DNA of 64,000 bases, from the IMG/VR virus record IMGVR_UViG_3300028588_000015, positions 32,001-96,000 of that record; one strand, given 5' to 3'. The notes beneath the pieces were generated by a model. That model saw nothing but the letters and a program-made list of their open reading frames with translations, ran no database searches and was not told where the DNA came from. This DNA comes from a virus. Taxonomy: Duplodnaviria > Caudoviricetes. Position 1 is the first letter of the stretch. Each line of letters opens with the position of its first letter. A program made the translations under genes and the position numbers. Positions 1 through 64,000 of this stretch are shown here, piece after piece.

Positions 1-1419
1 TACATCCGCAGCGATGGTTTGGTCATGGCGACCCGTAAGTACAATGACAATTCAGCATTGTTCGAAATGGGTCTGCATGACACGATGACACTTAACATTC
101 CGTTCGACTACCCGTGCTACGCGACACCCGGCAAGGGTAAGATTGTCGACATCATCGTACGTCATGACCCGATGAACAACACCGGGTTGGTACCGTTCGG
201 CATGGACGAGTACTTCAAGAAGTACGACACCGGCATGCGTCAGTTTTACCAGGAGATTTTTTCGGAGTACAAGCGTTTGCTCAGAACGCGTGGTGCGGCA
301 TTGAAGTTAACGCCTGCCTTCAGTACCCTGGTGGAAGAAGCCATCGCCATGGTGGGCGACCATAAAGAACGCATCCACATGCACCGTCGGCGTAAACCGC
401 TTGACGACTACACGGTGGAGTTCGTGATCGAGTACGAAGTAACACCGACCGAGGGCTTCAAGCTCACCGACTGTCACGGTGGTAAAGGCGTGATCTGTAA
501 GATTATGCGGGCAGCTGACATGCCGGTGGACGAAAAGGGTAACCGGGCCATGATCGTGATGGACCCGAACTCAACCGTCTCGCGGATGAACCTTGGCCGC
601 CTGTACGAGCAGTTCCAAAGCGCGTCGCGCCGTGATGTACGGGTACGTCTGCAAGAAATGCTGGGGATCGAACACAAAGACCCTCAGGCGATTGCGAAGG
701 TCCAGCGGATTCAGCACAGCGATCCAGTGCTCTTTAATAAGGCATGGGATTATCTGTTGGGTTTCTACAAGATCATTTCGCCCGAGCAGTACAATTGGTT
801 CATCAGTGGCGAGTACGAAAAGCCGGCGTATGAAACCATTGGCAAGGTGATCGCCGATGATCTCTTCGTTTTCCTGCCGACTGAAAATCAGCCGGAGTCG
901 GAGCAGATCGTACAAGACCTGTGGAAGTATTACCCACCCACCTACGGGCCGGTGTGGTACACAGGCAATTCGGGACGGCGTATCAAGACCAAAGTGAATG
1001 TCATGATCGGCCACATGTACGTCATGTTGCTGGAAAAGACAGGTGACGATTGGACGGCAGTCTCGACCAGCCGTACCCAGCACTTCGGTGTGCCGTCGCA
1101 GATGACCAATGCCACGAAGTATCTGCAACCCACCCGCACCTCACCCGTGCGTTCGGATGGTGAAGCAGAAGAAAGGATCTTTGCATCGTACTGTGGCTGG
1201 GGGTTGGTGGCCGAGCGTAACGACCGCAACAACAATCCAGTCACACACCGGGAAGTCGCGTATTCAATTCTGACGGCCGATAAGCCGACAGACATTGCGG
1301 CAGCTGTTGACCGTGAAAAGAATCCTTTGGGTAAGAATCGCCCACTGGTAATGACAAAACACATGATCCAAGTCGGTGGCACGGTGCTGACTTACGAAGA
1401 CGTTGGTTTTACGCATTAA
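1..1419 (+). CDS. Non-virion RNA polymerase beta subunit, C-terminal part (phiKZ gp71-73-like); 5-prime partial
   Basis: Frame is open from base 1. RpoB motif KLTDCHGGKGVICKI plus MDPNSTVSRMNLGRLYEQ and PVRSDGEAE; lies directly before a beta-prime half and an SF2 helicase, as in phiKZ gp73-74-75. Confidence 0.85.
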   Translation, partial: YIRSDGLVMATRKYNDNSALFEMGLHDTMTLNIPFDYPCYATPGKGKIVDIIVRHDPMNNTGLVPFGMDEYFKKYDTGMRQFYQEIFSEYKRLLRTRGAALKLTPAFSTLVEEAIAMVGDHKERIHMHRRRKPLDDYTVEFVIEYEVTPTEGFKLTDCHGGKGVICKIMRAADMPVDEKGNRAMIVMDPNSTVSRMNLGRLYEQFQSASRRDVRVRLQEMLGIEHKDPQAIAKVQRIQHSDPVLFNKAWDYLLGFYKIISPEQYNWFISGEYEKPAYETIGKVIADDLFVFLPTENQPESEQIVQDLWKYYPPTYGPVWYTGNSGRRIKTKVNVMIGHMYVMLLEKTGDDWTAVSTSRTQHFGVPSQMTNATKYLQPTRTSPVRSDGEAEERIFASYCGWGLVAERNDRNNNPVTHREVAYSILTADKPTDIAAAVDREKNPLGKNRPLVMTKHMIQVGGTVLTYEDVGFTH

Positions 1420-1470
1420 TGCGCCCCTGGTGAGCAAGAAAGAGGGCCGGGGAAAAGAAACGGAGGAACG

Positions 1471-3576
1471 ATGAAGAAACTGAAACGCATTAAAGCACGT
1501 GTTTTACTGGATTACACGCAAGAGCAGTTGTGGCAAAAGTTTCACGGGGCGTTCACGCTGGTGTTTGATGACGGTTTTGCCATCGACACCAATGCCCGTG
1601 AAACGATCTTTTCGAGTTACGGTTGGGAACTGTTGCGGGTGTACCGTGATACCCCGCTGCTGTATCGACACCATGTGCGCTTCGTCCTCAAGGGTGGCCT
1701 GCTCAACGCCGACACCCACTTGAAGATGTTGGGTGAGGTCATGTGGTCGGTGTACGATCAATACAAGTTGCCGAATTACATGGCACGGCTTTTGACGGTC
1801 GATCCGGTGACAAAGCAAGTCCACGAACGGCTGGTGGAAGAAATCGATCTGCGCGAACATCTGTTCAAACGGGTCTACGAACTCACCAACTACATTTACA
1901 ACGATCTTACCCATCGCTGTGAAGAGTACGTGGTTTCGCTTAACATCCTGGACTTCATGGAGGTGTTGGCGCATCCGGTGATCCGCAAGATCAACAACGA
2001 GCTTCAACCCATTCCGGCCTCGATCAATAACGCGTACAAGGTGGTCAAAAAGACACTGGAAAACGCGCCTGAACTGCAAAAGAATCCGTTGGCCAAAGCG
2101 GTGCATTCCAAGACTGTGAAGGTTGACCAGCTGATGCAGTGTATCACGGCGCGTGGCACACTCACGGACGTGGACTCATATGTGTTCCGGCCACCGGTGC
2201 TACGTGGTTATGCGCGCGGCTTCCGCAGTGTCTACGAGGCGCTCGTGGAATCGCGCTCGGCTGCCAAAAGCTTGGCGTCGTCCAAGGCCCAGTTGCAAGA
2301 TGCCGAGTATTTCTCGCGCCGCTTGCAACTAATCGACCAGATCATGCAGAATTTGCACATGGCCGATTGCGGCAGTACGGATTACGTGGAGTGGCTGATC
2401 CGTGGCGAAGAGTTGGAGGGCGGTCGGGTGCGCCGCAAGTCCGATCTCAAAACCATGGCTGGTAAGCGGTACATGGACGACGATGGCGTCCTCAAGGTCA
2501 TCCATGAAGACGACAAGTCGCTGATCGGGCGTAAGCTCAAGATGCGCTTGGTGCGCAAGTGTCACCACCCAGATCCGTATGGTATTTGCAGTATGTGTTT
2601 CGGTGAACTGGCATTGTCCATACCGCGTGGCTCGAACATCGGCCACATGTGTTGTACGCACATGACGCAAAAGAGTAGCCAATCCGTGCTGTCCCTGAAA
2701 CACTTGGACATGAGTTCGGACGTCGACGGCGTGGTGATCAATTCGATGATGCGCAAGTTCGTGCGTGCCTCCGAAGACGAAAGCTCGTACGTGCTGGCAC
2801 CCGAACTGAAGGACGCCGAGGCGGTAAAACTCATCGTCGCCCCGTCGCAAGCACGCGGTTTGTCCGATGTCAAGGACGTGGAAGAAGTCGACAAGCTGAG
2901 CCTGACGCACGTCTCCGAGATGGAAACCATCACCATCGAGATCACGTACGAAGGGCAAGTTGTGCCCGAAGTGGTGTTCGTGCGCCAAGCAAATCGGTTG
3001 GCCAGTATGACGCATGAACTGCTCGACTATGTGAAGACGTTTGGTGTGACCACTGACACCGGCACGGGCAATTTCGTGATCGATATGGTGAACTGGGACT
3101 GGACGTTGCCGTTCTTAACGTTGCCGCCGAAGCACTTTAATATGAGCGACCACTCGGCCGCCATTGCGAAGATGCTGGAGTCCACGGTGAAGGATGTGGA
3201 TGCCCGCGACACCGAGACTGACCCGATCGAGTTCTTAAAAGAGTTCCACGATCTGGTCAATGATAAGTTGATGGTGAACTTTGCTGTCAATGAAATCATC
3301 GTCGAAGGCGTCATGATTCGTTCGGCCAAAGACTTCGATTACCGGTTGCCAAAGCCGGGGACCGAGGCCGGCCTAGGTGTGCGCTCCAACATTATGGAGT
3401 ACCGCAGTGCTACCGCGCGTTTTGCCTTCCAAGGCCATCGCGAGTTCTTGCTGAACCCAGCGTCGTACCTGAAGTTCATCAACGAGCGCCGCCCGAACCA
3501 TCCGATGGACGGGATCGTGATGCCGCTTGAAGTGGCGAAAGCCGAAAAGAAACGGACCGGTTGGACTGTCGACTGA
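1471..3576 (+). CDS. Non-virion RNA polymerase beta-prime subunit, C-terminal part (phiKZ gp74-like)
   Basis: Bridge-helix-like ESRSAAKSL...AEYFSRRLQL, MADCGS, Zn ligands CHHPDPYGICSMCFG, trigger-loop-like SQSVLSLKH; synteny. Confidence 0.85.
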   Translation: MKKLKRIKARVLLDYTQEQLWQKFHGAFTLVFDDGFAIDTNARETIFSSYGWELLRVYRDTPLLYRHHVRFVLKGGLLNADTHLKMLGEVMWSVYDQYKLPNYMARLLTVDPVTKQVHERLVEEIDLREHLFKRVYELTNYIYNDLTHRCEEYVVSLNILDFMEVLAHPVIRKINNELQPIPASINNAYKVVKKTLENAPELQKNPLAKAVHSKTVKVDQLMQCITARGTLTDVDSYVFRPPVLRGYARGFRSVYEALVESRSAAKSLASSKAQLQDAEYFSRRLQLIDQIMQNLHMADCGSTDYVEWLIRGEELEGGRVRRKSDLKTMAGKRYMDDDGVLKVIHEDDKSLIGRKLKMRLVRKCHHPDPYGICSMCFGELALSIPRGSNIGHMCCTHMTQKSSQSVLSLKHLDMSSDVDGVVINSMMRKFVRASEDESSYVLAPELKDAEAVKLIVAPSQARGLSDVKDVEEVDKLSLTHVSEMETITIEITYEGQVVPEVVFVRQANRLASMTHELLDYVKTFGVTTDTGTGNFVIDMVNWDWTLPFLTLPPKHFNMSDHSAAIAKMLESTVKDVDARDTETDPIEFLKEFHDLVNDKLMVNFAVNEIIVEGVMIRSAKDFDYRLPKPGTEAGLGVRSNIMEYRSATARFAFQGHREFLLNPASYLKFINERRPNHPMDGIVMPLEVAKAEKKRTGWTVD

Positions 3577-3587
3577 TCCACAAGGGC

Positions 3588-3618
3588 GGGGAGCCGTAGT
3601 TCAGGCTCCCCATTTTTT
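3588..3618 (+). terminator. Intrinsic terminator
   Basis: GGGGAGCC/GGCTCCCC 8-bp stem followed by ATTTTTT just after the RNAP stop codon. Confidence 0.65.
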
Positions 3619-3659
3619 GGTGCGGCATATGTGTCGTTTGTTTTTAAGGAAATTCATCA

Positions 3660-5201
3660 ATGCCCGAATTGCGCGTCCATATACGCACCCATCACTTCGT
3701 CATCCGTGATATTCAGATCCGAGCACGTGCAGCCATCATGGCATTTCGTGGGCGGTACATCCAATACGGTCGGTTAAGTACACCCGGCGGCGGCAATACC
3801 AAAGTTAAGCTGCATACCTTTGGTACTGCTACCAGTGACTGGAGTGAGTTGCGTTTTCATATCAACCAGTTAGAACCCTTTAAGCAGACTCTGAAGCAGT
3901 ACGGTATCATCGATACCATGGTAGAGTTTATCAAGACCCCGCGATTTGCGCCCGTCAAGGTCGAGTTGCCGATCTTCCCCAAATGGCAACCGTTTGAATA
4001 CCAATTACCCGTGCTGGCGTTCATGAACGGCACACCTCCGCCACCCTTCCCGCAAGACTACACTGCGGCGAAGCTGGTCAGCGCCCAGACCGGTAAGGGT
4101 AAGAGTTATATGGGGATGAATTCGATTTCCCATCACGGGTTTCGCACGTGGATTAGCATCAAGCCCATGTACATTGAAAAATGGAAGGGCGACCTGAAGA
4201 AAACCTTCGATATCGACGACGACGATGTTCTCGTCATCCAAGGTGGCGAATCATTGATGGAACTCTTGGACGATGCGGTGAACAATCGCATCAAAGCCAA
4301 GGTTATCATCACCAGTAATAAGACCTTCCAGAACTACATCAAGCTGTACGAACTGTTTGGCCCTAAGCTCGCTGAGCATGGCTACCCGGTGCCACCCGAT
4401 GAGTTTTGCGAAGCTTGCGGTATCGGCCATCGCCTCATCGACGAGGTGCACCAAGATTTCCACTTGAACTTCAAGTTGGACTTGTACACGCATTGCCCGA
4501 CGTCGAATTCCTTGTCGGCCACGCTCACCAGTTACGATGCTTTCCTCTCGTCGATGTACGAGGTGGCCTATCCGTACACTGTGCGCGCGCCTGAGATGGA
4601 GTACCACAAGTACGTGTCGGCGCGCGGGCTTATCTGGGGTTTGCAATCACCAGAGAAGGTGCGGTATAAGAACGGTGGGAACTATTCCCACAATGTGTTT
4701 GAGCAAAGCATCCTGAAATACAAAGGGATGACCGGCAATTATTTGCAGATGATGAAGATCACAATTGACACTGACTTCATCCCGGATCGGCGTGAAGGTG
4801 ACCGGTTACTGATTTTCTGTGCCTCGATTGACATGTGCACGATCGTCACCGAGTACCTGAAGCGCGAATACCCGCAGTTTGATGTGCGGCGTTACGTGCA
4901 AGAAGACCCGTATGAAAATGCAATGGAGCCAGACATCATTGTCTCCACCATGTTATCGGCGGGCACAGCCCTTGATATCCCGAACCTGCGGATGGTGTTC
5001 ATGACCACCTGCATGTCGAGTAAACAAGGTAACATCCAAGGGCTGGGGCGGTTGCGATTCATTCCGGATGTGAAACTGCGCTTCGTTTACACTGCTTGCG
5101 AAAACATCGCCAAGCAGATGGCGTATCACGAAGAGAAGAAGATGTTGCTCCGTGATCGTGCGCTGTATTATCGGACGGACTATTATCGAACGCCCGTGTA
5201 A
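3660..5201 (+). CDS. Superfamily 2 DExH helicase (phiKZ gp75-like)
   Basis: Walker A AQTGKGKS, DEVH box, SAT motif III, motif VI QGLGRLR. Confidence 0.85.
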   Translation: MPELRVHIRTHHFVIRDIQIRARAAIMAFRGRYIQYGRLSTPGGGNTKVKLHTFGTATSDWSELRFHINQLEPFKQTLKQYGIIDTMVEFIKTPRFAPVKVELPIFPKWQPFEYQLPVLAFMNGTPPPPFPQDYTAAKLVSAQTGKGKSYMGMNSISHHGFRTWISIKPMYIEKWKGDLKKTFDIDDDDVLVIQGGESLMELLDDAVNNRIKAKVIITSNKTFQNYIKLYELFGPKLAEHGYPVPPDEFCEACGIGHRLIDEVHQDFHLNFKLDLYTHCPTSNSLSATLTSYDAFLSSMYEVAYPYTVRAPEMEYHKYVSARGLIWGLQSPEKVRYKNGGNYSHNVFEQSILKYKGMTGNYLQMMKITIDTDFIPDRREGDRLLIFCASIDMCTIVTEYLKREYPQFDVRRYVQEDPYENAMEPDIIVSTMLSAGTALDIPNLRMVFMTTCMSSKQGNIQGLGRLRFIPDVKLRFVYTACENIAKQMAYHEEKKMLLRDRALYYRTDYYRTPV

Positions 5202-5203
5202 AT

Positions 5204-5234
5204 GGTGGAGGAGGCAACTCCTCCACCTATGCCG
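5204..5234 (+). other. GNRA-capped hairpin followed directly by TATGCCG
   Basis: GGTGGAGGAG-GCAA-CTCCTCCACC then TATGCCG; no U-tract. Confidence 0.6.
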
Positions 5235-5260
5235 GAAAATATACGAAAGAGGACAATCTG

Positions 5261-5560
5261 ATGAGTCAGGTACAAGTGTTAATCGGCAGTGTGCCGCTGA
5301 ACCAAGAGCAAGCAGACGTGGCCAAAACGATGGCCGACATTATGTTTAAACGGTCGCACAGCTTTATGACCAGTTACTATGGGTGGAAGCAATCCAAGGT
5401 GGACGAGCAGTTGAACTATCTGCTCAGGAGTGCAGAGATCTTGCGGCTGTTTGATGGCACTTGGACGCATCCAGCAATCCGGTTTGCAGGTGACAAAGCC
5501 AAACTGAATGGGACGATCGAAGAGGTGTTCGGTCCACCCCACAGTCCTATCGAAGCGTAA
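5261..5560 (+). CDS. Hypothetical protein
   Basis: 99-aa ORF with an AGAGGA RBS, co-directional with its neighbours. Confidence 0.6.
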   Translation: MSQVQVLIGSVPLNQEQADVAKTMADIMFKRSHSFMTSYYGWKQSKVDEQLNYLLRSAEILRLFDGTWTHPAIRFAGDKAKLNGTIEEVFGPPHSPIEA

Positions 5561-5580
5561 CAATAAAGAAGGAGAAAGAA

Positions 5581-5841
5581 ATGAAGGTCATGCTTTATAA
5601 AGGGGATATTTTCCAGAACAACCCGAACGCCACTGCATGCGTGGCAATCTTGGAACATTGTCGCATCCGTGTCGAAACGGTCCAAGATACTGGTGCATTG
5701 CTGCGCATTTCCAAAGGAAGCAACCACCCTTTAACCGGTATCGCCATTGTTAGCGAAGAACCTGGTTCACCGGTGATCAAGAACTTCGTTGCACTGGTGA
5801 AATGGATTGAAGAACGTGGGCTTATGCCAGCAAATATTTAA
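5581..5841 (+). CDS. Hypothetical protein
   Basis: 86-aa ORF with an AGGAG RBS. Confidence 0.6.
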   Translation: MKVMLYKGDIFQNNPNATACVAILEHCRIRVETVQDTGALLRISKGSNHPLTGIAIVSEEPGSPVIKNFVALVKWIEERGLMPANI

Positions 5842-5852
5842 AGGAGAATGAC

Positions 5853-6314
5853 ATGTTATCAGACACTCTAGCGGATGCATCCGAAGACATCAAAGACGCT
5901 CTGAAGCGTTATCCGGATATGTATTTACCTTGGCACCACCAAGAAGCCAAAAGGCTAGCGCGGGAACTACGCGAACTAAGCGATGAGGTTGGCAACAATC
6001 CGGATTACTGGAAATTTGCTAACCCAAGAACGGGCCAACACCAAGTGGTCATCGACGGTCACATCCTGTCGAATAAGCATGCCAACTTTGTCGTTGAGGC
6101 AATTGAACAACAGCGCGATGACTCGTTCAACCATTTGGCTTTTGGCGAACCCGATGAAGAAGAAAGGGTGCGGTTGGCGCCCGGTGTCTTATCGTTGGCC
6201 GAAGTGATCCATAAAGTGTTGCCCAGCCACGACCTTGCCGGAATCTATTTCGACGGTAAGGGTGAAGCTTATTTCAGTTACGAACCACTTGGGGATCTCA
6301 ATCCGTCCAAGTAA
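5853..6314 (+). CDS. Hypothetical protein
   Basis: 153-aa ORF with an AGGAG RBS, followed by a terminator. Confidence 0.65.
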   Translation: MLSDTLADASEDIKDALKRYPDMYLPWHHQEAKRLARELRELSDEVGNNPDYWKFANPRTGQHQVVIDGHILSNKHANFVVEAIEQQRDDSFNHLAFGEPDEEERVRLAPGVLSLAEVIHKVLPSHDLAGIYFDGKGEAYFSYEPLGDLNPSK

Positions 6315-6316
6315 CA

Positions 6317-6369
6317 CGGCATAAAAAGCGAGGCTAACCCCTCGCTTTTTTCTTTGTCCTTTTATGCCG
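6317..6369. terminator. Bidirectional terminator with an outer CGGCATAAAA/TTTTATGCCG inverted repeat
   Basis: AAAAAGCGAGG/CCTCGCTTTTT stem nested inside the outer repeat. Confidence 0.7.
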
Positions 6370-6376
6370 ATTCCAG

Positions 6377-6397
6377 AAAATTATGGTCACATATTCT
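6377..6397 (+). promoter_or_regulatory. Putative phage promoter motif AAAA-TATGG(T/C)CACATATT, copy 1
   Basis: Near-identical copy at 52141-52160 and a core copy at 58192-58204; all three are intergenic and upstream of gene starts. Confidence 0.5.
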
Positions 6398-6459
6398 TTC
6401 GGTGAGTTAGAGCATTTAACTCTATTCGTTTTCAATTTAACCACTGGAGAATAGCAACT

Positions 6460-7143
6460 ATGACGACCATTATCTACAAGAATGGCAAACTTTACGCCGA
6501 CAGCCGCGTGACCTATTTCCGTCAAGAAGAAGATGGAACCAAGGTACTGGATAGCGTAGTCAACGATGTTCAGAAGATCATTGAACCTGACAACCTGTAC
6601 ATTGGTAATCGTAAGGTGCTCGCTTTGGCATGCGCTGGCGATATTGCGTGGACCAAGTACTGCACAGCCATGGATCAGGAAGCAGCTAAGCATGGCGAAA
6701 GTCTCGATATTTTGAACAAAGATTTCTACTCATCCATGTCGTTGTTTGCAGGGTTCGATACGCAGATGATCGCGGTAACGCCGAGCCGTGTATTCCTCAT
6801 TACCTTCCAATTTTTGAATATGACCTATCAAGAGGTCATCCCGACCTCATGGATCGTCATCGGTAGTGGGGTGGAAAATATCCCCAACCTCGGTGACACG
6901 GTGCTAAATGTGTCGGCCGAAATTGGCATGGCTGACGCAATCATGCATGACGAGGGAACTGGCGGTCCAGTAAGTTTTTGGAGGTACGGCCGAAAGGGTG
7001 TGCGGACGCTTGAACTGAACGCGGAGTACTCGTCGTTTACCCGCAAGATGGTGCGTAAGCTGCGTACTCTGCGCAATATCAAAGATGTGTGCTCGATCAT
7101 CAAAGCCCGCATCAAGGTCTATCCGAAAGCGCAGTACGCGTAA
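6460..7143 (+). CDS. Proteasome-beta/HslV-like Ntn-hydrolase
   Basis: N-terminal MTTII, ADSR, QKII (Lys33-like), IGSG and DEGTGGPV, in the order typical of proteasome beta subunits. Confidence 0.7.
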   Translation: MTTIIYKNGKLYADSRVTYFRQEEDGTKVLDSVVNDVQKIIEPDNLYIGNRKVLALACAGDIAWTKYCTAMDQEAAKHGESLDILNKDFYSSMSLFAGFDTQMIAVTPSRVFLITFQFLNMTYQEVIPTSWIVIGSGVENIPNLGDTVLNVSAEIGMADAIMHDEGTGGPVSFWRYGRKGVRTLELNAEYSSFTRKMVRKLRTLRNIKDVCSIIKARIKVYPKAQYA

Positions 7144-7199
7144 TAAAGGGCAGGGGGAGTATTCCCCTTACTTAACAAGAAAAAGGGGGATTGGCAACT

Positions 7200-7601
7200 A
7201 TGGATTTCGATTTTGTATTTACCGATGAAGAGTTGGACGCAGCGATCCTTGAAGAAGATCACTGCAAAACGGTAGCCCATCTCTGGCACGATCAGATGTG
7301 CACCGGGAACCCAGACGGCACGGACGTGCTGGCACTGCGCTGGCCGATCGGCCACCTTGGGATGGAACGGATGGACGTCATCTTCTTGGATTTCGATACC
7401 CGCTGCCATCTGTCGCTCGTGAAGAATTTGAAGCGGGGTGCTTTCAAGAAGTTGTGGCCGGAACTGGTGGCGTTTTGCCGTGAACACGGCGTGCAGGATA
7501 TCACCCTGTCTGACAGCAACACGCATTCGCGTGACATCTGGGGTGAGTATGGTTTTAGCGGATACAAGGGCTATCAAGTTCGCATCTATTACATCGACTA
7601 A
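7200..7601 (+). CDS. Hypothetical protein, possible GNAT-fold acetyltransferase
   Basis: C-terminal TLSDSNTHSRDIWGEYGF resembles the GNAT motif B pattern; weak. Confidence 0.45.
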   Translation: MDFDFVFTDEELDAAILEEDHCKTVAHLWHDQMCTGNPDGTDVLALRWPIGHLGMERMDVIFLDFDTRCHLSLVKNLKRGAFKKLWPELVAFCREHGVQDITLSDSNTHSRDIWGEYGFSGYKGYQVRIYYID

Positions 7602-7621
7602 AGAACAGGAAATTGTCAGCT

Positions 7622-8536
7622 ATGGAAAACACGAATAATGAAGAAGTGAACGCTGCCGCCGACCCGCAAGAATGGTGGTATGCATCCGGTCCAGTTTCGA
7701 CGATGCGTGGCCACACGAGCATGGCACCGGTCGGGATGATGTGCTGTTCCCACGAGGATCGCCCCGCCATCAAGCGGGTGCAGGGTGAAACCGACTCGTT
7801 CGGGGCAGAATACTTTGGCGCTTGCCAAGAATGTTTGGATGAACTCGCCAAAGACGATGGTACCTATACCGGTACTTGCGACTGGTGCGAGGCCGAATCG
7901 GACAAGCTGCGCGAAACGCGTGACTACGAGGAAGGTATGTCCGGGCCGGTGTATGATGTTTGTCCCGGCTGCCGGCAGAAACAAAATGATGCGGCGGCTG
8001 CGGAACTGGCTGAATACGATAACCGCGACGAGGACGACTACGGCACCGATGGCGATGAACCCGATGAACCGGAACATCCAGTGCCGTACGAAGACCACAA
8101 CGGGTATATCTCCACGAATGCCGAACGCAAGCTGCCGGGCTTGTATTTCTTTGCGCGTACGTATCCTTGCGGGGTGAGACACCACATGATGCAGGTAACG
8201 GTCAGCATCGAGGATCCTTATATCGCCGTTAAACTCTTGCGCGAAAACAAGGCGGGTGTTCGCCAGACGCTCATGCATGTGGTGCATGAGTTGTACACCG
8301 ATCAAATGTACCAACGGCATGACGGCAAAGAGGTGTTGCCGTGGGATGAAAATATCGGTGATCGTCTGTTGATCAATTTCATCCATGAAGTAGCGTGCAA
8401 GCTTCGTCCTTACGATCAACAGCGCAAAATCAATCACGCTGTGGGCGATAGGTCGTTACTGGCCGCAGTGGTAATGCGTTATAAAACCAAGAACAGAAAA
8501 ATCACCTATCCTGTTCAAGCATGGCCGTTCCCGTGA
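7622..8536 (+). CDS. Hypothetical protein with CxxC Zn-finger motifs and an acidic linker
   Basis: CCSH, CQEC, CDWC and CPGC motifs followed by a D/E-rich tract. Confidence 0.6.
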   Translation: MENTNNEEVNAAADPQEWWYASGPVSTMRGHTSMAPVGMMCCSHEDRPAIKRVQGETDSFGAEYFGACQECLDELAKDDGTYTGTCDWCEAESDKLRETRDYEEGMSGPVYDVCPGCRQKQNDAAAAELAEYDNRDEDDYGTDGDEPDEPEHPVPYEDHNGYISTNAERKLPGLYFFARTYPCGVRHHMMQVTVSIEDPYIAVKLLRENKAGVRQTLMHVVHELYTDQMYQRHDGKEVLPWDENIGDRLLINFIHEVACKLRPYDQQRKINHAVGDRSLLAAVVMRYKTKNRKITYPVQAWPFP

Positions 8537-8598
8537 AGTAAAAGAAAAGGCGGTTGAACCGCCTTTTTCAATCAACGATAAAGAAAGAAGAAACTATC

Positions 8599-8736
8599 AT
8601 GAACTACGCACAAAATGAATTCAGCAAGTCGCAAGCCAAAGCTCGTCTTGAGAAAAGCCACAGCTGGGTGAACTTCATCGCTGCCGTTGTTGGAATCGCT
8701 GTATGCGTCGTAATGGCGGTTCGCTGCATTCACTGA
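8599..8736 (+). CDS. Small membrane protein
   Basis: 45 aa with a C-terminal hydrophobic helix (FIAAVVGIAVCVVMAV). Confidence 0.45.
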   Translation: MNYAQNEFSKSQAKARLEKSHSWVNFIAAVVGIAVCVVMAVRCIH

Positions 8737-8748
8737 GAGGAGGAAACG

Positions 8749-9201
8749 ATGGCTGACAACAAGAAGGATAAGAGGTACCTTGCGTATCTTCGCAGAAAGC
8801 TGAAACTTCAGCTGCAAGTGTTCAAATCCACTGTCGTCGACCTTCGACCCATCTGGAAGGTGTGCGAGGAATTCAAAGTCACCGAGAAACAAATTCGGCT
8901 CTGGACTTCTGAAATCAGTAGTATTCTCGAGGAAGAATTCCATGACTGCGTGACCTTCAGTGGTCGATATGCGAGCCGCCCTAAGCACTTTTTAAAGCAT
9001 AGGGTAGATGTGCACCAGGGCATTGCTTCTAAGGATGTTCTGGGTACGGGAAACGAACGTACATACATTCCAAATGAGGATACGTGGTACGGGGAAACAT
9101 GGCCGTACTATCTTGAAGACATGCGGGAAGACAGTGGCGTGTTTGCGCACCTTCTCTATCTTTTTCGGCTGGCCGAGCGTAAAGAAAATGAATCCAACTA
9201 A
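8749..9201 (+). CDS. Hypothetical protein
   Basis: 150-aa ORF with a GAGGAGG RBS. Confidence 0.6.
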   Translation: MADNKKDKRYLAYLRRKLKLQLQVFKSTVVDLRPIWKVCEEFKVTEKQIRLWTSEISSILEEEFHDCVTFSGRYASRPKHFLKHRVDVHQGIASKDVLGTGNERTYIPNEDTWYGETWPYYLEDMREDSGVFAHLLYLFRLAERKENESN

Positions 9202-9216
9202 TCAAAAGAAACTATC

Positions 9217-9465
9217 ATGAAGAAACTTGATCCTCTCAAGTGGTTTAAGTACAGCTACGTGGCCGAAGTAACCTGTGTTGACGGCACCGTAGTACCGGTG
9301 TCGGGTACGACGCTCCTTACTACCGCAATGGAATCGCCTCTAGCTGACCATGAGTATCTGGTTAAATGCGGTATCCTTCTCAAGCATTTTCAACCCGGCC
9401 AAGCAGTCGGTACCAACAATGTCAAATTGTTGGAAATGAAGTTCATCGAAGAGAAGACGGAATAA
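9217..9465 (+). CDS. Hypothetical protein
   Basis: 82-aa ORF ending at a convergent terminator. Confidence 0.55.
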   Translation: MKKLDPLKWFKYSYVAEVTCVDGTVVPVSGTTLLTTAMESPLADHEYLVKCGILLKHFQPGQAVGTNNVKLLEMKFIEEKTE

Positions 9466-9475
9466 AAAGCATACC

Positions 9476-9514
9476 GAGGAGGCACCCCACAAGGGTGACC
9501 TCCTCTTATGCCGC
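9476..9514. terminator. Hairpin between convergent genes, followed by TTATGCCGC
   Basis: GAGGAGG...CCTCCTC stem. Confidence 0.55.
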
Positions 9515-9542
9515 GAAAAGAGCATTGCTCTTTTTTTTTGTC

Positions 9543-10001
9543 CTAATGGACCCAGTATGGTGGAATGTACACCGTAATCTCGATCGGCAAGGGATCGAGA
9601 ATCTTGCGTACGACTGGTTCGACTTCTTCCCACCACAGTAACCCACCATTTCCACACCCTGGCGGTGGCATCGCCATCGAGGTAATGCCGTACTCTTCAT
9701 ACTTGGCCGCAATGTCCTTCAATGCGGTTCGCACCCACTCCACTTTGGAGGGAAACCGCCAGTGCTGCTTCGTGGGCATGCAAAGAATCTTGACACCCGA
9801 TACATCATCGTAAATGAAATTGCGATGTTTCATGAAGAAGTAGTCACGACATGCACGCTTGTACGCTTGAAACATATCTGGGTAGCGGGCTTTGAATTCT
9901 TTGGCCACACCCGCCCCCATGACACCCACGGTATTGACAGTACATACCAAGGTTTGCGCTTTACTGCTAAACAGATCACCACCTACGATGGATACCGGCA
10001 C
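9543..10001 (-). CDS. Stand-alone DarG-like macrodomain (ADP-ribose glycohydrolase)
   Basis: TVNTVGVMGAGVAKEFKARYP, PTKQHWR..S..EW and SMAMPPPGCGNGGLLW match the DarG-type macrodomain signature. Confidence 0.88.
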   Translation of the reverse strand: MPVSIVGGDLFSSKAQTLVCTVNTVGVMGAGVAKEFKARYPDMFQAYKRACRDYFFMKHRNFIYDDVSGVKILCMPTKQHWRFPSKVEWVRTALKDIAAKYEEYGITSMAMPPPGCGNGGLLWWEEVEPVVRKILDPLPIEITVYIPPYWVH

Positions 10002-10026
10002 AATCTCTCCTTACCGATTAAACTAC

Positions 10027-10479
10027 TTACACTGGTGGCAGTGCTGCACTGTCACGCGCTTGTTTTTCTTTGCACTCTTGAAGAATGATCTCACACTGCT
10101 CACGGGTATGTGACATGAACGTTTTAAAGTTCTCTCCCGTGTACTTCAATACATCAAACGCCATGAAATCTTTCAAGCGTCGTTGGAAACCACCCCCGAC
10201 AGAACTGTTCTCTGCCGGGTGTAGTAACATAGGCGCAAGTGGGCTGACGCCAGGTTGTTCGTGGTCGAAAATCCTGAAGATTGTTTCGTAACGTTCCCGC
10301 ATGAGCAGTTGCGTGTCCGACGACAACAGTTTTGGTGTCTTTTGCAAAACACTGGCAATCTCTTCACGGATTGCCAGTGCAAAGTGCTTATGCTCACCAA
10401 AACTCGATTGCGCTATGTGTATCCTGCCAGGCCCTAGTCCCGCAGCCCCAGACGTGCTACCTTCTGGAGCAGAAGGATA
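10027..10479 (-). CDS. Downstream ORF probably reached by -1 frameshift (GT-like extension)
   Basis: The frame of the 10027-10347 ORF stays open for 44 more codons, up to the T7 run at 10479-10485, with no ATG/GTG/TTG; it is the -1 frame of the upstream gene. Confidence 0.6.
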   Translation of the reverse strand, partial: YPSAPEGSTSGAAGLGPGRIHIAQSSFGEHKHFALAIREEIASVLQKTPKLLSSDTQLLMRERYETIFRIFDHEQPGVSPLAPMLLHPAENSSVGGGFQRRLKDFMAFDVLKYTGENFKTFMSHTREQCEIILQECKEKQARDSAALPPV

Positions 10480-11939
10480 AAAAAAGTCGACATCGTGTCC
10501 AGTACCAGATAGTTCGGGAACTGTTGCATCTTGTTCGACGATTCGTCGTAGTCACCTCGGGTCACTGCCACCACCGAAATGGTGGAGTCTTCTGCGAACT
10601 TTTGGATATGGTCGAAGAAGGCTTCGTTGTGTTCGTCCGAACCGCTGTACACATCGAGATTGTTGTCGATGTCTTCGCGGTCGTCGATCACGTCCGAGCC
10701 AAGGTGGATGGCCTTGACCCAGTGGCCGAACTGGCGCACGTTGGTGGCTTTGCCGAGCTTTTCGATGTGTTCGATGCGCTTGGTTTCATTGGCAGCCAGG
10801 CCGAGCGCCTTGTCGACCATCGTCGAGATGCCGTTGACCCACTTGTTACCGCTCTCGAGGTAATCGGCGATCGATGGCACAGCGAGTTCGAAGGCGAGGT
10901 TCTCGTTCACCGTGACGCGGCGGGTGGCGCCGCGCAGGAACTGTTCACGGTAGAGACGAATGGTTTCGAGGTTCACCTTCTGGCCGCGTTGCTTGGCCAT
11001 GTGGTTGCGCTGGCGGTCCGTCAGGGCCAGGTTGTCGGTGATTTGTAGGCCGCCCAGTTTCAGCAGGCCGCTTTCTTCGATGTACGAACCATCTTCCGGT
11101 TTGATCTTGGTTCGGCTGTAGGGGAAACCCTGCGGCCAGATCGTGTAGGCCAGACCCCAGATCAGGATCGGCAGGTCCAGGCAGCTGATGACTTGGTGGT
11201 ACGAGCGTTCGTTTTCGATCAGGTTGCTGTCGTGGATATGGTCGATTACGAAGTCGGCGAGGATGCCGGCGAAGATGGCCGAGTTGTTACCGAAGACGAC
11301 ACCATGGGTGGCGCGGCCAAGATTTGCCTTCTCTTCGGTTAGGCGTCGTTCCAGCTCGACCAGTTCGGTTTCTTCCGGAGCCATGAGGGTGACCCAGATG
11401 CCGGTGTGGTACAGCGGAAAGCTGAAGGTCGTGCCTTGGCCGGTGGCTTGGCGCATGCGCATCATGGCGGCTTCGCCGGTCAGCTTCTTGCCATCGCCCG
11501 CAAGCCAGTTGCGCGTGCTCGCCGCCAGTTTACCGTTTTCGCTCGGCACTTCCTGCATCCAGAAGCTCCCCGGACGGTAGGTGACTTCGGAATACCAACT
11601 GGCCGCCGGCAGCATGAACAGCGATTCACGGAAGCTTTCCATGAACTTGCGACCGGACTCGGATTTGGCGTAATCCTGGTTCGGCATCTGGTTCAGCTTG
11701 TCGACAGTTTCGTTGCGCGTTTCGTTCGGGACTTGGAGCCGCACGCTGTCCGGGCGCGGTTCTTTGGTCGGTTCGATGAAGATGTCGCGGGTTTGTTCAC
11801 CGGTGGGCGTTACCGCCGGAGTTTCGGGCACGTCGGTTTTGGCGATGCTGTCGGCGCCCGTGATCGGATACGTGGTCGTCAAACCGTTATTCGTATCTTC
11901 GACTTTGAGCGAGCCAGCTCGATTTTCTTGTTCGGACAC
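10434..11939 (-). CDS. Conserved phiKZ-type protein (gp77-like by synteny), candidate tail/baseplate assembly chaperone
   Basis: GTG start at 11939 behind an AGGAG RBS gives 501 aa; ends STFFILL...; the N-terminal 44 aa in the ORF track are an overlap artefact. Confidence 0.7.
   Translation of the reverse strand: MSEQENRAGSLKVEDTNNGLTTTYPITGADSIAKTDVPETPAVTPTGEQTRDIFIEPTKEPRPDSVRLQVPNETRNETVDKLNQMPNQDYAKSESGRKFMESFRESLFMLPAASWYSEVTYRPGSFWMQEVPSENGKLAASTRNWLAGDGKKLTGEAAMMRMRQATGQGTTFSFPLYHTGIWVTLMAPEETELVELERRLTEEKANLGRATHGVVFGNNSAIFAGILADFVIDHIHDSNLIENERSYHQVISCLDLPILIWGLAYTIWPQGFPYSRTKIKPEDGSYIEESGLLKLGGLQITDNLALTDRQRNHMAKQRGQKVNLETIRLYREQFLRGATRRVTVNENLAFELAVPSIADYLESGNKWVNGISTMVDKALGLAANETKRIEHIEKLGKATNVRQFGHWVKAIHLGSDVIDDREDIDNNLDVYSGSDEHNEAFFDHIQKFAEDSTISVVAVTRGDYDESSNKMQQFPNYLVLDTMSTFFILLLQKVARLGLRD
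10460..10485 (-). promoter_or_regulatory. Putative -1 ribosomal frameshift signal (T TTT TTT plus 3-prime hairpin)
   Basis: Minus strand reads ACT TTT TTT AT CCTTCTG-CTC-CAGAAGG: an in-phase heptamer and a 7-bp hairpin. Confidence 0.6.
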
Positions 11940-11944
11940 GGCAA

Positions 11945-12769
11945 TTACTCCTGGGTGATGACGGTATGAACGAGTTCGCCTTGTTCGTTTGTGGTGACAA
12001 TGGCGATGCTGGTCTTGTCTTCGCCGGCGCCCGGATCGATGCCGACAGCACTTTGGTTGCTGTTCTTCCAAGCGGCTTCGTCAATCTGGAAGATAGGTGA
12101 GTTCATGCCGCGCGGCAGCGGCGGCACAGCTTCCTTCGTCTCGGTGGCTTCTACCGTCGAGATGCCTTGGGCTTCCAGTTCAGCCGTCTTGGCCGCTTCG
12201 GCGTCCGCCATCTTCTTCATCAGGATACGACGACCTTCGTCGTACATGGCACCCAGTTCGGTGATGGTGCGTTCCAGAATGCCTTCCATCTTGGCCTGCC
12301 ATGCGGCGTAGTGTTCGGCGATCTCGATACCGGCGAAGGTTTCGCGCGGGCTGGTCTTGTCGTCGCCGCGGTGTGCGTGTAGGTCGTGGATGGCGTCCAG
12401 TTCCGACTTCAGGGTCTTGATGTCGTTTTCCAGGATGCGTACGCGGTCGGTGAACTGCCCTTGGTCCACGATGTGCATGCGGATGTTGGCGTCGCTCAGT
12501 TCTTGTGCGACTTTGATGCCGATGCCGGCCAAGCCTTGGTTCGATTTGGTGTACAGCTTTTCCAGATCGGACCACAGTTCGCTGTTGTTGCCGCTCAGGG
12601 CTTTCTCTTCTTCGACCTGGCTCAGGCGCGCCAGTTCTTCACGGCGCATTTTTTCCAGCGGGTCTTTGTCGGCTTCTTGGGCAGCGCCGCGTGCTGCTTC
12701 TTTTTGCGCCGACATGGCGCGGGCTTGTTGTGCATCCCGTGCGAGACGGCTATTGCTTTTCTTGGTCAT
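11945..12769 (-). CDS. Coiled-coil hypothetical protein
   Basis: ATG at 12769 behind GGAG; helical, A/E/K-rich; strong codon bias. Confidence 0.7.
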   Translation of the reverse strand: MTKKSNSRLARDAQQARAMSAQKEAARGAAQEADKDPLEKMRREELARLSQVEEEKALSGNNSELWSDLEKLYTKSNQGLAGIGIKVAQELSDANIRMHIVDQGQFTDRVRILENDIKTLKSELDAIHDLHAHRGDDKTSPRETFAGIEIAEHYAAWQAKMEGILERTITELGAMYDEGRRILMKKMADAEAAKTAELEAQGISTVEATETKEAVPPLPRGMNSPIFQIDEAAWKNSNQSAVGIDPGAGEDKTSIAIVTTNEQGELVHTVITQE

Positions 12770-12939
12770 GTCTGACTCCAAATGGTTTTGTAAGAAATGA
12801 ACGCAAATCATCTGACTCCAGGATGGAGATGCAGTATAAGGATTTGCGGTATTCGGTGATGCGTGTTTAACAAAAAATCAGCAGTCTCCGCTACTCTATT
12901 TCAATCATCAATATTTTTCGACATACATTGGAGCAACAC

Positions 12940-13773
12940 ATGCTCGACATGCATTCTAAGTTCTTGACGGACGCAACGACCGCAGAAATGAAGGTCGTGA
13001 TTGACAAGGCGTACGCTATTTTATCGGTGATGGGCAATTCCGGACTTGACGATAGTCTGGAAGAAATCATCATGCTCGACAGCATCAGCGACACGGGCGA
13101 GACGGTCACACGCATTACTAATATGTTGCGCGATATGCAAGACACTTTGCTGGTGCAACACGAAGTCTACGTGGTTGACGGCACGCCACTGGATGTCACT
13201 ACGTCGCTACTGGAAGGCCTCTTGGCGCTACCTGAGTACGAGGACATGGCCACAGTCTACCGCATCGCCACGCTTGACCAAGATCCCGTGGAGGGCTTTT
13301 GCCAAGCCATGCAATTAGTCACGCCGTACGCAGCCGACAATCTCGTCATGAGTTTGGAAAGCGTTGGCGGTAGCTTGTTGCGCCGGATGCGGGAAATTGC
13401 AGGCACCCGTGAAGAAGAAATGCTCTCGGAAGAAGAGCGCATCGAACGGGCCAGCCACATCAGCAAGATCAACCAGTTCTGCCGTTATACCCGTTCCCGT
13501 CATTACCGCATGATTGATATGCTCCAAGATGGCTGGAGTGTCGGGTATCCATTCACTGTGTACGCCGACGATGTGGGTCGGGAGTTCGAAGGGGTGGTGC
13601 CAGAACAAATCGCCAAAGAAATGATCCTGATGGCGTTCGCATCCAGCGACGGTGCAGTTAACCCGCGCGCGGTTATCAAACCCAACATGGAACGTTACAT
13701 TGCCAGCATGAACGTAATGACTCGGGTCGATATCGAAGTCAACAAGCTGTTACAAGGATTTGAACATGAATAA
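12940..13773 (+). CDS. Probable virion structural protein (phiKZ gp79-like by synteny)
   Basis: ATG behind GGAG; overlaps the start of the vRNAP gene. Confidence 0.6.
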   Translation: MLDMHSKFLTDATTAEMKVVIDKAYAILSVMGNSGLDDSLEEIIMLDSISDTGETVTRITNMLRDMQDTLLVQHEVYVVDGTPLDVTTSLLEGLLALPEYEDMATVYRIATLDQDPVEGFCQAMQLVTPYAADNLVMSLESVGGSLLRRMREIAGTREEEMLSEEERIERASHISKINQFCRYTRSRHYRMIDMLQDGWSVGYPFTVYADDVGREFEGVVPEQIAKEMILMAFASSDGAVNPRAVIKPNMERYIASMNVMTRVDIEVNKLLQGFEHE

Positions 13774-15073
13774 GCGCGAGTTTTTCTTGAAAGCCATGCG
13801 CGCTGACGAGTACAAGCGCCGAGCTTGGGTCATCAGCGCGTTCAGCCTGATCAACGAAGGCGGCGAGCAGTGGAAGACCGATCCGTATCCTTACCGGGTG
13901 GTCCAGATGCCCACTGGCCACTTCTTTGTGGACCCGGAAAATGAGGGGCAACTTACCAAGATCGATGACGCCAAAACGGGTGAGCCGCCGTTCTCCTTCA
14001 AAGAACGCATCCCGCTGAAGAAGGGCGACATGCCCAATGTCGGTATGGACATCGACACCAATTACGGTAATGTGCTCGTCAATTACTTGTTGCTGGTGTA
14101 CCCGTTTGGTCACAAGGTGCCGTTCTTGACCGGTAAGATCAAATCACGTCAGGTCGAACAGATCATTCGGGAACGCCTCATGGATACACCCCCGGCGGAC
14201 CAAGCCCGGGATGACAAGTTCCTCTACGTCGACGAATACAAGAAGTTCGCCAATGCTGCATTTGCACTGGTGGCATACACCCAGTTGTGCGTACCCGCTG
14301 CCACGGAAAAGACCATGACCCCGGCTGAGGGCATTCGTGAATTCCGAGACAAGCTGTACGCTGAAAATGCCGGGAAGCTGCACGACCCGGTGGTGATGGC
14401 CAAGATCGACGCGGCCTTGGTGCAGTATGACCGCGATTGGCTCAAAGGCGACCGGGGTGCCGACTATCTCATTTCTGACAAGTCGCTCACCATCGTGCGT
14501 AAGAAACTCTTCAGCACCTTGGGTGCTGAAGGCGGCCTGTCTGACAGTATTGCGGTGAATCCGATCCAGACCTCACTGGAAGAAGGCTGGGACGCTGAAC
14601 GCTTCCCACAGATGAATGACACGCACCGCGCCGGTTCCTTTAACCGCGGTCACTTGACCATGCTCGGCGGCGAATCGGTGAAGTGGCTCTTGCGTGCGTC
14701 GTCCAACATTAACATCGTCAAGGGCGACTGCGGTAGCAAGATTGGCCGCCAGCTGGACATTACCCCGGACACGGTAGGTATGTTACCGGGTTTTAGTATT
14801 GTGGGAAAAGATGGCCCGATCGCCATTCCTGATAAGGAAGCCGCCCAACAATACCTGGGCAAGAAAGTCATCTTGCGTACGCCCCAGTATTGCAAACTCA
14901 AACTTACTGACTTTTGCGAATGCTGTGTGGGTGTGCGTTTGTCAGCCAATCCGAAAGGTGCATCAGTTGCTGTCGCTCAGTACGGCAGTACCCTGATGTA
15001 TATCTTTATGGCAGCGGGACATGGCAAGGCCATGACATTGGCTAAATTCGACTGGAAGAAAGACATTTTCTAA
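13766..15073 (+). CDS. Virion RNA polymerase beta-prime subunit part (phiKZ gp80-like)
   Basis: SLEEGW, RAGSFNRGHLTMLGGESVKWLLR (bridge helix), GDCGS, LRTPQYCK and FCECCVG Zn motifs. Confidence 0.8.
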   Translation: MNKREFFLKAMRADEYKRRAWVISAFSLINEGGEQWKTDPYPYRVVQMPTGHFFVDPENEGQLTKIDDAKTGEPPFSFKERIPLKKGDMPNVGMDIDTNYGNVLVNYLLLVYPFGHKVPFLTGKIKSRQVEQIIRERLMDTPPADQARDDKFLYVDEYKKFANAAFALVAYTQLCVPAATEKTMTPAEGIREFRDKLYAENAGKLHDPVVMAKIDAALVQYDRDWLKGDRGADYLISDKSLTIVRKKLFSTLGAEGGLSDSIAVNPIQTSLEEGWDAERFPQMNDTHRAGSFNRGHLTMLGGESVKWLLRASSNINIVKGDCGSKIGRQLDITPDTVGMLPGFSIVGKDGPIAIPDKEAAQQYLGKKVILRTPQYCKLKLTDFCECCVGVRLSANPKGASVAVAQYGSTLMYIFMAAGHGKAMTLAKFDWKKDIF

Positions 15074-15090
15074 GTAAATAATTACTTTAT

Positions 15091-15127
15091 ACTCCGTATT
15101 GTTATGTAAGTTAACTAAATACGGAGT
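15091..15127 (+). promoter_or_regulatory. RBS-sequestering hairpin with a TATG late-promoter core in the loop
   Basis: ACTCCGTATT (15091-15100) pairs with AATACGGAGT (15118-15127), which contains the GGAG RBS of the HNH gene; TATG is at 15103-15106. Confidence 0.65.
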
Positions 15128-15133
15128 CTTACC

Positions 15134-16135
15134 TTGACAGTTAAAAATAAACCAATTAAACCAAAAGGTTTTTACGATGTGCCAGGAAATGATCTGGTTT
15201 GGATTGCCCGTGATGGTAGATGCCTAAGTCGGATCACGGGTAATCCCATTAAGGTCCGTGTAAATGAAGCGGGCTATAAAGTAATGGTGGTATACAGCGG
15301 TCAGGGATGTAACCGAGTAGAAAACTTCTACCATCACAGATTGCTGGCGTTAGCTTTCTTGGGGCGCCCACCACGTCATCTAGATAAGCCTTTCGAGGAG
15401 TTAGAGGTTAACCATCTTGATGGCAATAAATCCAATAACCAGCTTGTTAATCTTGAGTGGTGTACCCCAGAAGAAAATCTCGCCCACGCTGCTTTGTTGA
15501 ACTTGAGTAACTACGAGTTCGTCTTAGCGCGTGACATTCGTAATAATTCCATTCGCCGTTTCTGTGGTTCGACAGGATGCTCGGAGGCGTTTGGTGTAGG
15601 CTTTAAACGAATGAACCGGCATCTTCGTTCTAAATTAGCAGGCTATGTTACCAAGAATTGGCATGTGTTTAAATTGGACGATGGCTCCCCGTGGCCGGAA
15701 CTCCGCGACGAGCACTACTGTGAAAACAGTTGGGAATATCGTTTTGGTGTATGGGTAGCGTCGAGCGTTGAGGTGCCGGGGAAGAAAGTCATTGCCTCGA
15801 CTTTACAAGGACTCTGCAATTTGCTGGGGTTTCAGTTTACCACAGCACAGACTGCGTTGAATCGCAAAAAGAAAGGCACGCCATATTGTGGTTGGGTCAT
15901 TCTTTACGACGACTACAGTCTGGAGAAAGCGGTGGAAGAAGTGAACATCTACACTGAACGTGCAATCTTCCCGCCGAAAGATGTGACAGTAACCAACACC
16001 GATACTGGTGAAGTTAAAACCTTCTCTAGTCGCAAGATCGCCGCTGACTCACTCGGCATCCATCCGGATAAAATTCGTTACGCTATGAAGGCTAAAAATG
16101 GGTTAGTGGGTAATCTTCAATTTGTAGAAGCGTAG
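15134..16135 (+). mobile_element. Free-standing HNH homing endonuclease with C-terminal NUMOD1/IENR1-like repeats
   Basis: HHRLLALAFLG...EVNHLDGNKSNNQLVNLEWCTPEENLAHA; TTG start; visibly more AT-rich than the flanking genes. Confidence 0.9.
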
Positions 16136-16198
16136 GGATTATCTTCTAATCTTGTGAATCTCTTTTTTCAACACTGACTCCATCAACGAGGATCAATA

Positions 16199-17017
16199 AT
16201 GGGCAAGAACCAACAAAACAATTCGTTTTCCGGTAACAACAAAACTGCCACGCAAGGTGCCACCGATGCCACGACCAGCCCAACCACTGCCGGCAGCACT
16301 GCTGCTGGCAGCGCTCAAGACCAATCCGCAACCCAAGCCGTTCAATCCGCAGGAAGTGATGCGGGAGCAGCGCAAAGCGTTCAATCCGGGCCGGCTGATG
16401 GCGCAGGAAGCGCAGAAAGCAGCCACGCTGTTTCGAGCAGTGTACCGGGGGCAGACACTGTCGCAGACCAGGCAACCGGTGGTGTGGTGACTCCGCCCTA
16501 TCCGCGCGGCCAAACGCCGTACTTTCAGCACTTCGACGAACTTGCTGTCTTCGACCCCCTGCTCAGTGCCCGTCCCGACATCTCGGCACACGCCATCGGC
16601 CTGCTGCAAGACTTCGATGCCTACGTCGGTGCCATGCCGCCCACCAAGCCGATGTCGCAAGCGGAAGGCGCCACTCACCAGCGCCGCCTGTTCCGTACCT
16701 TGCAAGGTATCGTCAACGATCTCGACGGGATCGACTTCGAAGTCGCCTTCGGCCATGTGTTGGCCACCGTCGAAGCCAACGACAACCACGCGTTCGACGA
16801 CCTCGCCGTGTTCCGCTTCTTCGACGCCAAGGAAATGATCCTGCCGACCGAAGACCGCTTGGCCTTCCGCAACTTCCTGAACTTCCTGCTGAAGATCGCC
16901 CCGGCCAAGTCGCGTGCTACCGTGGCATCCCAAGTCAACCTGAACGCCACGTTCGCCAACCGCGCCTTCACGGACGCTGGTCGTTCGCGCGTGCAGGCAT
17001 ACTGCCGCATCGACTAA
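16199..17017 (+). CDS. Conserved hypothetical protein with a low-complexity N-terminus
   Basis: Q/A/S/T-rich first ~90 aa, then a globular domain with strong codon bias. Confidence 0.7.
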   Translation: MGKNQQNNSFSGNNKTATQGATDATTSPTTAGSTAAGSAQDQSATQAVQSAGSDAGAAQSVQSGPADGAGSAESSHAVSSSVPGADTVADQATGGVVTPPYPRGQTPYFQHFDELAVFDPLLSARPDISAHAIGLLQDFDAYVGAMPPTKPMSQAEGATHQRRLFRTLQGIVNDLDGIDFEVAFGHVLATVEANDNHAFDDLAVFRFFDAKEMILPTEDRLAFRNFLNFLLKIAPAKSRATVASQVNLNATFANRAFTDAGRSRVQAYCRID

Positions 17018-17089
17018 CCGACTGCGCGACGAAGCTGCCGCCCAACCCACGTGGCGGCTTCGTCCTTTCCTCCCATATTGGAGAAGAAA

Positions 17090-17914
17090 ATGCATCCAGC
17101 GATGCCGGCCTATTTCACACGCGGATACGTTCGCCAAGTGCAAATGGCCCTGAATGAGAAGACCAAAAGCACTCTCCCCACGACTGGTCGCTTTAATGCC
17201 GCGTGGGTGGTGGTACTGAAAAAATGTCAGATTCTGTGCGGTATTTTGCCGACCGGTAAGTACGACAGTATGACCCAGGCTGAACTCGAGCCTTTCATGA
17301 TGCGCAAGTATCTTCAGCCGCAGGATTACGACGACGTTGCCGAGTTACTTGGCTGCGACAGTGCGACGATCCTGGCTGTGGCCAAAACCTTTATGACGGG
17401 TTCTGGCTTCATCAGCAATGGTAAATGTCGCATTACGTTTAACCGTAATAAGTTCAGCCATGAACTGCGTAAACAGCGCTCAAACGGAGACATTGCCGCC
17501 TTGCACCGAAAGTACCCCTCGATTGTCTCGGACACGAGTGGCGGCTATCTGTGCGAAGAATATGAGTATATACGGTTCTGTGAAGCCATCGGAATCGATT
17601 CGTACAGTGCCATGAAGTCCACGCATTGGGGGATGTTCCAAATCCCTGGTGCCAACTACCGCCAGTGTGGTTACAGCACCTTGACGTCGTTCGGGGTTGA
17701 CATGCAGCAATCGGAACGCCATCAGTTGTTTGCGTTGGCAAGGTTTATCAAAGCGTCGCCAGTTCTGGCAAAGGCGCTCAAAGAAAAGAAGTGGGAAGAC
17801 TTCTGTCGTGAGTATGCGGGTGCTGGATACAAGACGTACCAGTTTCACCTGATCCTCGCCGCCAACTACAAAGACTTGAGCCTGATCAAGATGCGCACCA
17901 AGACGCCCGCGTGA
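17090..17914 (+). CDS. PG-binding domain plus DUF3380-type N-acetylmuramidase-like protein, possibly inactive
   Basis: PGBD-like N-terminus; ILAVAKTFMTGSGF...ITFNRNKF, WGMFQIPGANY, DMQQSERHQL, W..F..EYAG.GY. Confidence 0.7.
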   Translation: MHPAMPAYFTRGYVRQVQMALNEKTKSTLPTTGRFNAAWVVVLKKCQILCGILPTGKYDSMTQAELEPFMMRKYLQPQDYDDVAELLGCDSATILAVAKTFMTGSGFISNGKCRITFNRNKFSHELRKQRSNGDIAALHRKYPSIVSDTSGGYLCEEYEYIRFCEAIGIDSYSAMKSTHWGMFQIPGANYRQCGYSTLTSFGVDMQQSERHQLFALARFIKASPVLAKALKEKKWEDFCREYAGAGYKTYQFHLILAANYKDLSLIKMRTKTPA

Positions 17915-17965
17915 GCGGCATAAAGGGAGAAGCTTTCGCCTCTCCCGTTTTTTCTTTTATGCCGC
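17915..17965. terminator. Bidirectional terminator with GCGGCATAAA/TTTATGCCGC outer repeat
   Basis: GGGAGA/TCTCCC inner stem between convergent genes. Confidence 0.7.
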
Positions 17966-18876
17966 TATTTCAAAGAACGATGCATGAGCTTCTCAATACC
18001 GGCTACCATGTCAGCCAAATGACGTACCACACCGCGCGCTACCCTAAACTCAGCTTCGTCAAATGCATCACGAGTGAAGGGTTCTATTACGTTTTGTTTT
18101 TCGAAAGGTAATTCAAAATAATCTTCATAATGCATTCCGATGCCGTCAAACCCGGTATCCTCTCCGGTTCTGTTGTCCCACAAAGTGGATATGCTTTCTT
18201 CCACGTCATCGAGCATTTCCAGTACAAGGTTAGCCGCTTTCGCGATTTCTTCTTTGGTAAGTGATTTTACATCTGGAGAACGATGCCTGTAATTTGTTTT
18301 ATGTAGGGAGTATCTCATCATTGATGCCCCCTTTTTTTCTTCTAGGAAGTGCCCGCCAGGCAGCTGTTCGATACGTTTCCCTATTTTTGCTAAAGGAGAA
18401 ATGAGTTCTGGCAATTTCTCCTTAAGAGTACTCAGTACATTATCGATGTCTTTTCCATAGACGCCTTTCAATGCACTCTTGGCAAACTCCTCGCGCTGTA
18501 GTGTAATTCTTGCAAAATCGTGACACCAATGTACGATATCTTTACTCCCCTTGGACGCTGCTGAAAGAATCGAAGAATTTAAATGTCCGTTTACTTCAAA
18601 GAGTGGCGCGATATCGTTAACATGTATTAATCCATCAACAGTTTTCTGTTTTTCCAACCAGTCCTTATTACCGTAATATGAATCGATATTGTTTCTCAAT
18701 TCATTGAGGTACTCACGTTCGTCCTCGCCGTGCTGAATTCGGTTAGATAATGATGGCTTATTTGAAAGGAATGGCAATAGCTCATGCATCGCTGATGAAA
18801 AGGATTCTGCGGCGTAGTGCAATGTTTGGTGCTGTTGGTGAACACGCAACAGCGCTTGGCGGATATTCTTGGACAT
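17965..18876 (-). CDS. Hypothetical protein, possibly a divergent internal head protein
   Basis: ATG at 18876 behind GAGGA; AT-rich; AAE motif near the N-terminus; YLNELRNNIDSYYGNKDWL...LFEVNG segment. Confidence 0.6.
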   Translation of the reverse strand: MSKNIRQALLRVHQQHQTLHYAAESFSSAMHELLPFLSNKPSLSNRIQHGEDEREYLNELRNNIDSYYGNKDWLEKQKTVDGLIHVNDIAPLFEVNGHLNSSILSAASKGSKDIVHWCHDFARITLQREEFAKSALKGVYGKDIDNVLSTLKEKLPELISPLAKIGKRIEQLPGGHFLEEKKGASMMRYSLHKTNYRHRSPDVKSLTKEEIAKAANLVLEMLDDVEESISTLWDNRTGEDTGFDGIGMHYEDYFELPFEKQNVIEPFTRDAFDEAEFRVARGVVRHLADMVAGIEKLMHRSLK

Positions 18877-18908
18877 GACTTCCTCGCAATTGGGTAACAT
18901 ACTATTTT

Positions 18909-18955
18909 CGGCATAAGCGCTGGGAGTACCCAGCGCTTATTTTTCTTTTATGTCG
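18909..18955. terminator. Terminator with CGGCATAA and TTTTATGTCG flanks
   Basis: ATAAGCGCTGGG/CCCAGCGCTTAT stem with a T-tract. Confidence 0.7.
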
Positions 18956-18959
18956 TGTT

Positions 18960-19322
18960 CTATTTATCGTGCTTCAAGATGTGGAAGAAGTACCAAGGGT
19001 TTTTCTTGCATTCCTCCAGTATGGCCACCTTCTGCTCTTTTGTCAGATTCGGATTCCACGGATCAAGACTTTCAAGCGCTTTGTTGATGAATGTACGAGG
19101 AACCGGCTTCTTGACAATTGCGTAACCCGCTTTGTCGAGACTGTCGAGCAAACTATTGGCAATGTTGACCGGATCTTCGTCTCCATCATACCATCCGGAT
19201 AACCTTCCATGGTAAGCGCTATCGTTAAATGCCACACCGAGGGTAACGATGTCCTCTTTTTCAGTCTGATGTTGATTCACCTGCAAGTCGAGTAATGCCT
19301 CAGCAGTAATTTCATGACTCAT
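18960..19322 (-). CDS. Small protein with a terminase-large-subunit N-terminal-like motif
   Basis: ATG at 19322 behind AGGAG; C-terminus LDPWNPNLTKEQKVAILEECKKNPWYFF. Confidence 0.6.
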   Translation of the reverse strand: MSHEITAEALLDLQVNQHQTEKEDIVTLGVAFNDSAYHGRLSGWYDGDEDPVNIANSLLDSLDKAGYAIVKKPVPRTFINKALESLDPWNPNLTKEQKVAILEECKKNPWYFFHILKHDK

Positions 19323-19335
19323 GCTTTTACTCCTT

Positions 19336-21192
19336 TTATGCCGCAATTTCTTCTTCAATAGGTGCCGTCACAATTCGGATAGCACCGGGCGGGGTATCGA
19401 CCGTGGCCGGGTAGGCGACTGGACCGATCTTGATGGGTGGTAAACCTTCGTCTTCCAGGAATGCATCCAGGAAGGTATCGGGCTGCGGGCACTTCAGAAT
19501 CACCGTGGCGAATTCCACACAGTTGGTGTGGCCACCCGACAGGTTAATGCCTTGTTCGCGTTGGTCTTCGAACTCCACATCATCGATCCGGTGCAGTTCA
19601 CGCACCGTGGTGTCTTTCGACATGTTAAAGACCGCGCCACCATTCGGGTAACTGGCCGCCACGTCCAAGTCCCCCACGTGGGTATAAATCCGCGTAACCA
19701 TGCTCGGGTAGTCATACAACAACTTCAGTCCGTTCATGGCGATATTACCAGCCGGGAGCGTACAAATCCACCCTTCCACTGGCACGCAGTACTGGTCCAA
19801 TTCGTGGGCCATCTGGTCCGACGTGGTGCCCAAGACATAGCCCTTGGTCTGCACAAAGAAGTGAAGGTTGTCGGCCGAGCAGCGCGGCTGCGACGAGAAG
19901 TCGTGGTAGTCCGAGGCACCCACCATCATTGGCATGGTCAAGCGCAAGTCGTTGGTGTTCTCGTCGAGTAACTCCGGCCCCACACAGTCAAAGACGTTAT
20001 AGATGCTGTATTCGATTTTGTACTGTGTCTGCATGTACTTGTGCCATGCCAGCCCAGATAGGTGGTCGCCCTTGATTCCCTTTAATTTACCGCGTCCTTC
20101 CAAGTGCTTCTTCATGATGGCATCCAGCGCATAGTTGGGTTCATCCGATTCAGCGCCGGTACGGATGCGCTTGTAGGCACACGCTTGGTCAACAAAGTAG
20201 AAGCTCGCTGGACACACGGCCGTATGCCACTGTTCGACCCACTTCAACGGCTTGACCTTGCCGGAAGCTGTGATCATCTTATTCTTGCCCTCGATGTACT
20301 TGAAGTGGCGGTACTTATTGGGCACCAAAGGATCGCAGAAGATGTCTTTAGGGTCCACGTTGGCTTTGGCAAGCGTCAACAGGACTTTGGGCAAGTCGAA
20401 GTTGATGTTCCAGATCGCCACAAAGTCAGGCTTCCATTCGTGCGCTCGTTGGAATACCCGGCGCACGATTTCGACGGGACCATTAACGATCACGACTTCC
20501 CAGTCAATCTTTCTTTTTTCTTTGTCCTCGGCCATGTAGGTTTCAAACGCGGCCAACAACTGACGGATGGGTTCAGGCATGGTACCCATGAACTTCTCGT
20601 CAATGGCCGTAATGATGCGTTTTTTGTACGACAAGCTGGCCATGATGATTTCTTCTGTACCATGAACCACATCAGTTTCAATATCGAACACCGAGACCGT
20701 GGACGGTGTCGTGACGTGGTTGAAACGTTGCTGGTACGTCCGTTTGATCAGGGTCGACGATTTGATGTCGGCGCCATAGATCCAGGGATTGCGTAGCATC
20801 TGGCGCAGGCCGCCATTGACGCTACGCGGTGCGTCAAACCATTTGGGAAAGCGCGGGTTTGGTTGCATGGTCGAGAGCACCTGGGCAATCCGGTGCTTCA
20901 GTTTCGACTGCGTGGTCGTGAAGCGGTCGAGCTTTTCCTTCTTTTCCCATTCCTTCTTTTCCAGGTGATTCTGCCAACCCGTCTTGGTTACATAGAAAGG
21001 GCGTTCATAGTTTTCGATCACGACAGTACGGGGTTCTACCCGACCGTCTTTGTAGGTTACCACTTCCTTGACAAGGTGATAGTCGTTACGCATGCCCATC
21101 GGGGCTTCGCAAAATACCACGTGACGGGCTTCGATACTCTGAATGTCACTGGGTACATTCTTGAGGTACTGAATGAGGTCTTTGATAATCAT
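19336..21192 (-). CDS. Split family-B DNA polymerase, exonuclease plus motif-A subunit (phiKZ gp82-like)
   Basis: ExoI VFDIETD, ExoII WNINFDLP, ExoIII YNVFDC, motif A DLDVAASYP; motifs B and C are absent. Confidence 0.85.
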   Translation of the reverse strand: MIIKDLIQYLKNVPSDIQSIEARHVVFCEAPMGMRNDYHLVKEVVTYKDGRVEPRTVVIENYERPFYVTKTGWQNHLEKKEWEKKEKLDRFTTTQSKLKHRIAQVLSTMQPNPRFPKWFDAPRSVNGGLRQMLRNPWIYGADIKSSTLIKRTYQQRFNHVTTPSTVSVFDIETDVVHGTEEIIMASLSYKKRIITAIDEKFMGTMPEPIRQLLAAFETYMAEDKEKRKIDWEVVIVNGPVEIVRRVFQRAHEWKPDFVAIWNINFDLPKVLLTLAKANVDPKDIFCDPLVPNKYRHFKYIEGKNKMITASGKVKPLKWVEQWHTAVCPASFYFVDQACAYKRIRTGAESDEPNYALDAIMKKHLEGRGKLKGIKGDHLSGLAWHKYMQTQYKIEYSIYNVFDCVGPELLDENTNDLRLTMPMMVGASDYHDFSSQPRCSADNLHFFVQTKGYVLGTTSDQMAHELDQYCVPVEGWICTLPAGNIAMNGLKLLYDYPSMVTRIYTHVGDLDVAASYPNGGAVFNMSKDTTVRELHRIDDVEFEDQREQGINLSGGHTNCVEFATVILKCPQPDTFLDAFLEDEGLPPIKIGPVAYPATVDTPPGAIRIVTAPIEEEIAA

Positions 21193-21339
21193 AAGCGTAA
21201 TCTTCTTGTTGGCTACACAAATCGGTAATCTCTATGAGTTTCCACTACTTTTTTGTATAGCAGTGTGCTCGGTCAGAATATCTACCGAGCTTGTTATATT
21301 TGACTTAACCAGCTAATATCGGCCTGAGGACAATCCCCC

Positions 21340-22566
21340 ATGCGTATCATGCAAACCAGCTTAGAGTCGGTTGCGTTCCAGTCCACCCAGTTCCGCGACG
21401 AACTGACGGTGGCAATGGAAGCACTCGACGGCCTTGATCCCAAAAAAGTTTCCGACAGCGAACAAGAAGAACGCCTCGGTAAGCTGATTCGGGAATACAC
21501 CGGCATCAACGCCGCAGTTTCGTTCGGCCAGCATATGCCGGCCGTGAAGGTGCCAGACATCAATAAGAATCACAGTCTCATCAACAACTACGTGCGCAAT
21601 TACGTGCTCGGCGCTGACGGCCTGGCAATGCTGCAAAAGAACGATGGCGTCATGCGCGGTGGGATTGACTTGGTGCGCAACAAAGTTTCGGGCGTGTTCA
21701 CTGAATTCCCCGTGATCATCGTGATGCCTGTGTCGATGCTCAAAAGTAACTACACTGCCCGTGAGAAAGCTGCCATCGTCCTGCACGAAGTCGGCCACGT
21801 GTTCTACTTCTACGCATTGATGGCCAACCTCGCCACCACCAACCAAGCCCTGGAATCGATGTCGAAAGCCCTCGACCAGTCCGGCTCGGTGGAGCAGCGC
21901 GAGGTCGTGCTGCTGTCCGTCAAGAAAGCGCTCAAGCTTGACAACCTGAACGAAAAGGAATTGGCCAAGTCGACCGACAAGAAAATCGTCGAAGCTGTCG
22001 TACTGTGTTCGGTGACCCAGCAGTCGCGCAGTCAACTCGGCCGTAGCATTTACGACAGCACCGGCTTCGAGTACCTGGCTGACCAGTACGCCGCGCGCTG
22101 CGGTGCCTACCGTGACTTGGTGACGGGTCTGGAAAAGCTGTACAAAGGCTACCACAACATCTCGTTCCGCAGCTTGCCGACCTACATGTTTGTCGAAGCG
22201 GTAAAGATTTCCTTCCTGTTTTTTGCGCCCTTGGTCACGATCCTGTTGTGCGCGATGGACGGCAACGACGACCGCTACGACCGTCCGGGTGCACGCATGC
22301 TGCGTATCCGCAGCCAGATCATCGAGAACCTCAAGGACCGCGATCTCGACAAGGAAGACGTTGTGCGTTTGGAAGAAGACCTGAAAGTCATCGACCAGGT
22401 GCTCGAAGGCGTCAACGACCGCCGCCAATTCTTCGGTGTGCTGTGGGATGTACTGAGCCCGTCCGCCCGCAAGGATCGCAATTACACCCATCTGCAACAA
22501 GAACTCGAAAGCCTCGCCACCAACGATCTGTTCGCCAAAGCAGCTCAGCTGCGGGTGACTGCATAA
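21340..22566 (+). CDS. Virion head protein with an HExxH metallopeptidase-like motif
   Basis: TSLE processing-like site; AAIVLHEVGH followed by EYLADQYAAR; first gene of the head cluster. Confidence 0.7.
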   Translation: MRIMQTSLESVAFQSTQFRDELTVAMEALDGLDPKKVSDSEQEERLGKLIREYTGINAAVSFGQHMPAVKVPDINKNHSLINNYVRNYVLGADGLAMLQKNDGVMRGGIDLVRNKVSGVFTEFPVIIVMPVSMLKSNYTAREKAAIVLHEVGHVFYFYALMANLATTNQALESMSKALDQSGSVEQREVVLLSVKKALKLDNLNEKELAKSTDKKIVEAVVLCSVTQQSRSQLGRSIYDSTGFEYLADQYAARCGAYRDLVTGLEKLYKGYHNISFRSLPTYMFVEAVKISFLFFAPLVTILLCAMDGNDDRYDRPGARMLRIRSQIIENLKDRDLDKEDVVRLEEDLKVIDQVLEGVNDRRQFFGVLWDVLSPSARKDRNYTHLQQELESLATNDLFAKAAQLRVTA

Positions 22567-22583
22567 AACACCAAGGAATCAGC

Positions 22584-23060
22584 ATGAAACAACATTACAT
22601 CGAATTCGTCACCCAAGCTCAACACCAAGTCGTCGAGCCACTGCTGCGCTCGCGTATCATCGCCGCAGCGGTGGCCGTGGCTGTCGCTCAGGCCAATCCG
22701 CTGCCAAGTAGCGAAGTCAGTCACGCCGGGGAATACTTCACGAACCAAGTGATGCCGGCGGCGATGAACGCCATTTCCGAATTTAACGAGAACGTGGTGT
22801 TCGACACCCGGTACGCGCTCGACATCGTGCGCCAACTCTGGCAGCTGCGCTACTGGACGGCGTTCCAGCAAACGGAAAACATCATCCTCAAGGGCGAATG
22901 TTTCTTCTCGTCCTACACAGGGATCGACGTCGTCATCTCCGACGCGGTGCGTGCATTCATGGATCAGAATGCGAAGACCGTCGTCAGTCTGTCCCTGTTC
23001 GCTGGCGATGCACTTCGCAACCGTACTGCGACGCAAACTGCCACCTTTATCGGGGGTTAA
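22584..23060 (+). CDS. Probable virion protein
   Basis: ATG at 22584 behind AAGGA; 158 aa inside the head gene block. Confidence 0.6.
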   Translation: MKQHYIEFVTQAQHQVVEPLLRSRIIAAAVAVAVAQANPLPSSEVSHAGEYFTNQVMPAAMNAISEFNENVVFDTRYALDIVRQLWQLRYWTAFQQTENIILKGECFFSSYTGIDVVISDAVRAFMDQNAKTVVSLSLFAGDALRNRTATQTATFIGG

Positions 23061-23063
23061 ACG

Positions 23064-24488
23064 ATGTTGCAAAATCTGAATGCAGGTTCGGAATTGCACG
23101 CCGAACCGGAAGACGCGCAAGTAGACGTGATCGACCTGAACCAAGACAACGAGAGTTTCATCGCAATGGAAGCGGCTCTGGCCGATTTGATCGGTTTGTC
23201 GATCGACATCCGTGGCACTGGTGGCATGTCGCGCGGGTTCGCTATGGAAGCGCAGCGCATCATGCCCGAGGTGCTTTCCTCCCCGATCGGCTACTTCAGC
23301 GTATCGCCGAGCGCAACCCAATACCGCGTCTCGCTCGAAGAAATCGACAAAGGCGTCTGGGCGCTCATCATCGCCGGCGTGACCGTTGTCATCGGCGCCA
23401 TCTACAAAATCTGGAAGTGGCTCTCGGGCGACAAAGATGGTGATGGTAACGGCGCCACGGCTGCCGCCAAGTTCGAAGGTAAGGTCGAGGAAGTCAAAGC
23501 CACCAGCGAGGGCACGATGGAAATGGCCTCCGGCATGGTCGATGTCGGTCGTGAGGTGCGTTCCAACCCGATCCAGTTCCAAGGCAAGGACGGTACGGTG
23601 CGCTGGAACAGCATGGACCAACTCATCGACACGGTGTTCGTCAACGAAGATCGCTACGGGGAAGAAAAGAAGTTCTTCCTGACCCCGCGCCCAATCCACC
23701 GCGACATCGTCGAACATGGTCCCTACAGCAAGATGATCGAGCATCTGGCCAAAGGACATGTGTTCAGCAAAGTTGCCGAAGTCATCAAGCAAAAAATCAA
23801 GTTGCTCGAAGACATCGAACACCGTGACCGCAATGCGCAGGGACAGCAGGTGCCGGGTTTGAATAACGAACTCGACCAGATCGCCAAGCCGATCACGGTG
23901 CGTTACGAAGGCGCGGAAATGACCTTGCAGCAATTGGGGTCGAAATTGCGCGGCGCGCGGGAAGGGGCCGAGGCAACGAAAAACACGCATCGTCTGCACT
24001 ACGATGAAATGTACACCAAGGTCGGTAATGTCTACAAGAATAACGACTTGGTCGAATTGCTCAAGCAAGTGATCAACTACCTGCCGGTGCTCGACGAAAT
24101 GCGCCACGGCTTGGAAGCGACCCAGCGTTACGTCGGCGATGTCACCCAAGACGGCCAACCCGGCGGCAACTCACCACAGGTGGCGCAGCGTATCCGCGCC
24201 CTCATCACCTCCATGCACGACCAACTCGCGGGCTTTGCGGCGCTTGCCAACGAGATCGAGCATTACGTCCATCACTTCAAGAGCTTGTCGCAAACCGCCG
24301 CAGGCTTCGGTAAAGAGATCGTGCGTAAGGTGAGTATCCTGATGAAAGCGGCCGAAGTGGAAGAAATTCCGGTCGAGTGGAAAAAGATCGTCGCAGGTAT
24401 CGAAGCGGCGAACGAAGCCATGGAAAAGAGCCACTTCCCCAGTGGTGCCCATGCCCACAACTTGGCACGCGTCTGGCGTAATCGGTAA
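23064..24488 (+). CDS. Processed internal head protein
   Basis: Acidic N-terminus with AME, AME and SLE motifs (phiKZ gp175-type S/A/G-x-E cleavage consensus). Confidence 0.7.
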   Translation: MLQNLNAGSELHAEPEDAQVDVIDLNQDNESFIAMEAALADLIGLSIDIRGTGGMSRGFAMEAQRIMPEVLSSPIGYFSVSPSATQYRVSLEEIDKGVWALIIAGVTVVIGAIYKIWKWLSGDKDGDGNGATAAAKFEGKVEEVKATSEGTMEMASGMVDVGREVRSNPIQFQGKDGTVRWNSMDQLIDTVFVNEDRYGEEKKFFLTPRPIHRDIVEHGPYSKMIEHLAKGHVFSKVAEVIKQKIKLLEDIEHRDRNAQGQQVPGLNNELDQIAKPITVRYEGAEMTLQQLGSKLRGAREGAEATKNTHRLHYDEMYTKVGNVYKNNDLVELLKQVINYLPVLDEMRHGLEATQRYVGDVTQDGQPGGNSPQVAQRIRALITSMHDQLAGFAALANEIEHYVHHFKSLSQTAAGFGKEIVRKVSILMKAAEVEEIPVEWKKIVAGIEAANEAMEKSHFPSGAHAHNLARVWRNR

Positions 24489-24489
24489 T

Positions 24490-24537
24490 AAAACCCCCTG
24501 GCCTACCTTATGGTAACGCCAGGGGGTTTTATGCCGC
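24490..24537. terminator. Bidirectional terminator plus TTTTATGCCGC
   Basis: AAAACCCCCTGGC/GCCAGGGGGTTTT 13-bp stem between convergent genes. Confidence 0.75.
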
Positions 24538-24538
24538 A

Positions 24539-27430
24539 TTATAGCAGTTCGAGTCGTTCGTACTCCACCGTCACTGATTCCTGGGTGAAGAGCGTGCCGT
24601 CCGGGAGTGCCACCAACACCTTACGCAAACTGCATCGGGTGGCGTTGTCAAGCACACGCAGGCTGGTCAGGTTATTGTCGCCACCCAAACCGGTCACTTT
24701 CATGTTGACAACATCGGTGCCGTACTGCAAAGACAATGCCGCCATGATCGCATTGTCCGACACGGTTTCTTCTTCCAGCAGTGCACTCAGGATTTTGATG
24801 GTGGTGGCCGTCAGTTGCTTTTTGAGTGCCTCATTGCGATACACTAGGTCAGGCACTTGCAGCCGCACCTTGAAGTCTTGCGCCGCTTCGATGGTCTTGG
24901 TTACCCCATCGCCCACGAGAACGTTGATCATTCCCATCGTGGTTTTCGGATAGAAGTAGATGCGGGTTTTGTCCAGCACTTTCTTCGAGATATCCGACAG
25001 ATCATCCACGAGCCAGCTGACCAGTTTCTTGGTCAATTCTTGGCGGTAGTTCACAGCACTCACGTCGGTAGCAAACCAGTACGTACCGTCGATCAAGAAC
25101 AAGTCAACCATCCGTCGCAGGCTGCGACTCACGACCGGAATCGGATTGTTGTTGGCGTCGAGTACCACGTCACCTTTACGGTGTTTATAGATGGGGTTGC
25201 CGTTGCCATCCAGTACCGGATCACCGCGCTGGTGGAGTACTTCCATCACGATTTGACCGTCGCCATCGAACGAGATGATCGAACCCGACGCATCGGCTTT
25301 GTACACATCGTTCTCGTAGTACATCTGTTCGTCGGTGGTGTATTTTTGGTAGACCACGCCTTCGGTGTAGCTGCGGCTGCGTGCCCACAGCGTTTTGAGG
25401 GCATCCCCGAATTTGATCTTCACCGTTTCATGTGTGACCCCGATGATGCTTTCCGGCAGATAGACACGGCCGAGTAAGGTGTCGATCGTGGCGGGTGACC
25501 ACTGCGCGTCCATTGGTTCGTCGACACTATAAAGGATGTCGAAGTTGGTGGTCAGCTCGGCGTTAGTGACTTTGTACTCGTTGCTGTACATCAGGAACGT
25601 GGTCAATTGCAGCAGGTTATCGCTGGTCACATTGAAGTTAGTGGCCAGGTCAAATTCGTAGACCCGTTCATTGTTGCCAGCCCGACCTAGGTACGTACCG
25701 TTCAGGTAGGCGCGGTCTTTCTCGCCATCGGGGATGTATGCCAGCTGAACGTATACCTTGCTATCGTCCAAGGCCAGGAAGGCTTCTGACGACGTGGTGA
25801 TAATTTGCAAGGTGTATCCATTGGCTGTGCGGAAGATACCGTACTTGGCGGTTGACACTTGGAGCAGGGTCGTGGGGTTTTCTTCCTCGAACGACTTGGT
25901 GACCGCCAGCGGCGCATCCAAGTAGTACGCCCGCATGTCAAATTCGTTACCACTGCTGTCCAGTACGTAGTGGAATGGCGTAAAACGCCACTTCGAACCA
26001 CTGACAGCCAGCGCCTGCTTTTCCGCGCTCATGCCCAAAATCGTATTGATTTCAGCTGCCGCCACAGGGGTCGTGATGCCGTTGTCTTGACGGTACAGCG
26101 TTTGCGGTGTGATGGTGATCGAATCGCCATTGTTGACCACGGTATCGAGCTGGGCCGCTTTCTCCATATCGATCGCAATGGTCTCGATACTGGCAGCGGC
26201 CGCAGTGATCAAGCGCTCATCCGACGGTGTCGGCATGCTCTTGGTGGCCAGGAACACGCGTTCAGTAATGTTATCCACTTCCAACACCACACCGTAACCG
26301 TTTTGTTCCAGCTTGGTTTCGATTTGTACAGTCGAGATCGGGTACTCGATTTCCCCGCCCGTGGAGTTCTTCATCACTCGTTGCCGCAAGACACTCAAAT
26401 CCAGTGCGGCCGAGCCACCGCTTGTGGTGCCGACCGAGTACGGAATCAACTGCTGGAAGCTCGCCATTGGCGCTGTGAAGACGGTGTCGTCACGTTTGTC
26501 GTAGTTGATCCACGTTGCTCCGAATTTGTCCGCCGGGTAGTTCGATAGGTCCAGATCGAGCGCGCCCATGGTCTCGTACATATCGACCCGCACTTTCTTG
26601 CTGTTCAAAATGGTACGGGTGTAGATTTGCGGGATGCGAACATTCAGCGCACCTGCTGCCACTTTCAATACGGCGGTCACGACAGTGGGATCATAAACTT
26701 GACTGGTGTGCGTGGTCGCGATCTCGGTCCAACCGTCAGCAGTCTCCACGTAAACGCGGGCGTAGTAAAACGACTGTTTGAGGGGCATCGCCATCGAAAA
26801 CTCTTTACCGCGCGAGATGTCGTCTTGTTTGCTCTCGATGCTGAATTGCTGCACGTCGAACGACAGCCGCACCCAACGCACCCCGCCGTCGCCTTCTGCG
26901 TATTCCCAGTCCACCTGATTGGTGGCAAGGGTTTGTAGGGGCGATGGTTTCGAGACATCGTACACCACGCGCAAGCCTTCGTGTTGCAGCTGGCGAATCT
27001 CGATGGGGTACTGCAAGGAGAAGATATACCCTGCTGCCGTGAAGAACGAATTGCGTGGGATTACGACCTTACGGCTTTTGGTCGATGGTTCCTCGACCAT
27101 GCGGTTAAGCAATTCGTCTTCGGCAATCAGAATACTGAAACGTGCCGTACTCGGTGCGGCAAAGCGACCCACGTAATCTTTATCCGACATGTGGAGGTAC
27201 AGGTCGTTTTCTGTTTGTGCCAACTGCGGATACAGCTTACGCATGACCGACTCGTGCTGATCCATGAACGCCGTGTACGTGCAGGCCACCGACTCCATGA
27301 GTTGCACCACCGGGTTGGTGGGGTCTACATAGTTGGCGTCTTTGACCAGTGCCAAGAGGTCCCGCTGTACACGAGTGGGGTCGTACTGGTATGCGATCAA
27401 GTTCGCCACAATGGTATCACGGCTACTCAT
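24539..27430 (-). CDS. Large virion structural protein, probable baseplate wedge (phiKZ gp87-like)
   Basis: 963 aa, beta-rich; size and position match the phiKZ gp87-88 divergent pair. Confidence 0.65.
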   Translation of the reverse strand: MSSRDTIVANLIAYQYDPTRVQRDLLALVKDANYVDPTNPVVQLMESVACTYTAFMDQHESVMRKLYPQLAQTENDLYLHMSDKDYVGRFAAPSTARFSILIAEDELLNRMVEEPSTKSRKVVIPRNSFFTAAGYIFSLQYPIEIRQLQHEGLRVVYDVSKPSPLQTLATNQVDWEYAEGDGGVRWVRLSFDVQQFSIESKQDDISRGKEFSMAMPLKQSFYYARVYVETADGWTEIATTHTSQVYDPTVVTAVLKVAAGALNVRIPQIYTRTILNSKKVRVDMYETMGALDLDLSNYPADKFGATWINYDKRDDTVFTAPMASFQQLIPYSVGTTSGGSAALDLSVLRQRVMKNSTGGEIEYPISTVQIETKLEQNGYGVVLEVDNITERVFLATKSMPTPSDERLITAAAASIETIAIDMEKAAQLDTVVNNGDSITITPQTLYRQDNGITTPVAAAEINTILGMSAEKQALAVSGSKWRFTPFHYVLDSSGNEFDMRAYYLDAPLAVTKSFEEENPTTLLQVSTAKYGIFRTANGYTLQIITTSSEAFLALDDSKVYVQLAYIPDGEKDRAYLNGTYLGRAGNNERVYEFDLATNFNVTSDNLLQLTTFLMYSNEYKVTNAELTTNFDILYSVDEPMDAQWSPATIDTLLGRVYLPESIIGVTHETVKIKFGDALKTLWARSRSYTEGVVYQKYTTDEQMYYENDVYKADASGSIISFDGDGQIVMEVLHQRGDPVLDGNGNPIYKHRKGDVVLDANNNPIPVVSRSLRRMVDLFLIDGTYWFATDVSAVNYRQELTKKLVSWLVDDLSDISKKVLDKTRIYFYPKTTMGMINVLVGDGVTKTIEAAQDFKVRLQVPDLVYRNEALKKQLTATTIKILSALLEEETVSDNAIMAALSLQYGTDVVNMKVTGLGGDNNLTSLRVLDNATRCSLRKVLVALPDGTLFTQESVTVEYERLELL

Positions 27431-28515
27431 TTCGTTCTCCGTTTCAATTGATCCAAGTAAATTGCCATTTTCTGGTTGTAGATGTCATTGGGTACCCACC
27501 ATTCCAAATCCCTGGTCTCGGGATTGATCCGTGGATAACCTCGGTTATTGAAGATACTCAGGAATTCAATGTCGACCAGTTTATACATACTGCTACGGTA
27601 CTGGTTGCGCATCGTGTCATTGAACAGTTGCACAGTGCGGTTAAATTCATGGATCAGGAGTGGGTCTTCGTACATCGCACCCACAGCGCGGAAGTTCACC
27701 GAGATTGTGTCGAATGCATTGTTGATCGGCGACTCGGCTGAGAAGTTAAACAAGGCGCCCATCGGTGCTGAACTGGGGATTGCGGCGCCACAGGCCGAGA
27801 TCGCTTGGACCTTGGTTTTGGTGACGTCCAAAACCAAACGGTAGATGCGCGTTTGGTAGTCGATTTCGTTTTCGATGATGTGCTCAAAATAGGGCACCAA
27901 GATGCCTTGATAGATGAGCGACATGTAGTGAATCCATGCGAAGAATAACAGTATGATAGGACTGCCAGGCATGTTGCGGAAATCGGCCGTAATATCGTAT
28001 GCTGAATAGTCCTGCGCAACGCTATCGACCATCATCCAGGTTTGTTTGTATGCGCCGTCTGGTGCCACATAGGTGTCGGCTTTCAAATCCGGCCACCCAC
28101 TCATGGACGTGAGGTTATTGGTCAGTAACGGCAGGAACGCTTGCTGGTTGTCAATGAACGGGCAGCGAATGCCCTTCTTGACCAACTCCCGGTCCAACAT
28201 GTTACGAATAGCGCGCTGGACGCTTTCTTCTTTTGTTGTCAACAACGGCGTCAGTTGCCGAGAGTTGTTGAGGTTCTCGGTGGTGAGGTTAAAGTGCGGC
28301 CGCGTGAAGAACGTCAAGCCGTGAAAATCTTTGTTGATCGGCGTGGCAGCAGGTGTCTGGCGGTGGTTAATACCGTAGAAACTGTTACCGATCGCCGCAT
28401 CGATCTCGCCCAGTGACGTTGTTTGAAAAACTTGGTTGATCGCTTCTGGAATAGAATCGTAATTGATCTTTTGAATGATCTCTGCGATATCGAATTTGTT
28501 AGCACTATCGGCCAT
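27427..28515 (-). CDS. Virion structural protein, probable tail-tube/baseplate initiator fold (phiKZ gp88-like)
   Basis: 362 aa; LTFFTRPHFNL and AAIPSSAPMGALFNF segments; overlaps the next gene; synteny. Confidence 0.6.
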   Translation of the reverse strand: MADSANKFDIAEIIQKINYDSIPEAINQVFQTTSLGEIDAAIGNSFYGINHRQTPAATPINKDFHGLTFFTRPHFNLTTENLNNSRQLTPLLTTKEESVQRAIRNMLDRELVKKGIRCPFIDNQQAFLPLLTNNLTSMSGWPDLKADTYVAPDGAYKQTWMMVDSVAQDYSAYDITADFRNMPGSPIILLFFAWIHYMSLIYQGILVPYFEHIIENEIDYQTRIYRLVLDVTKTKVQAISACGAAIPSSAPMGALFNFSAESPINNAFDTISVNFRAVGAMYEDPLLIHEFNRTVQLFNDTMRNQYRSSMYKLVDIEFLSIFNNRGYPRINPETRDLEWWVPNDIYNQKMAIYLDQLKRRTK

Positions 28516-28544
28516 CTAAAACCCCATGTAAAAGGAAACGAAAT

Positions 28545-29627
28545 ATGTCAGATTCTCCGACCTTGCTTGCGTTTGTGCGCAAGATCCAGGACCTGTGGCG
28601 CGCCGGTAAGTCCGACTCGCTGATCGACTACACGCAAGAGTCGCGGGTCGAACCGAAGGTGCTCATCGGTACCGACGTGCTCTACAGCGAAATGCTGCCG
28701 GATGTGATGCAGTCCGAGTTGTCCCAGTTCGCGGCGCTGTACTTGCAAGGCATCGCGATCTCGATGACGGTCGGCAACATCGAAGTCCAGCGCACTCTGT
28801 CCAAGCTGAACCCGAAACGCAGTGTGGCCGATGCCGCCGCCGACTCGGCTGGCTGGCTCATGGCCCAGGAAAACTACCAGTATCGTCTGCCGACCCCGGA
28901 AGCCAAAATGGCTCTGGAAGCCGTCAACGACCGTCTCGGCGAAGCGCAAACCTTCCAAGTGCACCGCGACACCAATCGCGAGATCAAAGAGCTGAGCAAT
29001 CTGTCGGTGGGTAAACTGCTGATGGTGGAAGTCGGCGACGGCCTGCACAAAGCCACCATCCCAGTCGCGGTTCGGCTGGAGGCGACAAGCCTCCCAACTG
29101 AGCGACTGGCTCATATCTTAGCGATCGGCGCCAAGGACATCAGCGTGAAAGAGCGCTGGAAGCAAGTCACTTACGGCGAAATTGAGATGATGCGTGACTT
29201 CATCCTCAACACCGATCTGGTCGAAGAACACCGCAAAAACCTGAAGGCTGACACCGACGGCGTCTACGCGGAACTGCTGGCCCGCCGCCGCGGCAACCAA
29301 CTGTCCGCGATCGTCTCGGCCAACCCATCGGTCGCCACCGCGTCGAACATCGCGATCATCTCGCGTGAAACCGCCAACCAGCTGGAAATGCTGGTCAACG
29401 GTAAACTGTCGAACCCGAAGGTGCGTGAAAACATCTTCCGCGACAAGTCGCTCATGAAGCTGACCATCATCGACCAAGCCGACTCGCGCGTGACGTTCTA
29501 CTCGCGCGGTATCGCCCACGGCACCGAAGTCGGTATCCGTGACCTGCGTGATTCGAACAAAGGTAGCGGCCCGAACGTGTCAGACATTTTAAGAGCGTAT
29601 CAGCTTGGGAATAGTCCGATGTTGTAA
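28545..29627 (+). CDS. Inner-body/head protein (phiKZ gp89-like by synteny)
   Basis: 360 aa with AQE/ALE motifs and strong codon bias. Confidence 0.65.
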   Translation: MSDSPTLLAFVRKIQDLWRAGKSDSLIDYTQESRVEPKVLIGTDVLYSEMLPDVMQSELSQFAALYLQGIAISMTVGNIEVQRTLSKLNPKRSVADAAADSAGWLMAQENYQYRLPTPEAKMALEAVNDRLGEAQTFQVHRDTNREIKELSNLSVGKLLMVEVGDGLHKATIPVAVRLEATSLPTERLAHILAIGAKDISVKERWKQVTYGEIEMMRDFILNTDLVEEHRKNLKADTDGVYAELLARRRGNQLSAIVSANPSVATASNIAIISRETANQLEMLVNGKLSNPKVRENIFRDKSLMKLTIIDQADSRVTFYSRGIAHGTEVGIRDLRDSNKGSGPNVSDILRAYQLGNSPML

Positions 29628-29678
29628 AATCGAACCTGATTTAAGTAAATCCTATCTTATCTTAAAGGCTATTCACCC

Positions 29679-30581
29679 ATGTCCATGAAAAAATTCAGCG
29701 ACTTTCTCGCGTCGCTGCTGCCCAACTTCGACAAAGACCGTGTCCTCGAAGACATCCGTCTGCGTCGGGGCGAGATCAAAGAGACCACCCGGCCGGCCTA
29801 CGAAGGCGCCGCGCCATTCCTGGCTCGCTGGGACGTCAAGTCCAAGGAAGTGAAAGACCTGCAAACGGCTTTCCAGCGCGTGACGCATTCGCGTGACAAC
29901 ATGTTCACGCACATCCACAAAGCCTTCCCGGCGATCCTCGAGAACCTCGAAGAAGTCGAACGCCTCGTGGAAACCGTCTACAACGAAGACGTTGCCAGTG
30001 CCGGCCTGTCGTACCTGAAGGCCAACCTGCTGCAATTCGTCGAATGCACGGGCTTCGTGGCGCGTTACGCTCGTAAGCTCCTGTCCTACGTGTTCATCCA
30101 CGAGACCGGCGAATACGAACAAGGCGGCACTAACATCGCCGAAAGCCTGACCCCGTACGAACGCGGCTACGTCGAAGCGAACTTCGCCAACTTCTGCCAA
30201 GCACTGGTGGCGATCTCGGGCAACCCTGCCAACGTCAAACACGCCCTGAAGGAAGTGCCGGATGTCGTGATCACCAACGACAACGTCAGTTCGCTGGCCA
30301 AGACGATGGGCGAAGACAAACTCGATCCGCTCGACATGCGTTTCATCACGGGTGTCTGGTCGCCGATCTACCACATCCGCATGTTCGTGGCGGAATACCA
30401 AGATGCGCGCTACAAAGAAGCCAAGGAAGAACTGGCTACCCTGCAACTGCGTCAACTGAATCTGGAACAGACGAAAGCCGGTAAACCCGATGCCGCTGTT
30501 CAGAAAAAGATCGACGCCCTCGAGCGCCGCATCCAAGATCAGACGGTCAAGATCAAGCGCATGGAGGAAGACAATGGCTAA
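29679..30581 (+). CDS. Abundant head protein (phiKZ gp90-like by synteny)
   Basis: 300 aa, helical, C-terminal coiled coil, strong codon bias. Confidence 0.65.
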   Translation: MSMKKFSDFLASLLPNFDKDRVLEDIRLRRGEIKETTRPAYEGAAPFLARWDVKSKEVKDLQTAFQRVTHSRDNMFTHIHKAFPAILENLEEVERLVETVYNEDVASAGLSYLKANLLQFVECTGFVARYARKLLSYVFIHETGEYEQGGTNIAESLTPYERGYVEANFANFCQALVAISGNPANVKHALKEVPDVVITNDNVSSLAKTMGEDKLDPLDMRFITGVWSPIYHIRMFVAEYQDARYKEAKEELATLQLRQLNLEQTKAGKPDAAVQKKIDALERRIQDQTVKIKRMEEDNG

Positions 30582-31176
30582 GACTCGCCCTGGCTGGCGG
30601 CTCTACCCACGTGGTTTCATTGGCGGTATTCCTGCCACCAAGATGGAAAAGATGGAACCACGCGTGACAAGCTTCTCGCATGAGCAAGGCCGTATTGTTG
30701 TGTCCCAGCCTGGCGACAGTGAACTGTGTGTCAACGACAATATCGAGTACTTGTATGCGACATACATCAAGTGCTCCGGCCAAGTCACCACACTGGAATA
30801 CCGCGACAAGATTCTGAAGGCAGCGCTGATCGCGTTCGGGACGATGTCGTTCTTCCGTTGGTACACCGAACAACGCGTCAGTCCCGGCATGGGCGACTTG
30901 CAGTATCGTTTCCTGGCCGACACCCTGCGCTTCATCCAGGGCGGACGCCGGATGGTGGACATTCAGATGTGGGAAACCATTCTGACCGCTACCCAGGCCA
31001 CTGACGTGAATAAGAATTACGTCGAGGCCTGCTACGATTTCTTCGGCGCCTACCCGACTGATTTCAAACCGCAGACCAATGACCGCCTTATCGACGTCAT
31101 TCAAATGTGGTGCAGCCGCCCGAATGGTATTGAAGATTTGCTGCAATCTCTTCACTTATTGTTTGGGAACCCGTAA
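30574..31176 (+). CDS. Conserved hypothetical protein
   Basis: ATG at 30574 behind GGAGG, overlapping the previous stop; 200 aa. Confidence 0.65.
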   Translation: MAKTRPGWRLYPRGFIGGIPATKMEKMEPRVTSFSHEQGRIVVSQPGDSELCVNDNIEYLYATYIKCSGQVTTLEYRDKILKAALIAFGTMSFFRWYTEQRVSPGMGDLQYRFLADTLRFIQGGRRMVDIQMWETILTATQATDVNKNYVEACYDFFGAYPTDFKPQTNDRLIDVIQMWCSRPNGIEDLLQSLHLLFGNP

Positions 31177-31295
31177 TTCACGGCGACCGCCGTTATTAAA
31201 TAGTATAGTGGCCTTTTAACTGGTCATGAATTTACTCGCGAGTAAAGTCTCTACTATCCCACTCCAAATTACCCTATTGCAATAGGAGCTTCACA

Positions 31296-32633
31296 ATGCG
31301 TAAACTCGGAATCATCTCCCTGGAAAACGAGGGCGAATCCCAACTGGAAGGCGGCGGCGAAGGCGTCGTCGAAGACAACGCGAACTCGGCGGAAACCGCC
31401 ATGCTGGAAGTGGCCGACAGCGAAGCCGAAGGTGCCGAAGGCGATGCCGCCGTCGACGAAGCCGTCGAAGCCGTGTCCTCGCTCGAAGCCTACTGCGTCG
31501 CCCTGGAAGCAGCCAACGCCACCGGCGGCCTGACCCGCGAAGGCGCCGCCGTCATGAACATCGGCCTGGAACACATCTACAGCCAACTGGGCTTCCGCAA
31601 GGAAGACACCAAGGTCGTGTCGATGGAAAACTTCGGCCAAGCATCGTCGCGTGCCAACGCCACCCAGATCGCCATGGAAAGCGTGAAGGACAAGCTAAAG
31701 GAAATCTGGGCGGCCATCATCGCGCACATCAAGAAAGCGATCGAATGGGTCAAGGGCCACTTCAACAAGATTTTCGGCACCGCCGAGCGTCTCCAGAAGC
31801 GCGCCAAGGCCCTGTCCCAAGCGGCCGGCTCGGCCAACGTCAGCGGCCAACCGAAAGAAAAGACCTTCGAAAACGAGCGTCTGGTCAAGGCCCTGCACAT
31901 CAACGGCGCCATCCCGGCGGACCTGCCGAAAGAGCTGACCAAGATCAAGACCGTTGCCGACAACGTGTTCACCCAGATCGCCGACTTCAACGGCAAGGGC
32001 GCCGAAGCTCTGCTGGAAGAAATGGGCAAGACCGATGGCAAGCTCGCCGACATCAAGACCGTACCGCTGCCGCAAGGCGCCGTCGCCAAGGTCAACAACC
32101 CGAAGGGCGCGGGTTTCGCTGAGCCGGTCGCTGGCCTGTCCCTGTTCCGCGGCCCGGTGATGCTCGGCAACAAGGCCGTCATCGTCGAAGCGCCGAGCCA
32201 AGCCCTGAGCGGCGAACAAGCGGTCACGCCGGCATCGAAAACCTCGATGGCCCTGGGCGCCTTCGACCCGAAAGCCAGCGAGCCGAGCGGCACCACCGTG
32301 CATGTGATCGATGGTGGCAAGATCGCCGCCGTGGCCGATGAAGTCGACGCCATGATGACCGACGTCATCAAGTACCGCGCCAAGCTGGGCAAGTTCGGCG
32401 ACCTGAAGTCGAAGATCGTCGCCGCCGCCGAGCGCGCCGGCAAGGATTCGAACACCGAAGAAAACAAGGACAAGGCCGCTTGGCACGGCGCGATGCAGAA
32501 GATCGCGACCAACGTCGTGAACAACCTGGACCGCGGCCCGGCCGCCATGTCGATCTACGTGCTGAACACCGCCAAGGCCGCGCTGGACCTGGCCGAGCAG
32601 TCGCTCAAGCAGTACACCGCCAACAAGAAGTAA
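31296..32633 (+). CDS. phiKZ-like internal head protein (gp93-97 family)
   Basis: Acidic propeptide with many SLE/ALE/SME/AME sites, then AMESVKDKLKEIWAAIIAHIKKAIEWV...F; extreme codon bias. Confidence 0.8.
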   Translation: MRKLGIISLENEGESQLEGGGEGVVEDNANSAETAMLEVADSEAEGAEGDAAVDEAVEAVSSLEAYCVALEAANATGGLTREGAAVMNIGLEHIYSQLGFRKEDTKVVSMENFGQASSRANATQIAMESVKDKLKEIWAAIIAHIKKAIEWVKGHFNKIFGTAERLQKRAKALSQAAGSANVSGQPKEKTFENERLVKALHINGAIPADLPKELTKIKTVADNVFTQIADFNGKGAEALLEEMGKTDGKLADIKTVPLPQGAVAKVNNPKGAGFAEPVAGLSLFRGPVMLGNKAVIVEAPSQALSGEQAVTPASKTSMALGAFDPKASEPSGTTVHVIDGGKIAAVADEVDAMMTDVIKYRAKLGKFGDLKSKIVAAAERAGKDSNTEENKDKAAWHGAMQKIATNVVNNLDRGPAAMSIYVLNTAKAALDLAEQSLKQYTANKK

Positions 32634-32710
32634 TCCTGTCTGATCCGGCCACGGGGTGGGCAAATCCCACCCCGGTCGATCTCTACCATTTAAATCCGCA
32701 AAGGTAAAGC

Positions 32711-34084
32711 ATGCGCGCACTCCTGAATTCCGCAATGGAAGGCTTCTCGACTTCGACCAACAACCTGGTCCTGTCGCTGGAAGACGAACAAAACATGATC
32801 GCCGAGGCCACCCAAGAAGGTGCCGAGATCAACACCGAACTGGGCGAAGTCGACCGCATGGCCGACATGTCGGACGCGCTGGAAGACCTGGCCGTGACCG
32901 CCGACGCGATCGCGGGCACCGACGGCACCGGTGAAGCCACCGACAACGAAGCCAACCTGATGGACACCGCGGCCAACGCCGCCGTCGCCGGCACCGACAT
33001 CGAAGCGTCGGAAATCGTGCCAGCGCTGGAAAGCCATGGCGGCCGCCGCCGCTACTCGGCCGAATCGATCCGCGAGCGCGCCCGTTCGATCTGGGAAGCG
33101 ATCAAGAAGATCCTGAAGCATGTGTGGGAAAAGATCACCTCCTTCATGTACAAGATGTTCGGCACCATCCCGACCCTGCGCCGCCGCGTCCAGGACCTGA
33201 AGAAGCGCGTCGAGGACAACAGCAGCCGCACCATCGCCGAGAAGAAGGTCACCATCTCGTCGGGCGTCGCCTCGCTGTCGGCCAACTACAAAACCCCGTC
33301 CAACGAAGGCGAGCTGCGCAAGAACTATACGTACCTGCTGAACGCTGCGAAGGTCACCTACGGCGACAACTTCGATGAAATGATCGACGTGGGCGAGGCA
33401 GTCCACGAAGCCATTACCGACTTCGATGCCGATAAGCCGGCCGAGACGGCCGAATCGGGTCTGAAGAAGATCGAGGCCGCCATGGCCAAAGTCAAGCCGT
33501 CCGGTATCAGCCTGCATTCGGTCTCGGGCAACCGCTTCGGCGAACACGTTGACGCGCAGATGACGGAGCCGATGCTGGGCAACGTCAGTATCGTCGTCAA
33601 GAAGCCGACCTACATCAGCCACAAGGCCGGCGCCGGCTCGACCATCGGCAAGCTGGAACAGCTGCGCGGTTTCGGCGTCGAGATCGTCCAGACCTCGGAG
33701 AAACCGAAAGACACCCCGAACAACTTCGAGATGTCGACCGCCACCAACGCCGGCATGAAGTCGATGCTGGAAGACGTGCTGGAAATGCTGGACATCCTCG
33801 AGAAGTTCCAGCGCGGCAAGCGCGCCGACGAGATGAAGAAGCTGAAGACCAAGCTGGAATCGGCTTCCGACAAGGCCACCGCTTCGATGAAGAAGATCGA
33901 GGGCAAGGACGACAAGGACGAGATGAAGGCCGTCCCGTACTACCGCGCCCTGCTGAACTTCAACCAGGCGTACGCGCGCTGGGTGAAGGACCCGGCCCTG
34001 CCGATGGTCAGCTACGCCCTGGCGTCGTCGCGCGGTGTGATCAACGTCGTGCAGAAGTCGTTGTCGAACTACAAGACCGCGTAA
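32711..34084 (+). CDS. phiKZ-like internal head protein, paralog 2
   Basis: Same architecture: AME, SLE, ALE, SAES then IWEAIKKILKHVWEKI. Confidence 0.8.
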   Translation: MRALLNSAMEGFSTSTNNLVLSLEDEQNMIAEATQEGAEINTELGEVDRMADMSDALEDLAVTADAIAGTDGTGEATDNEANLMDTAANAAVAGTDIEASEIVPALESHGGRRRYSAESIRERARSIWEAIKKILKHVWEKITSFMYKMFGTIPTLRRRVQDLKKRVEDNSSRTIAEKKVTISSGVASLSANYKTPSNEGELRKNYTYLLNAAKVTYGDNFDEMIDVGEAVHEAITDFDADKPAETAESGLKKIEAAMAKVKPSGISLHSVSGNRFGEHVDAQMTEPMLGNVSIVVKKPTYISHKAGAGSTIGKLEQLRGFGVEIVQTSEKPKDTPNNFEMSTATNAGMKSMLEDVLEMLDILEKFQRGKRADEMKKLKTKLESASDKATASMKKIEGKDDKDEMKAVPYYRALLNFNQAYARWVKDPALPMVSYALASSRGVINVVQKSLSNYKTA

Positions 34085-34110
34085 GCGCTCGGCCTGGTCT
34101 CGATGACATG

Positions 34111-34148
34111 AAAAGCCACCCGGTTCGTCCGGGTGGCTTTTTTGCCGC
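34111..34148 (+). terminator. Intrinsic terminator
   Basis: AAAAGCCACCCGG/CCGGGTGGCTTTT stem, T-tract, then GCCGC. Confidence 0.75.
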
Positions 34149-34218
34149 AAACTCAAAACTGAAGAGTGCAATTTTATGTAATGGAGTTTTTCCCTAATCA
34201 ATACAAAGAAAGCGGAGC

Positions 34219-35754
34219 ATGCCTAAAATCATCCTGATGGTCCCCGAGACCGAGAGCACGATCACGCGTCCGATCGCCACTGAAGTTACGCGCACCTTGA
34301 TGGCGTTGACTGGCATCTCCGAAGACGCCACCCAAATCTTCTTCCCGAGCCCTTCTGGTCACGTGGCTCAGCCGGGTTCCACGTTGACAGGGGATGCACT
34401 TCCCAATAAGCTGGCAAGCGACCAGCGGATTAAGATCGAAGTCGACGAAGAAAGTAAAGCCGAAGACTTGCACCAACTCGTGACTCACCGTCCCGAGAAT
34501 CGCCTGATTTTCGTGGATAACGATTTGGACGTTGTTATCCGTCCTGTCTACGCTACGACCACCATGACGATCAATTTCACATACCGGGCTGCGGATAAGA
34601 CTGGTGCAGAACGCTGGCGCGACGGCATTAAGACCCGTATGGCAATGATGATGCAACCGCAACTGCTCAGTGTTGCGTACAACTTCGCTATTCCAGATGC
34701 AATGTTGGTCATTCTGGAAGAAATCCATCGCTTGCGTGAAGCCAAGCATGGATACGGCCAATCGTGGCCCAAGTATTTCAACGACAATTCATCCAAGCTC
34801 CTGTCGACACTGTCCAACCTGATCGGTGAACAACAGGTACTGGCCTTATCGGAAAGACAGACCCGGATACCGGGCATGTTCGATTTCGAAGCCGAACCCG
34901 AGAAAGGGCAGAAAGAAGGCGAGACGGAAGCATGGTCGATTTCGTTCAGCTACACCTTCCAATACGCCAAGGCGATTGCGTGCCAAATGGTGTACCCGTT
35001 GGTGGTGCATAATCAGCCGCTCACCAAATTCATTCCGACGGCACCGATGGAGACCCAAGAAGACCATCTGACGGGCTTTAGCGCGTCATCATGGGCTTTA
35101 GCGCACTTCGAGTCAGGTAGCTGGGGTCAACCCATCTCGCGCCGCCACGGTTACGCTATTCCAGCCTATGACGAATTCATTCCGCTCTTTGCGATGCCCG
35201 CCACCCAAAGGGTAGTCACCAGTCTTGTTTTGATCGACGATGCCGCCCCTAATCTGTTGATGAACTTGGCCGAGATAGACGATGATTTTGCATTCAAGCC
35301 CGAAGTCTTGGACTTCTTGAAGAGTGAAGTGGCTTCTCTTCCCAAGCCGTACCAGTCGATTTTCCACGTGTCATTGTACGGTAACGTCGATTTGATGCCG
35401 AACAGCATTCTTGAAGTGCGAAACAATCTGGATGTAGTGACCACCCGTCTGCTGTCGCCGCGTCAGTACTATCATGTCCGTTTGAGCCTAGTGGACGACC
35501 TGCGTCGCCTGGACCGAGACGCTCTAGAACGCGCCCGTATTCACGGTGTGGCTTTGGTCGAAATCCTCAAAGCGCTGGAGCCATCACTAGAAGAACGTGG
35601 CCTGTTGCCGCCGGTGACGAAACGTGGCCATATCCGCAGTGACGACTTGGAAGCGGTGATGCGTATCCTCGAACGCCCACTCCGTCTCACCGACGAAACG
35701 ACCATCAAGCAATTTAACACGGTACAAACCCTGTTCATTAAAGCGAGTAAGTGA
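34219..35754 (+). CDS. Virion structural protein (phiKZ gp98-like by synteny)
   Basis: 511-aa ORF, first of four tightly coupled genes. Confidence 0.65.
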   Translation: MPKIILMVPETESTITRPIATEVTRTLMALTGISEDATQIFFPSPSGHVAQPGSTLTGDALPNKLASDQRIKIEVDEESKAEDLHQLVTHRPENRLIFVDNDLDVVIRPVYATTTMTINFTYRAADKTGAERWRDGIKTRMAMMMQPQLLSVAYNFAIPDAMLVILEEIHRLREAKHGYGQSWPKYFNDNSSKLLSTLSNLIGEQQVLALSERQTRIPGMFDFEAEPEKGQKEGETEAWSISFSYTFQYAKAIACQMVYPLVVHNQPLTKFIPTAPMETQEDHLTGFSASSWALAHFESGSWGQPISRRHGYAIPAYDEFIPLFAMPATQRVVTSLVLIDDAAPNLLMNLAEIDDDFAFKPEVLDFLKSEVASLPKPYQSIFHVSLYGNVDLMPNSILEVRNNLDVVTTRLLSPRQYYHVRLSLVDDLRRLDRDALERARIHGVALVEILKALEPSLEERGLLPPVTKRGHIRSDDLEAVMRILERPLRLTDETTIKQFNTVQTLFIKASK

Positions 35755-37118
35755 TGCCTGTATTTAACCCCAAACCCACTGCCCCGCCAGTCGCTGTCGA
35801 CAGTCCGGTACAATCCCTGGCACCGGAAAATAAAAACATCTTGGTCGATTCCCGTTACATCCCGATGACTGCCCTGCTTTCGCACGTCGAAGGCAGCCCG
35901 TGGATGTGCGACTACTATGCCCAGGTGCTCGACAAAGACACCGCGTTATCCGGGCAACAACTGAACCGTCTCGGCATTAACCAGCAGTACCGGTTGGTTC
36001 AACAGTTCGAACTGCGTGTCACTTCGCCTCTGCAAGGTGACCAAGACACGGAATCTAACGCCATGCCGCTTGAAGGTGTGTCCAACGTCTTCCCGTGCTT
36101 GGTGCCCAACGTGGGGGACATGTTCATCGCGGACATTGGCGATGGCCGCTTGGGTGTTTTCCAAGTGACTGAGTCCAAACGCAAATCGGTGATGAAAGAC
36201 ACCATCCACGAGATCAGCTATCAATGGGTGGCCTATGCGACGAAGGAGCGTCTTGACGATCTAAACAACAAGGTCGTCAAGAAGAATGTCTTTGTGCTTG
36301 ACTTGATGATCAACGACAAAGACCCGTTCTTGGCTGATGAAGACTACAAGAGCCGCTCGCAATTGGCGCAGGTCTATCGGGAATTGGTGCCGATGTATTT
36401 CCGCTCGTTCTACGACCACGAGTTCGCTACGCTTATGGTGCCGGATCAGGATTCGCCCACCTACGACCCCTTGTTGGTGGCGGCTGTGCTGTCCATTGTC
36501 GACACATCGCAAGCGCTCGAGATCGCCAAGGTGCGACGCCTGAACGTTGATGACGACGAAGCCCTGACGGCGGTGAACGTCTGGACGGTTTTGCTCGAAC
36601 GCAGCAAGATGCAACAACAGCGCGCCTTTACCCGGGCCTCAACCACGACCGCGCGCGCATTCATGCGTCTGGCCCAGTTCGAAGGTATCTACCACAGCGG
36701 CGTGCACTACGTGGTGTACCCGATCGACCCCGAGCGCTCGATCTCGCCCCGGCGGCTACTCAACAGCAAGGTGTTGACCGAACCCATTCAGCGCCCTGAA
36801 TACGACGATTTCGTCAATGGCTTCACCGTGCCCGTCCTGAGCGGTTTGGACAACGTTGAAGGACACGCCATTCAACCGAGCATCCCGGCAGCGGGTGCCA
36901 CGGATTACTATGTGTTCAGTGAAGCTTTCTACGATGGGCTGCGTAAAGACCAGTCGCGACTGGAAAACTTGGTGCAAGACTATATCGACGAAGTCGCGAT
37001 CGACCCAGCTGCTCTACTCAAAATCGTGCGCGATTATCCCAACTGGGCAACACTGGACCAGTTCTACTATGGACCAGTCGTCATGCTGTTGATGCGTCAC
37101 GTCGTGGAGCGTTTCTAA
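35751..37118 (+). CDS. Virion structural protein (phiKZ gp99-like by synteny)
   Basis: 455 aa; VEGSPWMCDYY and PCLVPNVGDMFIADIGDGR beta-barrel-like motif. Confidence 0.65.
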   Translation: MMPVFNPKPTAPPVAVDSPVQSLAPENKNILVDSRYIPMTALLSHVEGSPWMCDYYAQVLDKDTALSGQQLNRLGINQQYRLVQQFELRVTSPLQGDQDTESNAMPLEGVSNVFPCLVPNVGDMFIADIGDGRLGVFQVTESKRKSVMKDTIHEISYQWVAYATKERLDDLNNKVVKKNVFVLDLMINDKDPFLADEDYKSRSQLAQVYRELVPMYFRSFYDHEFATLMVPDQDSPTYDPLLVAAVLSIVDTSQALEIAKVRRLNVDDDEALTAVNVWTVLLERSKMQQQRAFTRASTTTARAFMRLAQFEGIYHSGVHYVVYPIDPERSISPRRLLNSKVLTEPIQRPEYDDFVNGFTVPVLSGLDNVEGHAIQPSIPAAGATDYYVFSEAFYDGLRKDQSRLENLVQDYIDEVAIDPAALLKIVRDYPNWATLDQFYYGPVVMLLMRHVVERF

Positions 37119-37726
37119 TGGCTTGGCTACCTGAAGATCAGCGCGACACCCGGTACTACCTGTGGGAACCGAAGTTTCTCTGTCGCATGCGGTATAGCGA
37201 CAGCATGACGATCGGCCAACTCAGAAGTCGCGGGATTTATACCAGCGGCGACCCGGTGGAAGACAAACGCATGATGAACAGTCAGACGAATTTCTACCTG
37301 TCTATCAACGACATGGTGGAGTATTTTCGTCAAGGGATTGTGGTGTCAGTACTGGACCGTGCGGACACGGCAACGATTTACGAGCACATCAGCAACCACA
37401 TCAATGCTTTCCGAGAGGAAATTAACAAAGCGTTCACGATGGACCACATCCCGCTGGATGACCTCGTGTTACTGGATCAGTTTGCCAGTACGGTTTACGA
37501 ACATGCCAAGCATGAATTTACCAAGGATGCAGCGCACAGCCTCATTGCGCGACGTATGGATGCGCTGGCCGGATTTACGCCGAGTAACATCCTGGGTGAA
37601 GAAAAGCGTGCTGCCGTGCCCGCCACCACTCCAGAGGGTGAAGAAGAGGACGATGGTTATCAGAAACGCGATAGTTTGGCGGATTACTTTACCGGTTTGA
37701 TCCGTTCGCAGCGTAGGGCCTTTTAA
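37118..37726 (+). CDS. Conserved hypothetical protein (gp100-like by synteny)
   Basis: 202 aa, overlapping start and stop with the previous gene. Confidence 0.65.
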   Translation: MAWLPEDQRDTRYYLWEPKFLCRMRYSDSMTIGQLRSRGIYTSGDPVEDKRMMNSQTNFYLSINDMVEYFRQGIVVSVLDRADTATIYEHISNHINAFREEINKAFTMDHIPLDDLVLLDQFASTVYEHAKHEFTKDAAHSLIARRMDALAGFTPSNILGEEKRAAVPATTPEGEEEDDGYQKRDSLADYFTGLIRSQRRAF

Positions 37727-37728
37727 TC

Positions 37729-39087
37729 ATGGAGATTAAAGAATCTTCGTTGTATCAAGATGTGTTAGAAGTGGTTCAGAGTGGTGTCAAGCCGGTCCAC
37801 TACTCGTGGCAGGCAACCATTCATGCAGGTGAAACCGACGTTGCGGTATTGAAGGTATCGTCTCGCGACACCCTGATGGAGTTTGACACCAAGTATGCTG
37901 AGGAGATGATGCTCACGGTTGAACTTGGTCTTGGTACGTATGCATTCCAAGTGTACCCCAACCAAGACAAACTTGATATCACATTGACGCGCTACCCTAT
38001 CGGCGAGACTGGCGACGCCGTCGATGATAGTCAAGTGGTACAGTCGGAGCGGTACACTGCCATCTTGGTCGACAAGGGAGACATCAAGTTTGAACGCAAT
38101 GGCCCCAATACCCCCAGTGAAGAAGCCCTTAACCTGACGAAACTGGTGACGCTGGAATTCCAGATGATCAACAAGACACTGGAACAATTGCGTTTGAAAA
38201 CCGTGGGACTTAACTTACGCAACGTCTTGATCGAGGACGCAGTCAAAGCAGTGATGACTTCGTTCTCACAAGACATCAAGGTTGATGAGGACCAGCGGCC
38301 GAAGGGGGTGTCCATGGTCAAAGCCTCGAATGGCAACAAAATCCCGCACGTGGTGATCCCCCACACCGGGATACGCTTACCTCAAGTCCCGGCGTATCTG
38401 CAAGAGCACTACGGTATTTACAGCGCGGGTTTGGGCTACTTCTATCACGGGGGGTATTGGCACCTGTATCCCCGTTTTAACGTAGAGCGTTACCGCGATA
38501 CGCAAAACACCACTACCATCATCAATGTTCCCCGCAATCGGTTCATGGGGACAGAGCGGACCTACAAAAAGGATGGTTCGCACTTAACGATTTTGGCCAC
38601 TAGTGAAGTCATGCTGGAGGACCGCTCTACGTCCTTGCAGCTGAACGCGGGTAATGGCGTACGCTTTGCTGACGCCAAGCGATATATGGAGGATTTTGTT
38701 ACGGTAGAAGACAACAAAATGGTTGCTTCCCGAGCACGTAACAACAGTGAGTTCATGTCAGTCGAGCGTGAAAATGGCATGAACAATGTGCGGTTCAGCA
38801 GTAAACCCATTACGTCCAATGCCTACGTTGAGTACTCCAAGTTGGCCGAGCGTAATGGCGCCTACTTCTCGATGCGGTGGGAACACTCGGACCAATCCTT
38901 GATTGTACCCGGCATGGTCGTCAAAATCCTGTACTTGGATGGCGAGGAAATCAAAACCTTGTTCGGGTCACTCGTGAAGGTTCACCATTACGACCAGATG
39001 GCAGGAGCAGGTTACACCAACACACGCTACTACAGCCATTCAGTCCTGGTGTTTTTCGTTGAGCGTTCATTGCCCGACGAGACGTAA
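37729..39087 (+). CDS. Probable baseplate hub protein (gp101-like by synteny)
   Basis: 452 aa, beta-rich; YLQEHYGIYSAGLGYFY and LIVPGMVVKI segments. Confidence 0.6.
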   Translation: MEIKESSLYQDVLEVVQSGVKPVHYSWQATIHAGETDVAVLKVSSRDTLMEFDTKYAEEMMLTVELGLGTYAFQVYPNQDKLDITLTRYPIGETGDAVDDSQVVQSERYTAILVDKGDIKFERNGPNTPSEEALNLTKLVTLEFQMINKTLEQLRLKTVGLNLRNVLIEDAVKAVMTSFSQDIKVDEDQRPKGVSMVKASNGNKIPHVVIPHTGIRLPQVPAYLQEHYGIYSAGLGYFYHGGYWHLYPRFNVERYRDTQNTTTIINVPRNRFMGTERTYKKDGSHLTILATSEVMLEDRSTSLQLNAGNGVRFADAKRYMEDFVTVEDNKMVASRARNNSEFMSVERENGMNNVRFSSKPITSNAYVEYSKLAERNGAYFSMRWEHSDQSLIVPGMVVKILYLDGEEIKTLFGSLVKVHHYDQMAGAGYTNTRYYSHSVLVFFVERSLPDET

Positions 39088-39123
39088 TAAAGGAGAGGGG
39101 AACCCCCTCTCCTTTATATGCCG
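39087..39123 (+). terminator. Terminator plus TATGCCG
   Basis: ATAAAGGAGAGGGG/CCCCTCTCCTTTAT 14-bp stem. Confidence 0.75.
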
Positions 39124-39193
39124 TGTATAAATGACCCAAGTAAAAATCTATTTTATGCCTGATTACCTTTTCCGTTCACCTTTTTTCTAAAGG

Positions 39194-39721
39194 ATGATTG
39201 ACATGCTCAATCAAGAAAAGCTTTTGGTGGCATTGAATGCTTTGAATTCTCCTCCAGAGCCACTTACGCTGGACAGTGTGACGTTCATGCCACCCGTGCC
39301 CTATATTGGCGCAGACCCATGCAATACCAAGATCAGTGTTGTCGCAAAGCCTGCAAAAGGTTATTCGAGTACGCTAGATTTTTATTACCATCGCATTAGT
39401 TTGACGGAAATGGGTAAGCTGGAGTTTTCTTCCATGCAGCCTTACACCGTCGACAATTTGTTATTGATTCTTAATAACATGAACGCGGCGCCGCTTGACA
39501 AGACTGCTGAATTGGCGCTGACCGATTTGGAAGCGATTAAGTTACCGCAGTTTGCCGCGATCGGCGACGCACAAACGCTGGCAATCAAAGCGCACTCTGA
39601 CTCGATTGGTTGGGTCGGTGAAACCGAGATGCTGCTGGCATTCAATTTGCCAGACGTGTCTCGTCTCGAAATATTGTACAATGAAATATTGCCCGCTATC
39701 TTTCCTGCGGCTTCTTCTTAA
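39194..39721 (+). CDS. Jumbo-phage tail-associated domain protein, paralog 1
   Basis: L.ALN...NTKISV.A....GY....F.YHRI.L pattern shared with 54423-54953. Confidence 0.65.
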   Translation: MIDMLNQEKLLVALNALNSPPEPLTLDSVTFMPPVPYIGADPCNTKISVVAKPAKGYSSTLDFYYHRISLTEMGKLEFSSMQPYTVDNLLLILNNMNAAPLDKTAELALTDLEAIKLPQFAAIGDAQTLAIKAHSDSIGWVGETEMLLAFNLPDVSRLEILYNEILPAIFPAASS

Positions 39722-39733
39722 AGGGATTTTTTC

Positions 39734-40204
39734 ATGTCCACCGTAACAGAAAGTATTCAGGCGATTATCGATGTCAGTGCCATTGCCGATAAATGGGCCA
39801 ATGGCTCGGCCAGTGAAACTGTGCAGACGAAAGCCGGTTCAATCAAAACATTGGCGGGGATCACTAATAGCGTTGTCGATGATTTGCTGTCGGTGCTGAG
39901 TGGCACCAGTAACTCGCAAGTCGTACTGTCAACTGGGGTCAAAACCTTTTTGACCCAACCCAATAAAGGCTTTAAAGCAGGGATGCTGATCTCGGCCACT
40001 GCGCCGGATGGCAGCTACATGTCGGGCACGGTGATCAGTTACGGCGTCAACACGCTCGTCATGAACGTTACCGCCAACAAAGGCAGCGGCACTTACAGCA
40101 GCTGGCAACTGACCTTCAGTGGACCGGCGGGTAACAGCCCTGAACCAATTCCGGACAACCTCGGTGTTGCCCCGACGTTTGTCACTAAGCTTCCTTGGGA
40201 GTGA
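39734..40204 (+). CDS. Small tail-fibre-associated protein
   Basis: 156 aa, G/S/T-rich beta protein at the head of the adhesin cluster. Confidence 0.6.
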   Translation: MSTVTESIQAIIDVSAIADKWANGSASETVQTKAGSIKTLAGITNSVVDDLLSVLSGTSNSQVVLSTGVKTFLTQPNKGFKAGMLISATAPDGSYMSGTVISYGVNTLVMNVTANKGSGTYSSWQLTFSGPAGNSPEPIPDNLGVAPTFVTKLPWE

Positions 40205-40206
40205 TT

Positions 40207-42045
40207 ATGGCCACAAATATTAAGCAAGTTACCCAAGCCCATCAGGGTGTGTTTTTCCCTCTGCGCGGCGATATGGGGATTGCTCTCGATTTTATTCCGA
40301 CAGACGGATTCGATGTGGGATTTGTTACCCACACCGATGAAGAATTCACCCTGACGAGTTCAGTTTCTCAAATCCGGCAACAAGACGGCACCCTTGCATC
40401 CGAGCTTGTAGTGGGCGGTCACGTAATGTTGTCGTTTATGTTGATTTACAACGCAGAAGACAATATCTGGGAAATCACTCTCAACAACGTGGCGGTGCAG
40501 TCTTCAAATGACAATGGTGCCACCGGCGCCGGCAATCGTCCCGAGATGCTGTTGGAACCAGATGAAACCAATACCATCACCCCCGATGGTTTGATTTCCA
40601 ATCGTTTTCGTTTTGTGATGCGATCCGATACGAAAATTGGTGACCCCATAAACTACACCAGTGCCGAACATCTTTATTTTACGGGTCACCAAGACGAAGT
40701 GGGAAATCGTAAACTGGAATTTGCTCGGTCGATGTTGCTGCTCGACGCGCTGCCGTATACTCCCCCTGCGGTACCAAAGGCGATATTCGTCATGGAAATG
40801 CGGCCCACTGTCAACGTTGACGACGGGTCGTTGAACTGGACAGTAAACGGCTCGCCTGATAAGGCATCGCGTGGTTTTGCCATGATCACTGAACTGGTAC
40901 AAATTGGTGACAAAACGTATTACACCGTTGCCAGCGCATTCGGTCCGGCGTATAACAACCTCCAAAATGGTGAAACTGCCATCATTCTCCGTAATGGCCG
41001 CGCCGCTGAAGCCACAGGCACCTTGGTGGGTACCGCAGGTGCAGTGTACTATATCTACGGCGTCCCGGTGCCCGCCAATGGCGCAGACCAACGACCGGTG
41101 CTTGAATTGTTGCAGACCGACTTTAGTTCGGGTGGTGCAAACCGACCAGCCTTCGGCAAAGCACTTCTGAACTTGGAGGGTTCTGGCACCACTTACGTAC
41201 GTGACCTGAAAGTCACCGGTGCCCGTAATGACAGCAGCGATGCACGTGGTATTTGCCACAATGATTCGGGCATGAAGTTGGTGACGAACAATGTGGAAAT
41301 TGCAAACTGCAACAACGGCATTCTGACAGGCAATGCCGCCACTTGCGGCGACACGGAAATGTACGACAGCATGATCACCAAGTGCGGTATCGGCGGTCCA
41401 GCGCCCGATGACCCAGCGCATGGCTATACCACAGTTGGTTTTACGCACAGCGTCTATTTCGGACATAACCCATCCACTGTCAGGATGGCTCGAGTATCGT
41501 TGCTCGACGCTGTCCAAGGCAACAATCTGAAGTGCCGCAGTGCCAGACTGTATGCCACCCAGATCGTCTGTACTGGCGCCAGTTTGGGTCGTGAGTTGGA
41601 ACTCCCTAACGGTGGCTGGGCAGAAATCGACAATTCGATTTTCTGGAAAAAGAATCAAGAAGGCACCGGTAACCTGGCCATGGTTGGTGGTAACGGGCAA
41701 GGCGTGAATATGGGTGAAGGCTTGGACACGACGCGTCCCCGCAAATACAAGTTCACCAACGTTCTGTTCCGCAGCGATTACGTCCTCAATGGCCGCGATG
41801 GCATGTTGGTGTGTAACCTCGATCATGAAGTGCCTCTCGAATTTATCGACTGCGACTTTCAAGGTCCAGCTGTTACCAACAACAGCAATGACCCGAATGA
41901 ACAACCCCTGTACGCTGGTACGACCACGGTAAATGGCATTCGTTACAAACCGAGCGCACCACCGGTGTACACTTACACGGGGGGTCCTATCGGCCCAGTG
42001 TTGACGCCAGGCGCTACTGTCCTTCCAATGACCCCGATTAACTGA
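40207..42045 (+). CDS. Tailspike-like protein with a right-handed beta-helix (pectate-lyase-like) domain
   Basis: NNVEIANCNNGILTGN, HSVYFGH, NNLKCRS and ELELPNGG repeats; N-terminal PLRGDM domain shared with the next gene. Confidence 0.7.
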   Translation: MATNIKQVTQAHQGVFFPLRGDMGIALDFIPTDGFDVGFVTHTDEEFTLTSSVSQIRQQDGTLASELVVGGHVMLSFMLIYNAEDNIWEITLNNVAVQSSNDNGATGAGNRPEMLLEPDETNTITPDGLISNRFRFVMRSDTKIGDPINYTSAEHLYFTGHQDEVGNRKLEFARSMLLLDALPYTPPAVPKAIFVMEMRPTVNVDDGSLNWTVNGSPDKASRGFAMITELVQIGDKTYYTVASAFGPAYNNLQNGETAIILRNGRAAEATGTLVGTAGAVYYIYGVPVPANGADQRPVLELLQTDFSSGGANRPAFGKALLNLEGSGTTYVRDLKVTGARNDSSDARGICHNDSGMKLVTNNVEIANCNNGILTGNAATCGDTEMYDSMITKCGIGGPAPDDPAHGYTTVGFTHSVYFGHNPSTVRMARVSLLDAVQGNNLKCRSARLYATQIVCTGASLGRELELPNGGWAEIDNSIFWKKNQEGTGNLAMVGGNGQGVNMGEGLDTTRPRKYKFTNVLFRSDYVLNGRDGMLVCNLDHEVPLEFIDCDFQGPAVTNNSNDPNEQPLYAGTTTVNGIRYKPSAPPVYTYTGGPIGPVLTPGATVLPMTPIN

Positions 42046-42091
42046 TCCACACTGGGTACGTCAATGTACCCAGTGTGTTTGGAGTGTATAC

Positions 42092-43477
42092 ATGGCACAA
42101 AACACATACGCAGTGACTGCGACTGACAATCAAAAGCGCATTCCCTTGCGTGGCGATATGGATGTTGCATTGAACACCGAGCAATTGCCCACTTTCATGG
42201 TGCAATTTATCACGTCTGACTTTGGTTTTTTCAAGTTCAAAACCACCCTCGGTATCCTGGATTTCGCGGGCAATGTTGTCAGTGAAATTTCCATTGGTGG
42301 GCGCCCCAATACCTACGTGGAGCTGATGTACGACGCCAGTAAATCACTGTGGCGCATTACTGGATCGAACGTTCCTGTCCCACGACGTTTCGCCCCTAAA
42401 TATCCGTGGGAACTCGATATTCTCGCGTCGGTCACGCTGACCGCCACACCGCTTTCCCGCGCGACGGCCGGGGATATTGTGTTGCGGGCAAATGTATTTT
42501 CCTTACTGCCAATTGCCAAGGTCGAATTCTTCTGCGATAACCTGTTGATTGACACGGATGTTTTGCCGCCGTACACGGGCAAGGACACCGTCAATTATAC
42601 CCACAACGGCAACCGTGTCTATACCGCAAAGGTTACAACCTTGCTCGGCATCACGGCTACCAGTGATCCGGTGATTGTGACGGTGAACATTGCAGCGCCA
42701 CCGGTGCCCGATACCACACCGCCCACTGTGGCCTTGAGTGCATCGCGCACAAGTGTTACGAGCGCTGGCACGGTCAAACTGACTGCGACGGCGAGTGATG
42801 ACCGAGCAGTGAGCCGCGTTGAGATCCTGCGGGGCGCTGCGGTGGTGGCCAATCTTACAGCGCCACCCTACACGCTGGACCAACTGTTCTCTTTGGCTGA
42901 GAATGGCACCATCAGCTACAGCGCACGTGCGTACGATGCGGCCAACAATGTCGGGCAAAGTAATGTTGTCGACGTCGTGGTCAACATTGCGCCGCCGGTT
43001 CAAGTGACGCAGATGGTGATCGACCCTGTGACTTTGGCCGAGATGTCAACCGCAGCCCTTGCGACAGCACTGGGTCCTAATCGTACTGAACGCCGTGCGG
43101 CAGTGGCCCAAGCCGTGATCGATGCATTCAAGCCGACTTATGTTCTCTATGTCTATCGCAATGGCGCTACCGTCTTTACCGTCCAGTTTGACAGCAGCTT
43201 GACCGTGGTAACCGAAGGCGTGGGTACGAATGCCGAAGTCTATATTGGCCTTGGCGACATCGTCAGCGGCCAGGCGGCCGTTGCTGCGGATATTAACACC
43301 GGCGCGTGGACGTTCTTGCTCGCTGGCGGTGCCGATGCCCAGCGCACCATCGCAGGTACGGTGGGTCCTGACGGGTCCGGCAAGAACATCACCCTGAGTG
43401 GGTCACCGTTTGTGGGTCAGGAATTTGACGCCACCGTGATGTTCCGGATCGATCGTTCCACTGACGGCCTGGCGTAA
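42092..43477 (+). CDS. Modular protein with two bacterial Ig-like (Big_7-type) domains
   Basis: DTTPPTVALSA...TATASDDRAVSRVEI...APPYT...SARAYDAANNVGQS plus a second copy; PLRGDM N-terminal domain. Confidence 0.75.
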   Translation: MAQNTYAVTATDNQKRIPLRGDMDVALNTEQLPTFMVQFITSDFGFFKFKTTLGILDFAGNVVSEISIGGRPNTYVELMYDASKSLWRITGSNVPVPRRFAPKYPWELDILASVTLTATPLSRATAGDIVLRANVFSLLPIAKVEFFCDNLLIDTDVLPPYTGKDTVNYTHNGNRVYTAKVTTLLGITATSDPVIVTVNIAAPPVPDTTPPTVALSASRTSVTSAGTVKLTATASDDRAVSRVEILRGAAVVANLTAPPYTLDQLFSLAENGTISYSARAYDAANNVGQSNVVDVVVNIAPPVQVTQMVIDPVTLAEMSTAALATALGPNRTERRAAVAQAVIDAFKPTYVLYVYRNGATVFTVQFDSSLTVVTEGVGTNAEVYIGLGDIVSGQAAVAADINTGAWTFLLAGGADAQRTIAGTVGPDGSGKNITLSGSPFVGQEFDATVMFRIDRSTDGLA

Positions 43478-43501
43478 CGCTTACCAAAAAAAGGATTGTT
43501 C

Positions 43502-46135
43502 ATGACCATCAAGACTGACCGCGTAACCTCCAATGAGTTGCGCAAAATTCCCACCCAGAAAGGGCAAGCCGAACACCTTGCCCAAGTGTTCGGTAACAGC
43601 CGTGTCTTTGTTATCCGCCAAGATACTTCTCCAACCGCCAAGTTTCCGATGCTGACTGGCGTCGAGAAAATCAACATCACCAACACGGGCGCCCTCGAAA
43701 TTAAAGCGGGCGCAGTATCGAACTTCGGCGTGCTGGCCACTGTCAACAAGTTTACCGCATTCGACGTCAGTGTCGGTAAAAGTGTGTTGCGTGTCTCGGG
43801 CAATGGCCGCTTTTATCAAGGCACGATTGGCACCACGCCCGATTGTGACTTTGTGGTGCCATTCAAGAACTTCGACCCAACCAACGGTTTGGCGTTTGAC
43901 GAAAGCGCTACACTCAGTGCTTACATGTACCGACCTTCAGGTACCGGTACACCGGCGCCTGATCGTACCGACGACATGGCGTACTCAGTCGAAATCTACA
44001 ACCACAGTCAAGGCGGTAAGGTCACACTTGACTGCACACTGACGATCGACACACGCGATGAAAACGTCGTGTTCGAAGACAAGGATCAAGCCCGTAACAT
44101 CGGCGACACCGCCATGTACCGCACATCGCAGGATGTGCAGTGGGGCAAGGTCGGCGTAGGGGCTACGCTGCTCATTTCTGACAAAAGCAACAGCGAGTCG
44201 GGTTTGGCGCCCTTGCAAGAACTCATTATCAATTTCGCCCGCAATGGTGCTTGGGTGTCCTACCCATTCACCACCACGTACCTGCGCAACCTGATGACCA
44301 TGACCTTGCCGCCGTTCAAGGCTATTTTGCGCAATCGGCGTGGTGAAATTCTCAACATCTTCCAGATGCACGGTGGCGAGGCCATTAACGATATGGCGTT
44401 GTTTTCGGGTAATCTTGCCCACGGCGGCCGTACCGAAGTGCGCCCCCTTCAGCCGCGTTTCAATTGCGCAATGGCTTTGTTCTGGGAAAGCGATCGGCCG
44501 GCACTGAATGACATGTACGACACGTACATGCCTGGGTTGGATCAATTCCGTGAATCGATGTGCAAAAACCAGTCGAGTTTTACGGAAACTGAACCATTGA
44601 TCACCGGTGGTTATGGCGGTAACTCGCTCAATGGCTCGAACCACATGTACTATGCAGGCCGTTGGCCAGAAGCCAATGTTTACAAACTAATCAATGACCC
44701 GTTCCTGGATGATTTCATGAACTCCAACGGTAGCTCAGCCTACCGCGCCGGTTGGATTAAAGGGTACGATGGCTCTGAACCTGGTGCGTATGCCGGCAGC
44801 AACTGGTACACGTCCCCTGGCGGTCCGCGTCCAGACCGATCGGTGTACCCATCGGTACTGGCCCTGTGGTTGGACAACCTCAATGGTGTACGCACACAAG
44901 ACAATGTCCCCTACAAGGACATGGCGCATGGTTTCTATCGTGGACTGTATAACCACAGCAACCATTTCATGAATAACGCCAGTACCATGGAAGGCATCAA
45001 CAAGAACGATTTGTTGTATGACCGCGTCACGGCTGAAAATACCTACTACGGCAACGATCCGCGTTCAATCGGGGTATCGTTCAATGGCGACCAGCGCGAT
45101 GGCACCGGTTCCTGGAATATGGACATCGATGGCGACATGATCATGTCCGGTTGGGCCCGCGATCCACTGCACGATCACGCACAGCGCGGTATGTTTGGTA
45201 TGCATGTCCGTAGTCCGGCATATGCACTCTGGGGGCGCTTTGACACCATGAGCGCCATGATGCTGCACCAGTTCCCTGAAACGGGTGTGCGGGGTCAATA
45301 CATGATCCGTACCATGGCTTGGCAGTGGTTCCAAATGCTGGTGGCGTGGAAGAATGCTACCAAACATGCCCGTGGTTTCTCGCGTGCTGAAATGGAAGCG
45401 TATTGGGTGCGGATGCTCGAAGGGGTGTACAAATACCATTACAAACCCGTTCACATCGACATGGAAGACTCGGGTTATGCACGCGGTGTTCGTAACCTCG
45501 GTATTGCCCTGCGTCAGCATGACAATGGCTATGGTTGGGCTGACCCGGGCGGTAAGCTCGGTTATTACATGGCATGGACGCTGCAACTCATGAAGCAAAC
45601 CGGCCTCTGGCATACCTTGATCGCCAAGAACGAGCGTTGCTCGCTGGCTTTGCATGGGCTGGTGCGCGACATGGACACCCATTGCTTCGGTCTGATGACG
45701 CAAGCCAATGGCGCTGTCCCTGGCAATTACCTGTACATCCCTGGTTGGCCGTCATTGGATGTGATTCCCGTGAGCTGGCCGGCATGGTATGCAGAGCACC
45801 TCAAAGACCCGGTGGGTGACAATGACTGGATCTACCGAAGCGGGTATAACGACGATGGTAGTGAGTACCACCGCCGCTACGAACCGAACCAAGATATTGC
45901 GTGGAACCACTTCGAGGCATATGCACGGATGCGCAAAAACTTCTTCCCGGAAATCGTGCACCCGCTGATGGACCAAGCGATCTCGGAATTCGATCGTTAC
46001 CGTGCAGATGTTACCGGTCGCGTCAACGCGGCTGCCACACCCACCGAGAAGCGAAACATGGACTACCCGTTCCGCTCAGCCGGGATTTGCCCGGTCAAGC
46101 CACCGGCACCCGGTAAGTTACGCATGCAGGCATAG
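43502..46135 (+). CDS. Large protein of unknown function in the adhesin cluster, possibly carbohydrate-active
   Basis: 877 aa, rich in W/Y/D/N/H, helical C-terminal half; the N-terminus resembles the C-terminal domain of the previous gene. Confidence 0.65.
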   Translation: MTIKTDRVTSNELRKIPTQKGQAEHLAQVFGNSRVFVIRQDTSPTAKFPMLTGVEKINITNTGALEIKAGAVSNFGVLATVNKFTAFDVSVGKSVLRVSGNGRFYQGTIGTTPDCDFVVPFKNFDPTNGLAFDESATLSAYMYRPSGTGTPAPDRTDDMAYSVEIYNHSQGGKVTLDCTLTIDTRDENVVFEDKDQARNIGDTAMYRTSQDVQWGKVGVGATLLISDKSNSESGLAPLQELIINFARNGAWVSYPFTTTYLRNLMTMTLPPFKAILRNRRGEILNIFQMHGGEAINDMALFSGNLAHGGRTEVRPLQPRFNCAMALFWESDRPALNDMYDTYMPGLDQFRESMCKNQSSFTETEPLITGGYGGNSLNGSNHMYYAGRWPEANVYKLINDPFLDDFMNSNGSSAYRAGWIKGYDGSEPGAYAGSNWYTSPGGPRPDRSVYPSVLALWLDNLNGVRTQDNVPYKDMAHGFYRGLYNHSNHFMNNASTMEGINKNDLLYDRVTAENTYYGNDPRSIGVSFNGDQRDGTGSWNMDIDGDMIMSGWARDPLHDHAQRGMFGMHVRSPAYALWGRFDTMSAMMLHQFPETGVRGQYMIRTMAWQWFQMLVAWKNATKHARGFSRAEMEAYWVRMLEGVYKYHYKPVHIDMEDSGYARGVRNLGIALRQHDNGYGWADPGGKLGYYMAWTLQLMKQTGLWHTLIAKNERCSLALHGLVRDMDTHCFGLMTQANGAVPGNYLYIPGWPSLDVIPVSWPAWYAEHLKDPVGDNDWIYRSGYNDDGSEYHRRYEPNQDIAWNHFEAYARMRKNFFPEIVHPLMDQAISEFDRYRADVTGRVNAAATPTEKRNMDYPFRSAGICPVKPPAPGKLRMQA

Positions 46136-46211
46136 CTGAATCAACAGCGCCAAGGCGGCTATTGTTCGCCGCCTTGGCTTTTTAAAGAATATATTAACGA
46201 GGCATAAACAC

Positions 46212-49200
46212 ATGAGCGATCCTGTATACAGCACACCAATGGGTGATCCGACTCGTTTGCGTGAGTTGGTGAAGGTGGTAGAAAGTGGCGCCGCCCCGAC
46301 CTGGGTGTATACGCCTGACAGTGGTGCGGATGCACCGGCCTACGGTCAGGGTGGACTTTTCCCAAGTTTTATCAAGGCCGGCACCGATGGCTCCATCGCG
46401 GTGCGCTTCACCGGTTTTCAAAACGCCACCATTGCGTTCATTTCCGACAAGACCAAGCGTTGGGATGGTGCGACGCCGTGGCGGATCGATACGTACCAAG
46501 CGGGGCACGCCTATAAGCCTGTACTGTACGGTAACTATCTGACCGATGGCCCAAATGTCAATGCGGAAGGCGGCGACATCGTACAAATGCGCCGCACCGG
46601 CACGACGGTTTATGCAGAAGTGTCGAAAGACAATGGCGCCACCTGGATCAACATTTACACTTGGCCGAATGTTGATCCGGACATGGATCTGTACGGTGAA
46701 GTGGGCGTGTTCTATTGGATGAGCCGCGCTGAGGGGGTATGGGCCAAAGGCTTGGATTCCCAAGTCAATCCAGTCGCGCCCACGCCCCCTGTGCTTGCTT
46801 CGGCCATTGCCTCAAACGTCGCCGGCATGGGACGGGTGGTGCTCAATTTCAATGAACCCATCGACAAGAGCAAGATTCCGGACAAGTCGGCGTTCAGTGT
46901 ATCAGGGCATACCGTCGCTGCGGCTACGAATATGGCAAGCTTGGCAAACGCTATCGCTCTCGACGTCACGGGTTTGATTGCCTTGGGTGAGGTTGTCACG
47001 GTCACCTACGTTGCGCCAGCCACCAACAGCATTATCGACCTCGACGGCACGCCCGGTAACAGCTTTGGCCCAGTGGTGGCAATCAATAACGTACCGCGCC
47101 CGCTTGGTGTTCGCCGACGCCTCGGTTATGTGCCGCCCGGTATCGCAGAAGGCGGGGTGGCGCCAAATTGGACCTATGCCAATACCGATGGCAATTACAC
47201 GACCTGGGCCAACACTGCCCAGGCACTGAATCGCATGCCAGCAGGTCGCGATGGATCGTTCGAACTTGTCATTGGCAACTACGCCAATGGTTCGTTCATT
47301 GGCCTCACGGCAAGTTCCCAAGTCAACACGCTCCCTGAATATTCTCTGAATATTTACCAGTTCGGCTACCCCTACACACTGTCTGCCGGTAGCGATGCGG
47401 CAGCAGTTGCTGTTTTGGCGGCGCCCGGCGATATCTGTCGTATGCGTCGTTTGGGTAACCGCATTTATGCAGAAGTGTCGAAAGACAATGGCGACAGTTA
47501 CACGGTGGTTGGCACCTGGTCGAACACACCCCAAGTTGATCTGTACGGCGAAGTTTCGTTGGCCTTCAATACGAACATCAGTGCAGTTTATAGCACTGGT
47601 TTCGTGGCAGCGACGGCTTACGACGTGTTTGTCGATAAAGCCCGAGACTTGGATCTGCGCGGAAAAAGCTGGACAGCAGAACAAGTCAGTTATCTGAACA
47701 CTTCGGTTGCCACCTTGGCGCCGGATGGCAGTGGCGGGTTGTACAAGCAATCCAATGCAGCCACCCTCGGTCTGGCGTGGACGCAGCGTAACGAGGACGC
47801 TGGTTCGGCGGTTTTCTTCACGCACGATGGCGGTAGTTACGCTGCCATTCCGCAATTGGTGGTGGCCAGCAACTTGCTGGAAACTTATACCGACGGTATC
47901 CGATGCTCGTTCACTGACGGTGGATTCTTGCTGGAAGAAATCACCAATGGTGCCGTAGGCGCCATGGTTTCCAATACGCTCGCCTTGGTGGCGGGCGAAA
48001 AGTATTGTTTGGAAATTGGCCAAGCCGATACGGTCAGTGACAAAGATTTTGTTTTGCGTATCAGCACCGTGGTCGCAGGTGAGCGCGGTTTGCTGGTGGC
48101 ATACGCCTTGCTCAATGCGCGAAACGCTCATCCGGGTAAGAACGCAGGGCTGCTGTCGAGCGCGGTCGATAGCGCTTTCGATACCGTCACGCGGATCGAA
48201 ACGCTGGCGCAGACAATCCCCGTGCGGATGGTCCCATCAAAGCTGCTCATCGAGGCGGCCTCGAATCAAGTGACGCAAGGATTTTCGCAACGTTTGACGG
48301 TACGGACTGACCAGTCTCTGGCGGCTTTTGAAAGCGTGGAAGTCAATATCACCGACAACGCTGGTGGCCAATTTGATGTGGCCAACTTCACGCTCTCGGG
48401 TACCAACCAGCTCCAGCAGGTTAACTGGCGGCCGAGCAACGTGATCGGTGCCCGTACGCTCACGGCCCAGCAAGTCACCGGTCTTGACGTGGACGACGGT
48501 TCGCTGCATTTCGAAGTGACCGTACCGATTCCGGCCAGCGCACTTGTTTACACCGGCGAAAAGGAAGTCGAACTAGGAAAGACGCTGAAGTTTGTGCTGT
48601 CTACCAACCAGCCACTGCTGGTGGGCGACACCGAAGCCTACACCGTGTCCCTCGTCGGTACTGGCAGTGTGGCACCAATGTCCGGTACCCTGAACAATGG
48701 GGACCTCAGTCAGGAACTGGAATTCACACCGCAAACGGTGGGTGTGACGAAGATTAAGTTCACCCCCATGGGTTCGCCTGTCCTTCCGGCCTTGGAAGTG
48801 CAAGTGACGGTGAAGCCCCGTTCACCGACGTTTGTCAAGGGTATCAACGTCTACGAAGTCGGCATTGGTCACCAGTTTGCAACTGCCAAACAGGCGTCCG
48901 CCTACATCGCCGACAAGAAGTTGGTCGATACCCAGGCAAAAGTCTATTTTGAGTACTACGGTGATCATTATTTTGATACCGACTTTGTTGCGGGTAACAC
49001 CAGCCAAGAGTACAACATCACTCACCGGCCGGCTGCGGGTGAAGGTTACCTGGACAAAGCTACTTCAGGTTTGTTCCATTATCCGGATGCTGGTACTGAG
49101 TTAACCTTCCCGGGTTCGTATGTCACTCTGCAACGCGGCACGGTGATGGAAAACTTCCGGATGAAGTTTGAAAACAATACGACACTGCTGTTCTCGCCCA

Positions 49201-52073
49201 GCAACGGCGCTGGCGGCCAAGCGGCAGACGCATACCTGCGCAATAACCGTATCCTGGTTCAGCGGCCGGGGACCAGTGAAGTGATCCAGTCCGGCGAGTA
49301 CGCCATCAACTGCCACGTACAAAACAATCTGTTCTTGTTGCAAACCCCGGGTATCTATATCAACCTGCGTGATAGCGCGGGTAATGTAACCGGTAACACA
49401 GTTATCGCGCAGGGAGCAGCATTGGGCAGTGCTGTATTTGCCATGAGTGGTAACTTCGATTACAACAATACGAAAGTGCAGAACAACGTCTTTATTGACG
49501 TAGGGGCAGTGCCGTTTAACATCGATGTGAACCGCCCAGCACCTGAACAGGTGTACAGTAACAACTTTACCAACGCAGCGATTAGCGCAGCGGTGGCGCC
49601 AGTGTACACAGTCAATACCGTCGCACCGTTTGTTGCAGATAAAGCAACCGATCTGCGGCCAGTGGTCAACGGTCCTTTGTTCGGAAAAGCGTCTGCGTAT
49701 GCGACTTCGACGATCGACGGCGCCGGCCAAAACCGGGGCTTTGCACCGGACGCAGGTGCATTCCAAGCAATTCCGGCCAGCAAATTGCCCATCGTTAAAT
49801 CGACTGGGCAAACCGTCAGCGGGCAGTATGTCCGTTATACGGTCAGTGTGCTCAACGAGATTGGTTCGTTGACGGCGCGCATGATCCCCGATGCTGTTGC
49901 GCCCGATGGCGCCCAAGAAGTCGGACCTCTGCCGTTTACCGTGAATGGCGGAACAGCGTATGTGGATATTCTGGTACCAAAGGCGGGTCTGTATGCCCCG
50001 GCAGAATTTGTCGCCAGCAATGATGGTGGCGTCGTCAAGTCGTATTCCGACCTGCCGCTGCGTGTGGTACCTTTGAAGTCGAGCGCAACATTCGACGATT
50101 TTGTCGGGGTGGCCGATGCTGTCGTGGCGGCTGGTCGACCGACGTTGCCGTTCTTCGGCACTGTCGTTGACTCCGGTGTAAATATCGTCAAGCCATTGGT
50201 GATCTTGTCAGTTGACAATGGTGACTTTTTCGCCGATGGCAGCGTTACGGTTACCGCAAGTGTTGCCAGCCCGATCGGGGTCGACCGGGTTGAACTTCTG
50301 CGTAACGGCGTGAAAGTCGACACGAAAACGCAGGCACCGTACGCGCTCACCCAGAACTTGACGCGCGCTGATAACGGTACTGTCGTCTACAGTGCCAAAG
50401 CGTACGACACCCAAGGTAACTTTACGGTAAGTGAAAACTTCCCAATCTATGTGAGGATACCCGCCGCTGGTGCCACGGTACCCACGGTCACGAGCATCGC
50501 ACTTGTCCCACCGAGTTACGATGGCGATGTGGCGCATCTTGAGATTAAGTTCTCGGAAGCGATGAATACCGCGCGTGAATTCGATTACAGCGGTGTTTGG
50601 AACTTCGGTATCGATGCTCACTTTACCACCGGCTTGACTGCATTCACGGATGCGACGACGCTGCGGATGAATTACGAATACGTGGCCCCCGTGTTGCCCG
50701 GGGAGCAGGCGTATTTCAGCTACCGTAAGGATTTTCTGCACGGCTGGCGTAGTGCGGCTGGGGTGTTGGTGGAATCGTTCGATGGGTTCCCTGTCGTAAA
50801 TAATCTGCCTGAACAAGGATCGCCCGGTGCGTATGAAACATTCACCAATGTGGCCGATGGGGCGAACGTGGCCAGTGTCGGTTGGGATGGCGGAGCGGAA
50901 GATACGCAACAAGTGTGGCATGCTTCTACGCAACTGGTGCGCGCGGCAGGCGCAGGTGGCGCGTATCCGGCCACCTCGGGACAAATCTTCGCCAGCTTCC
51001 GTCGGAAAGGACATGTTGCGCCTGGATGGGGGTATCGCGATGGCACCGGTGTGGCAGCGTTCTTTAAGTTAACTGCCGCTGGTCAGTCGCCTTACGGCAT
51101 CGCGATCATGTGTGACGATGGCAATGACGGCATCAGTAGTTTCGGCCTGGTTGCAGTGCGGGTTGAGGTGACGCCGGACGGCACGCTGCAATTCCGTCAC
51201 GCTAACAATCGTCGGCCGCCGCTCGCTTACCCGCCGAAAACCGGCGCAGCGCTCGATGTACTGCAAGAGTATGCGCTGGAGCTGGCCCGTGTTACCACGC
51301 AAGCTGAAACAACCTTTGCAATGCGGTTGTGGAAAGCCACCAATGGCGTTCGCACTAGCCTGATCAATTCGGCGTCCTGCGTAGTGAACTATAAGGCCAT
51401 CTTTAACGATGCGCCCATCGCGAAGCTGTATGTCACGGATGTGTCTGCACCACCGGCACTTCTGACCCGCGTGGAAGAGATCACGAATGCGTTCTCGGCG
51501 CGCGAAGTGGTGTCGCTGCTTCCTACCGGTAACCGCTCCACCTTGACCTCCATCCGTAACATTGTTGCGACCGGTTCCGGTGCTGACATGAGTTACGCGG
51601 GTAACGGCGCGGCGCTGTCGAGCCGGCCCGGCGGTATTTTCGCCATGCGTTTCTTAAATGTAGCGCAGCAATCGGGTATTTTTGCAGATGGCGGCGTATC
51701 GGCAGTAGTGGGTGCGGTAGTGGATAACATCTACCTGGGCGCATTCATCACGCCGTCGGCTGGTGTGTTCCCAACCGAACCTGTGGCCGCAGATAAGATG
51801 CACCTCGCTATCTGCGCGCCTGCCATCGGGCAAGCGTACCAGATTTACACGGAAGGCCGGAATCGTTTGCCCACTAAAAAGATGTTGGTGGCAGAGGGTG
51901 ACGTCATGCGTGTGCGTACTTGCGGTCTGGAGGTCTTCTTTGAAGTGAAGAAGAATGATGTCTGGACGCGCATCTTCCGTATCCGCAATGCAGCAGGTGG
52001 TCTGACCGACTATTACACTGCGGCGCAGTTGTTGTTGCCCGGTAATTCGGCAGTATCGGCGATTTACCAGTAA
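46212..52073 (+). CDS. Giant multidomain adhesin/tail fibre (lectin-like repeats, SwmB-like, Ig-like, beta-helix)
   Basis: 1953 aa; repeated MRR.G..YAEVSKDNG..W domain, two SwmB-like modules, a Big_7-like module, and a beta-helix from GIGHQFAT to DGAGQNRGFAPDAGAFQ. Confidence 0.75.
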   Translation: MSDPVYSTPMGDPTRLRELVKVVESGAAPTWVYTPDSGADAPAYGQGGLFPSFIKAGTDGSIAVRFTGFQNATIAFISDKTKRWDGATPWRIDTYQAGHAYKPVLYGNYLTDGPNVNAEGGDIVQMRRTGTTVYAEVSKDNGATWINIYTWPNVDPDMDLYGEVGVFYWMSRAEGVWAKGLDSQVNPVAPTPPVLASAIASNVAGMGRVVLNFNEPIDKSKIPDKSAFSVSGHTVAAATNMASLANAIALDVTGLIALGEVVTVTYVAPATNSIIDLDGTPGNSFGPVVAINNVPRPLGVRRRLGYVPPGIAEGGVAPNWTYANTDGNYTTWANTAQALNRMPAGRDGSFELVIGNYANGSFIGLTASSQVNTLPEYSLNIYQFGYPYTLSAGSDAAAVAVLAAPGDICRMRRLGNRIYAEVSKDNGDSYTVVGTWSNTPQVDLYGEVSLAFNTNISAVYSTGFVAATAYDVFVDKARDLDLRGKSWTAEQVSYLNTSVATLAPDGSGGLYKQSNAATLGLAWTQRNEDAGSAVFFTHDGGSYAAIPQLVVASNLLETYTDGIRCSFTDGGFLLEEITNGAVGAMVSNTLALVAGEKYCLEIGQADTVSDKDFVLRISTVVAGERGLLVAYALLNARNAHPGKNAGLLSSAVDSAFDTVTRIETLAQTIPVRMVPSKLLIEAASNQVTQGFSQRLTVRTDQSLAAFESVEVNITDNAGGQFDVANFTLSGTNQLQQVNWRPSNVIGARTLTAQQVTGLDVDDGSLHFEVTVPIPASALVYTGEKEVELGKTLKFVLSTNQPLLVGDTEAYTVSLVGTGSVAPMSGTLNNGDLSQELEFTPQTVGVTKIKFTPMGSPVLPALEVQVTVKPRSPTFVKGINVYEVGIGHQFATAKQASAYIADKKLVDTQAKVYFEYYGDHYFDTDFVAGNTSQEYNITHRPAAGEGYLDKATSGLFHYPDAGTELTFPGSYVTLQRGTVMENFRMKFENNTTLLFSPSNGAGGQAADAYLRNNRILVQRPGTSEVIQSGEYAINCHVQNNLFLLQTPGIYINLRDSAGNVTGNTVIAQGAALGSAVFAMSGNFDYNNTKVQNNVFIDVGAVPFNIDVNRPAPEQVYSNNFTNAAISAAVAPVYTVNTVAPFVADKATDLRPVVNGPLFGKASAYATSTIDGAGQNRGFAPDAGAFQAIPASKLPIVKSTGQTVSGQYVRYTVSVLNEIGSLTARMIPDAVAPDGAQEVGPLPFTVNGGTAYVDILVPKAGLYAPAEFVASNDGGVVKSYSDLPLRVVPLKSSATFDDFVGVADAVVAAGRPTLPFFGTVVDSGVNIVKPLVILSVDNGDFFADGSVTVTASVASPIGVDRVELLRNGVKVDTKTQAPYALTQNLTRADNGTVVYSAKAYDTQGNFTVSENFPIYVRIPAAGATVPTVTSIALVPPSYDGDVAHLEIKFSEAMNTAREFDYSGVWNFGIDAHFTTGLTAFTDATTLRMNYEYVAPVLPGEQAYFSYRKDFLHGWRSAAGVLVESFDGFPVVNNLPEQGSPGAYETFTNVADGANVASVGWDGGAEDTQQVWHASTQLVRAAGAGGAYPATSGQIFASFRRKGHVAPGWGYRDGTGVAAFFKLTAAGQSPYGIAIMCDDGNDGISSFGLVAVRVEVTPDGTLQFRHANNRRPPLAYPPKTGAALDVLQEYALELARVTTQAETTFAMRLWKATNGVRTSLINSASCVVNYKAIFNDAPIAKLYVTDVSAPPALLTRVEEITNAFSAREVVSLLPTGNRSTLTSIRNIVATGSGADMSYAGNGAALSSRPGGIFAMRFLNVAQQSGIFADGGVSAVVGAVVDNIYLGAFITPSAGVFPTEPVAADKMHLAICAPAIGQAYQIYTEGRNRLPTKKMLVAEGDVMRVRTCGLEVFFEVKKNDVWTRIFRIRNAAGGLTDYYTAAQLLLPGNSAVSAIYQ
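46609..47493 (+). repeat. 30-nt perfect direct repeat (46609-46638 and 47464-47493)
   Basis: TTTATGCAGAAGTGTCGAAAGACAATGGCG occurs twice, 855 nt apart (in frame). Confidence 0.9.
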
Positions 52074-52082
52074 CTTGAAGTA

Positions 52083-52123
52083 ACCGCATAAAGGCCGGCC
52101 ATAGAGGCCGGCCTTTATGCGGT
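52083..52123. terminator. 18-bp perfect hairpin terminator ACCGCATAAAGGCCGGCC/GGCCGGCCTTTATGCGGT
   Basis: Perfect inverted repeat with a 5-nt loop after the adhesin stop codon. Confidence 0.8.
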
Positions 52124-52140
52124 AATGGTTAGATTCAAAC

Positions 52141-52160
52141 AAAATATGGCCACATATTCT
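52141..52160 (+). promoter_or_regulatory. Putative phage promoter motif, copy 2
   Basis: AAAATATGGCCACATATTCT, nearly identical to 6377-6397. Confidence 0.5.
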
Positions 52161-52215
52161 CCGTGTAGCATGAAGCACTATTGATGCTTCGACTACATTC
52201 ATTAGTTAGGAGGAG

Positions 52216-53337
52216 ATGGACATGAGTATCAAACAAACTATTGGACACCGTATTTCGATCCTGCGCACGCTCTTGATTTTGTGCGTTGTATTTCTTCACA
52301 CCGTACTTGCGCCGAACATCCTGAAGGTGGATTTGACCGATTTTCAAACTGTCTTATCCTGCATCTTTCAAGACCGCTTAGGGCGTTTTGCAGTGCCGAC
52401 CCTCACGATGATTTCGGCGTATCTGTTGTTCGGTGCGAATCTGGACCAAGCACCGGGTAAGCTCTATAAGAAGAAATTTGCAACGCTTGTGGTGCCGTTT
52501 TTCTTCTTCAATGTTTTGTACTTCGCTGTTGTGTATGCGGTGGCGACTGTAACGGGCATTGGTAGCTTGCAAGAGGTGGTCCATAAAAACCACGAACAGA
52601 TCATCAACGCATTAACCGGATACAACGGTATGCCACTCAATGGTGCCACGCATTTTCTGCGTGATTTGTTCGTACTGGTGCTGTTGACGCCGGTGTTCAG
52701 TTTCTTTCTGCGCCGCGCCCCGTTGGTTGGTTGCTTCCTTATTGGCTTGGTGTTTTTAACCAACATGGATGGTAACTTGATCCAGCGCAATACCATGGCA
52801 GTAATGTTCTATCTTGGCGGCTGGTGTGCGGTCAGCAAAACTGATGTCACGATACTGGACAAGCATGCGGCCTTGGCGTGTGTTATCCTGCTGTTGGCCT
52901 GCACACTGTCGGTGTTCCTGCGCATCGACAACCGGATGATTTATCTGCTCTCGCCTTTCTTGGTCTGGAGTGCAGCGTCGAAACTGGTTGGCACCGCGCT
53001 GGGTAACTGGGCGGCTAAAAACAGCAAATACAGCTTTTTTGTGTTTCTTGCCCATGCACCGATGCTGCACGTTTTGGACTTGCTGCACGTCAATTCGATT
53101 GCACCAAAACTGCCATTGGTTTCTTCTGCCATCGAAACTGCGGTTGTTTTTATCGTGCTGGCAGCAGTCTACGATATCGCAGCAAAACGTATGCCTTCAT
53201 TGTTTAACATCATGATCGGCGCACGTGTTAAAACCGTGGTCATCGCGGATCGTCGCCGTCAGCCACGTCCCGATGGTGCCCCGGTATTTTCCCCAGAATA
53301 CCGGACGTCGTTCATTTCCAATCTTTCTTTTCGTTAA
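52216..53337 (+). CDS. Acyltransferase family 3 (OafA/ExoH-like) integral membrane protein
   Basis: ILRTLLILCVVFLH, FAVPTLTMISAYLLF, KKKFATLVVPF, HFLRDLF and SFFVFLAH motifs; about 10 hydrophobic segments; AGGAGG RBS. Confidence 0.88.
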   Translation: MDMSIKQTIGHRISILRTLLILCVVFLHTVLAPNILKVDLTDFQTVLSCIFQDRLGRFAVPTLTMISAYLLFGANLDQAPGKLYKKKFATLVVPFFFFNVLYFAVVYAVATVTGIGSLQEVVHKNHEQIINALTGYNGMPLNGATHFLRDLFVLVLLTPVFSFFLRRAPLVGCFLIGLVFLTNMDGNLIQRNTMAVMFYLGGWCAVSKTDVTILDKHAALACVILLLACTLSVFLRIDNRMIYLLSPFLVWSAASKLVGTALGNWAAKNSKYSFFVFLAHAPMLHVLDLLHVNSIAPKLPLVSSAIETAVVFIVLAAVYDIAAKRMPSLFNIMIGARVKTVVIADRRRQPRPDGAPVFSPEYRTSFISNLSFR

Positions 53338-53483
53338 GGAGAATACCGTGAAAAAATGACCGCATAGCAATTGTCAGTTATTGCTTTAGTGTAAATTTTA
53401 ACTGACGTTTGTCTATAGTGTGGATGTATTCAACCGCCTGGTTGAGTACACTCTACTCCCTTCACCAGAACTAGGAGCTTTCC

Positions 53484-53942
53484 ATGCAAAAATCGCGCAC
53501 TCTGCGAGCGCGTACCTTCGTGGCCCTCGCCATGATTGCCGCGCTCGCGTTCTTCACCCATTCGCCGCCAGCCCAATCGACCAGCTCCGGCGCCGAGACC
53601 GTGAAATCCATCTACCCGACCCAGACCGAAGGTGCCGGCATCGCCGCCACCAAGATCGACATCGCACCGGCCGCGGCCGTGGCTGATCGCGCCGTGCCCC
53701 GAACGCCGGCCGCGAACATCGATCTGGAAAAAATGCTGACCTCGACCGACACCCTGGCCATCGTCTCGGGCGCCGAACCGGCCGCCGCGTTCGACTCCCG
53801 ATTGCGGGGCTCGACCAAGAGCGAATTGACCATGTACACCGACCTGTCGACCAACAGCATCCACAGCCACGGCGCCGGCGGTACGGAACCGGGCGGGCGA
53901 TTGCGCCGCTCGATCCTGCTGACCCGTACCGACCTGACCTGA
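53484..53942 (+). CDS. Putative secreted or membrane-anchored small protein
   Basis: AGGAG RBS; signal-peptide-like MQKSRTLRARTFVALAMIAALAFF; C-ending codon bias like the highly expressed head genes. Confidence 0.65.
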   Translation: MQKSRTLRARTFVALAMIAALAFFTHSPPAQSTSSGAETVKSIYPTQTEGAGIAATKIDIAPAAAVADRAVPRTPAANIDLEKMLTSTDTLAIVSGAEPAAAFDSRLRGSTKSELTMYTDLSTNSIHSHGAGGTEPGGRLRRSILLTRTDLT

Positions 53943-53944
53943 CC

Positions 53945-54300
53945 TGCCGCCGGCCTGGGCCGCCGCGACGCCCGCGAGAGGGTTGCTCCCGGCTGTTCCA
54001 TTGCCACAAGTCCCTGTCCGCTGCTGTGGACAGGGCACCTTTCCTGGACCTCTGAAATAGGCCAGGTTCGACCGAACGCAGATGCCTTCTCGGGCTTGCG
54101 AGCCCCTGAACTGGGCGCTGCCGGTCAACTCGCGCAGCAGGCCGCGGCCGATCGGCGGAATCAATGTCGATGCGGTATCGCCGCCTACTGCGCGCGCTTC
54201 TCGACCAAATCCACTGTGACGGGACACAGTTCACCACCGAATCGGATTAGCTACCCGGTTCATAACGACAACCACTGAGGGTGATAGCCAAATCATGCCT
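53945..54300 (+). ncRNA. Candidate structured non-coding RNA or long structured 3-prime UTR
   Basis: About 350 GC-rich nt with no credible ORF and at least six consecutive helices, ending at a terminator; no known family recognised. Confidence 0.35.
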
Positions 54301-54320
54301 CACGGGTTTTTGGAAACCAA

Positions 54321-54369
54321 ATAAAGGCCGAGAGACTACGCGTACATAGTCTCTCGGCCTTTATGCCGC
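54321..54369. terminator. 18-bp hairpin terminator plus TATGCCGC
   Basis: ATAAAGGCCGAGAGACTA/TAGTCTCTCGGCCTTTAT. Confidence 0.8.
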
Positions 54370-54422
54370 TTACCTATCCTATGTTAATTTACTCACCCTT
54401 TGCCTGGATAGATAGGTGCCCC

Positions 54423-54953
54423 ATGTTTGTTTCTGATTTCACCAAATCCCCTGAAGAAGTGGTGATCGACCTCATCAACTTCGACAATGGCAAGAACTTC
54501 ACACCGGCGACCTTGCGGATCGTAGATGTGCCGCTTGCTATCCCCAAATCCCCCCCGATTTTCCGCAACACCGAAATTGTGGTGACCGCCCCTGTCGCGG
54601 TAAAGAAGCGCGGTCAAGCGCGCCTCTGGTATAACCGCATTGATCTCAACACGGTGCCCGCCAATCGCAGCACGGTCTTTGAAACGCCCACAAAAATTAC
54701 CAAACTGAGCGAAGTCATCCCGGCCGTCAACGAACGGTATCGGATCAACCTCACGCCCGCTGATTATATCGACGTCCCGATGACAGTTCTGGATTTTGAA
54801 CCGGTGAAAGTGACGATTCAAACTGCACCTCACTCGTTGGTTTACATCGGTTATCTGGAAATCGATGTCGTGGCACTGCCGGTCGATGTACCACCTATCG
54901 GTTCGGTCTTCCTCAACCGCTTCTTGGACATCTTCAAGTACTTCGCCAAATAA
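54423..54953 (+). CDS. Jumbo-phage tail-associated domain protein, paralog 2
   Basis: VIDLINFDN...NTEIVVTA...LWYNRIDL...SLVYIG; same pattern as 39194-39721. Confidence 0.65.
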   Translation: MFVSDFTKSPEEVVIDLINFDNGKNFTPATLRIVDVPLAIPKSPPIFRNTEIVVTAPVAVKKRGQARLWYNRIDLNTVPANRSTVFETPTKITKLSEVIPAVNERYRINLTPADYIDVPMTVLDFEPVKVTIQTAPHSLVYIGYLEIDVVALPVDVPPIGSVFLNRFLDIFKYFAK

Positions 54954-54958
54954 GTGTA

Positions 54959-54994
54959 ATAAAGAGACAGGGGCACCCCTGTCTCTTTATGCCG
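54959..54994 (+). terminator. Terminator plus TATGCCG
   Basis: ATAAAGAGACAGGGG/CCCCTGTCTCTTTAT. Confidence 0.75.
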
Positions 54995-55063
54995 AATGAA
55001 AGAAAAATACTTTGCTCGGTTATCTAATGTGAAAGGGTATAACCGCTATTTTTCTTTGGAGTC

Positions 55064-55432
55064 GTGATGCGTAAATTCATCAAAAACATGCGCCACTGGT
55101 GGCCAGAACTTAAGCTGTGGTGGCGTGTCAAAAGAACCCCACTCCAGATCATTGACACCGAAGAATACTACAGTGATTATGATCTGGAAATTCTGACACT
55201 GTGGGGCGCGCACGCCATTGTAGTGCACGAATATAAACTCATGGGTGCGATCATCCGTACCGAGGAAATGGTCAAGGTCAATCATCCGCAGTTGCTGCGC
55301 GATAAGACCATGGCGGCTGATTTTTTGATCAAGCACTATCAAAAGTTTCAGTTTGTTGTAAAGTCTGTTACTTTCCCGCAAAAGGACGGTAGCATGCTGT
55401 ATTTCCCTGTCGGTCTTCCGGCAGTTCATTAA
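55064..55432 (+). CDS. Hypothetical protein
   Basis: 122-aa ORF with a GGAG RBS. Confidence 0.55.
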   Translation: MMRKFIKNMRHWWPELKLWWRVKRTPLQIIDTEEYYSDYDLEILTLWGAHAIVVHEYKLMGAIIRTEEMVKVNHPQLLRDKTMAADFLIKHYQKFQFVVKSVTFPQKDGSMLYFPVGLPAVH

Positions 55433-55457
55433 CTATAAAGAAAGAGGAGTTTCAATC

Positions 55458-55922
55458 ATGTTTGGTCTTTTTAAACGCAACAAAATCAATCTCAACATCC
55501 GCTTCCATACGGCTTCGGCGGGCCTACCGGAACATGGTACCCTGTTGGTCACCCACCGCGACCATGGGCTGGAAAAGAAGCCGGTGCGTTTCTCGTTCGT
55601 CGACGTGGCCACGCCGCCGCAACTGGACCGCGCCGTGTTCAACTACATCTACGACAAGGCCGAGGCCGCAGGCTTCCAGGTGCACAGCTTGCACTCGTAC
55701 GCCAATGTGGCGGTGAGCACTGCCCAGAGAGCTGCTGCCCGGCAGGCAGTGCTCGACAGTCCGAACGCAAAAGCGATCCGGGCATGGGCGGAAGAACAAA
55801 AGCCCAAGGCACCGCCCAGCGAACAATCGAACATGCAGGGTTTTGGTCGAAGCGGCCAAGTCGATACGATCGGTGCCGGCGCCAAGGGTATGCCGTACGA
55901 TGAATTCAAGAAAGGGGCATGA
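55458..55922 (+). CDS. Hypothetical protein
   Basis: 154-aa ORF with a GAGGAG RBS and codon bias. Confidence 0.65.
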   Translation: MFGLFKRNKINLNIRFHTASAGLPEHGTLLVTHRDHGLEKKPVRFSFVDVATPPQLDRAVFNYIYDKAEAAGFQVHSLHSYANVAVSTAQRAAARQAVLDSPNAKAIRAWAEEQKPKAPPSEQSNMQGFGRSGQVDTIGAGAKGMPYDEFKKGA

Positions 55923-55923
55923 T

Positions 55924-56313
55924 ATGCGAATGGCTTACCGCAACGATTTCACCGCCGTGCTCGACATCTTCATGATGCTCTTGACCTGGTTCTTCAAGTC
56001 GTTTGACAACACGGTCACGTTCGTCATGCATGTGTTCAATTTCAACGTGGTGGTCGGCTTTCACAGCAACCTCGACCCGAAGAAATGCTACGGCGTGGCG
56101 TTCTACAATACGCCGAATGGTACGCAGTCACGGCCCTTCACAGTGGACCGGCCGGAGAATCTGGACGAGCCGCCGCCAGTCACCATCAAGTCAATCTTTT
56201 CACAGATCAAGCAGATGGGTTACGACGTGGTCCAAATCGAGGTGCGAACGGACCGCGAACTTCGGGTGTATCGAGATGGTGTCGAGCGCCCGCTTTTAGT
56301 GCAGGAGCGTTAA
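55924..56313 (+). CDS. Hypothetical protein
   Basis: ATG at 55924 right after the previous stop; 129 aa. Confidence 0.6.
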   Translation: MRMAYRNDFTAVLDIFMMLLTWFFKSFDNTVTFVMHVFNFNVVVGFHSNLDPKKCYGVAFYNTPNGTQSRPFTVDRPENLDEPPPVTIKSIFSQIKQMGYDVVQIEVRTDRELRVYRDGVERPLLVQER

Positions 56314-56323
56314 AGGAGGTAAT

Positions 56324-56749
56324 GTGGAAAAACGAATGGACGAAGATTTGGAAGCGGCCAACGCCGAGAAGAAGCGGGTGGAGAAGTTGTTGGGTTTGCC
56401 GCCTGGCCCCGAGTATATCGGCACCTTTTCGGTCGACCAAGCAACCCACCCTGACTTCAAGGATAAGACAGCGGTTGATTGGGCTGTCGAGTTTGCGGTG
56501 GATGGTATCCTTAATGACAGCACACGGGTCAAGCATCAGAAGCTCGACGATATCGCACGTGTGCTGAAAGGAACGCCTGTCGATGTTGTCGAAAAGCGCT
56601 GGGACGATGGCACAATCGAACACGTTCCAACGCTCGGTGCGCCATCTGAAGACTACATCAGTCTGCGCCAAGAACTGGCCAATCAAGGCTATAGCTTTCA
56701 GCTGGATGATGGCTTGCCAGAACCAAACGACGATGACGACGACCTGTAA
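56324..56749 (+). CDS. Hypothetical protein
   Basis: AGGAGG RBS; acidic C-terminus; start could instead be 56336. Confidence 0.6.
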   Translation: MEKRMDEDLEAANAEKKRVEKLLGLPPGPEYIGTFSVDQATHPDFKDKTAVDWAVEFAVDGILNDSTRVKHQKLDDIARVLKGTPVDVVEKRWDDGTIEHVPTLGAPSEDYISLRQELANQGYSFQLDDGLPEPNDDDDDL

Positions 56750-56762
56750 TAGGCCGTCATAC

Positions 56763-56793
56763 AAAGCTACCCGAGATTCGGGTAGCTTTTTTT
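56763..56793 (+). terminator. Intrinsic terminator
   Basis: AAAGCTACCCG/CGGGTAGCTTT plus T-tract. Confidence 0.75.
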
Positions 56794-56821
56794 CTTTGTT
56801 CTCAACTAGGGAAATAAAAAA

Positions 56822-58171
56822 ATGCTCGACACCTTTAGCTTTTATTTCACCGCGTATTCTAAAGCGGTGGCCAGTAACCCCATGTTGGCAGGCTTCGCCC
56901 TGTATTTCACGGGCGCACTCACATACCTTGCACGCAATCTCCCCAGGGCACTCTGGGACTGGCTGAGCCATGCGCTCACTACCAGCATGGAGATGAACAA
57001 CAGTGGCTACAGTGCGGAAGAGACCCACTTCAATTCCTTCCTCATCTGGTTCATGCAGTCTCGCTGGTCGAAGTGGAGCCGCAACATTTACAGCGGCGTG
57101 GGTCACACCAACAACACGTGGGGTTCTTTCATCGGCCCAGGCCGTGGGCGCCATTTTTTCTTTCTCAACGGCCGCCTGTTCTGGTTCTATAAACGCTCGG
57201 TGGATTCACAGGGCACCAACAAACAAAAAGAAGAAATCACGATCCACACACTGGGGCGCAAACAACAACCCTTGATCGACTTGATCAATCTCTTTGAAGT
57301 CAAAGAAACCGACGATACCACTGCGGTGTATTGTTACAGTAAAAATTCATGGGATTTGGTGGCGCGCATTCCAAAGCGAGGCTTCGAGACGGTCTGTATT
57401 GATCCGGAAATCAAGAGTCAGCTGATTGAGCGCCTCGACCGGTTCGACCAGAACGAAGCCTGGTACCGCAGTAAAGGTATCCCCTACAAATCGACCAACC
57501 TGCTCTATGGTCCCCCGGGCACCGGTAAAAGTACCATCACCAAAGCGGTGGCGAGTCGGTATAACCGTTCACTCTGTCTTCTCGATTTGAGTGCGATGAG
57601 TAACCGGATGCTGCAAGATGCACTGGCGTCGATGCCGAGTAAGGCAGTGCTGCTACTCGAAGACATCACGGAAGCCACCAATGCCGTAAAGGGCCAAGAC
57701 GGTGGCCGTCGCACCGGCGATCGCCCAAAAGCGGAAACAGACGAAAACGTAACGGTAACGGAAGATGCGCCGGCATTACCTAAAATACCTAGCAGTATCG
57801 ATGAAATGCTGGGTACGGGTTTGACTTTGTCCGGTATCCTTAACGCGCTCGACGGTATCATTCCACTCAACGACGTCATCGTCATGATGACCACCAACCA
57901 CTTCGAAAAGCTGGCAGGATCGCTAATTCGTGGTGGTCGGGTCGATCACAAGTATTACATCGGCTACATGACCAACGACGAAATTCACGAATACGTGGCA
58001 CTCATGTACCCGGGTCAAGCGTACGACCCCACGATCGTTTTCCAAAGAGCGCTCGGCTGCGATATCTTCACTGCCTTCATGGAAAGTCCACACGACCTCA
58101 AGAGCTTCCTCAAGGGAGTGTCTTATCTCCAACATGCGCCATCAAGCGCGGCGAGCGAAGCACTTTCGTAA
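56822..58171 (+). CDS. BCS1-like membrane-anchored AAA ATPase
   Basis: N-terminal TM helix and BCS1_N-like region; WYRSKGIPYK..LLYGPPGTGKS, LLEDI, LTLSGILNALDG and MTTNH...LIRGGRVD. Confidence 0.85.
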   Translation: MLDTFSFYFTAYSKAVASNPMLAGFALYFTGALTYLARNLPRALWDWLSHALTTSMEMNNSGYSAEETHFNSFLIWFMQSRWSKWSRNIYSGVGHTNNTWGSFIGPGRGRHFFFLNGRLFWFYKRSVDSQGTNKQKEEITIHTLGRKQQPLIDLINLFEVKETDDTTAVYCYSKNSWDLVARIPKRGFETVCIDPEIKSQLIERLDRFDQNEAWYRSKGIPYKSTNLLYGPPGTGKSTITKAVASRYNRSLCLLDLSAMSNRMLQDALASMPSKAVLLLEDITEATNAVKGQDGGRRTGDRPKAETDENVTVTEDAPALPKIPSSIDEMLGTGLTLSGILNALDGIIPLNDVIVMMTTNHFEKLAGSLIRGGRVDHKYYIGYMTNDEIHEYVALMYPGQAYDPTIVFQRALGCDIFTAFMESPHDLKSFLKGVSYLQHAPSSAASEALS

Positions 58172-58189
58172 ACCAGAATAAAACAAATC

Positions 58190-58216
58190 GAGGTCACATA
58201 TTACCAAAGTGACCTC
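58190..58216 (+). promoter_or_regulatory. Promoter motif copy 3; hairpin with TATTAC in the loop
   Basis: GAGGTCAC-ATATTACCAAA-GTGACCTC; TATTAC is the reported phiKZ early-promoter core. Confidence 0.5.
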
Positions 58217-58239
58217 TACTCTGTATTGGAGAATAAGAA

Positions 58240-58872
58240 ATGAACAAAGGCGTTTTGATTACCCTTGAAGGTCCCGATGCTTGCGGGAAGACCACCCAAT
58301 GTAACTACCTGGAAAAACTTTTAACCGACAAAGGCTATAAAGTGACTCGAAGCCGAGAACCGGGGGGAACAGAGGTGGCTGAAAAGCTTCGCGCTATCTT
58401 GCTACAAGAGTCTCTCACGCCGATGACAGAAATGTTCCTCTTCTTTGCGTGCCGCGCCGAGAATATCGAGAAAATCATTAAGCCGGCGATCAACCGTGGC
58501 GAGGTTGTGATCTTTGACCGATTCATCGATTCATCAGTGGCATTCCAAGGGTACGGTCGGGGCCTGATGGATCAAGTATACGAATTGAAATCGATGCTGT
58601 TCGAACGAACTAAAGTACGAATCGATCACACGCTTTTCTTCGACATCACGCAAGAAGAAAGTTTGAGGCGCTTGAAGAAGCGTAGCGGGGAAGATCGGTT
58701 TGAACTCGAAAACATGGAGTTTAAAGATCGCGTTTTTAAAGGGTATCAAGAAGTACTGGATGATGTTGGCCACCGAATCAGTAAAATTGACGCCAATGGT
58801 ACGATCGAAGAAGTGAAACGCCAAATCTTTGATTGGGTAGAAAAATTCACTGAACAGTACCCACTGCTGTAA
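58240..58872 (+). CDS. tmk: Thymidylate kinase
   Basis: LEGPDACGKTTQ, SREPGGT, FDRFIDSS..QG and DRFE motifs. Confidence 0.93.
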   Translation: MNKGVLITLEGPDACGKTTQCNYLEKLLTDKGYKVTRSREPGGTEVAEKLRAILLQESLTPMTEMFLFFACRAENIEKIIKPAINRGEVVIFDRFIDSSVAFQGYGRGLMDQVYELKSMLFERTKVRIDHTLFFDITQEESLRRLKKRSGEDRFELENMEFKDRVFKGYQEVLDDVGHRISKIDANGTIEEVKRQIFDWVEKFTEQYPLL

Positions 58873-58905
58873 TGGATTATTAAAAAAGACAATAAAGGAA
58901 ATAAC

Positions 58906-59091
58906 ATGGGAACGTGGGTGGAAAATCCTAATGCCGATCAGGCATCTGCCAAGCAAACAGAAACTGATCGGTATCGTCGTCGGGAACAGGAATACAAACG
59001 CGATGGAAATAACAAATCGCACCGTTCCAAAGAAGAACGCACCTCACAGCGTAAGACGGCCAAAGCGGCAAGAAAGCGTAATCGAAAATAG
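58906..59091 (+). CDS. Small basic protein
   Basis: 61 aa, R/K-rich, AAGGA RBS. Confidence 0.5.
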   Translation: MGTWVENPNADQASAKQTETDRYRRREQEYKRDGNNKSHRSKEERTSQRKTAKAARKRNRK

Positions 59092-59128
59092 AAAGCTCGT
59101 GTGGATATGAATTAACTAGGAGAAAAAC

Positions 59129-59341
59129 ATGAAACTATTTGTTTGGGCATCACCTTTCTTTGGTCACGACCATATCGCTGTTGTTGAGGAGACGGAGGAA
59201 AAGGCGCGCATTGCTGTCGAAAAGGGGCTTACGAAAGAAGGAACTCGTACCGTTGACGAACTCTCCGCATGGAGAGAAGGAAAGTACGAAGAACTCATTG
59301 TAAGTGAAGTGGGTGAACCAGTTTACTTTCCCAATTCGTAG
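59129..59341 (+). CDS. Hypothetical protein
   Basis: 70 aa with an AGGAG RBS. Confidence 0.6.
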   Translation: MKLFVWASPFFGHDHIAVVEETEEKARIAVEKGLTKEGTRTVDELSAWREGKYEELIVSEVGEPVYFPNS

Positions 59342-59356
59342 CAAAGGAGAAGAAGG

Positions 59357-59866
59357 ATGTATCGAAACCTGAGCAACGACGAGTTCTTGTTCTTCTTTGG
59401 GGCGGTCCATCCATTCTCCAATTGGAACCAAGAAGCGAGCTTTAAGCTGCGTGGGATTGAGTTCTCGTGCGGTGAGCAAGCGATGATGGCATGGAAGGCA
59501 AAGTTCTTTAACGACCATGTTACCTTTGAAAAAATCATGCAAGCTACCCACCCGAATGAGCAGAAAAGTTTGGGACGTGGCGTCACGCCGTACAACGATG
59601 CCACCTGGGATGCGGCGCGAGACCGCATGATGTTCATTATCTGCGTGGAGCGAGCGCGCCAAATCAAGGCAGTGGATTTGGCGCTCCAGCTGTCAAGAGA
59701 AAAAGAAATCGTTGAAGCATCGCCCTACGATAAAATCTGGGGTGTAGGATTGGGTGATTACGACGATCGCATTTTGGATCGTCGTAATTGGCGAGGTCAA
59801 AACCGACTCGGGAAAGCATGGATGCTGGCCCGGGAATTTAGAAAGAAAGAAAGGGGAATAAAATGA
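59357..59866 (+). CDS. NADAR (YbiA-like) family protein
   Basis: HPFSNW, EQAMMAWKAKFFND, KSLGRGV, EASPYDKIWGVG and GQNRLG motifs. Confidence 0.92.
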   Translation: MYRNLSNDEFLFFFGAVHPFSNWNQEASFKLRGIEFSCGEQAMMAWKAKFFNDHVTFEKIMQATHPNEQKSLGRGVTPYNDATWDAARDRMMFIICVERARQIKAVDLALQLSREKEIVEASPYDKIWGVGLGDYDDRILDRRNWRGQNRLGKAWMLAREFRKKERGIK

Positions 59867-60018
59867 AATTGAAGGCACGACTGGTTTACCTCCGGCACTG
59901 TCTTATCAATTTCTGGAAGGAGAAACTGCGTCGTCGGAATAACAAGAAAGAGTGGTTAGAACACTACCGTAAACAAGGCATTGTGCCAAGAAAGAAAGGA
60001 ATAAGAAAATGGAAATAG
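59863..60018 (+). CDS. Small basic protein (below the ORF-track cutoff)
   Basis: 51 aa MKLKARLVYLRH...; ATGA overlap with the NADAR stop. Confidence 0.4.
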   Translation: MKLKARLVYLRHCLINFWKEKLRRRNNKKEWLEHYRKQGIVPRKKGIRKWK

Positions 60019-60539
60019 CAAAGATGCTGGGACTGGAGCAAAGCCTCGGGGTATTGGCCAAGCAGCTGGAAGAAGCCACGCTGGAGCCGCCGAAGGATAA
60101 AGGAACAGCCTTTACGCTGGCCTGCGGTGAGATGCTGTACTTCGATCATGCAGTATTGAATCATACGCAACGCGCACAGATGGTCGAGAAGTACCGTTCC
60201 TTTGCGCGTGAGTTGACACAGAAAATCGAAGTCTTGGCTGCCCACCAAGTGCCGGGTATTTACATCTCGCCCCAAGGTGTATCAATCATGGACGAGGCTG
60301 TCGGCCGCTCAACGTTTCGTATCCTCTCGCTCGATGCGCCCTACAAAGCGTGCTTCTCCCGAAAGCACGCTGTCATCGTGAAACTTTTTTATGGCGTGAT
60401 GAATCGGAAAGATAAACCGCCGATCCTGATGCTTGATGTACGCGCGGAAGAATGGATGGTGGTACGACGTAAAGGTGAAGATACGGAATTCATTCCAAAT
60501 GGTTTGCTCGAACGTGTGACTGGCGCAGAGAAAGGATAA
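60009..60539 (+). CDS. Hypothetical protein
   Basis: 176-aa co-directional ORF. Confidence 0.6.
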   Translation: MEIAKMLGLEQSLGVLAKQLEEATLEPPKDKGTAFTLACGEMLYFDHAVLNHTQRAQMVEKYRSFARELTQKIEVLAAHQVPGIYISPQGVSIMDEAVGRSTFRILSLDAPYKACFSRKHAVIVKLFYGVMNRKDKPPILMLDVRAEEWMVVRRKGEDTEFIPNGLLERVTGAEKG

Positions 60540-60545
60540 AAAATC

Positions 60546-60845
60546 ATGACCTCCCTAGACAAAGCAATGTTGGGCGGCATCTTCTTCATTACTTCGGTGG
60601 CGGCCAGCTTCGTGATGGATGCACGGAGAAGTGCCCAAGCGGCGCCACCAGAAATCAACTCGCAGGCTGCGATGGTCAATCCCAATCCGGCCCGCATCCT
60701 GAACCGCACAACAATAAAAATTGATGGCCGACAGTACGAACAAGTAACCACGGAAAATATACCCGGACTTGTTTGCGTGACGACTGTTCATATGCACGCG
60801 TCCATAGAAGCAATGCAGCCCGCCATCAGCTGCGTCCGTTACTGA
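60546..60845 (+). CDS. Small protein with an N-terminal TM/signal segment
   Basis: AMLGGIFFITSVAASFVM hydrophobic stretch. Confidence 0.6.
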   Translation: MTSLDKAMLGGIFFITSVAASFVMDARRSAQAAPPEINSQAAMVNPNPARILNRTTIKIDGRQYEQVTTENIPGLVCVTTVHMHASIEAMQPAISCVRY

Positions 60846-60868
60846 ATTCAACCTAAGAAAGAACAATC

Positions 60869-62491
60869 ATGAATACCATGCACCAGTACTACGACCTCAT
60901 CCGGAAAGTCATCACCGAAGGTAACATCCGTACCGACCGCACCAACACCGGTACCATTTCGTTATTCGGCCCGCAAATCGAATTCAACCTCGCCGACGGC
61001 TTCCCGCTCGACCCCAGCCGCCAAGTGTTCCTGCGCGGCGATCTGGAAGAACTCTTCTGGATGCTGCGTGGCTCGACTAACAATAACGAACTGACGGCCA
61101 AGAACGTCAACATCTGGACCCAGTGGGCAATCCGCCAAGAGCACGTAGAATACACCCAAGCCGAGCGTCTTGCCATGCTTCGCGAGAAGTTCATGCAAGA
61201 CACCGGCGATGGCGCCGCTGGCCAGACGGTTTATTTGTCAACGATGGCCGAAGCGATCGATATCGACAAGATGCTCGACGGTCACGGTATTCCGAAGGAA
61301 AAATACGCCAAGGAGCAGTTGGCCATGCTCTTCCAGAAGCTAGTGGAAAAGAACGGTTCCAAGGAAATTGCTCTATCCCACTACGACGCGATGTTCAAAG
61401 GCGGTGTGAGCCAAGAGCAGTTCAACACCATCATGAAGAACTACGGCATCCCCGGCGCCCCGAAGATCGGCGCCCTCGGTCCCATTTATGGCGAGCAGTG
61501 GTGTAAGTGGCCTGACCCAGAGAAAGACGAGACCAAGTTCTTTTCAGTACCAGAGCGCGTCCAGATGGCCGAAGATTATCTGGCCAGCGGCGCGGCTGAA
61601 AAGTTCACGCAGGCAGACTTGGACAGCGTCAAGGACCAGTACCAACAATACCTCGATGAGAAAAGTAATGGCGCCACTGGCTCGACGATGGAAGAACTGC
61701 TGCACGATGACATCGATACTTGGGGTATCCCCAACAAGGTCACGCGACGTACCACCCACAACCAAATCGCCAAGCTGATCGAGGACCTAAAGAAGCGACC
61801 CAATTCGCGGCGTCACATTGTCTCGACCTGGAACGTACCCTACCTGCCGGACGAATCGCTGTCGCCCCAGCAGAACATCATGCGTGGTAAAATGGCACTG
61901 GCGCCATGTCACACCCTCTTCCAGTATTACGTGGAAGGACGCGCGTCCATGGAAATGTGTAAGGAACTTACGACAGAGCAACTGGACGAGTACATGCAAT
62001 ATTGCAGAGAAAACGAGCTAGAAGTTCATGCTTTCCAATCGGATCAGCGCGGGTTTATCGACGATCCGAAGTACTGGGAAGTAATTTTCAATTTCGACAA
62101 GAAGAAGTTGGTCAATGACTGGTTCAAAGAACGTGGCATCAAAACCCAGAAGCTGTCCTGCAAGTTGTACCAGCGTTCGTGCGATCTCCTCGTCGGTGGC
62201 GCCTTTAACATTGCCGCCTATGCTGCACAAACCATGATGGTCGCCCAGTGCGTCGACATGGTCCCGGGCCGGTTCATCCATACATTCGGCGACGTCCACA
62301 TCTACAAGGACCACATGTTGCCTAACTCGGATGGCGACTCTGTGTTCACGCAGTTGGAACGTGAAGTGCGCGCGATGCCGGTCCTCTTGATTAACCCGGA
62401 AGTGAAAGACATCTTCGCCTTCAAGTACGAAGACTTCAAGTTGACCGATTATAACCCCCACAAAAAGATCAACTACAAAGTCGCGGTTTAA
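60869..62491 (+). CDS. thyA: Thymidylate synthase with large insertions
   Basis: DRTNTGT, LGPIYGEQW, PNSRRHIV, ALAPCH, YQRSCD...FNIAAY and GDVHIY motifs. Confidence 0.93.
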   Translation: MNTMHQYYDLIRKVITEGNIRTDRTNTGTISLFGPQIEFNLADGFPLDPSRQVFLRGDLEELFWMLRGSTNNNELTAKNVNIWTQWAIRQEHVEYTQAERLAMLREKFMQDTGDGAAGQTVYLSTMAEAIDIDKMLDGHGIPKEKYAKEQLAMLFQKLVEKNGSKEIALSHYDAMFKGGVSQEQFNTIMKNYGIPGAPKIGALGPIYGEQWCKWPDPEKDETKFFSVPERVQMAEDYLASGAAEKFTQADLDSVKDQYQQYLDEKSNGATGSTMEELLHDDIDTWGIPNKVTRRTTHNQIAKLIEDLKKRPNSRRHIVSTWNVPYLPDESLSPQQNIMRGKMALAPCHTLFQYYVEGRASMEMCKELTTEQLDEYMQYCRENELEVHAFQSDQRGFIDDPKYWEVIFNFDKKKLVNDWFKERGIKTQKLSCKLYQRSCDLLVGGAFNIAAYAAQTMMVAQCVDMVPGRFIHTFGDVHIYKDHMLPNSDGDSVFTQLEREVRAMPVLLINPEVKDIFAFKYEDFKLTDYNPHKKINYKVAV

Positions 62492-62540
62492 CAACAAGAG
62501 CCACCTTCAGGGGTGGCTTCCTTTGCCCAAGAAAGTACGT

Positions 62541-62762
62541 ATGAAATTCAATAACATTGTTGTAATCGCAATCGTGGCACTTTGTTTTATTGGTCTTCTT
62601 GGTATTGTTATGGACCACTGGAGTAAAGTGGATGCGGATAACAATGCCTTTGCCAAAGAATGTAACGACCGTGGCGGCTACGCCGAGTTTGACGCATCGG
62701 CGCGCCAATGTTTGTTCTATAGTGGCGAAGGCTCGGTTAAAATCGAGGTGAAAGTAACATGA
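62541..62762 (+). CDS. Small membrane protein
   Basis: N-terminal TM helix and a C-x10-C pair; overlaps the folA start. Confidence 0.55.
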   Translation: MKFNNIVVIAIVALCFIGLLGIVMDHWSKVDADNNAFAKECNDRGGYAEFDASARQCLFYSGEGSVKIEVKVT

Positions 62763-63265
62763 AACAGGTAACACTCATTGCCGCATTGGATTCCTGCGGC
62801 GGCATCGGCTTCAATAACAAACTTCCTTGGCGCATCCCCGCAGACTTAAAGTACTTCAAGGAAAAGACAGTCGGGGAGACGGTGATCATGGGCCGCAAGA
62901 CCTATGAATCGATCGGCAAGCCGCTGCCGAATCGCCACAACATCGTCTTGACCCGCAACTGGGTGGACTACTACACCGATAAAGGCGTCAGTACGGCGTC
63001 GTCGATTAAAGAAGCGATTTTGATGGCAGCGCTTGACACATCGGTATTCATCATCGGCGGCGGCGAAGTGTATCAGGAAGCATTGCCACTCGCTAATCAC
63101 ATGCTGCTCACGCACATCAAAGGCGATTTCAATTGCGATACCTTCTTCCCCAAGTTCAATCCAGGGGAATGGAATTGCTGGGAGCAAGCCGAAGAAGTGT
63201 GTGGGCGGTCCGGCCTGACGTATTCCTTTCAAACCTACATGCGTAAACCGGGGATGGTGCGCTAA
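62759..63265 (+). CDS. folA: Dihydrofolate reductase
   Basis: GIGFNNKLPWRIPADLKYFK, VIMGRKTYESIGKPLPNRHNIVLT, FIIGGGEVY and CDTFFP motifs. Confidence 0.95.
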   Translation: MKQVTLIAALDSCGGIGFNNKLPWRIPADLKYFKEKTVGETVIMGRKTYESIGKPLPNRHNIVLTRNWVDYYTDKGVSTASSIKEAILMAALDTSVFIIGGGEVYQEALPLANHMLLTHIKGDFNCDTFFPKFNPGEWNCWEQAEEVCGRSGLTYSFQTYMRKPGMVR

Positions 63266-63553
63266 ATGAAAACCGATAATTCAATCAGGGAAGCCGTTGC
63301 CGGCATTATCAAAAACAGCGTAAAGCATCCTTACTATGCGGCCGGTGTCGAGGCTGCGAATGTCTGGCAGCTTCTGGGGCAGGGAAAACCGATGATCCCA
63401 GAAGACGATACGATTCGTCTCGGCCTAGATGCAATCAACCGCGACGTGTATCTGTCGTTTGCTGAAGTTTTCAACTACCGTTGCACGATCGCCAAAGAAG
63501 TCGAACCGGGCGTGGATGCGTGGCGTTTCTCCAAGCACCCGAATGCATCGTGA
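63266..63553 (+). CDS. Hypothetical protein
   Basis: 95-aa ORF abutting folA. Confidence 0.6.
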   Translation: MKTDNSIREAVAGIIKNSVKHPYYAAGVEAANVWQLLGQGKPMIPEDDTIRLGLDAINRDVYLSFAEVFNYRCTIAKEVEPGVDAWRFSKHPNAS

Positions 63554-63611
63554 GTGTTGTCCGCTACCGTGAGGGTAGCGGATTCTTTCTATTTTTTCCG
63601 TGGAGTTAAGA

Positions 63612-64000
63612 ATGGACATTAACAATGAACCCACCTCGTGCCATTATTACAGCAAAGCGCAAGTACAAAACTTGAAGGATGCATGGCAGACGATGCGTAC
63701 TATTCCATCGATTGCCGATCAAGCTAACCCGTTTTCGGCATCGCGGTTTAAGCTAGGGGAAACGGTAAAGAAGTGGTTCTTTACAAGCGCGGGTCACCAC
63801 GCTGCATTGGGTGTTATCATTGAAGTCGATCTGATCGATTGCGGACATCAAGACATCATTGCTTATAAAATCGCTTTCCCTGTCGAAGACAGTGACGTTT
63901 ACTTGATGAGCCCGAATTTCATTGCACACATCAGTCCAGCAGACACCACTGCGCCTGAGTACCCGTATTACGCGTGGCCGCTGGAAGTGGTCAAAGATCG
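63612..64000 (+). CDS. Hypothetical protein, 3-prime partial
   Basis: ATG behind GGAG; translated by hand as MDINNEPTSCHYY... with no stop before the window end. Confidence 0.6.
   Translation, partial: MDINNEPTSCHYYSKAQVQNLKDAWQTMRTIPSIADQANPFSASRFKLGETVKKWFFTSAGHHAALGVIIEVDLIDCGHQDIIAYKIAFPVEDSDVYLMSPNFIAHISPADTTAPEYPYYAWPLEVVKD

Follow-up and report, generated by a model that had tools for sequence, protein, structure and literature searches.

A conserved T run shortly before the stop codon of a phiKZ-like phage core gene as a probable site of -1 recoding

Introduction

The tail assembly chaperones of phages lambda (G/GT) and P2 (E/E') are produced by a -1 frameshift, in P2 at a T run, and their short and extended proteins are made in a fixed ratio. 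In phage T7, the 10A/10B pair results from a -1 shift at G_GUU_UUC, close to where the capsid gene ends. The tau and gamma products of dnaX arise by -1 ribosomal frameshifting in E. coli and by transcriptional slippage on an A run in Thermus. Annotations of T4 gene 26 give two products, 26 and 26', the second of which comes from an internal start and not from a frameshift, unlike the arrangement considered here.

In this study, we analyzed a 64,000-nucleotide stretch of phage DNA (hereafter, the window) in which a long gene, here called gene A, ends shortly after a run of seven T residues and overlaps an open -1 frame. As in lambda G/GT and P2 E/E', a -1 shift near the 3' end of the gene would give a short product and a C-terminally extended one, and the downstream ORF lacks its own start; unlike those pairs, gene A shows no homology to them, encodes 501 aa as against about 140, and does not lie, as lambda G/GT does, between the tube and tape-measure genes. 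Gene A resembles T7 10A/10B in that a long structural or assembly gene has a U-rich slippery site within a few codons of its stop, the extended isoform is (here by prediction) the minority one, and a strong, well-placed downstream structure is absent. It differs from 10A/10B in its protein family, in having as its extension a conserved domain of about 130 residues that is annotated as a separate gene, and in the retention of the site across a whole virus family. With T4 gene 26, which its predicted fold resembles, it would share the making of two products from one gene, although gene A is twice as long as T4 gp26/gp51. As in dnaX, either mechanism could yield two isoforms from a homopolymer run; however, the shifted product of dnaX is the shorter one, and neither the upstream Shine-Dalgarno element nor the downstream hairpin of E. 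coli dnaX is seen at the gene A site.

Results

Gene A lies on the minus strand of the window at 10434..11939, with a GTG start at 11939 preceded by AGGAG. Its codons 485-488 read ACT TTT TTT ATC at 10487-10476, so that the T7 run (10479..10485, minus strand) forms an in-phase T_TTT_TTT heptamer, and the 0-frame TAG at 10436-10434 follows 14 codons past the second TTT, giving 501 aa. In the -1 frame, no stop occurs between 10551 and the TAA at 10029-10027, a span of 174 codons from stop to stop. Entered at the T7 run, it reads YPSAPEGSTSG... for 150 codons followed by TAA (10027..10479, minus strand), first as a linker overlapping the tail of gene A and then as a conserved helical domain. The predicted long product is therefore 487+150 = 637 aa, with the junction ...MSTFF/YPSAPEG and the junction peptide ...QQFPNYLVLDTMSTFFYPSAPEGSTSGAAGLGPGR. 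No ATG, GTG or TTG occurs in the first 44 codons of this frame; the first canonical start is a TTG at codon 45 after the run (10345..10347, minus strand), with GAAGAG 12 nt upstream, which is not a good ribosome-binding site. The in-phase heptamer, the two frames, the 44 start-less codons and the 501-aa and 637-aa products had all been given in a preliminary description of this DNA, and each agrees with our direct reading. For phiKZ, the corresponding fusion is predicted to have about 687 aa and to yield the tryptic junction peptide FPHLIPIDMLSTFFYFGGLEVK.

Annotation notes and the core-gene table place gene A in the family of phiKZ gp77, 201phi2-1 gp136 and Goslar gp081, that is, Chimalliviridae core gene cg18, which belongs to the core set common to the chimallin-encoding jumbo phages as a whole and continues to be listed as hypothetical. 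The protein matches phrog_4585 (E 5.8e-87, profile positions 35-542 of 551), tblastn retrieved 183 records of phiKZ-like phages, and the neighboring genes are a gp78-like gene, a macrodomain gene, a helicase and virion RNA polymerase subunits. The name 'gp77' is used in other papers for different genes, namely the PhiPA3 virion RNA polymerase, the PCH45 small terminase and a Goslar decoration protein. Related loci were recovered with an alignment as query; a single-protein query gave none.

The test proposed earlier, whether the T run and the relation between the frames are conserved in orthologues, gave a positive result in this comparison. A T run is present at the homologous place in all 84 distinct orthologues and in five more that we inspected separately, and phiKZ, PCH45, phiEaH2, pEa_SNUABM_43, SA002 and a TARA contig have the same run and frame layout. 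The run has seven residues in 52 of the 84, eight in 21, six in 6, five in 4 and nine in 1, and in every orthologue examined it stands 10-46 codons ahead of the gene A stop. Across the 86 loci compared, the distance from the run to this stop is 10-28 codons and the -1 frame is always open for 151-190 codons, and the +1 frame is shorter, varying between 2 and 105 codons. Taken by itself, a T7 run is nothing rare in the window (8 matches versus 13.7 expected); what goes far beyond chance is the position of the run together with the open -1 frame, since both are kept in every orthologue examined. PCH45 was considered as a relative lacking the run and was rejected as such, because a full scan found GGT TTT TTT ATC further upstream, where the -1 frame opens 6 nt before. 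Matches of 686-687 aa in BFVD and the 640-aa protein P0043 were considered as natural in-frame fusions, and they too were rejected, being proteins with longer N-termini.

The same comparison bears on whether the two frames are a product of sequencing error or decay. The window comes from a metagenome-assembled virus record, in which a homopolymer error could have split one ORF, and the GenBank record of RTH11 seems to carry a one-base length error at the run; decay to a pseudogene was considered as well. On the other hand, all 84 distinct orthologues, many of them from phages that were cultured and sequenced independently, have the two-frame layout, protein conservation extends to both the 0-frame tail and the -1 extension, and all sampled words of the stretch are also present in an independent assembly of its source sample. 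We consider an artefact or decay hardly credible.

Among the orthologues, the nucleotides of the run are conserved beyond the needs of the protein. Of the Phe codons at the site, 146 are TTT and 16 are TTC, whereas elsewhere in gene A the counts are 472 and 812; the Thr codon preceding the run is ACT in 33 cases, ACG in 4 and never ACC or ACA; and pEa_SNUABM_54, which encodes V-F-L in place of T-F-F, still keeps T7. This codon bias, the preference for ACT and the V-F-L variant together argue for selection on the nucleotides of the site. Outside the site, the A genes (134,886 nt in all, GC content 0.33 to 0.64) contain only 4 runs of at least six T, and the coding sequences of phiKZ otherwise keep clear of such runs, too. 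An in-phase X_XXY_YYZ heptamer of the form T_TTT_TTN is present in 74 of the 84 orthologues; the remaining 10 have G_TTT_TTY (7) or T_TTT_ATY (3).

Selection can be seen on both sides of the run. In the 0 frame, L489, which is encoded downstream of the run, is at least 90% conserved among orthologues, and this conserved tail argues that the short form of gene A is itself under selection. In an AlphaFold2 model of gene A (pLDDT 86, pTM 0.86), the last helix comprises residues 482-499; the dual-coding overlap (10434..10478, minus strand) thus encodes the end of this helix in the 0 frame (ILLLQKVARLGLRD, then the stop) and the linker in the -1 frame. The extension matches phrog_12109 over residues 21-144 (E 3.9e-18), and its model has a pLDDT of 80; searches of PDB sequences, of Foldseek PDB and of the ESM Atlas by shape or by features gave no match that would point to a function. 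In phiKZ, the only annotation of the extension is a truncated gene of 80 aa, PHIKZ076.4.

Database records annotate two genes at this locus, and an ordinary pair was considered, in which the second gene would start at TTG 10347, at ATA 10416 or by re-initiation after the gene A TAG and the run would simply encode Phe-Phe. The window has AGGA-N5-ATA (10414..10425, minus strand) where phage LucasX has an annotated GTG start, and some start codon precedes the conserved motif of the extension in 21 of 68 orthologues. This motif, H-I-A-Q-S-S-F-G in the window (10396..10419, minus strand), begins 14 nt past the gene A stop and upstream of any canonical start; its family consensus is H-V/I-x-x-P-x-F-G, with F in 65 and H in 50 of the 68 aligned sequences. 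In the other 47 of the 68 loci, no ATG, GTG or TTG occurs before the conserved motif F, which also runs against the prospect, raised at the outset, that orthologues might begin the second ORF with an ATG and ribosome-binding site of their own. The first start codon of the -1 frame lies anywhere from codon 9 to codon 153 across relatives, and in several it comes 72-153 codons into a frame of about 160. By this comparison, the extension lacks its own start in most relatives.

Neither candidate start in the window holds up. ATA 10416 behind AGGA was rejected as a non-canonical start, since the V/I column to which it belongs is GTC in 23 loci, GTG in 11, GTA in 9, GTT in 8 and ATH in 13, that is, mostly codons that are not starts, and the preceding His is conserved. 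TTG 10347, which aligns with the annotated start in FLC9, was rejected because coding selection and the conserved motif both lie upstream of it: in the four closest relatives, differences in the -1 frame upstream of the first start codon number 54, 38 and 110 at codon positions 1, 2 and 3, a pattern indicating that this stretch is coding. Two further observations weigh against independent initiation, which requires neither of them. In every locus, the -1 frame stays open along its overlap with gene A, and in many it is closed shortly before the run; in 15 of the 84 loci, a -1-frame stop precedes the run by 0-11 nt. As the gene A stop can be as near as 24 nt downstream, these -1-frame stops pin the shift to the T run itself. 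The codon choice at the run, far from gene A usage, likewise does not suit a run that only encodes Phe-Phe. An arrangement of two ordinary genes thus seems to us quite improbable.

The comparison of orthologues shows that both reading frames and the site itself are under selection, and the T7 run is very probably a real recoding site, conserved across the whole phage family. The central suggestion of the preliminary description, a programmed -1 change at the T run that fuses gene A to the downstream ORF, is strongly supported by the comparison, and we put the probability of recoding at this run, by either mechanism, at about 0.9.

How the frame is changed is a separate question, and RNA structure near the run gives little guidance. 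A 7-bp inverted repeat, CCTTCTG-CTC-CAGAAGG (10460..10476, minus strand), does lie 2 nt past the T7 run, as had been described; its proposed part as a stimulator found no support. The hairpin is absent from the minimum-energy fold of the window sequence, its 66-nt context is no better than shuffled sequences (z = -0.06), and it is kept, as 6 bp, only in two orthologues (L007 and L014). The repeat is probably a by-product of the I-L-L-L-Q-K codons. Among the orthologues, no conserved downstream stimulator was found: the 50 nt after the run have a mean fold z of -0.8 and the same energy as control windows inside gene A, and alifold gave no consensus structure downstream of the run. A stem of 8-11 bp occurs 9-11 nt downstream in some clades only (L027, L031, L035, L047 and L050), and neither a stimulatory structure 5-9 nt downstream nor an upstream Shine-Dalgarno-like element was detected.

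The alternative to a ribosomal shift, already noted as a caveat in the preliminary description and still standing, is transcriptional slippage: the multisubunit polymerase of the phage or the host RNA polymerase would add one U on the A7 template, giving a minority of U8 mRNAs that encode the identical 637-aa fusion in a single frame. Several features suit this mechanism, among them the failure to find a conserved downstream RNA structure across orthologues. The coding sequences of phiKZ shun A and T runs, as if these were hazardous at the polymerase level (runs of at least six A, 6 observed versus 40 expected; runs of at least six T, 4 versus 12.5), and the records of RTH11 and its relative LucasX disagree by one T in the length of the run. 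This length also appears to be kept whatever the phase. In 17 of the 19 cases with TTC or TTG at the second Phe codon, the codon ahead is NTT, so that T7 is kept; this NTT_TTT_TTC/G state arose at least five times on the tree, beside ACT_TTT_TTT sisters, and again in phiEaH2 and pEa_SNUABM_43. One orthologue, L030, has GTG_TTT_TTT_TCC, in which T7 is extended on the 3' side, out of the canonical phase. Such retention of length fits polymerase slippage better than a pure heptamer model.

However, 74 of the 84 runs are in the phase of a ribosomal shift, with the extra T nearly always on the 5' side; 10 of the 84 are T6 or T5 variants; and the compensation of length, counted by independent lineage, is suggestive at most (about 5 of 7 versus about 6 of 18). 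Productive slippage by bacterial-type RNA polymerases, in the known cases, needs nine or more residues or a helper hairpin, so a run of seven is short and counts against it. RNA-seq contigs of phiKZ and PA7 from three studies carry only T7 at the run; contigs drop rare variants and are blind to minority species, and these data thus argue against editing of the majority of bulk phiKZ/PA7 mRNA. One raw-read RNA run contained zero phage reads, and for the window phage a single metatranscriptome matched, with 7% of words. On balance, we lean towards a ribosomal slip and regard polymerase slippage as a possible but doubtful source of the long product.

The shift is inferred to be a minority event. 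The GC3 of the extension is below that of gene A in 75 of 86 loci (0.51 versus 0.73 in the window), and this weaker codon bias fits a smaller number of ribosomes reading the extension.

The preliminary description took the pair for the equivalent of lambda G/GT or P2 E/E', and this found no support: besides its 501 aa and the lack of tail-gene context, gene A gave no hit to a tail-chaperone family in Pfam, PHROGs or NCBIfam (in NCBIfam, no match at all), and comparison with the HK97 tail chaperone 2ob9 gave E 2.1 and a probability of 0.11. Of the structure comparisons suggested there, the chaperone fold accordingly found no backing, whereas resemblance to T4 gp26/gp51-type folds did, among predicted models. 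In BFVD, more than 15 models that bear the name baseplate hub (assembly) protein or subunit resemble the predicted fold of gene A (E 5e-6 to 1e-2, probability 0.94-1.0); many of these have E 5e-6 to 1e-3, probability 1.0 and TM by target 0.41-0.55. These are comparisons of predicted models with predicted models; gene A had no match among solved structures, and no solved structure of the family was found.

At the level of sequence, 2 of 67 orthologues match PF12322 (T4_baseplate; E 5.3e-5), which matches neither the window protein nor the rest of the window's genome. Alignment of the family with T4 gp26 and gp51 by hhalign gave probabilities of 15% and 4%, with only a CPxCG motif aligned; this zinc-ribbon motif is found near the C-terminus in most orthologues and is missing from the window protein. 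The labels 'T4 gp26 like' and 'baseplate hub' have been given to orthologues by some depositors. Neither gp77 nor gp136 is listed among the virion proteins in the notes of the phiKZ and 201phi2-1 records, which is consistent with a role in hub assembly outside the virion. The predicted resemblance to T4 gp26/gp51 types makes an assembly role plausible, and we infer that the two isoforms may act in the assembly of the virion, at the baseplate hub.

Discussion

Combining these observations, we propose the following course of events for the window phage. Most ribosomes would stay in the 0 frame of gene A until the TAG at 10434 and release a 501-aa protein with its last helix, 482-499, complete. 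A fraction of ribosomes, with tRNA-Phe on both UUU codons of U_UUU_UUU, would slip back by one base, read UAU CCU and onward for 150 codons in the -1 frame, and terminate at the TAA at 10027. In the resulting 637-aa protein, the end of the last helix would be replaced by the linker and the conserved helical domain of about 130 residues.

We also entertain, as a rather unlikely variant, that the run has been selected for its length, seven or more U, and that the long isoform is made through slippage of the divergent multisubunit polymerase of nucleus-forming phages, the short and long forms of a gp26/gp51-like hub assembly factor being the functional counterpart of G/GT. If this were true, it would be the first programmed transcriptional recoding shown for the RNA polymerases of nucleus-forming phages, and it would supply a G/GT counterpart for T4-like and phiKZ-like myoviruses, which otherwise appear to be without one.

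In the literature and database records searched, we found no description of a frameshift in gene A of phiKZ-like phages. If the recoding at the T run is real, every genome record of the family mis-annotates this locus, and the second ORF in those records is a truncated small gene placed at an arbitrary internal start, as with PHIKZ076.4. The family would then have one extra protein, a long isoform of about 640-690 aa, and knock-out, Tn-seq and proteomic data for the two "genes" would have to be read as data on one unit. Mutants producing only the short or only the long form would offer a simple genetic handle on a probable baseplate-hub assembly factor, and the locus would be a natural place to test if short U runs make the unusual RNA polymerases of these phages slip.

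Results

Gene A, the 501-codon minus-strand gene of the phiKZ gp77 family (11939-10434), begins with a GTG at 11939 behind AGGAG and ends with a TAG at 10436-10434; its codons 485-488 read ACT TTT TTT ATC, so that a T7 run (10485-10479) lies in phase with the frame of gene A (the 0 frame) as T_TTT_TTT. On the same strand, the -1 frame stays open from 10551 to a TAA at 10029-10027, and the part of it that follows the run, here called the extension, comprises 150 codons (YPSAPEGSTSG...), with a TTG at 10347 as the first ATG, GTG or TTG. The predicted products are 501 aa and 487 + 150 = 637 aa. These frames, the run, the product sizes and an inverted repeat, CCTTCTG-CTC-CAGAAGG (10476-10460, minus strand), had been reported in the preliminary description, and all proved correct on re-reading. 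The next minus-strand gene of the operon (9543-10001) starts at a GTG at 10001 behind AAGGAG, 26 nt past the extension's stop, and encodes an N-terminal macrodomain-like motif (VCTVNTVGVMGAGVAK); just past its 3' end, at 9531-9539, the plus strand has a T9 run (A9 on the gene strand). The window is part of a virus record of 225,547 bases whose source is a leaf-litter metagenome.

The two reading frames belong to different families. Gene A matches phrog_4585 (E 5.8e-87) over profile positions 35-542 of 551, and because the match runs almost to the profile end, the 0-frame product is judged complete; the extension matches the separate family phrog_12109 (about 147 positions) from its residue 21. 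By tblastn, orthologues of A occur in 183 phage records, all of phiKZ-like jumbo phages, and record notes place phiKZ gp77, 201phi2-1 gp136 and EL gp47 in the family, which is Chimalliviridae core gene cg18 (Goslar gp081, phiKZ gp077, RAY gp267), annotated as 'hypothetical protein' (core-genome paper, supplement).

Conservation of the T run and of the -1 frame relation, proposed earlier as the test of frameshifting, was found in every one of the 86 loci (6 GenBank, 80 IMG/VR) gathered with the alignment query: A's stop is preceded at 10-28 codons by a T run, from which 151-190 codons can be read in the -1 frame, the +1 frame being short and erratic. The 84 distinct A genes span a GC content of 0.33 to 0.64; at the site, 52 of them have T7, 21 T8, 6 T6, 4 T5 and 1 T9. 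The phiKZ site reads ACT TTT TTT ACT, and in this genome, with a GC content of about 37%, the -1 frame continues without a stop for about 165 codons, as far as a terminator; annotation covers just the last 80 of these, as PHIKZ076.4, from an internal ATG. PCH45, phiEaH2, pEa_SNUABM_43, SA002 and one TARA Oceans contig share the layout. In Xanthomonas phage RTH11 (OQ790161.1; 2475-2706), the run is T7 instead of the T8 that its relative LucasX has in the same codon context, and consequently the annotated 627-aa ORF continues in a junk frame over the extension's start; a homopolymer error of one base or variation in the length of the slippery run is the probable cause.

The sequences place the frame change at the T run itself, since in 15 of the 84 loci the -1 frame is closed by a stop codon 0-11 nt before it, and A's stop comes as close as 24 nt downstream. 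The run is also kept beyond what the protein needs: phenylalanine codons at the site are TTT 146 times and TTC 16 times, compared with 472 and 812 elsewhere in A, the threonine preceding the run is ACT in 33 cases, ACG in 4 and never ACC or ACA, and pEa_SNUABM_54 retains T7 though its residues there are V-F-L. The A genes, 134,886 nt in all, contain only four other runs of T>=6. Homopolymer runs are strongly depleted in phiKZ genes generally: judged against synonymous-codon shuffles, 29 phiKZ coding sequences (NC_004629, 60000-105000) contain 6 runs of A>=6 where 40 are expected and 4 of T>=6 where 12.5 are expected; the only T7 among them besides that of gp77 is in the helicase gene gp75, in phase and about 68 nt from the gene start. 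The 0-frame tail beyond the run is conserved too (L489 in at least 90%), which indicates that both isoforms are under selection.

An alignment of 68 -1-frame products revealed a conserved motif, H-V/I-x-x-P-x-F-G, beginning just past A's stop (F in 65/68, H in 50/68). The preliminary description had named a second ORF with its own ATG in the orthologues as contrary evidence; 47 of the 68 loci have no ATG, GTG or TTG on the way from the run to the motif F, and the first start codon varies in position from codon 9 to codon 153 of the extension. The V/I column, used as a GTG start in some records, was rejected as an initiation site, as its codon is mostly another (GTC 23, GTG 11, GTA 9, GTT 8, ATH 13). 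In the stretch from A's stop to the TTG of the window, substitutions among the four closest relatives number 54, 38 and 110 at -1-frame codon positions 1, 2 and 3, and this excess at position 3 indicates that the stretch is translated. In most relatives, the extension lacks an initiation site of its own.

Discussion

We consider it very likely (probability about 0.9) that the long product arises by recoding, whether through a ribosomal -1 shift or through RNA polymerase slippage, which would yield the same fusion protein from a U8 mRNA. Of 84 orthologues, 74 carry the canonical heptamer T_TTT_TTN in phase, and this favours the ribosomal route, which we regard as the probable mechanism. Three observations, however, count against a simple heptamer model. 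Conserved downstream RNA structure was not detected in the orthologues (mean z -0.8, energies equal to those of control windows, nothing from alifold). The window's hairpin, put forward earlier as a frameshift element, does exist and begins 2 nt past the run, but it is absent from the minimum-energy fold (context z = -0.06). Finally, run length seems to be maintained irrespective of phase: T7 results from ACT_TTT_TTT as well as from NTT_TTT_TTC/G, a state with at least five origins on the tree, and one locus (L030) keeps T7 out of phase. We regard polymerase slippage as the less likely route. RNA-seq contigs from three phiKZ studies, mapped to the locus of PA7, which is 99% identical to phiKZ, carry T7, so that bulk mRNA is unedited, although such contigs report the bulk form and not a minority U8. 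One contig (run X4) has an extra A at position 3517 of that locus, in a long A run between the extension's stop and the terminator hairpin; no contig from the other two studies extends to this run, and the extra base may reflect strain variation or slippage there.

Stems of 8-11 bp starting 9-11 nt past the run occur in some clades only. In one of these (IMG/VR loci L027, L031, L035, L047 and L050), with GTT/CTT_TTT_TTC sites, the stem spans 9-45 nt after the run (ACTCAGCG ... CGCTGAGT) and holds A's TGA stop inside its 3' arm; its sequence is conserved, not covarying, and it is plausibly a clade-specific frameshift stimulator. GC3 of the extension is below that of A in 75 of 86 loci (window, 0.51 vs 0.73), as is overall GC in 82 of 86 (window, about 0.48 vs about 0.60). 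The lower GC3 is consistent with translation of the extension by fewer ribosomes and with weaker codon selection on it, and a different evolutionary origin of the extension domain is an alternative that could also account for the GC drop.

The proposed equivalence to the lambda G/GT tail assembly chaperones fails on family, size and context: profile searches gave no tail-chaperone family match for A, the HK97 chaperone fold aligns with the A model at E 2.1, and the neighbours of A are a gp78-like gene, the macrodomain gene, a helicase and RNA polymerase subunits. The model of A is confident (pLDDT 86, pTM 0.86), and its last helix (residues 482-499) covers the Phe-Phe and the 0-frame tail, so that the long form would lose the end of this helix. 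The suggested comparison with the T4 gp26/gp51 folds was borne out in part. Beyond A's own orthologues, the model resembles many T4-like baseplate hub assembly proteins or hub subunits in BFVD (E 5e-6 to 1e-3, probability 1.0), Pfam T4_baseplate matches 2 of 67 orthologues, and some depositors named orthologues 'T4 gp26 like' or 'baseplate hub'; T4 gene 26 likewise has a second annotated product, 26'. On the other side, no solved structure matched the A model, the window protein did not reach the threshold of the Pfam T4_baseplate model, and the hhalign alignment with T4 gp26/gp51 is restricted to a CPxCG zinc-ribbon motif, making the apparent sequence link weak. Most orthologues have a CPxCG zinc-ribbon-like insert ahead of the last strand and helix; the clade of the window and L007-L009 has a deletion at 10540-10560 (A residues ~460-466) and lacks the cysteines. 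Modelling of the extension gave a helical domain (pLDDT 80), for which none of the searches run yielded an informative match.

We found no description of recoding at the A locus in the literature searched, and no database record inspected annotates it. The locus adds a further case to a type of mechanism already described elsewhere, and does so in a core gene of a phage family that has been studied intensively.

What the first reader, a model, noticed from the sequence alone, without database searches (positions are those of the whole stretch)
52141..53337. Acyltransferase-3 gene domesticated in a lytic jumbo phage
Seen: an intact ~10-TM AT3 protein with its own RBS and a copy of the phage promoter-like motif, insulated from the late adhesin operon by an 18-bp hairpin. 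Known: AT3 proteins (OafA, Oac, ExoH) acylate O-antigen, EPS or peptidoglycan, and phage-borne examples are mostly from temperate serotype-converting phages. Inference: superinfection exclusion, progeny protection from re-adsorption to lysed debris, or a carrier/pseudolysogenic state.
Basis: partly seen in the sequence, partly recalled or inferred. Interest (0 to 1): 0.72.

Follow-up and report, generated by a model that had tools for sequence, protein, structure and literature searches.

The report
Jumbo-phage surface-sugar acyltransferase beside tail fibres
A giant, nucleus-forming, apparently lytic phage of Massilia-like soil bacteria carries an intact membrane enzyme taken from its host that adds acyl groups to surface sugars. 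The gene has phage-type start and stop signals and is exchanged together with the tail-fibre genes, so it probably masks the phage's own sugar receptor on infected cells; this has not been tested.

Summary
Window 52222-53337 (+) is an intact 371-aa acyltransferase-3 (AT3) gene (PF01757, 93.9 bits). It follows a perfect 18-bp hairpin of the phiKZ terminator type, a copy of a roughly 20-site phage promoter motif, and an AGGAGG ribosome-binding site.

The genome is a 225.5-kb uncultured nucleus-forming jumbo phage with chimallin, PhuZ and a multisubunit RNA polymerase. No integrase or resolvase was found.

The same promoter motif precedes the chimallin, PhuZ and thymidylate kinase genes, so I predict early expression.

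The gene is not a chimera:
- Its codon use is phage-like (GC3 0.59, against 0.81-0.87 in Massilia homologues).
- Five other phage contigs, two of them complete with terminal repeats, carry an AT3 behind the same terminator and promoter signals, next to tail-fibre or adhesin genes.

Best homologues are Massilia genes (62%). Phage copies are scattered among bacterial ones (at least 5 phage/bacterium switches; monophyly rejected, p 8.5e-9).

In one close phage pair the flanks are 80-97% identical, but the AT3 (35%) and fibre genes (23-48%) are replaced together. One bacterial sister gene lies in a Wzx/Wzy polysaccharide locus.

Most likely function: early acylation of the glycan receptor, giving exclusion or progeny protection. 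The scan found the same arrangement earlier on other DNA (e1-5335890).

The parts
46212..52073 (+). Last and largest (1953 aa) tail-fibre/adhesin-like gene of the receptor-binding block, directly upstream of the AT3 unit
   Evidence: Big_7 Ig-like domain and SWM repeat. Homologous to the 1979-aa gene that precedes the AT3 in L056 (35% over about 1300 aa).
52083..52123 (+). Intrinsic terminator hairpin of the phiKZ type (GC-rich stem, then TTTATGCGGT)
   Evidence: 18-nt perfect arms. Energy -38.4 kcal/mol, z -9.0. Fits the phiKZ terminator consensus, a stem-loop followed by YTTATKYYGT, mapped by ONT-cappable-seq (PMC10914365). The same element precedes the AT3 in L057, L056, L076 and L077.
52129..52168 (+). 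Phage promoter-like motif (A-rich tract, then TAyrGnCACATATnAC), core CACATAT at 52151-52157
   Evidence: Leave-one-out score 27.6 bits, rank 17 of 451,014; shuffled maxima 8.6-16.8. Sister sites precede chimallin, PhuZ, thymidylate kinase and an HslV-like peptidase.
52207..52212 (+). Shine-Dalgarno AGGAGG, 9 nt before ATG 52222
   Evidence: Read from the sequence.
52222..53337 (+). AT3-only membrane O-acyltransferase gene, 371 aa (alternative upstream ATG at 52216)
   Evidence: PF01757 at 93.9 bits. R15-X10-H26 motif and all 24 invariant columns of the subfamily kept. AF2 pLDDT 86.8. 62% identical to the Massilia sp. 9096 homologue.
53338..53483 (+). Folded spacer between the AT3 gene and the next gene, with no phiKZ-type terminator and no promoter motif
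   Evidence: Fold z -5.3. No motif site between 52151 and 58195.
53484..53942 (+). Small (152 aa) gene for a signal-peptide-bearing protein, probably co-transcribed with the AT3 gene
   Evidence: AGGAG ribosome-binding site. Strong third-position GC signal (GC3 0.83) and good codon score. A homologue sits at the same place after the AT3 in L057 (34% identity, E 1e-11). No Pfam, PHROG or NCBIfam match.
53943..54320 (+). GC-rich stretch without coding periodicity, probably the 3' untranslated tail of the unit
Evidence: No frame-specific GC3 signal and stops in all frames.
54321..54372 (+). Second phiKZ-type terminator hairpin followed by TTTATGCCG; closes the AT3 unit
   Evidence: 18-nt perfect arms. 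Energy -32.1 kcal/mol, z -8.4. Shares flanks with the first hairpin.
54363..54953 (+). DUF7941 virion structural protein gene, where the conserved backbone resumes (a paralogue lies at 39194-39721)
   Evidence: PF25613, E 4.6e-23. phrog_1037 virion structural protein. 55% identical to its L057 counterpart. Paralogue.

Best explanation
The gene encodes a working AT3-only inner-membrane O-acyltransferase that an ancestor of this phage took from a Massilia-like (Oxalobacteraceae) host.

It forms its own transcription unit: phiKZ-type terminator, early-class phage promoter, AT3, a small secreted protein, a structured tail, and a second terminator. This unit sits directly behind the tail-fibre/adhesin genes.

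Proposed mechanism: the enzyme is made early in infection and inserted into the host inner membrane. It passes an acyl group (acetyl or succinyl, from acyl-CoA) through its pore onto a Wzx/Wzy-type surface polysaccharide (EPS, capsule or O-antigen). That glycan is the one the neighbouring fibres recognise. Acylation masks the receptor on infected cells and their debris. This keeps out later-arriving phages of the same receptor type and reduces wasteful re-adsorption of progeny.

Shown: an intact gene with the family's catalytic motif; phage signals; conserved position in six phage contigs; joint replacement with the fibre genes; host origin; a polysaccharide-locus context for relatives.

Inferred: expression time, enzyme activity, acyl donor, the acceptor glycan, and the masking effect.
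For: Family and integrity:
- PF01757 at 93.9 bits.
- R15-X10-H26 and all 24 invariant subfamily columns are present (motif definition from PMC7448272).
- Confident helical model whose nearest solved fold is human HGSNAT, the known structural relative of AT3 (PMC12423673, listed).

Phage signals:
- Terminator hairpins match the phiKZ consensus (PMC10914365).
- The promoter motif is shared with chimallin, PhuZ and tmk.

Settled in the phage:
- GC3 is 0.59, against 0.65 +/- 0.08 for the phage and 0.81-0.87 for Massilia copies. The codon score lies within the phage range.

Recurrence:
- An AT3 follows the same terminator and promoter and lies beside fibre genes in G305 and G306 (both with terminal repeats, 100% complete), L076, L077 and L078.

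Linked to host range:
- L077 versus L056: downstream genes are 80-97% identical. Nucleotide identity of 81-96% begins 37 nt before the AT3 stop. The AT3 is 35% identical and the fibres 23-48%.

Host origin and glycan link:
- The window gene is sister (100/99) to the Massilia sp. 9096 type, inside a bacterial clade with conserved chromosomal synteny.
- The sister of the L056 gene lies in a Wzx/Wzy/glycosyltransferase locus of M. aurea.
- Other relatives lie beside Bac_transf, UDP-glucose dehydrogenase and PEP-CTERM genes.

Lifestyle:
- No integrase or resolvase.
Against:
- The early class is inferred only from a shared motif.
- The RXXR motif needed in Oac and OafA is replaced here by a KxYKKK cluster.
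- The closest bacterial homologues (Massilia 9096 type) are not inside an obvious polysaccharide locus, so the acceptor is uncertain.
- A lytic cycle may be too short for newly acylated polymer to cover the cell.
- The nearest cultured chimalliviruses and 80 metagenomic loci of related phages lack the gene, so it is dispensable for the phage type.
- The record is only about 85% complete, so a missed integrase cannot be excluded.
Confidence: 0.55

Rival explanations
1. Matrix conditioning rather than masking. The enzyme acylates nascent exopolysaccharide so that it becomes more cleavable, less viscous or of lower molecular weight. This would help phage depolymerases or fibres and help progeny escape from Massilia biofilm.
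For: The only characterised relative found by sequence is ExoH, the succinoglycan succinyltransferase (24-28% identity over more than 90% of the length; role in PMC9558356). From my own knowledge, succinylation raises the susceptibility of succinoglycan to the ExoK and ExsH glycanases. Relatives lie in EPS loci. The gene abuts the glycan-binding fibre block.
Against: No depolymerase domain was identified by Pfam in the neighbouring fibre genes. Joint replacement with the fibres fits masking and conditioning equally well. An early promoter is not obviously needed for a release function.
Confidence: 0.2
2. The enzyme acts on a different envelope glycan (osmoregulated periplasmic glucans, LPS core or peptidoglycan). 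This would stabilise or remodel the envelope during the long jumbo-phage cycle, or blunt a host defence, and would be unrelated to the phage's receptor.
For: AT3-only enzymes such as MdoC/OpgC act on periplasmic glucans (PMC9558356). The closest Massilia homologues sit among housekeeping and signalling genes, with a GDSL lipase nearby, and not in a polysaccharide locus.
Against: A strain-independent envelope target would not explain why the AT3 diverges and is replaced in step with the fibre genes while the flanks stay 80-97% identical. It would also not explain the repeated exchange with different Massilia alleles.
Confidence: 0.12
3. The gene is a passenger without a role for the phage, or an assembly artefact joining host and phage DNA.
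For: The genome is a metagenome assembly, and read-level checks could not be run. The gene is absent from the nearest cultured relatives.
Against: The frame is intact and the catalytic motif conserved. Codon use is phage-like and far from Massilia. Phage genes and phage regulatory motifs lie on both sides. The same arrangement occurs in five independent assemblies, including two closed genomes.
Confidence: 0.04

Closest known systems
Oac (OacA) of Shigella phage Sf6 and other serotype-converting phage AT3 O-acetyltransferases (own knowledge; PMC9558356)
   Same: A phage-borne AT3-only enzyme placed next to the receptor-binding gene. It is expected to acylate the very glycan the phage binds and so block further adsorption.
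   Different: Those phages are temperate and express the gene from the prophage. Here the carrier is a nucleus-forming jumbo phage with no integrase found, and the gene has an early-class phage promoter and phiKZ-type terminators. No sequence match to any of 50,697 deposited phages, even at E 5, and no PHROG family match.
ExoH, succinoglycan O-succinyltransferase of Sinorhizobium (pSymB exo cluster)
   Same: An AT3-only protein of similar length acting on a Wzx/Wzy-type exopolysaccharide. It is the only characterised protein reached by sequence (24-28% identity over more than 90% of the length). Source databases label several homologues 'ExoH'.
   Different: Identity is too low for orthology. 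The phage gene is not in an exo cluster, and neither the acyl donor nor the acceptor can be inferred.
Massilia chromosomal AT3 genes (e.g. WP_156116665.1 of Massilia sp. 9096)
   Same: 62% identity over the full length, including the conserved C-terminal RRRxPRPxxAPV(Y/F)S tail. Sister group in the tree with support 100/99.
   Different: Those are bacterial genes with GC3 0.81-0.84 in a conserved chromosomal neighbourhood, and they are themselves uncharacterised.
Surface-polysaccharide gene clusters of jumbo cyanophages (Iyer et al. 2021, PMC7824862, section 3.4.10)
   Same: Jumbo phages carrying host-surface-modifying enzymes, proposed to pre-empt attachment of rival phages.
   Different: Those are multi-gene sugar-synthesis and glycosyltransferase clusters in T4-like (group 2/3) phages. 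AT3 enzymes and phiKZ-like phages are not mentioned in that context.

Membership tests
Acyltransferase-3 (AT3, PF01757) | Match to the Pfam model above its gathering score | tested here: met
   93.9 bits against a cut-off of 31, E 1.3e-26, residues 13-302 on model positions 4-304 of 326. The same result came from the genome search.
Acyltransferase-3 (AT3, PF01757) | R/K-X10-H motif in the first membrane helix (OafA R14 and H25, both essential) | tested here: met
   R15 and H26 of the 371-aa protein. H26 is invariant and R15 nearly invariant in 23 aligned homologues. Motif as defined in PMC7448272.
Acyltransferase-3 (AT3, PF01757) | FFXISG-type motif in helix 2 | tested here: inconclusive
   The protein reads LTMISAY where most homologues have ISGY. 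The two closest Massilia proteins also have ISA. In OafA the G46A change was tolerated.
Acyltransferase-3 (AT3, PF01757) | RXXR motif between helices 2 and 3 (essential in Oac, OafA and OafB; 'highly but not absolutely conserved') | tested here: not met
   The whole subfamily has a lysine cluster (KLYKKK; K84 and K85 conserved) in place of RXXR. The basic character is kept but the literal motif is absent.
Acyltransferase-3 (AT3, PF01757) | Ten-helix membrane fold of the TmAT type | tested here: met
   AF2 model with pLDDT 86.8 and pTM 0.83, all-helical. The best solved matches are human HGSNAT chains (probability up to 0.99, TM 0.40-0.45, E about 0.1), a weak but expected result. No AT3 structure is reachable by sequence.
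Acyltransferase-3 (AT3, PF01757) | Acyl-CoA-dependent O-acylation of an extracytoplasmic glycan | not testable with these tools
   Needs expression and chemical analysis of the glycans.
ExoH orthologue (succinoglycan succinyltransferase) | Close sequence relation and position inside an exo-type cluster | tested here: not met
   23.6-28% identity to the AT3 gene in the exoT...exoN region of pSymB. The phage gene lies among phage genes.
Temperate-phage serotype-conversion module (Sf6 type) | AT3-only gene adjacent to the receptor-binding gene | tested here: met
   The gene lies directly behind the 1953-aa adhesin-like gene. The same adjacency holds in five other phage contigs.
Temperate-phage serotype-conversion module (Sf6 type) | Carrier is a temperate phage with an integrase, and the gene is expressed from the prophage | tested here: not met
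   No PF00589 or PF00239 match in the 225.5-kb record. The genome has chimallin, PhuZ and phage multisubunit RNA polymerase. The record is about 85% complete.
Nucleus-forming jumbo phages (Chimalliviridae) | Chimallin shell protein, PhuZ tubulin, multisubunit RNA polymerase, genome over 200 kb | tested here: met
   phrog_4795 (3.2e-63) and phrog_4733 (6.9e-74). phrog_3015 RNA polymerase beta (2e-182). Record length 225,547 bp.
phiKZ-type intrinsic terminator | GC-rich stem-loop followed by YTTATKYYGT | tested here: met
   GGCCGGCC-loop-GGCCGGCC-TTTATGCGGT at 52083-52123, and ...CGGCC-TTTATGCCGC at 54321-54372. Consensus quoted from PMC10914365. Termination itself was not measured.

The most novel reading that the evidence does not exclude
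In a lineage of virulent, nucleus-forming jumbo phages of Massilia, the tail fibres and the enzyme that masks their glycan receptor form one exchangeable host-range cassette. The AT3 is replaced together with the fibres, with alleles drawn repeatedly from (or given to) host Wzx/Wzy polysaccharide loci. It is switched on from an early virion-polymerase-type promoter. This would amount to serotype conversion carried out during a lytic infection rather than by a prophage.
Probability: 0.4. Interest if true: 0.75.

Novelty: new variant of a known kind. Interest (0 to 1): 0.62.

Why it matters
Receptor-masking acyltransferases are textbook tools of temperate phages. In the library searched, every paper that mentions this Pfam family together with a specific phage concerns prophages or temperate phages.

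Finding one as a conserved, early-promoter-driven unit in nucleus-forming jumbo phages with no integration genes suggests that lytic phages also invest in changing the surface of the cell they are about to kill. Possible reasons are fencing off competitors or saving progeny in sticky biofilms.

The joint swapping of fibres and acyltransferase gives a direct, testable rule for pairing a phage receptor-binding protein with its glycan and the modification that blocks it. It also points to Massilia as the host of an otherwise unassigned phage group.

Tried and rejected
- Insertion scar: the two flanking hairpins share outer sequence. I rejected a scar reading because the same hairpin plus TTTATGCCG junction occurs at other genes and matches the general phiKZ terminator motif.
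- Deposited phages: megablast and tblastn against 50,697 phage records found nothing, even at E 5. PHROGs and NCBIfam gave no match for the AT3.
- Single-protein scans of viral contigs with the AT3, the adhesin C-terminus and the phrog_3248 protein found no close relative, or only one. The alignment-based scan was needed.
- Contigs of 224-247 kb carrying homologues P0003, P0035 and P0048 were checked as possible jumbo phages and turned out to be bacterial.
- The 1-kb stretch downstream of the AT3 showed no similarity to Massilia loci or to the rest of the genome. The 152-aa protein was not found in four Oxalobacteraceae genomes.
- No SGNH/GDSL partner is encoded in the phage record.
- The BFVD fold search gave one marginal match only.
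- The first metagenome scan with the AAA protein found nothing. The alignment scan gave 80 loci, none with this AT3.
- One call failed on a wrong 'of' argument.
- The second AU test (window plus L056) did not finish and is not used.

Full report
**What is there.**
The window is bases 32,001-96,000 of a 225,547-bp linear IMG/VR virus record, estimated to be about 85% complete. It is a nucleus-forming jumbo phage:
- RNA polymerase beta subunit phrog_3015 (2e-182), DNA polymerase phrog_3011, internal head proteins and virion proteins lie in the window.
- Chimallin (phrog_4795, 3.2e-63) and PhuZ tubulin (phrog_4733, 6.9e-74) lie upstream of it.
- The nearest cultured phage is Burkholderia phage FLC9, at only 47% DNA polymerase identity.
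- No tyrosine integrase or serine recombinase was found.

**The gene.**
ORF 52216..53337 (+) is open and matches PF01757 at 93.9 bits, against a cut-off of 31. The likely start is ATG 52222, giving 371 aa:
- AGGAGG at 52207-52212 then lies 9 nt upstream.
- The N-terminus aligns with the homologues.
- The database gene call is also 371 aa.

The protein keeps all 24 invariant columns of a 23-sequence alignment, including the R15-X10-H26 pair. That pair corresponds to the essential R14 and H25 of OafA (PMC7448272). The RXXR motif is replaced in the whole subfamily by a KLYKKK cluster, and ISG reads ISA.

The AlphaFold2 model is confident (pLDDT 86.8, pTM 0.83) and all-helical. Its best solved neighbours are human HGSNAT chains, the published structural relative of AT3 proteins. 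The match is weak: TM 0.40-0.45, E about 0.1 (PMC12423673).

**Signals.**
- *Upstream terminator.* The perfect 18-bp hairpin at 52083-52123 (-38.4 kcal/mol, z -9.0) reads GC-stem, loop, GC-stem, TTTATGCGGT. This matches the terminator consensus mapped experimentally in phiKZ, a stem-loop followed by YTTATKYYGT (PMC10914365).
- *Downstream terminator.* A second hairpin of the same kind at 54321-54372 closes the unit.
- *Promoter motif.* Between the first hairpin and the gene lies a motif: an A-rich tract, then TAyrGnCACATATnAC. It occurs about 20 times in the genome, 19 times on the + strand, usually 40-90 nt before an ATG with a ribosome-binding site.
- *Significance of the motif.* Scored with a matrix built without it, the AT3 copy reaches 27.6 bits and ranks 17th of 451,014 positions. 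Shuffled genomes peak at 8.6-16.8.
- *Temporal class.* The genes behind sister sites include chimallin, PhuZ, thymidylate kinase and an HslV-like peptidase. No site was found inside the structural block at 28.5-52 kb. I therefore read the motif as the early, or at least non-late, promoter class. This is an inference from gene content; timing was not measured.
- *Extent of the unit.* No such promoter or terminator lies between the AT3 gene and the next gene at 53484-53942. That gene encodes a 152-aa protein with a signal-peptide-like start, so the two are probably co-transcribed. The 152-aa gene has a positional homologue behind the AT3 of a related phage (34% identity, E 1e-11). It matches no known family.

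**Not a chimera.**
- The AT3 gene has GC3 of 0.59. Long phage ORFs average 0.65 +/- 0.08, and Massilia homologues have 0.81-0.87. Its codon score (0.26) lies within the phage range of 0.34 +/- 0.15.
- Phage genes and phage regulatory motifs flank it on both sides.
- Five other phage contigs carry an AT3 of this subfamily beside tail-fibre or adhesin genes. All five show the terminator hairpin upstream, and most also show the TTTATGCCG flank and a CACATAT-type motif (diverged in L056 and L077; L078 not inspected directly).
  - G305/L056: 271 kb, terminal repeats, 100% complete.
  - G306/L057: 224 kb, terminal repeats, 100% complete.
  - L077: a 184-kb contig.
  - L076 and L078: 43% GC.

- G306 shares 56% chimallin identity with this phage and G305 only 25%. 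The arrangement therefore spans deeply split lineages.
- The gene is not general to the group. Five nearest cultured relatives, two other related uncultured genomes, and 80 metagenomic loci around a conserved AAA gene lack it.

**Origin and history.**
- *Distribution.* The best homologues are bacterial. Massilia sp. 9096 (WP_156116665.1 cluster) is 62% identical, and nearly all named relatives are Massilia or Herbaspirillum. The subfamily is patchy, found in 15 of 301 sampled genomes of that family.
- *Placement of the window gene.* In a careful maximum-likelihood tree it is sister (support 100/99) to the Massilia 9096 type. It sits inside a bacterial clade whose members share one chromosomal neighbourhood: GDSL lipase, Sel1, DUF2807, two M16 peptidases, AT3, histidine kinases. 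This points to transfer from bacterium to phage.
- *Other phage copies.* The L056 gene is sister (100/99) to a low-GC copy in Massilia aurea. L057, L076/L078 and L077 fall elsewhere in the tree.
- *Number of switches.* Seven phage and 30 bacterial sequences need at least five label changes. A tree forcing the three syntenic phage genes together is rejected (delta lnL 340, p-AU 8.5e-9).
- *Caveat.* Many unnamed metagenomic sequences in the tree could be from either phage or bacterium.

**Link to host range.**
- L077 and L056 are close relatives. Genes downstream of the AT3 are 80-97% identical in protein. Nucleotide identity of 81-96% starts 37 nt before the AT3 stop codon.
- Upstream of that point there is no nucleotide similarity. 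The AT3 proteins are 35% identical and the fibre proteins 23-48%.
- In the L078/L076 pair the flanks are mostly 83-100% identical, the AT3 80% and the large fibre 59%.
- For the window phage and G306 the pattern is similar: core genes 49-56%, AT3 34%, fibres 27-40%.
- The acyltransferase thus belongs to the block that is replaced when receptor specificity changes.

**Likely acceptor.**
- The M. aurea sister gene lies between glycosyltransferases, a Wzx-type flippase, a Wzy polymerase, an aminotransferase and UDP-glucose dehydrogenase.
- Other relatives sit next to Bac_transf, UDP-glucose dehydrogenase, PEP-CTERM proteins and sigma-54 regulators.
- The only characterised protein reachable by sequence is ExoH of the pSymB exo cluster, at 24-28% identity (PMC9558356).
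- Together these point to a Wzx/Wzy-type surface polysaccharide. They do not say whether the acyl group is acetyl or succinyl.

**Explanation and rivals.**
- *Preferred reading (0.55).* Early receptor masking: the enzyme acylates the glycan that the adjacent fibres bind. This excludes later phages and spares progeny from sticking to debris.
- *Rival 1 (0.2).* Matrix conditioning: acylation makes the exopolysaccharide easier to cut or less viscous.
- *Rival 2 (0.12).* A receptor-unrelated envelope target. This fits poorly with the joint swapping of AT3 and fibres.
- *Rival 3 (0.04).* A passenger gene or an assembly artefact, which is largely excluded.

**Comparison with what is known.**
- Adjacency of a receptor-binding gene and an AT3-only acetylase is classic for temperate serotype-converting phages such as Sf6 (own knowledge; PMC9558356).
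- Jumbo phages with surface-modifying gene clusters have been discussed for T4-like cyanophages, but AT3 enzymes are not mentioned and phiKZ-like phages are not named in that context (PMC7824862).
- In the paper library, every paper that links this Pfam family to a specific phage concerns a temperate phage or prophage.
- I rate the finding as a new variant of a known kind.
- The scan had already noted the same arrangement on another genome (e1-5335890). My analysis was done independently on this window and agrees with it.

**Limits.**
- An earlier unverified note says that the 3' tail of this unit appears as RNA in a leaf-litter sample (e1-5364555).
- One bacterial genome used (G085, and locus L040 in the tree) is unpublished. 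No claim here depends on it.

Noticed in passing
window 53484-53942: A small (152 aa) protein with a signal-peptide-like start and unusually high GC3 (0.83, against 0.65 for the phage). It follows the AT3 here and in G306 (L057:11164-11637, 34% identity), with a shared RLRGS...SHG.G..PGGR end. It matches no known family. It is absent after the AT3 in L056, L077, L076 and L078.
   Followed up: partly
window 53943-54320: A GC-rich (about 0.65) stretch with no coding periodicity between the small gene and the terminator.
   Followed up: no
L056:11064 / L077:9067: A sharp recombination boundary between two close jumbo phages lies 37 nt before the AT3 stop codon. Everything upstream (AT3 and at least 9 kb of fibre genes) is unrelated at the DNA level, and everything downstream is 81-96% identical.
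   Followed up: yes
L011:8001-9080 (= L059:10001-11128), Massilia aurea strain 186: This bacterial AT3 copy has phage-like low GC (0.49, GC3 0.58) in a 62% GC locus, inside a Wzx/Wzy polysaccharide cluster. It is the sister of the AT3 of jumbo phage G305. The direction of transfer is open.
   Followed up: partly
whole genome; for example window 6388, 58195 and genome 17877, 7493: The roughly 20-site promoter motif (A-rich tract, then TAyrGnCACATATnAC) is often placed about 10 nt after a hairpin plus TTTATGCCG terminator. It precedes chimallin, PhuZ, tmk and an HslV-like peptidase. Related phages with 43-53% GC share it.
   Followed up: partly
window 60869-62491: The thymidylate synthase homologue is 540 aa and covers positions 31-308 of a 335-position profile, so it carries roughly 230 extra residues. 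G306 has a 506-aa counterpart (54% identity). The nature of the insert was not examined.
   Followed up: no
window 56822-58171: An AAA ATPase with a BCS1_N domain, conserved in many jumbo-phage contigs (354 metagenomic relatives found).
   Followed up: partly
window 53222-53337 (protein residues about 334-371): The C-terminal tail motif RRRxPRPxxAPV(Y/F)SxxxR is shared by the phage AT3, the L077 phage AT3 (P0027) and a subset of Massilia homologues. The model has low confidence there, and the function is unknown.
   Followed up: no
window 39194-39721 and 54363-54953: Two paralogous DUF7941 virion-protein genes bracket the whole fibre-plus-AT3 block.
   Followed up: partly

Follow-up and report, generated by a model that had tools for sequence, protein, structure and literature searches.

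The locus and its neighbouring genes

The window analysed here, 64 kb in full, corresponds to bases 32001-96000 of a 225,547-bp IMG/VR virus record. This record represents an uncultivated phiKZ-like jumbo phage, in which phiKZ-type multi-subunit RNA polymerase, DNA polymerase and virion protein families are present. Its proteins share 35-46% identity with those of cultured jumbo phages, the nearest of which is Burkholderia phage FLC9. Between the stop codon at 53942 and the ATG at 54423 lies a gap of 480 nt (53943-54422), which an earlier note on this DNA had described as a GC-rich stretch and the longest non-coding gap. Our ORF tiling agrees, as the second-largest gap spans 336 nt, though this tiling is crude and not rigorous and a spurious antisense ORF overlaps the 480-nt gap. 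The GC content of 53450-54250 is 63-73%, against 52.8% for the genome. No other 800-bp block of the genome is as GC-rich, although 26 reach about 60-64% GC, and the block extends over the upstream gene (53484-53942) too. The features of the locus are as follows:

52136-52168, + strand: promoter-like motif of ~30 nt (AAAAT, spacer, CCACATAT, spacer, GTG) ahead of the acyltransferase gene
52216-53337, + strand: gene for an acyltransferase-3 membrane protein of 373 aa (Pfam PF01757, E 1.3e-26), with a strong GGAGG ribosome-binding site
53484-53942, + strand: orphan gene of 152 aa with a signal-peptide-like N-terminus, in the 5' part of the GC-rich block
53943-54039, + strand: first part of the gap, with two hairpins (53965-53986 and 54010-54037), without codon periodicity and outside the RNA contig
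53965-53986, + strand: helix GCGAC/GUUGC
54012-54035, + strand: helix CCCTGTCC/GGACAGGG
54040-54320, + strand: array of six hairpins (54043-54066, 54070-54126, 54131-54194, 54213-54230, 54239-54261 and 54270-54308)
54043-54066, + strand: helix CCTGG/CCAGG
54092-54105, + strand: helix GGGCT-TGCG-AGCCC
54131-54194, + strand: helix CGCGCAG/CTGCGCG
54213-54230, + strand: helix ACTGTG/CACAGT
54321-54369, + strand: phiKZ-type intrinsic terminator with a perfect 18-bp stem, an 8-nt loop and the tail TTTATGCCG
54423-54953, + strand: gene for a DUF7941 virion/tail protein of 176 aa (Pfam PF25613, E 3e-23; phrog_1037), with a paralog at 39194-39721

Judged by its ribosome-binding site (AGGAG, 6 nt ahead of the ATG), its third-codon-position GC (0.77-0.90) and its N-terminus, the ORF at 53484-53942 is a real-looking gene. 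A word-indexed search found no homolog of its 152-aa product among 5.8 billion proteins. The sole match from an exhaustive HMMER search was weak (E 3e-8 over 11 stretches) and was to the PKD_5 repeats of a 3972-aa type-IX-secreted adhesin; the exported protein may be a lone Ig-like domain.

The two DUF7941 paralogs (39194-54953) flank ~15 kb of fibre, acyltransferase and orphan genes. This ~15-kb block is absent from FLC9, the closest cultured relative, in which the matching structural genes are contiguous with no gap. In a 249.6-kb uncultivated relative (G001), DUF7941 forms the head of a 1174-aa fibre gene and there is no gap ahead of the gene. Judging from these genomes, the accessory block is restricted to one lineage. 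No flanking repeats were found and thus there was no sign of a mobile element; searches of proteins, prokaryote genomes and viral contigs found no donor of the GC-rich block.

Coding potential, RNA evidence and relatives

The gap is non-coding, in that it holds no credible ORF. Codon periodicity ceases at 53942, and the only + strand ORFs in the gap are of 45 and 60 aa and lack a ribosome-binding site, while real genes here carry GGAG. A tblastn search of the gap with the adhesin, the only relative of the 152-aa protein, gave nothing, and so we found no protein remnant. Long antisense ORFs are a usual by-product of GC-rich DNA. Those found here (265, 227 and 131 aa) were rejected, as all lack a ribosome-binding site and are rich in Arg, Pro and Ser like junk frames; two of them also have the wrong GC periodicity, whereas the third position of the 131-aa frame is likewise GC-rich.

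The earlier note had judged by eye that the stretch was no tRNA or tmRNA, and ARAGORN bore this out with 0 tRNA/tmRNA genes in the window. In the Rfam 15 scan that the same note had proposed, 0 matches reached the gathering thresholds in the whole window. At E ≤ 10 there were solely hairpin look-alikes of microRNA models on the terminator, scoring 12-20 bits against thresholds of 44-82.

Only two public runs were found to contain the 4-kb stretch around the gap: a DNA run that is probably its source, and a metatranscriptome of leaf litter, which contains 5% of the words. When all contigs of the RNA run were compared with 52000-56000, one 280-nt contig corresponded to 54052-54331 with 0 mismatches, at a depth of 16.8. 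The remaining, flanking 3.7 kb of 52000-56000, with the acyltransferase, 152-aa and tail genes, was absent from the contigs of this run. DNA carry-over is unlikely because these unassembled flanks act as a silent control. The contig crosses the GC drop near 54240 and runs into the 5' arm of the terminator, and it is therefore phage sequence and not a host look-alike. Its end at 54331 falls within that 5' arm, which is where coverage would be expected to have tapered off if the RNA has its 3' end near 54366. Its start at 54052 falls inside hairpin 1; it need not mark the 5' end of the RNA, and an internal start site may exist. It should be noted that this is a single contig from a single run, that contigs carry no strand, true ends or level, and that 53945-54051 lies outside it, so that the RNA evidence concerns the 3' part only. 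The RNA itself is probably real. The depth figure of 16.8 is identical for the RNA contig and for a 54.8-kb DNA contig; this is unexplained and we treated it as coincidence.

Searches for relatives of the RNA covered several collections. A blastn search of 53400-54420 against 50,697 phage records gave no homolog. In viral contigs, the 152-aa gene, the DUF7941 gene and an AAA ATPase were each used as anchors to locate matching loci, and no relative of the RNA was found there. Metagenome contigs searched via the DUF7941 gene yielded just one distant phage, the 249.6-kb relative, from which the RNA is absent; a DNA search of this genome gave one 20-nt chance match. A covariance model built from the single sequence (54067-54232) had no matches in the 249.6-kb phage, a 210-kb relative, FLC9 or RSL2, and exact-pattern scans of prokaryote genomes and viral contigs were empty. 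Within the phage's own genome there is no paralog of the RNA, and only the terminator tail recurs. None of these searches yielded a homolog from which the covariation support called for in the earlier note could be drawn.

Hairpins, terminator and promoter-like motifs

The consecutive helices listed in the earlier note were all found at their coordinates, and all are part of the minimum-free-energy fold. In a partition-function fold of 54036-54372, the six hairpins of the array had a mean pair probability of 0.91-1.0 per helix. No long-range helix or multi-way junction was predicted in this span, the lone closing helix having a probability of 0.09. The modelled fold is thus a row of independent local hairpins and not an intricate RNA.

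Several features of the sequence within and around these hairpins may be recorded. Positions 54033-54043 could pair with the DUF7941 ribosome-binding region (54411-54421) over 11 nt with one mismatch; as a candidate long-range pairing this was rejected, being unused in the predicted fold of 54005-54445. Inverted matches of 11 nt and 8 nt and a direct match of 13 nt link the big hairpin (54140-54185) to coding sequence of the 152-aa gene (53636-53678); they may be fortuitous, given the GC-rich DNA, or stem from a small duplication within the locus. In the fifth hairpin, the loop (54246-54254) contains the 6-nt palindrome UAGCUA; loop-loop dimerisation is in principle possible and the palindrome may well be chance.

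We also compared the folding energy of the stretch with that of shuffled sequences, a check suggested alongside the first description of the helices. The stretch did fold better than shuffles, only moderately so however, and the opposite strand did nearly as well: 53943-54300 gave z = −2.24 (2/100 shuffles as good), and 54040-54322 gave z = −3.84 on the + strand (0/200 shuffles as good) and z = −2.36 on the − strand. The span including the terminator reached z = −7.3, which is mostly owed to the terminator. Counts of G-U pairs by strand (8 vs 10) favoured neither strand. As a background from the phage itself, 160 segments of 280 nt were scored along the 64-kb window (mean z −1.07, sd 1.43, minimum −5.08); the region ranks in the top 3-9% of them, and several of the better ones contain terminators. 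The excess of the fold over chance is moderate and not exceptional for this phage. Four windows, 6843-7122, 53243-53522, 55243-55522 and 18843-19122, fold deeper (z −4.1 to −5.1, 20 shuffles each).

These figures bear on the reading that the stretch is a functionless GC-rich spacer that arrived together with the orphan gene, folds merely as any GC-rich sequence would, and is transcribed only by ordinary read-through, the contig being a sampling accident of a metatranscriptome with low coverage. The GC content equals that of the adjoining gene, many other windows have z-scores in the same range, both strands fold, and the block is missing from FLC9, where the matching genes are gapless; no conservation was seen. 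However, a contig at a depth of ~17 between flanks whose coverage was too low for assembly favours real enrichment, and z = −3.84 with 0/200 shuffles as good also speaks against a mere spacer, which we consider an unlikely explanation.

The 18-bp terminator previously placed at the end of the stretch was confirmed as a perfect 18-bp inverted repeat with arms at 54321-54338 and 54347-54364, and it has a pair probability of 0.99. The stem (54321-54364) is followed by TATGCCG. In phiKZ, terminators consist of a conserved GC-rich hairpin and then a TTAT-containing tail, YTTATKYYGT (PMC10914365); here the perfect 18-bp stem is followed by TTTATGCCGCT, which assigns it to the same type. The layout of ATAAAG, stem and CTTTATGC(C/G)G is repeated at 52087-52123 and 54957-54993, and the same terminator form ends most units of this phage. 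No other terminator-like site was found between the stop at 53942 and the terminator at 54321-54364.

Listing the sequences that follow terminator tails exposed the promoter-like motif, whose middle element is C/A-CACATAT. There are at least 7 copies in the genome (genome positions near 2535, 7492, 17876, 38390, 84150, 137700 and 208387), all on the + strand and just upstream of genes, often directly after a terminator. A second upstream motif, AAAAATAC followed after ~15 nt by T-GTG, occurs at 55001-55030 of the window and at genome positions 13553, 103189 and 128537; it precedes other genes, including one at 55064, and may mark another promoter class. Neither motif was found in 53338-54420, and the simplest unit is therefore one that runs from a promoter at ~52150 through the acyltransferase gene, the 152-aa gene and a 380-nt tail to the terminator. 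The motif at 52136-52168 is likely to be the start of the transcription unit ending at 54364. TATG is the core of the phiKZ late-promoter motif, and none was found in 53943-54320. A TATG-containing stretch at 54375-54384, 3' of the terminator, could serve the tail gene.

The order of structured RNA, terminator and, 58 nt after the terminator, the start of the DUF7941 tail gene raises the alternative that the RNA is a prematurely terminated leader of this gene, comparable to small RNAs that 201phi2-1 and phiKZ produce from 5' UTRs, or else an attenuator resembling a riboswitch. In 201phi2-1, 8/11 small RNAs arise by premature termination, one of them ahead of a tail gene (PMC11512511). Several findings point the other way: the terminator's probability of 0.99 was unchanged in folds of 54005-54445, with no competing anti-terminator helix, and since its form closes most units here it is no special attenuator. 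DUF7941 is also unrelated to phiKZ gp182 (BLASTP gave 16-residue chance matches only), the RNA exceeds the described species of under 250 nt, no start-site motif was found, and the TATG stretch past the terminator could serve this gene. We consider a leader very improbable.

Origin of the RNA and comparison with known systems

The earlier note had read the stretch as an unannotated phage RNA or a regulatory 3-prime UTR. The RNA contig, the non-coding status and the position between stop codon and terminator agree with the description as a phage RNA or 3' UTR; the word regulatory found no such backing. Our preferred reading, which we judge about as probable as all others combined, is that the stretch is a stable 3'-UTR-derived RNA of the unit encoding the acyltransferase and the exported protein. 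In this accessory unit, transcription would begin at the promoter-like motif at ~52136-52168, cover first the acyltransferase-3 gene and then the orphan gene for the exported protein, and stop at the terminator at 54321-54364; the stretch would be the long tail that is left untranslated at its 3' end. The final 0.3 kb (~54040-54368, with the six hairpins and the terminator hairpin) would then outlive the decayed coding part as a stable fragment, because hairpins stacked on a terminator block 3'-to-5' exonucleases. We infer co-transcription with both genes, processing and the + strand, as we would any function. The most probable effect of the tail would be the protection of upstream messages. 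Action in trans as a small RNA is a conceivable but unsupported alternative, and the ordinary interpretation, in which the 3' tail is protective, is no less likely than a regulatory one.

The contig would also fit an independent non-coding RNA gene of ~320 nt, with an unrecognised start near 54030-54052, an end at the terminator and a function in trans, such as that of a protein sponge or decoy. The stretch is the sole piece of the 4-kb stretch assembled from RNA and has a well-defined fold, giant phages encode small RNAs (eleven in 201phi2-1; PMC11512511), and 32/149 mapped start sites of phiKZ have no recognisable motif (PMC10914365). On the other hand, the upstream sequence has neither promoter-like motif and no AT-rich tract, the fold is a plain row of hairpins in which GGA motifs are not enriched by eye, and no relative or paralog was found, so that we regard a separate gene as doubtful. 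The more specific proposal of a lineage-specific, abundant, ~320-nt trans-acting RNA of a nucleus-forming jumbo phage, built of six rigid hairpins set on a terminator and titrating for example a host RNA-binding protein or nuclease, is in our view quite unlikely.

Should the stable RNA prove real, it would join the few indications that non-coding RNAs arise from the ends of transcription units in phiKZ-like jumbo phages. Its source would in that case be an accessory surface-modification unit and not a core gene, and environmental RNA data could flag such RNAs in uncultivated phages. The element is of an ordinary kind, with no conservation or function attached to it, and without relatives, host or target it opens no long-standing question.

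Among known systems, GOLLD (RF01998) and ROOL (RF03087) are long phage non-coding RNAs, as the present RNA would be, and are abundant in RNA samples. The stretch differs from both, as it has no match to either model at E ≤ 10 and no multi-way junctions or long-range helices, and is half their size or less. The small RNAs of 201phi2-1 and phiKZ (sRNA005 / sRNAgp182) are similar in phage group, kind of terminator, tail-gene neighbour and discovery from transcript ends (PMC11512511, PMC10914365). They are 5'-UTR products of <250 nt, conserved ahead of gp182-family genes (PMC11512511, PMC10914365), whereas the neighbour here is the unrelated DUF7941 protein and no conservation was found; the resemblance does not extend to sequence, with no DNA match in the phage records.

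In its genomic setting the unit is similar to phage morons: it is a block of deviant GC content that sits among structural genes, carries a promoter-like motif and a terminator, and is absent from FLC9. Morons are accessory units of lambdoid phages that deviate in GC content; they are defined in temperate phages, and a 380-nt untranslated tail such as the one seen here is rare among them.

Bacterial small RNAs derived from 3' UTRs, such as CpxQ, SroC and DapZ, are usually 50-150 nt in size. The phage stretch differs from these in its length of ~320 nt, its six hairpins, its phage-borne origin and its lack of conservation. It is like them in its position between the stop codon at 53942 and the intrinsic terminator at 54321-54364, which it would share with the mRNA, and, to judge by the one RNA contig, it may likewise be enriched over the coding part.
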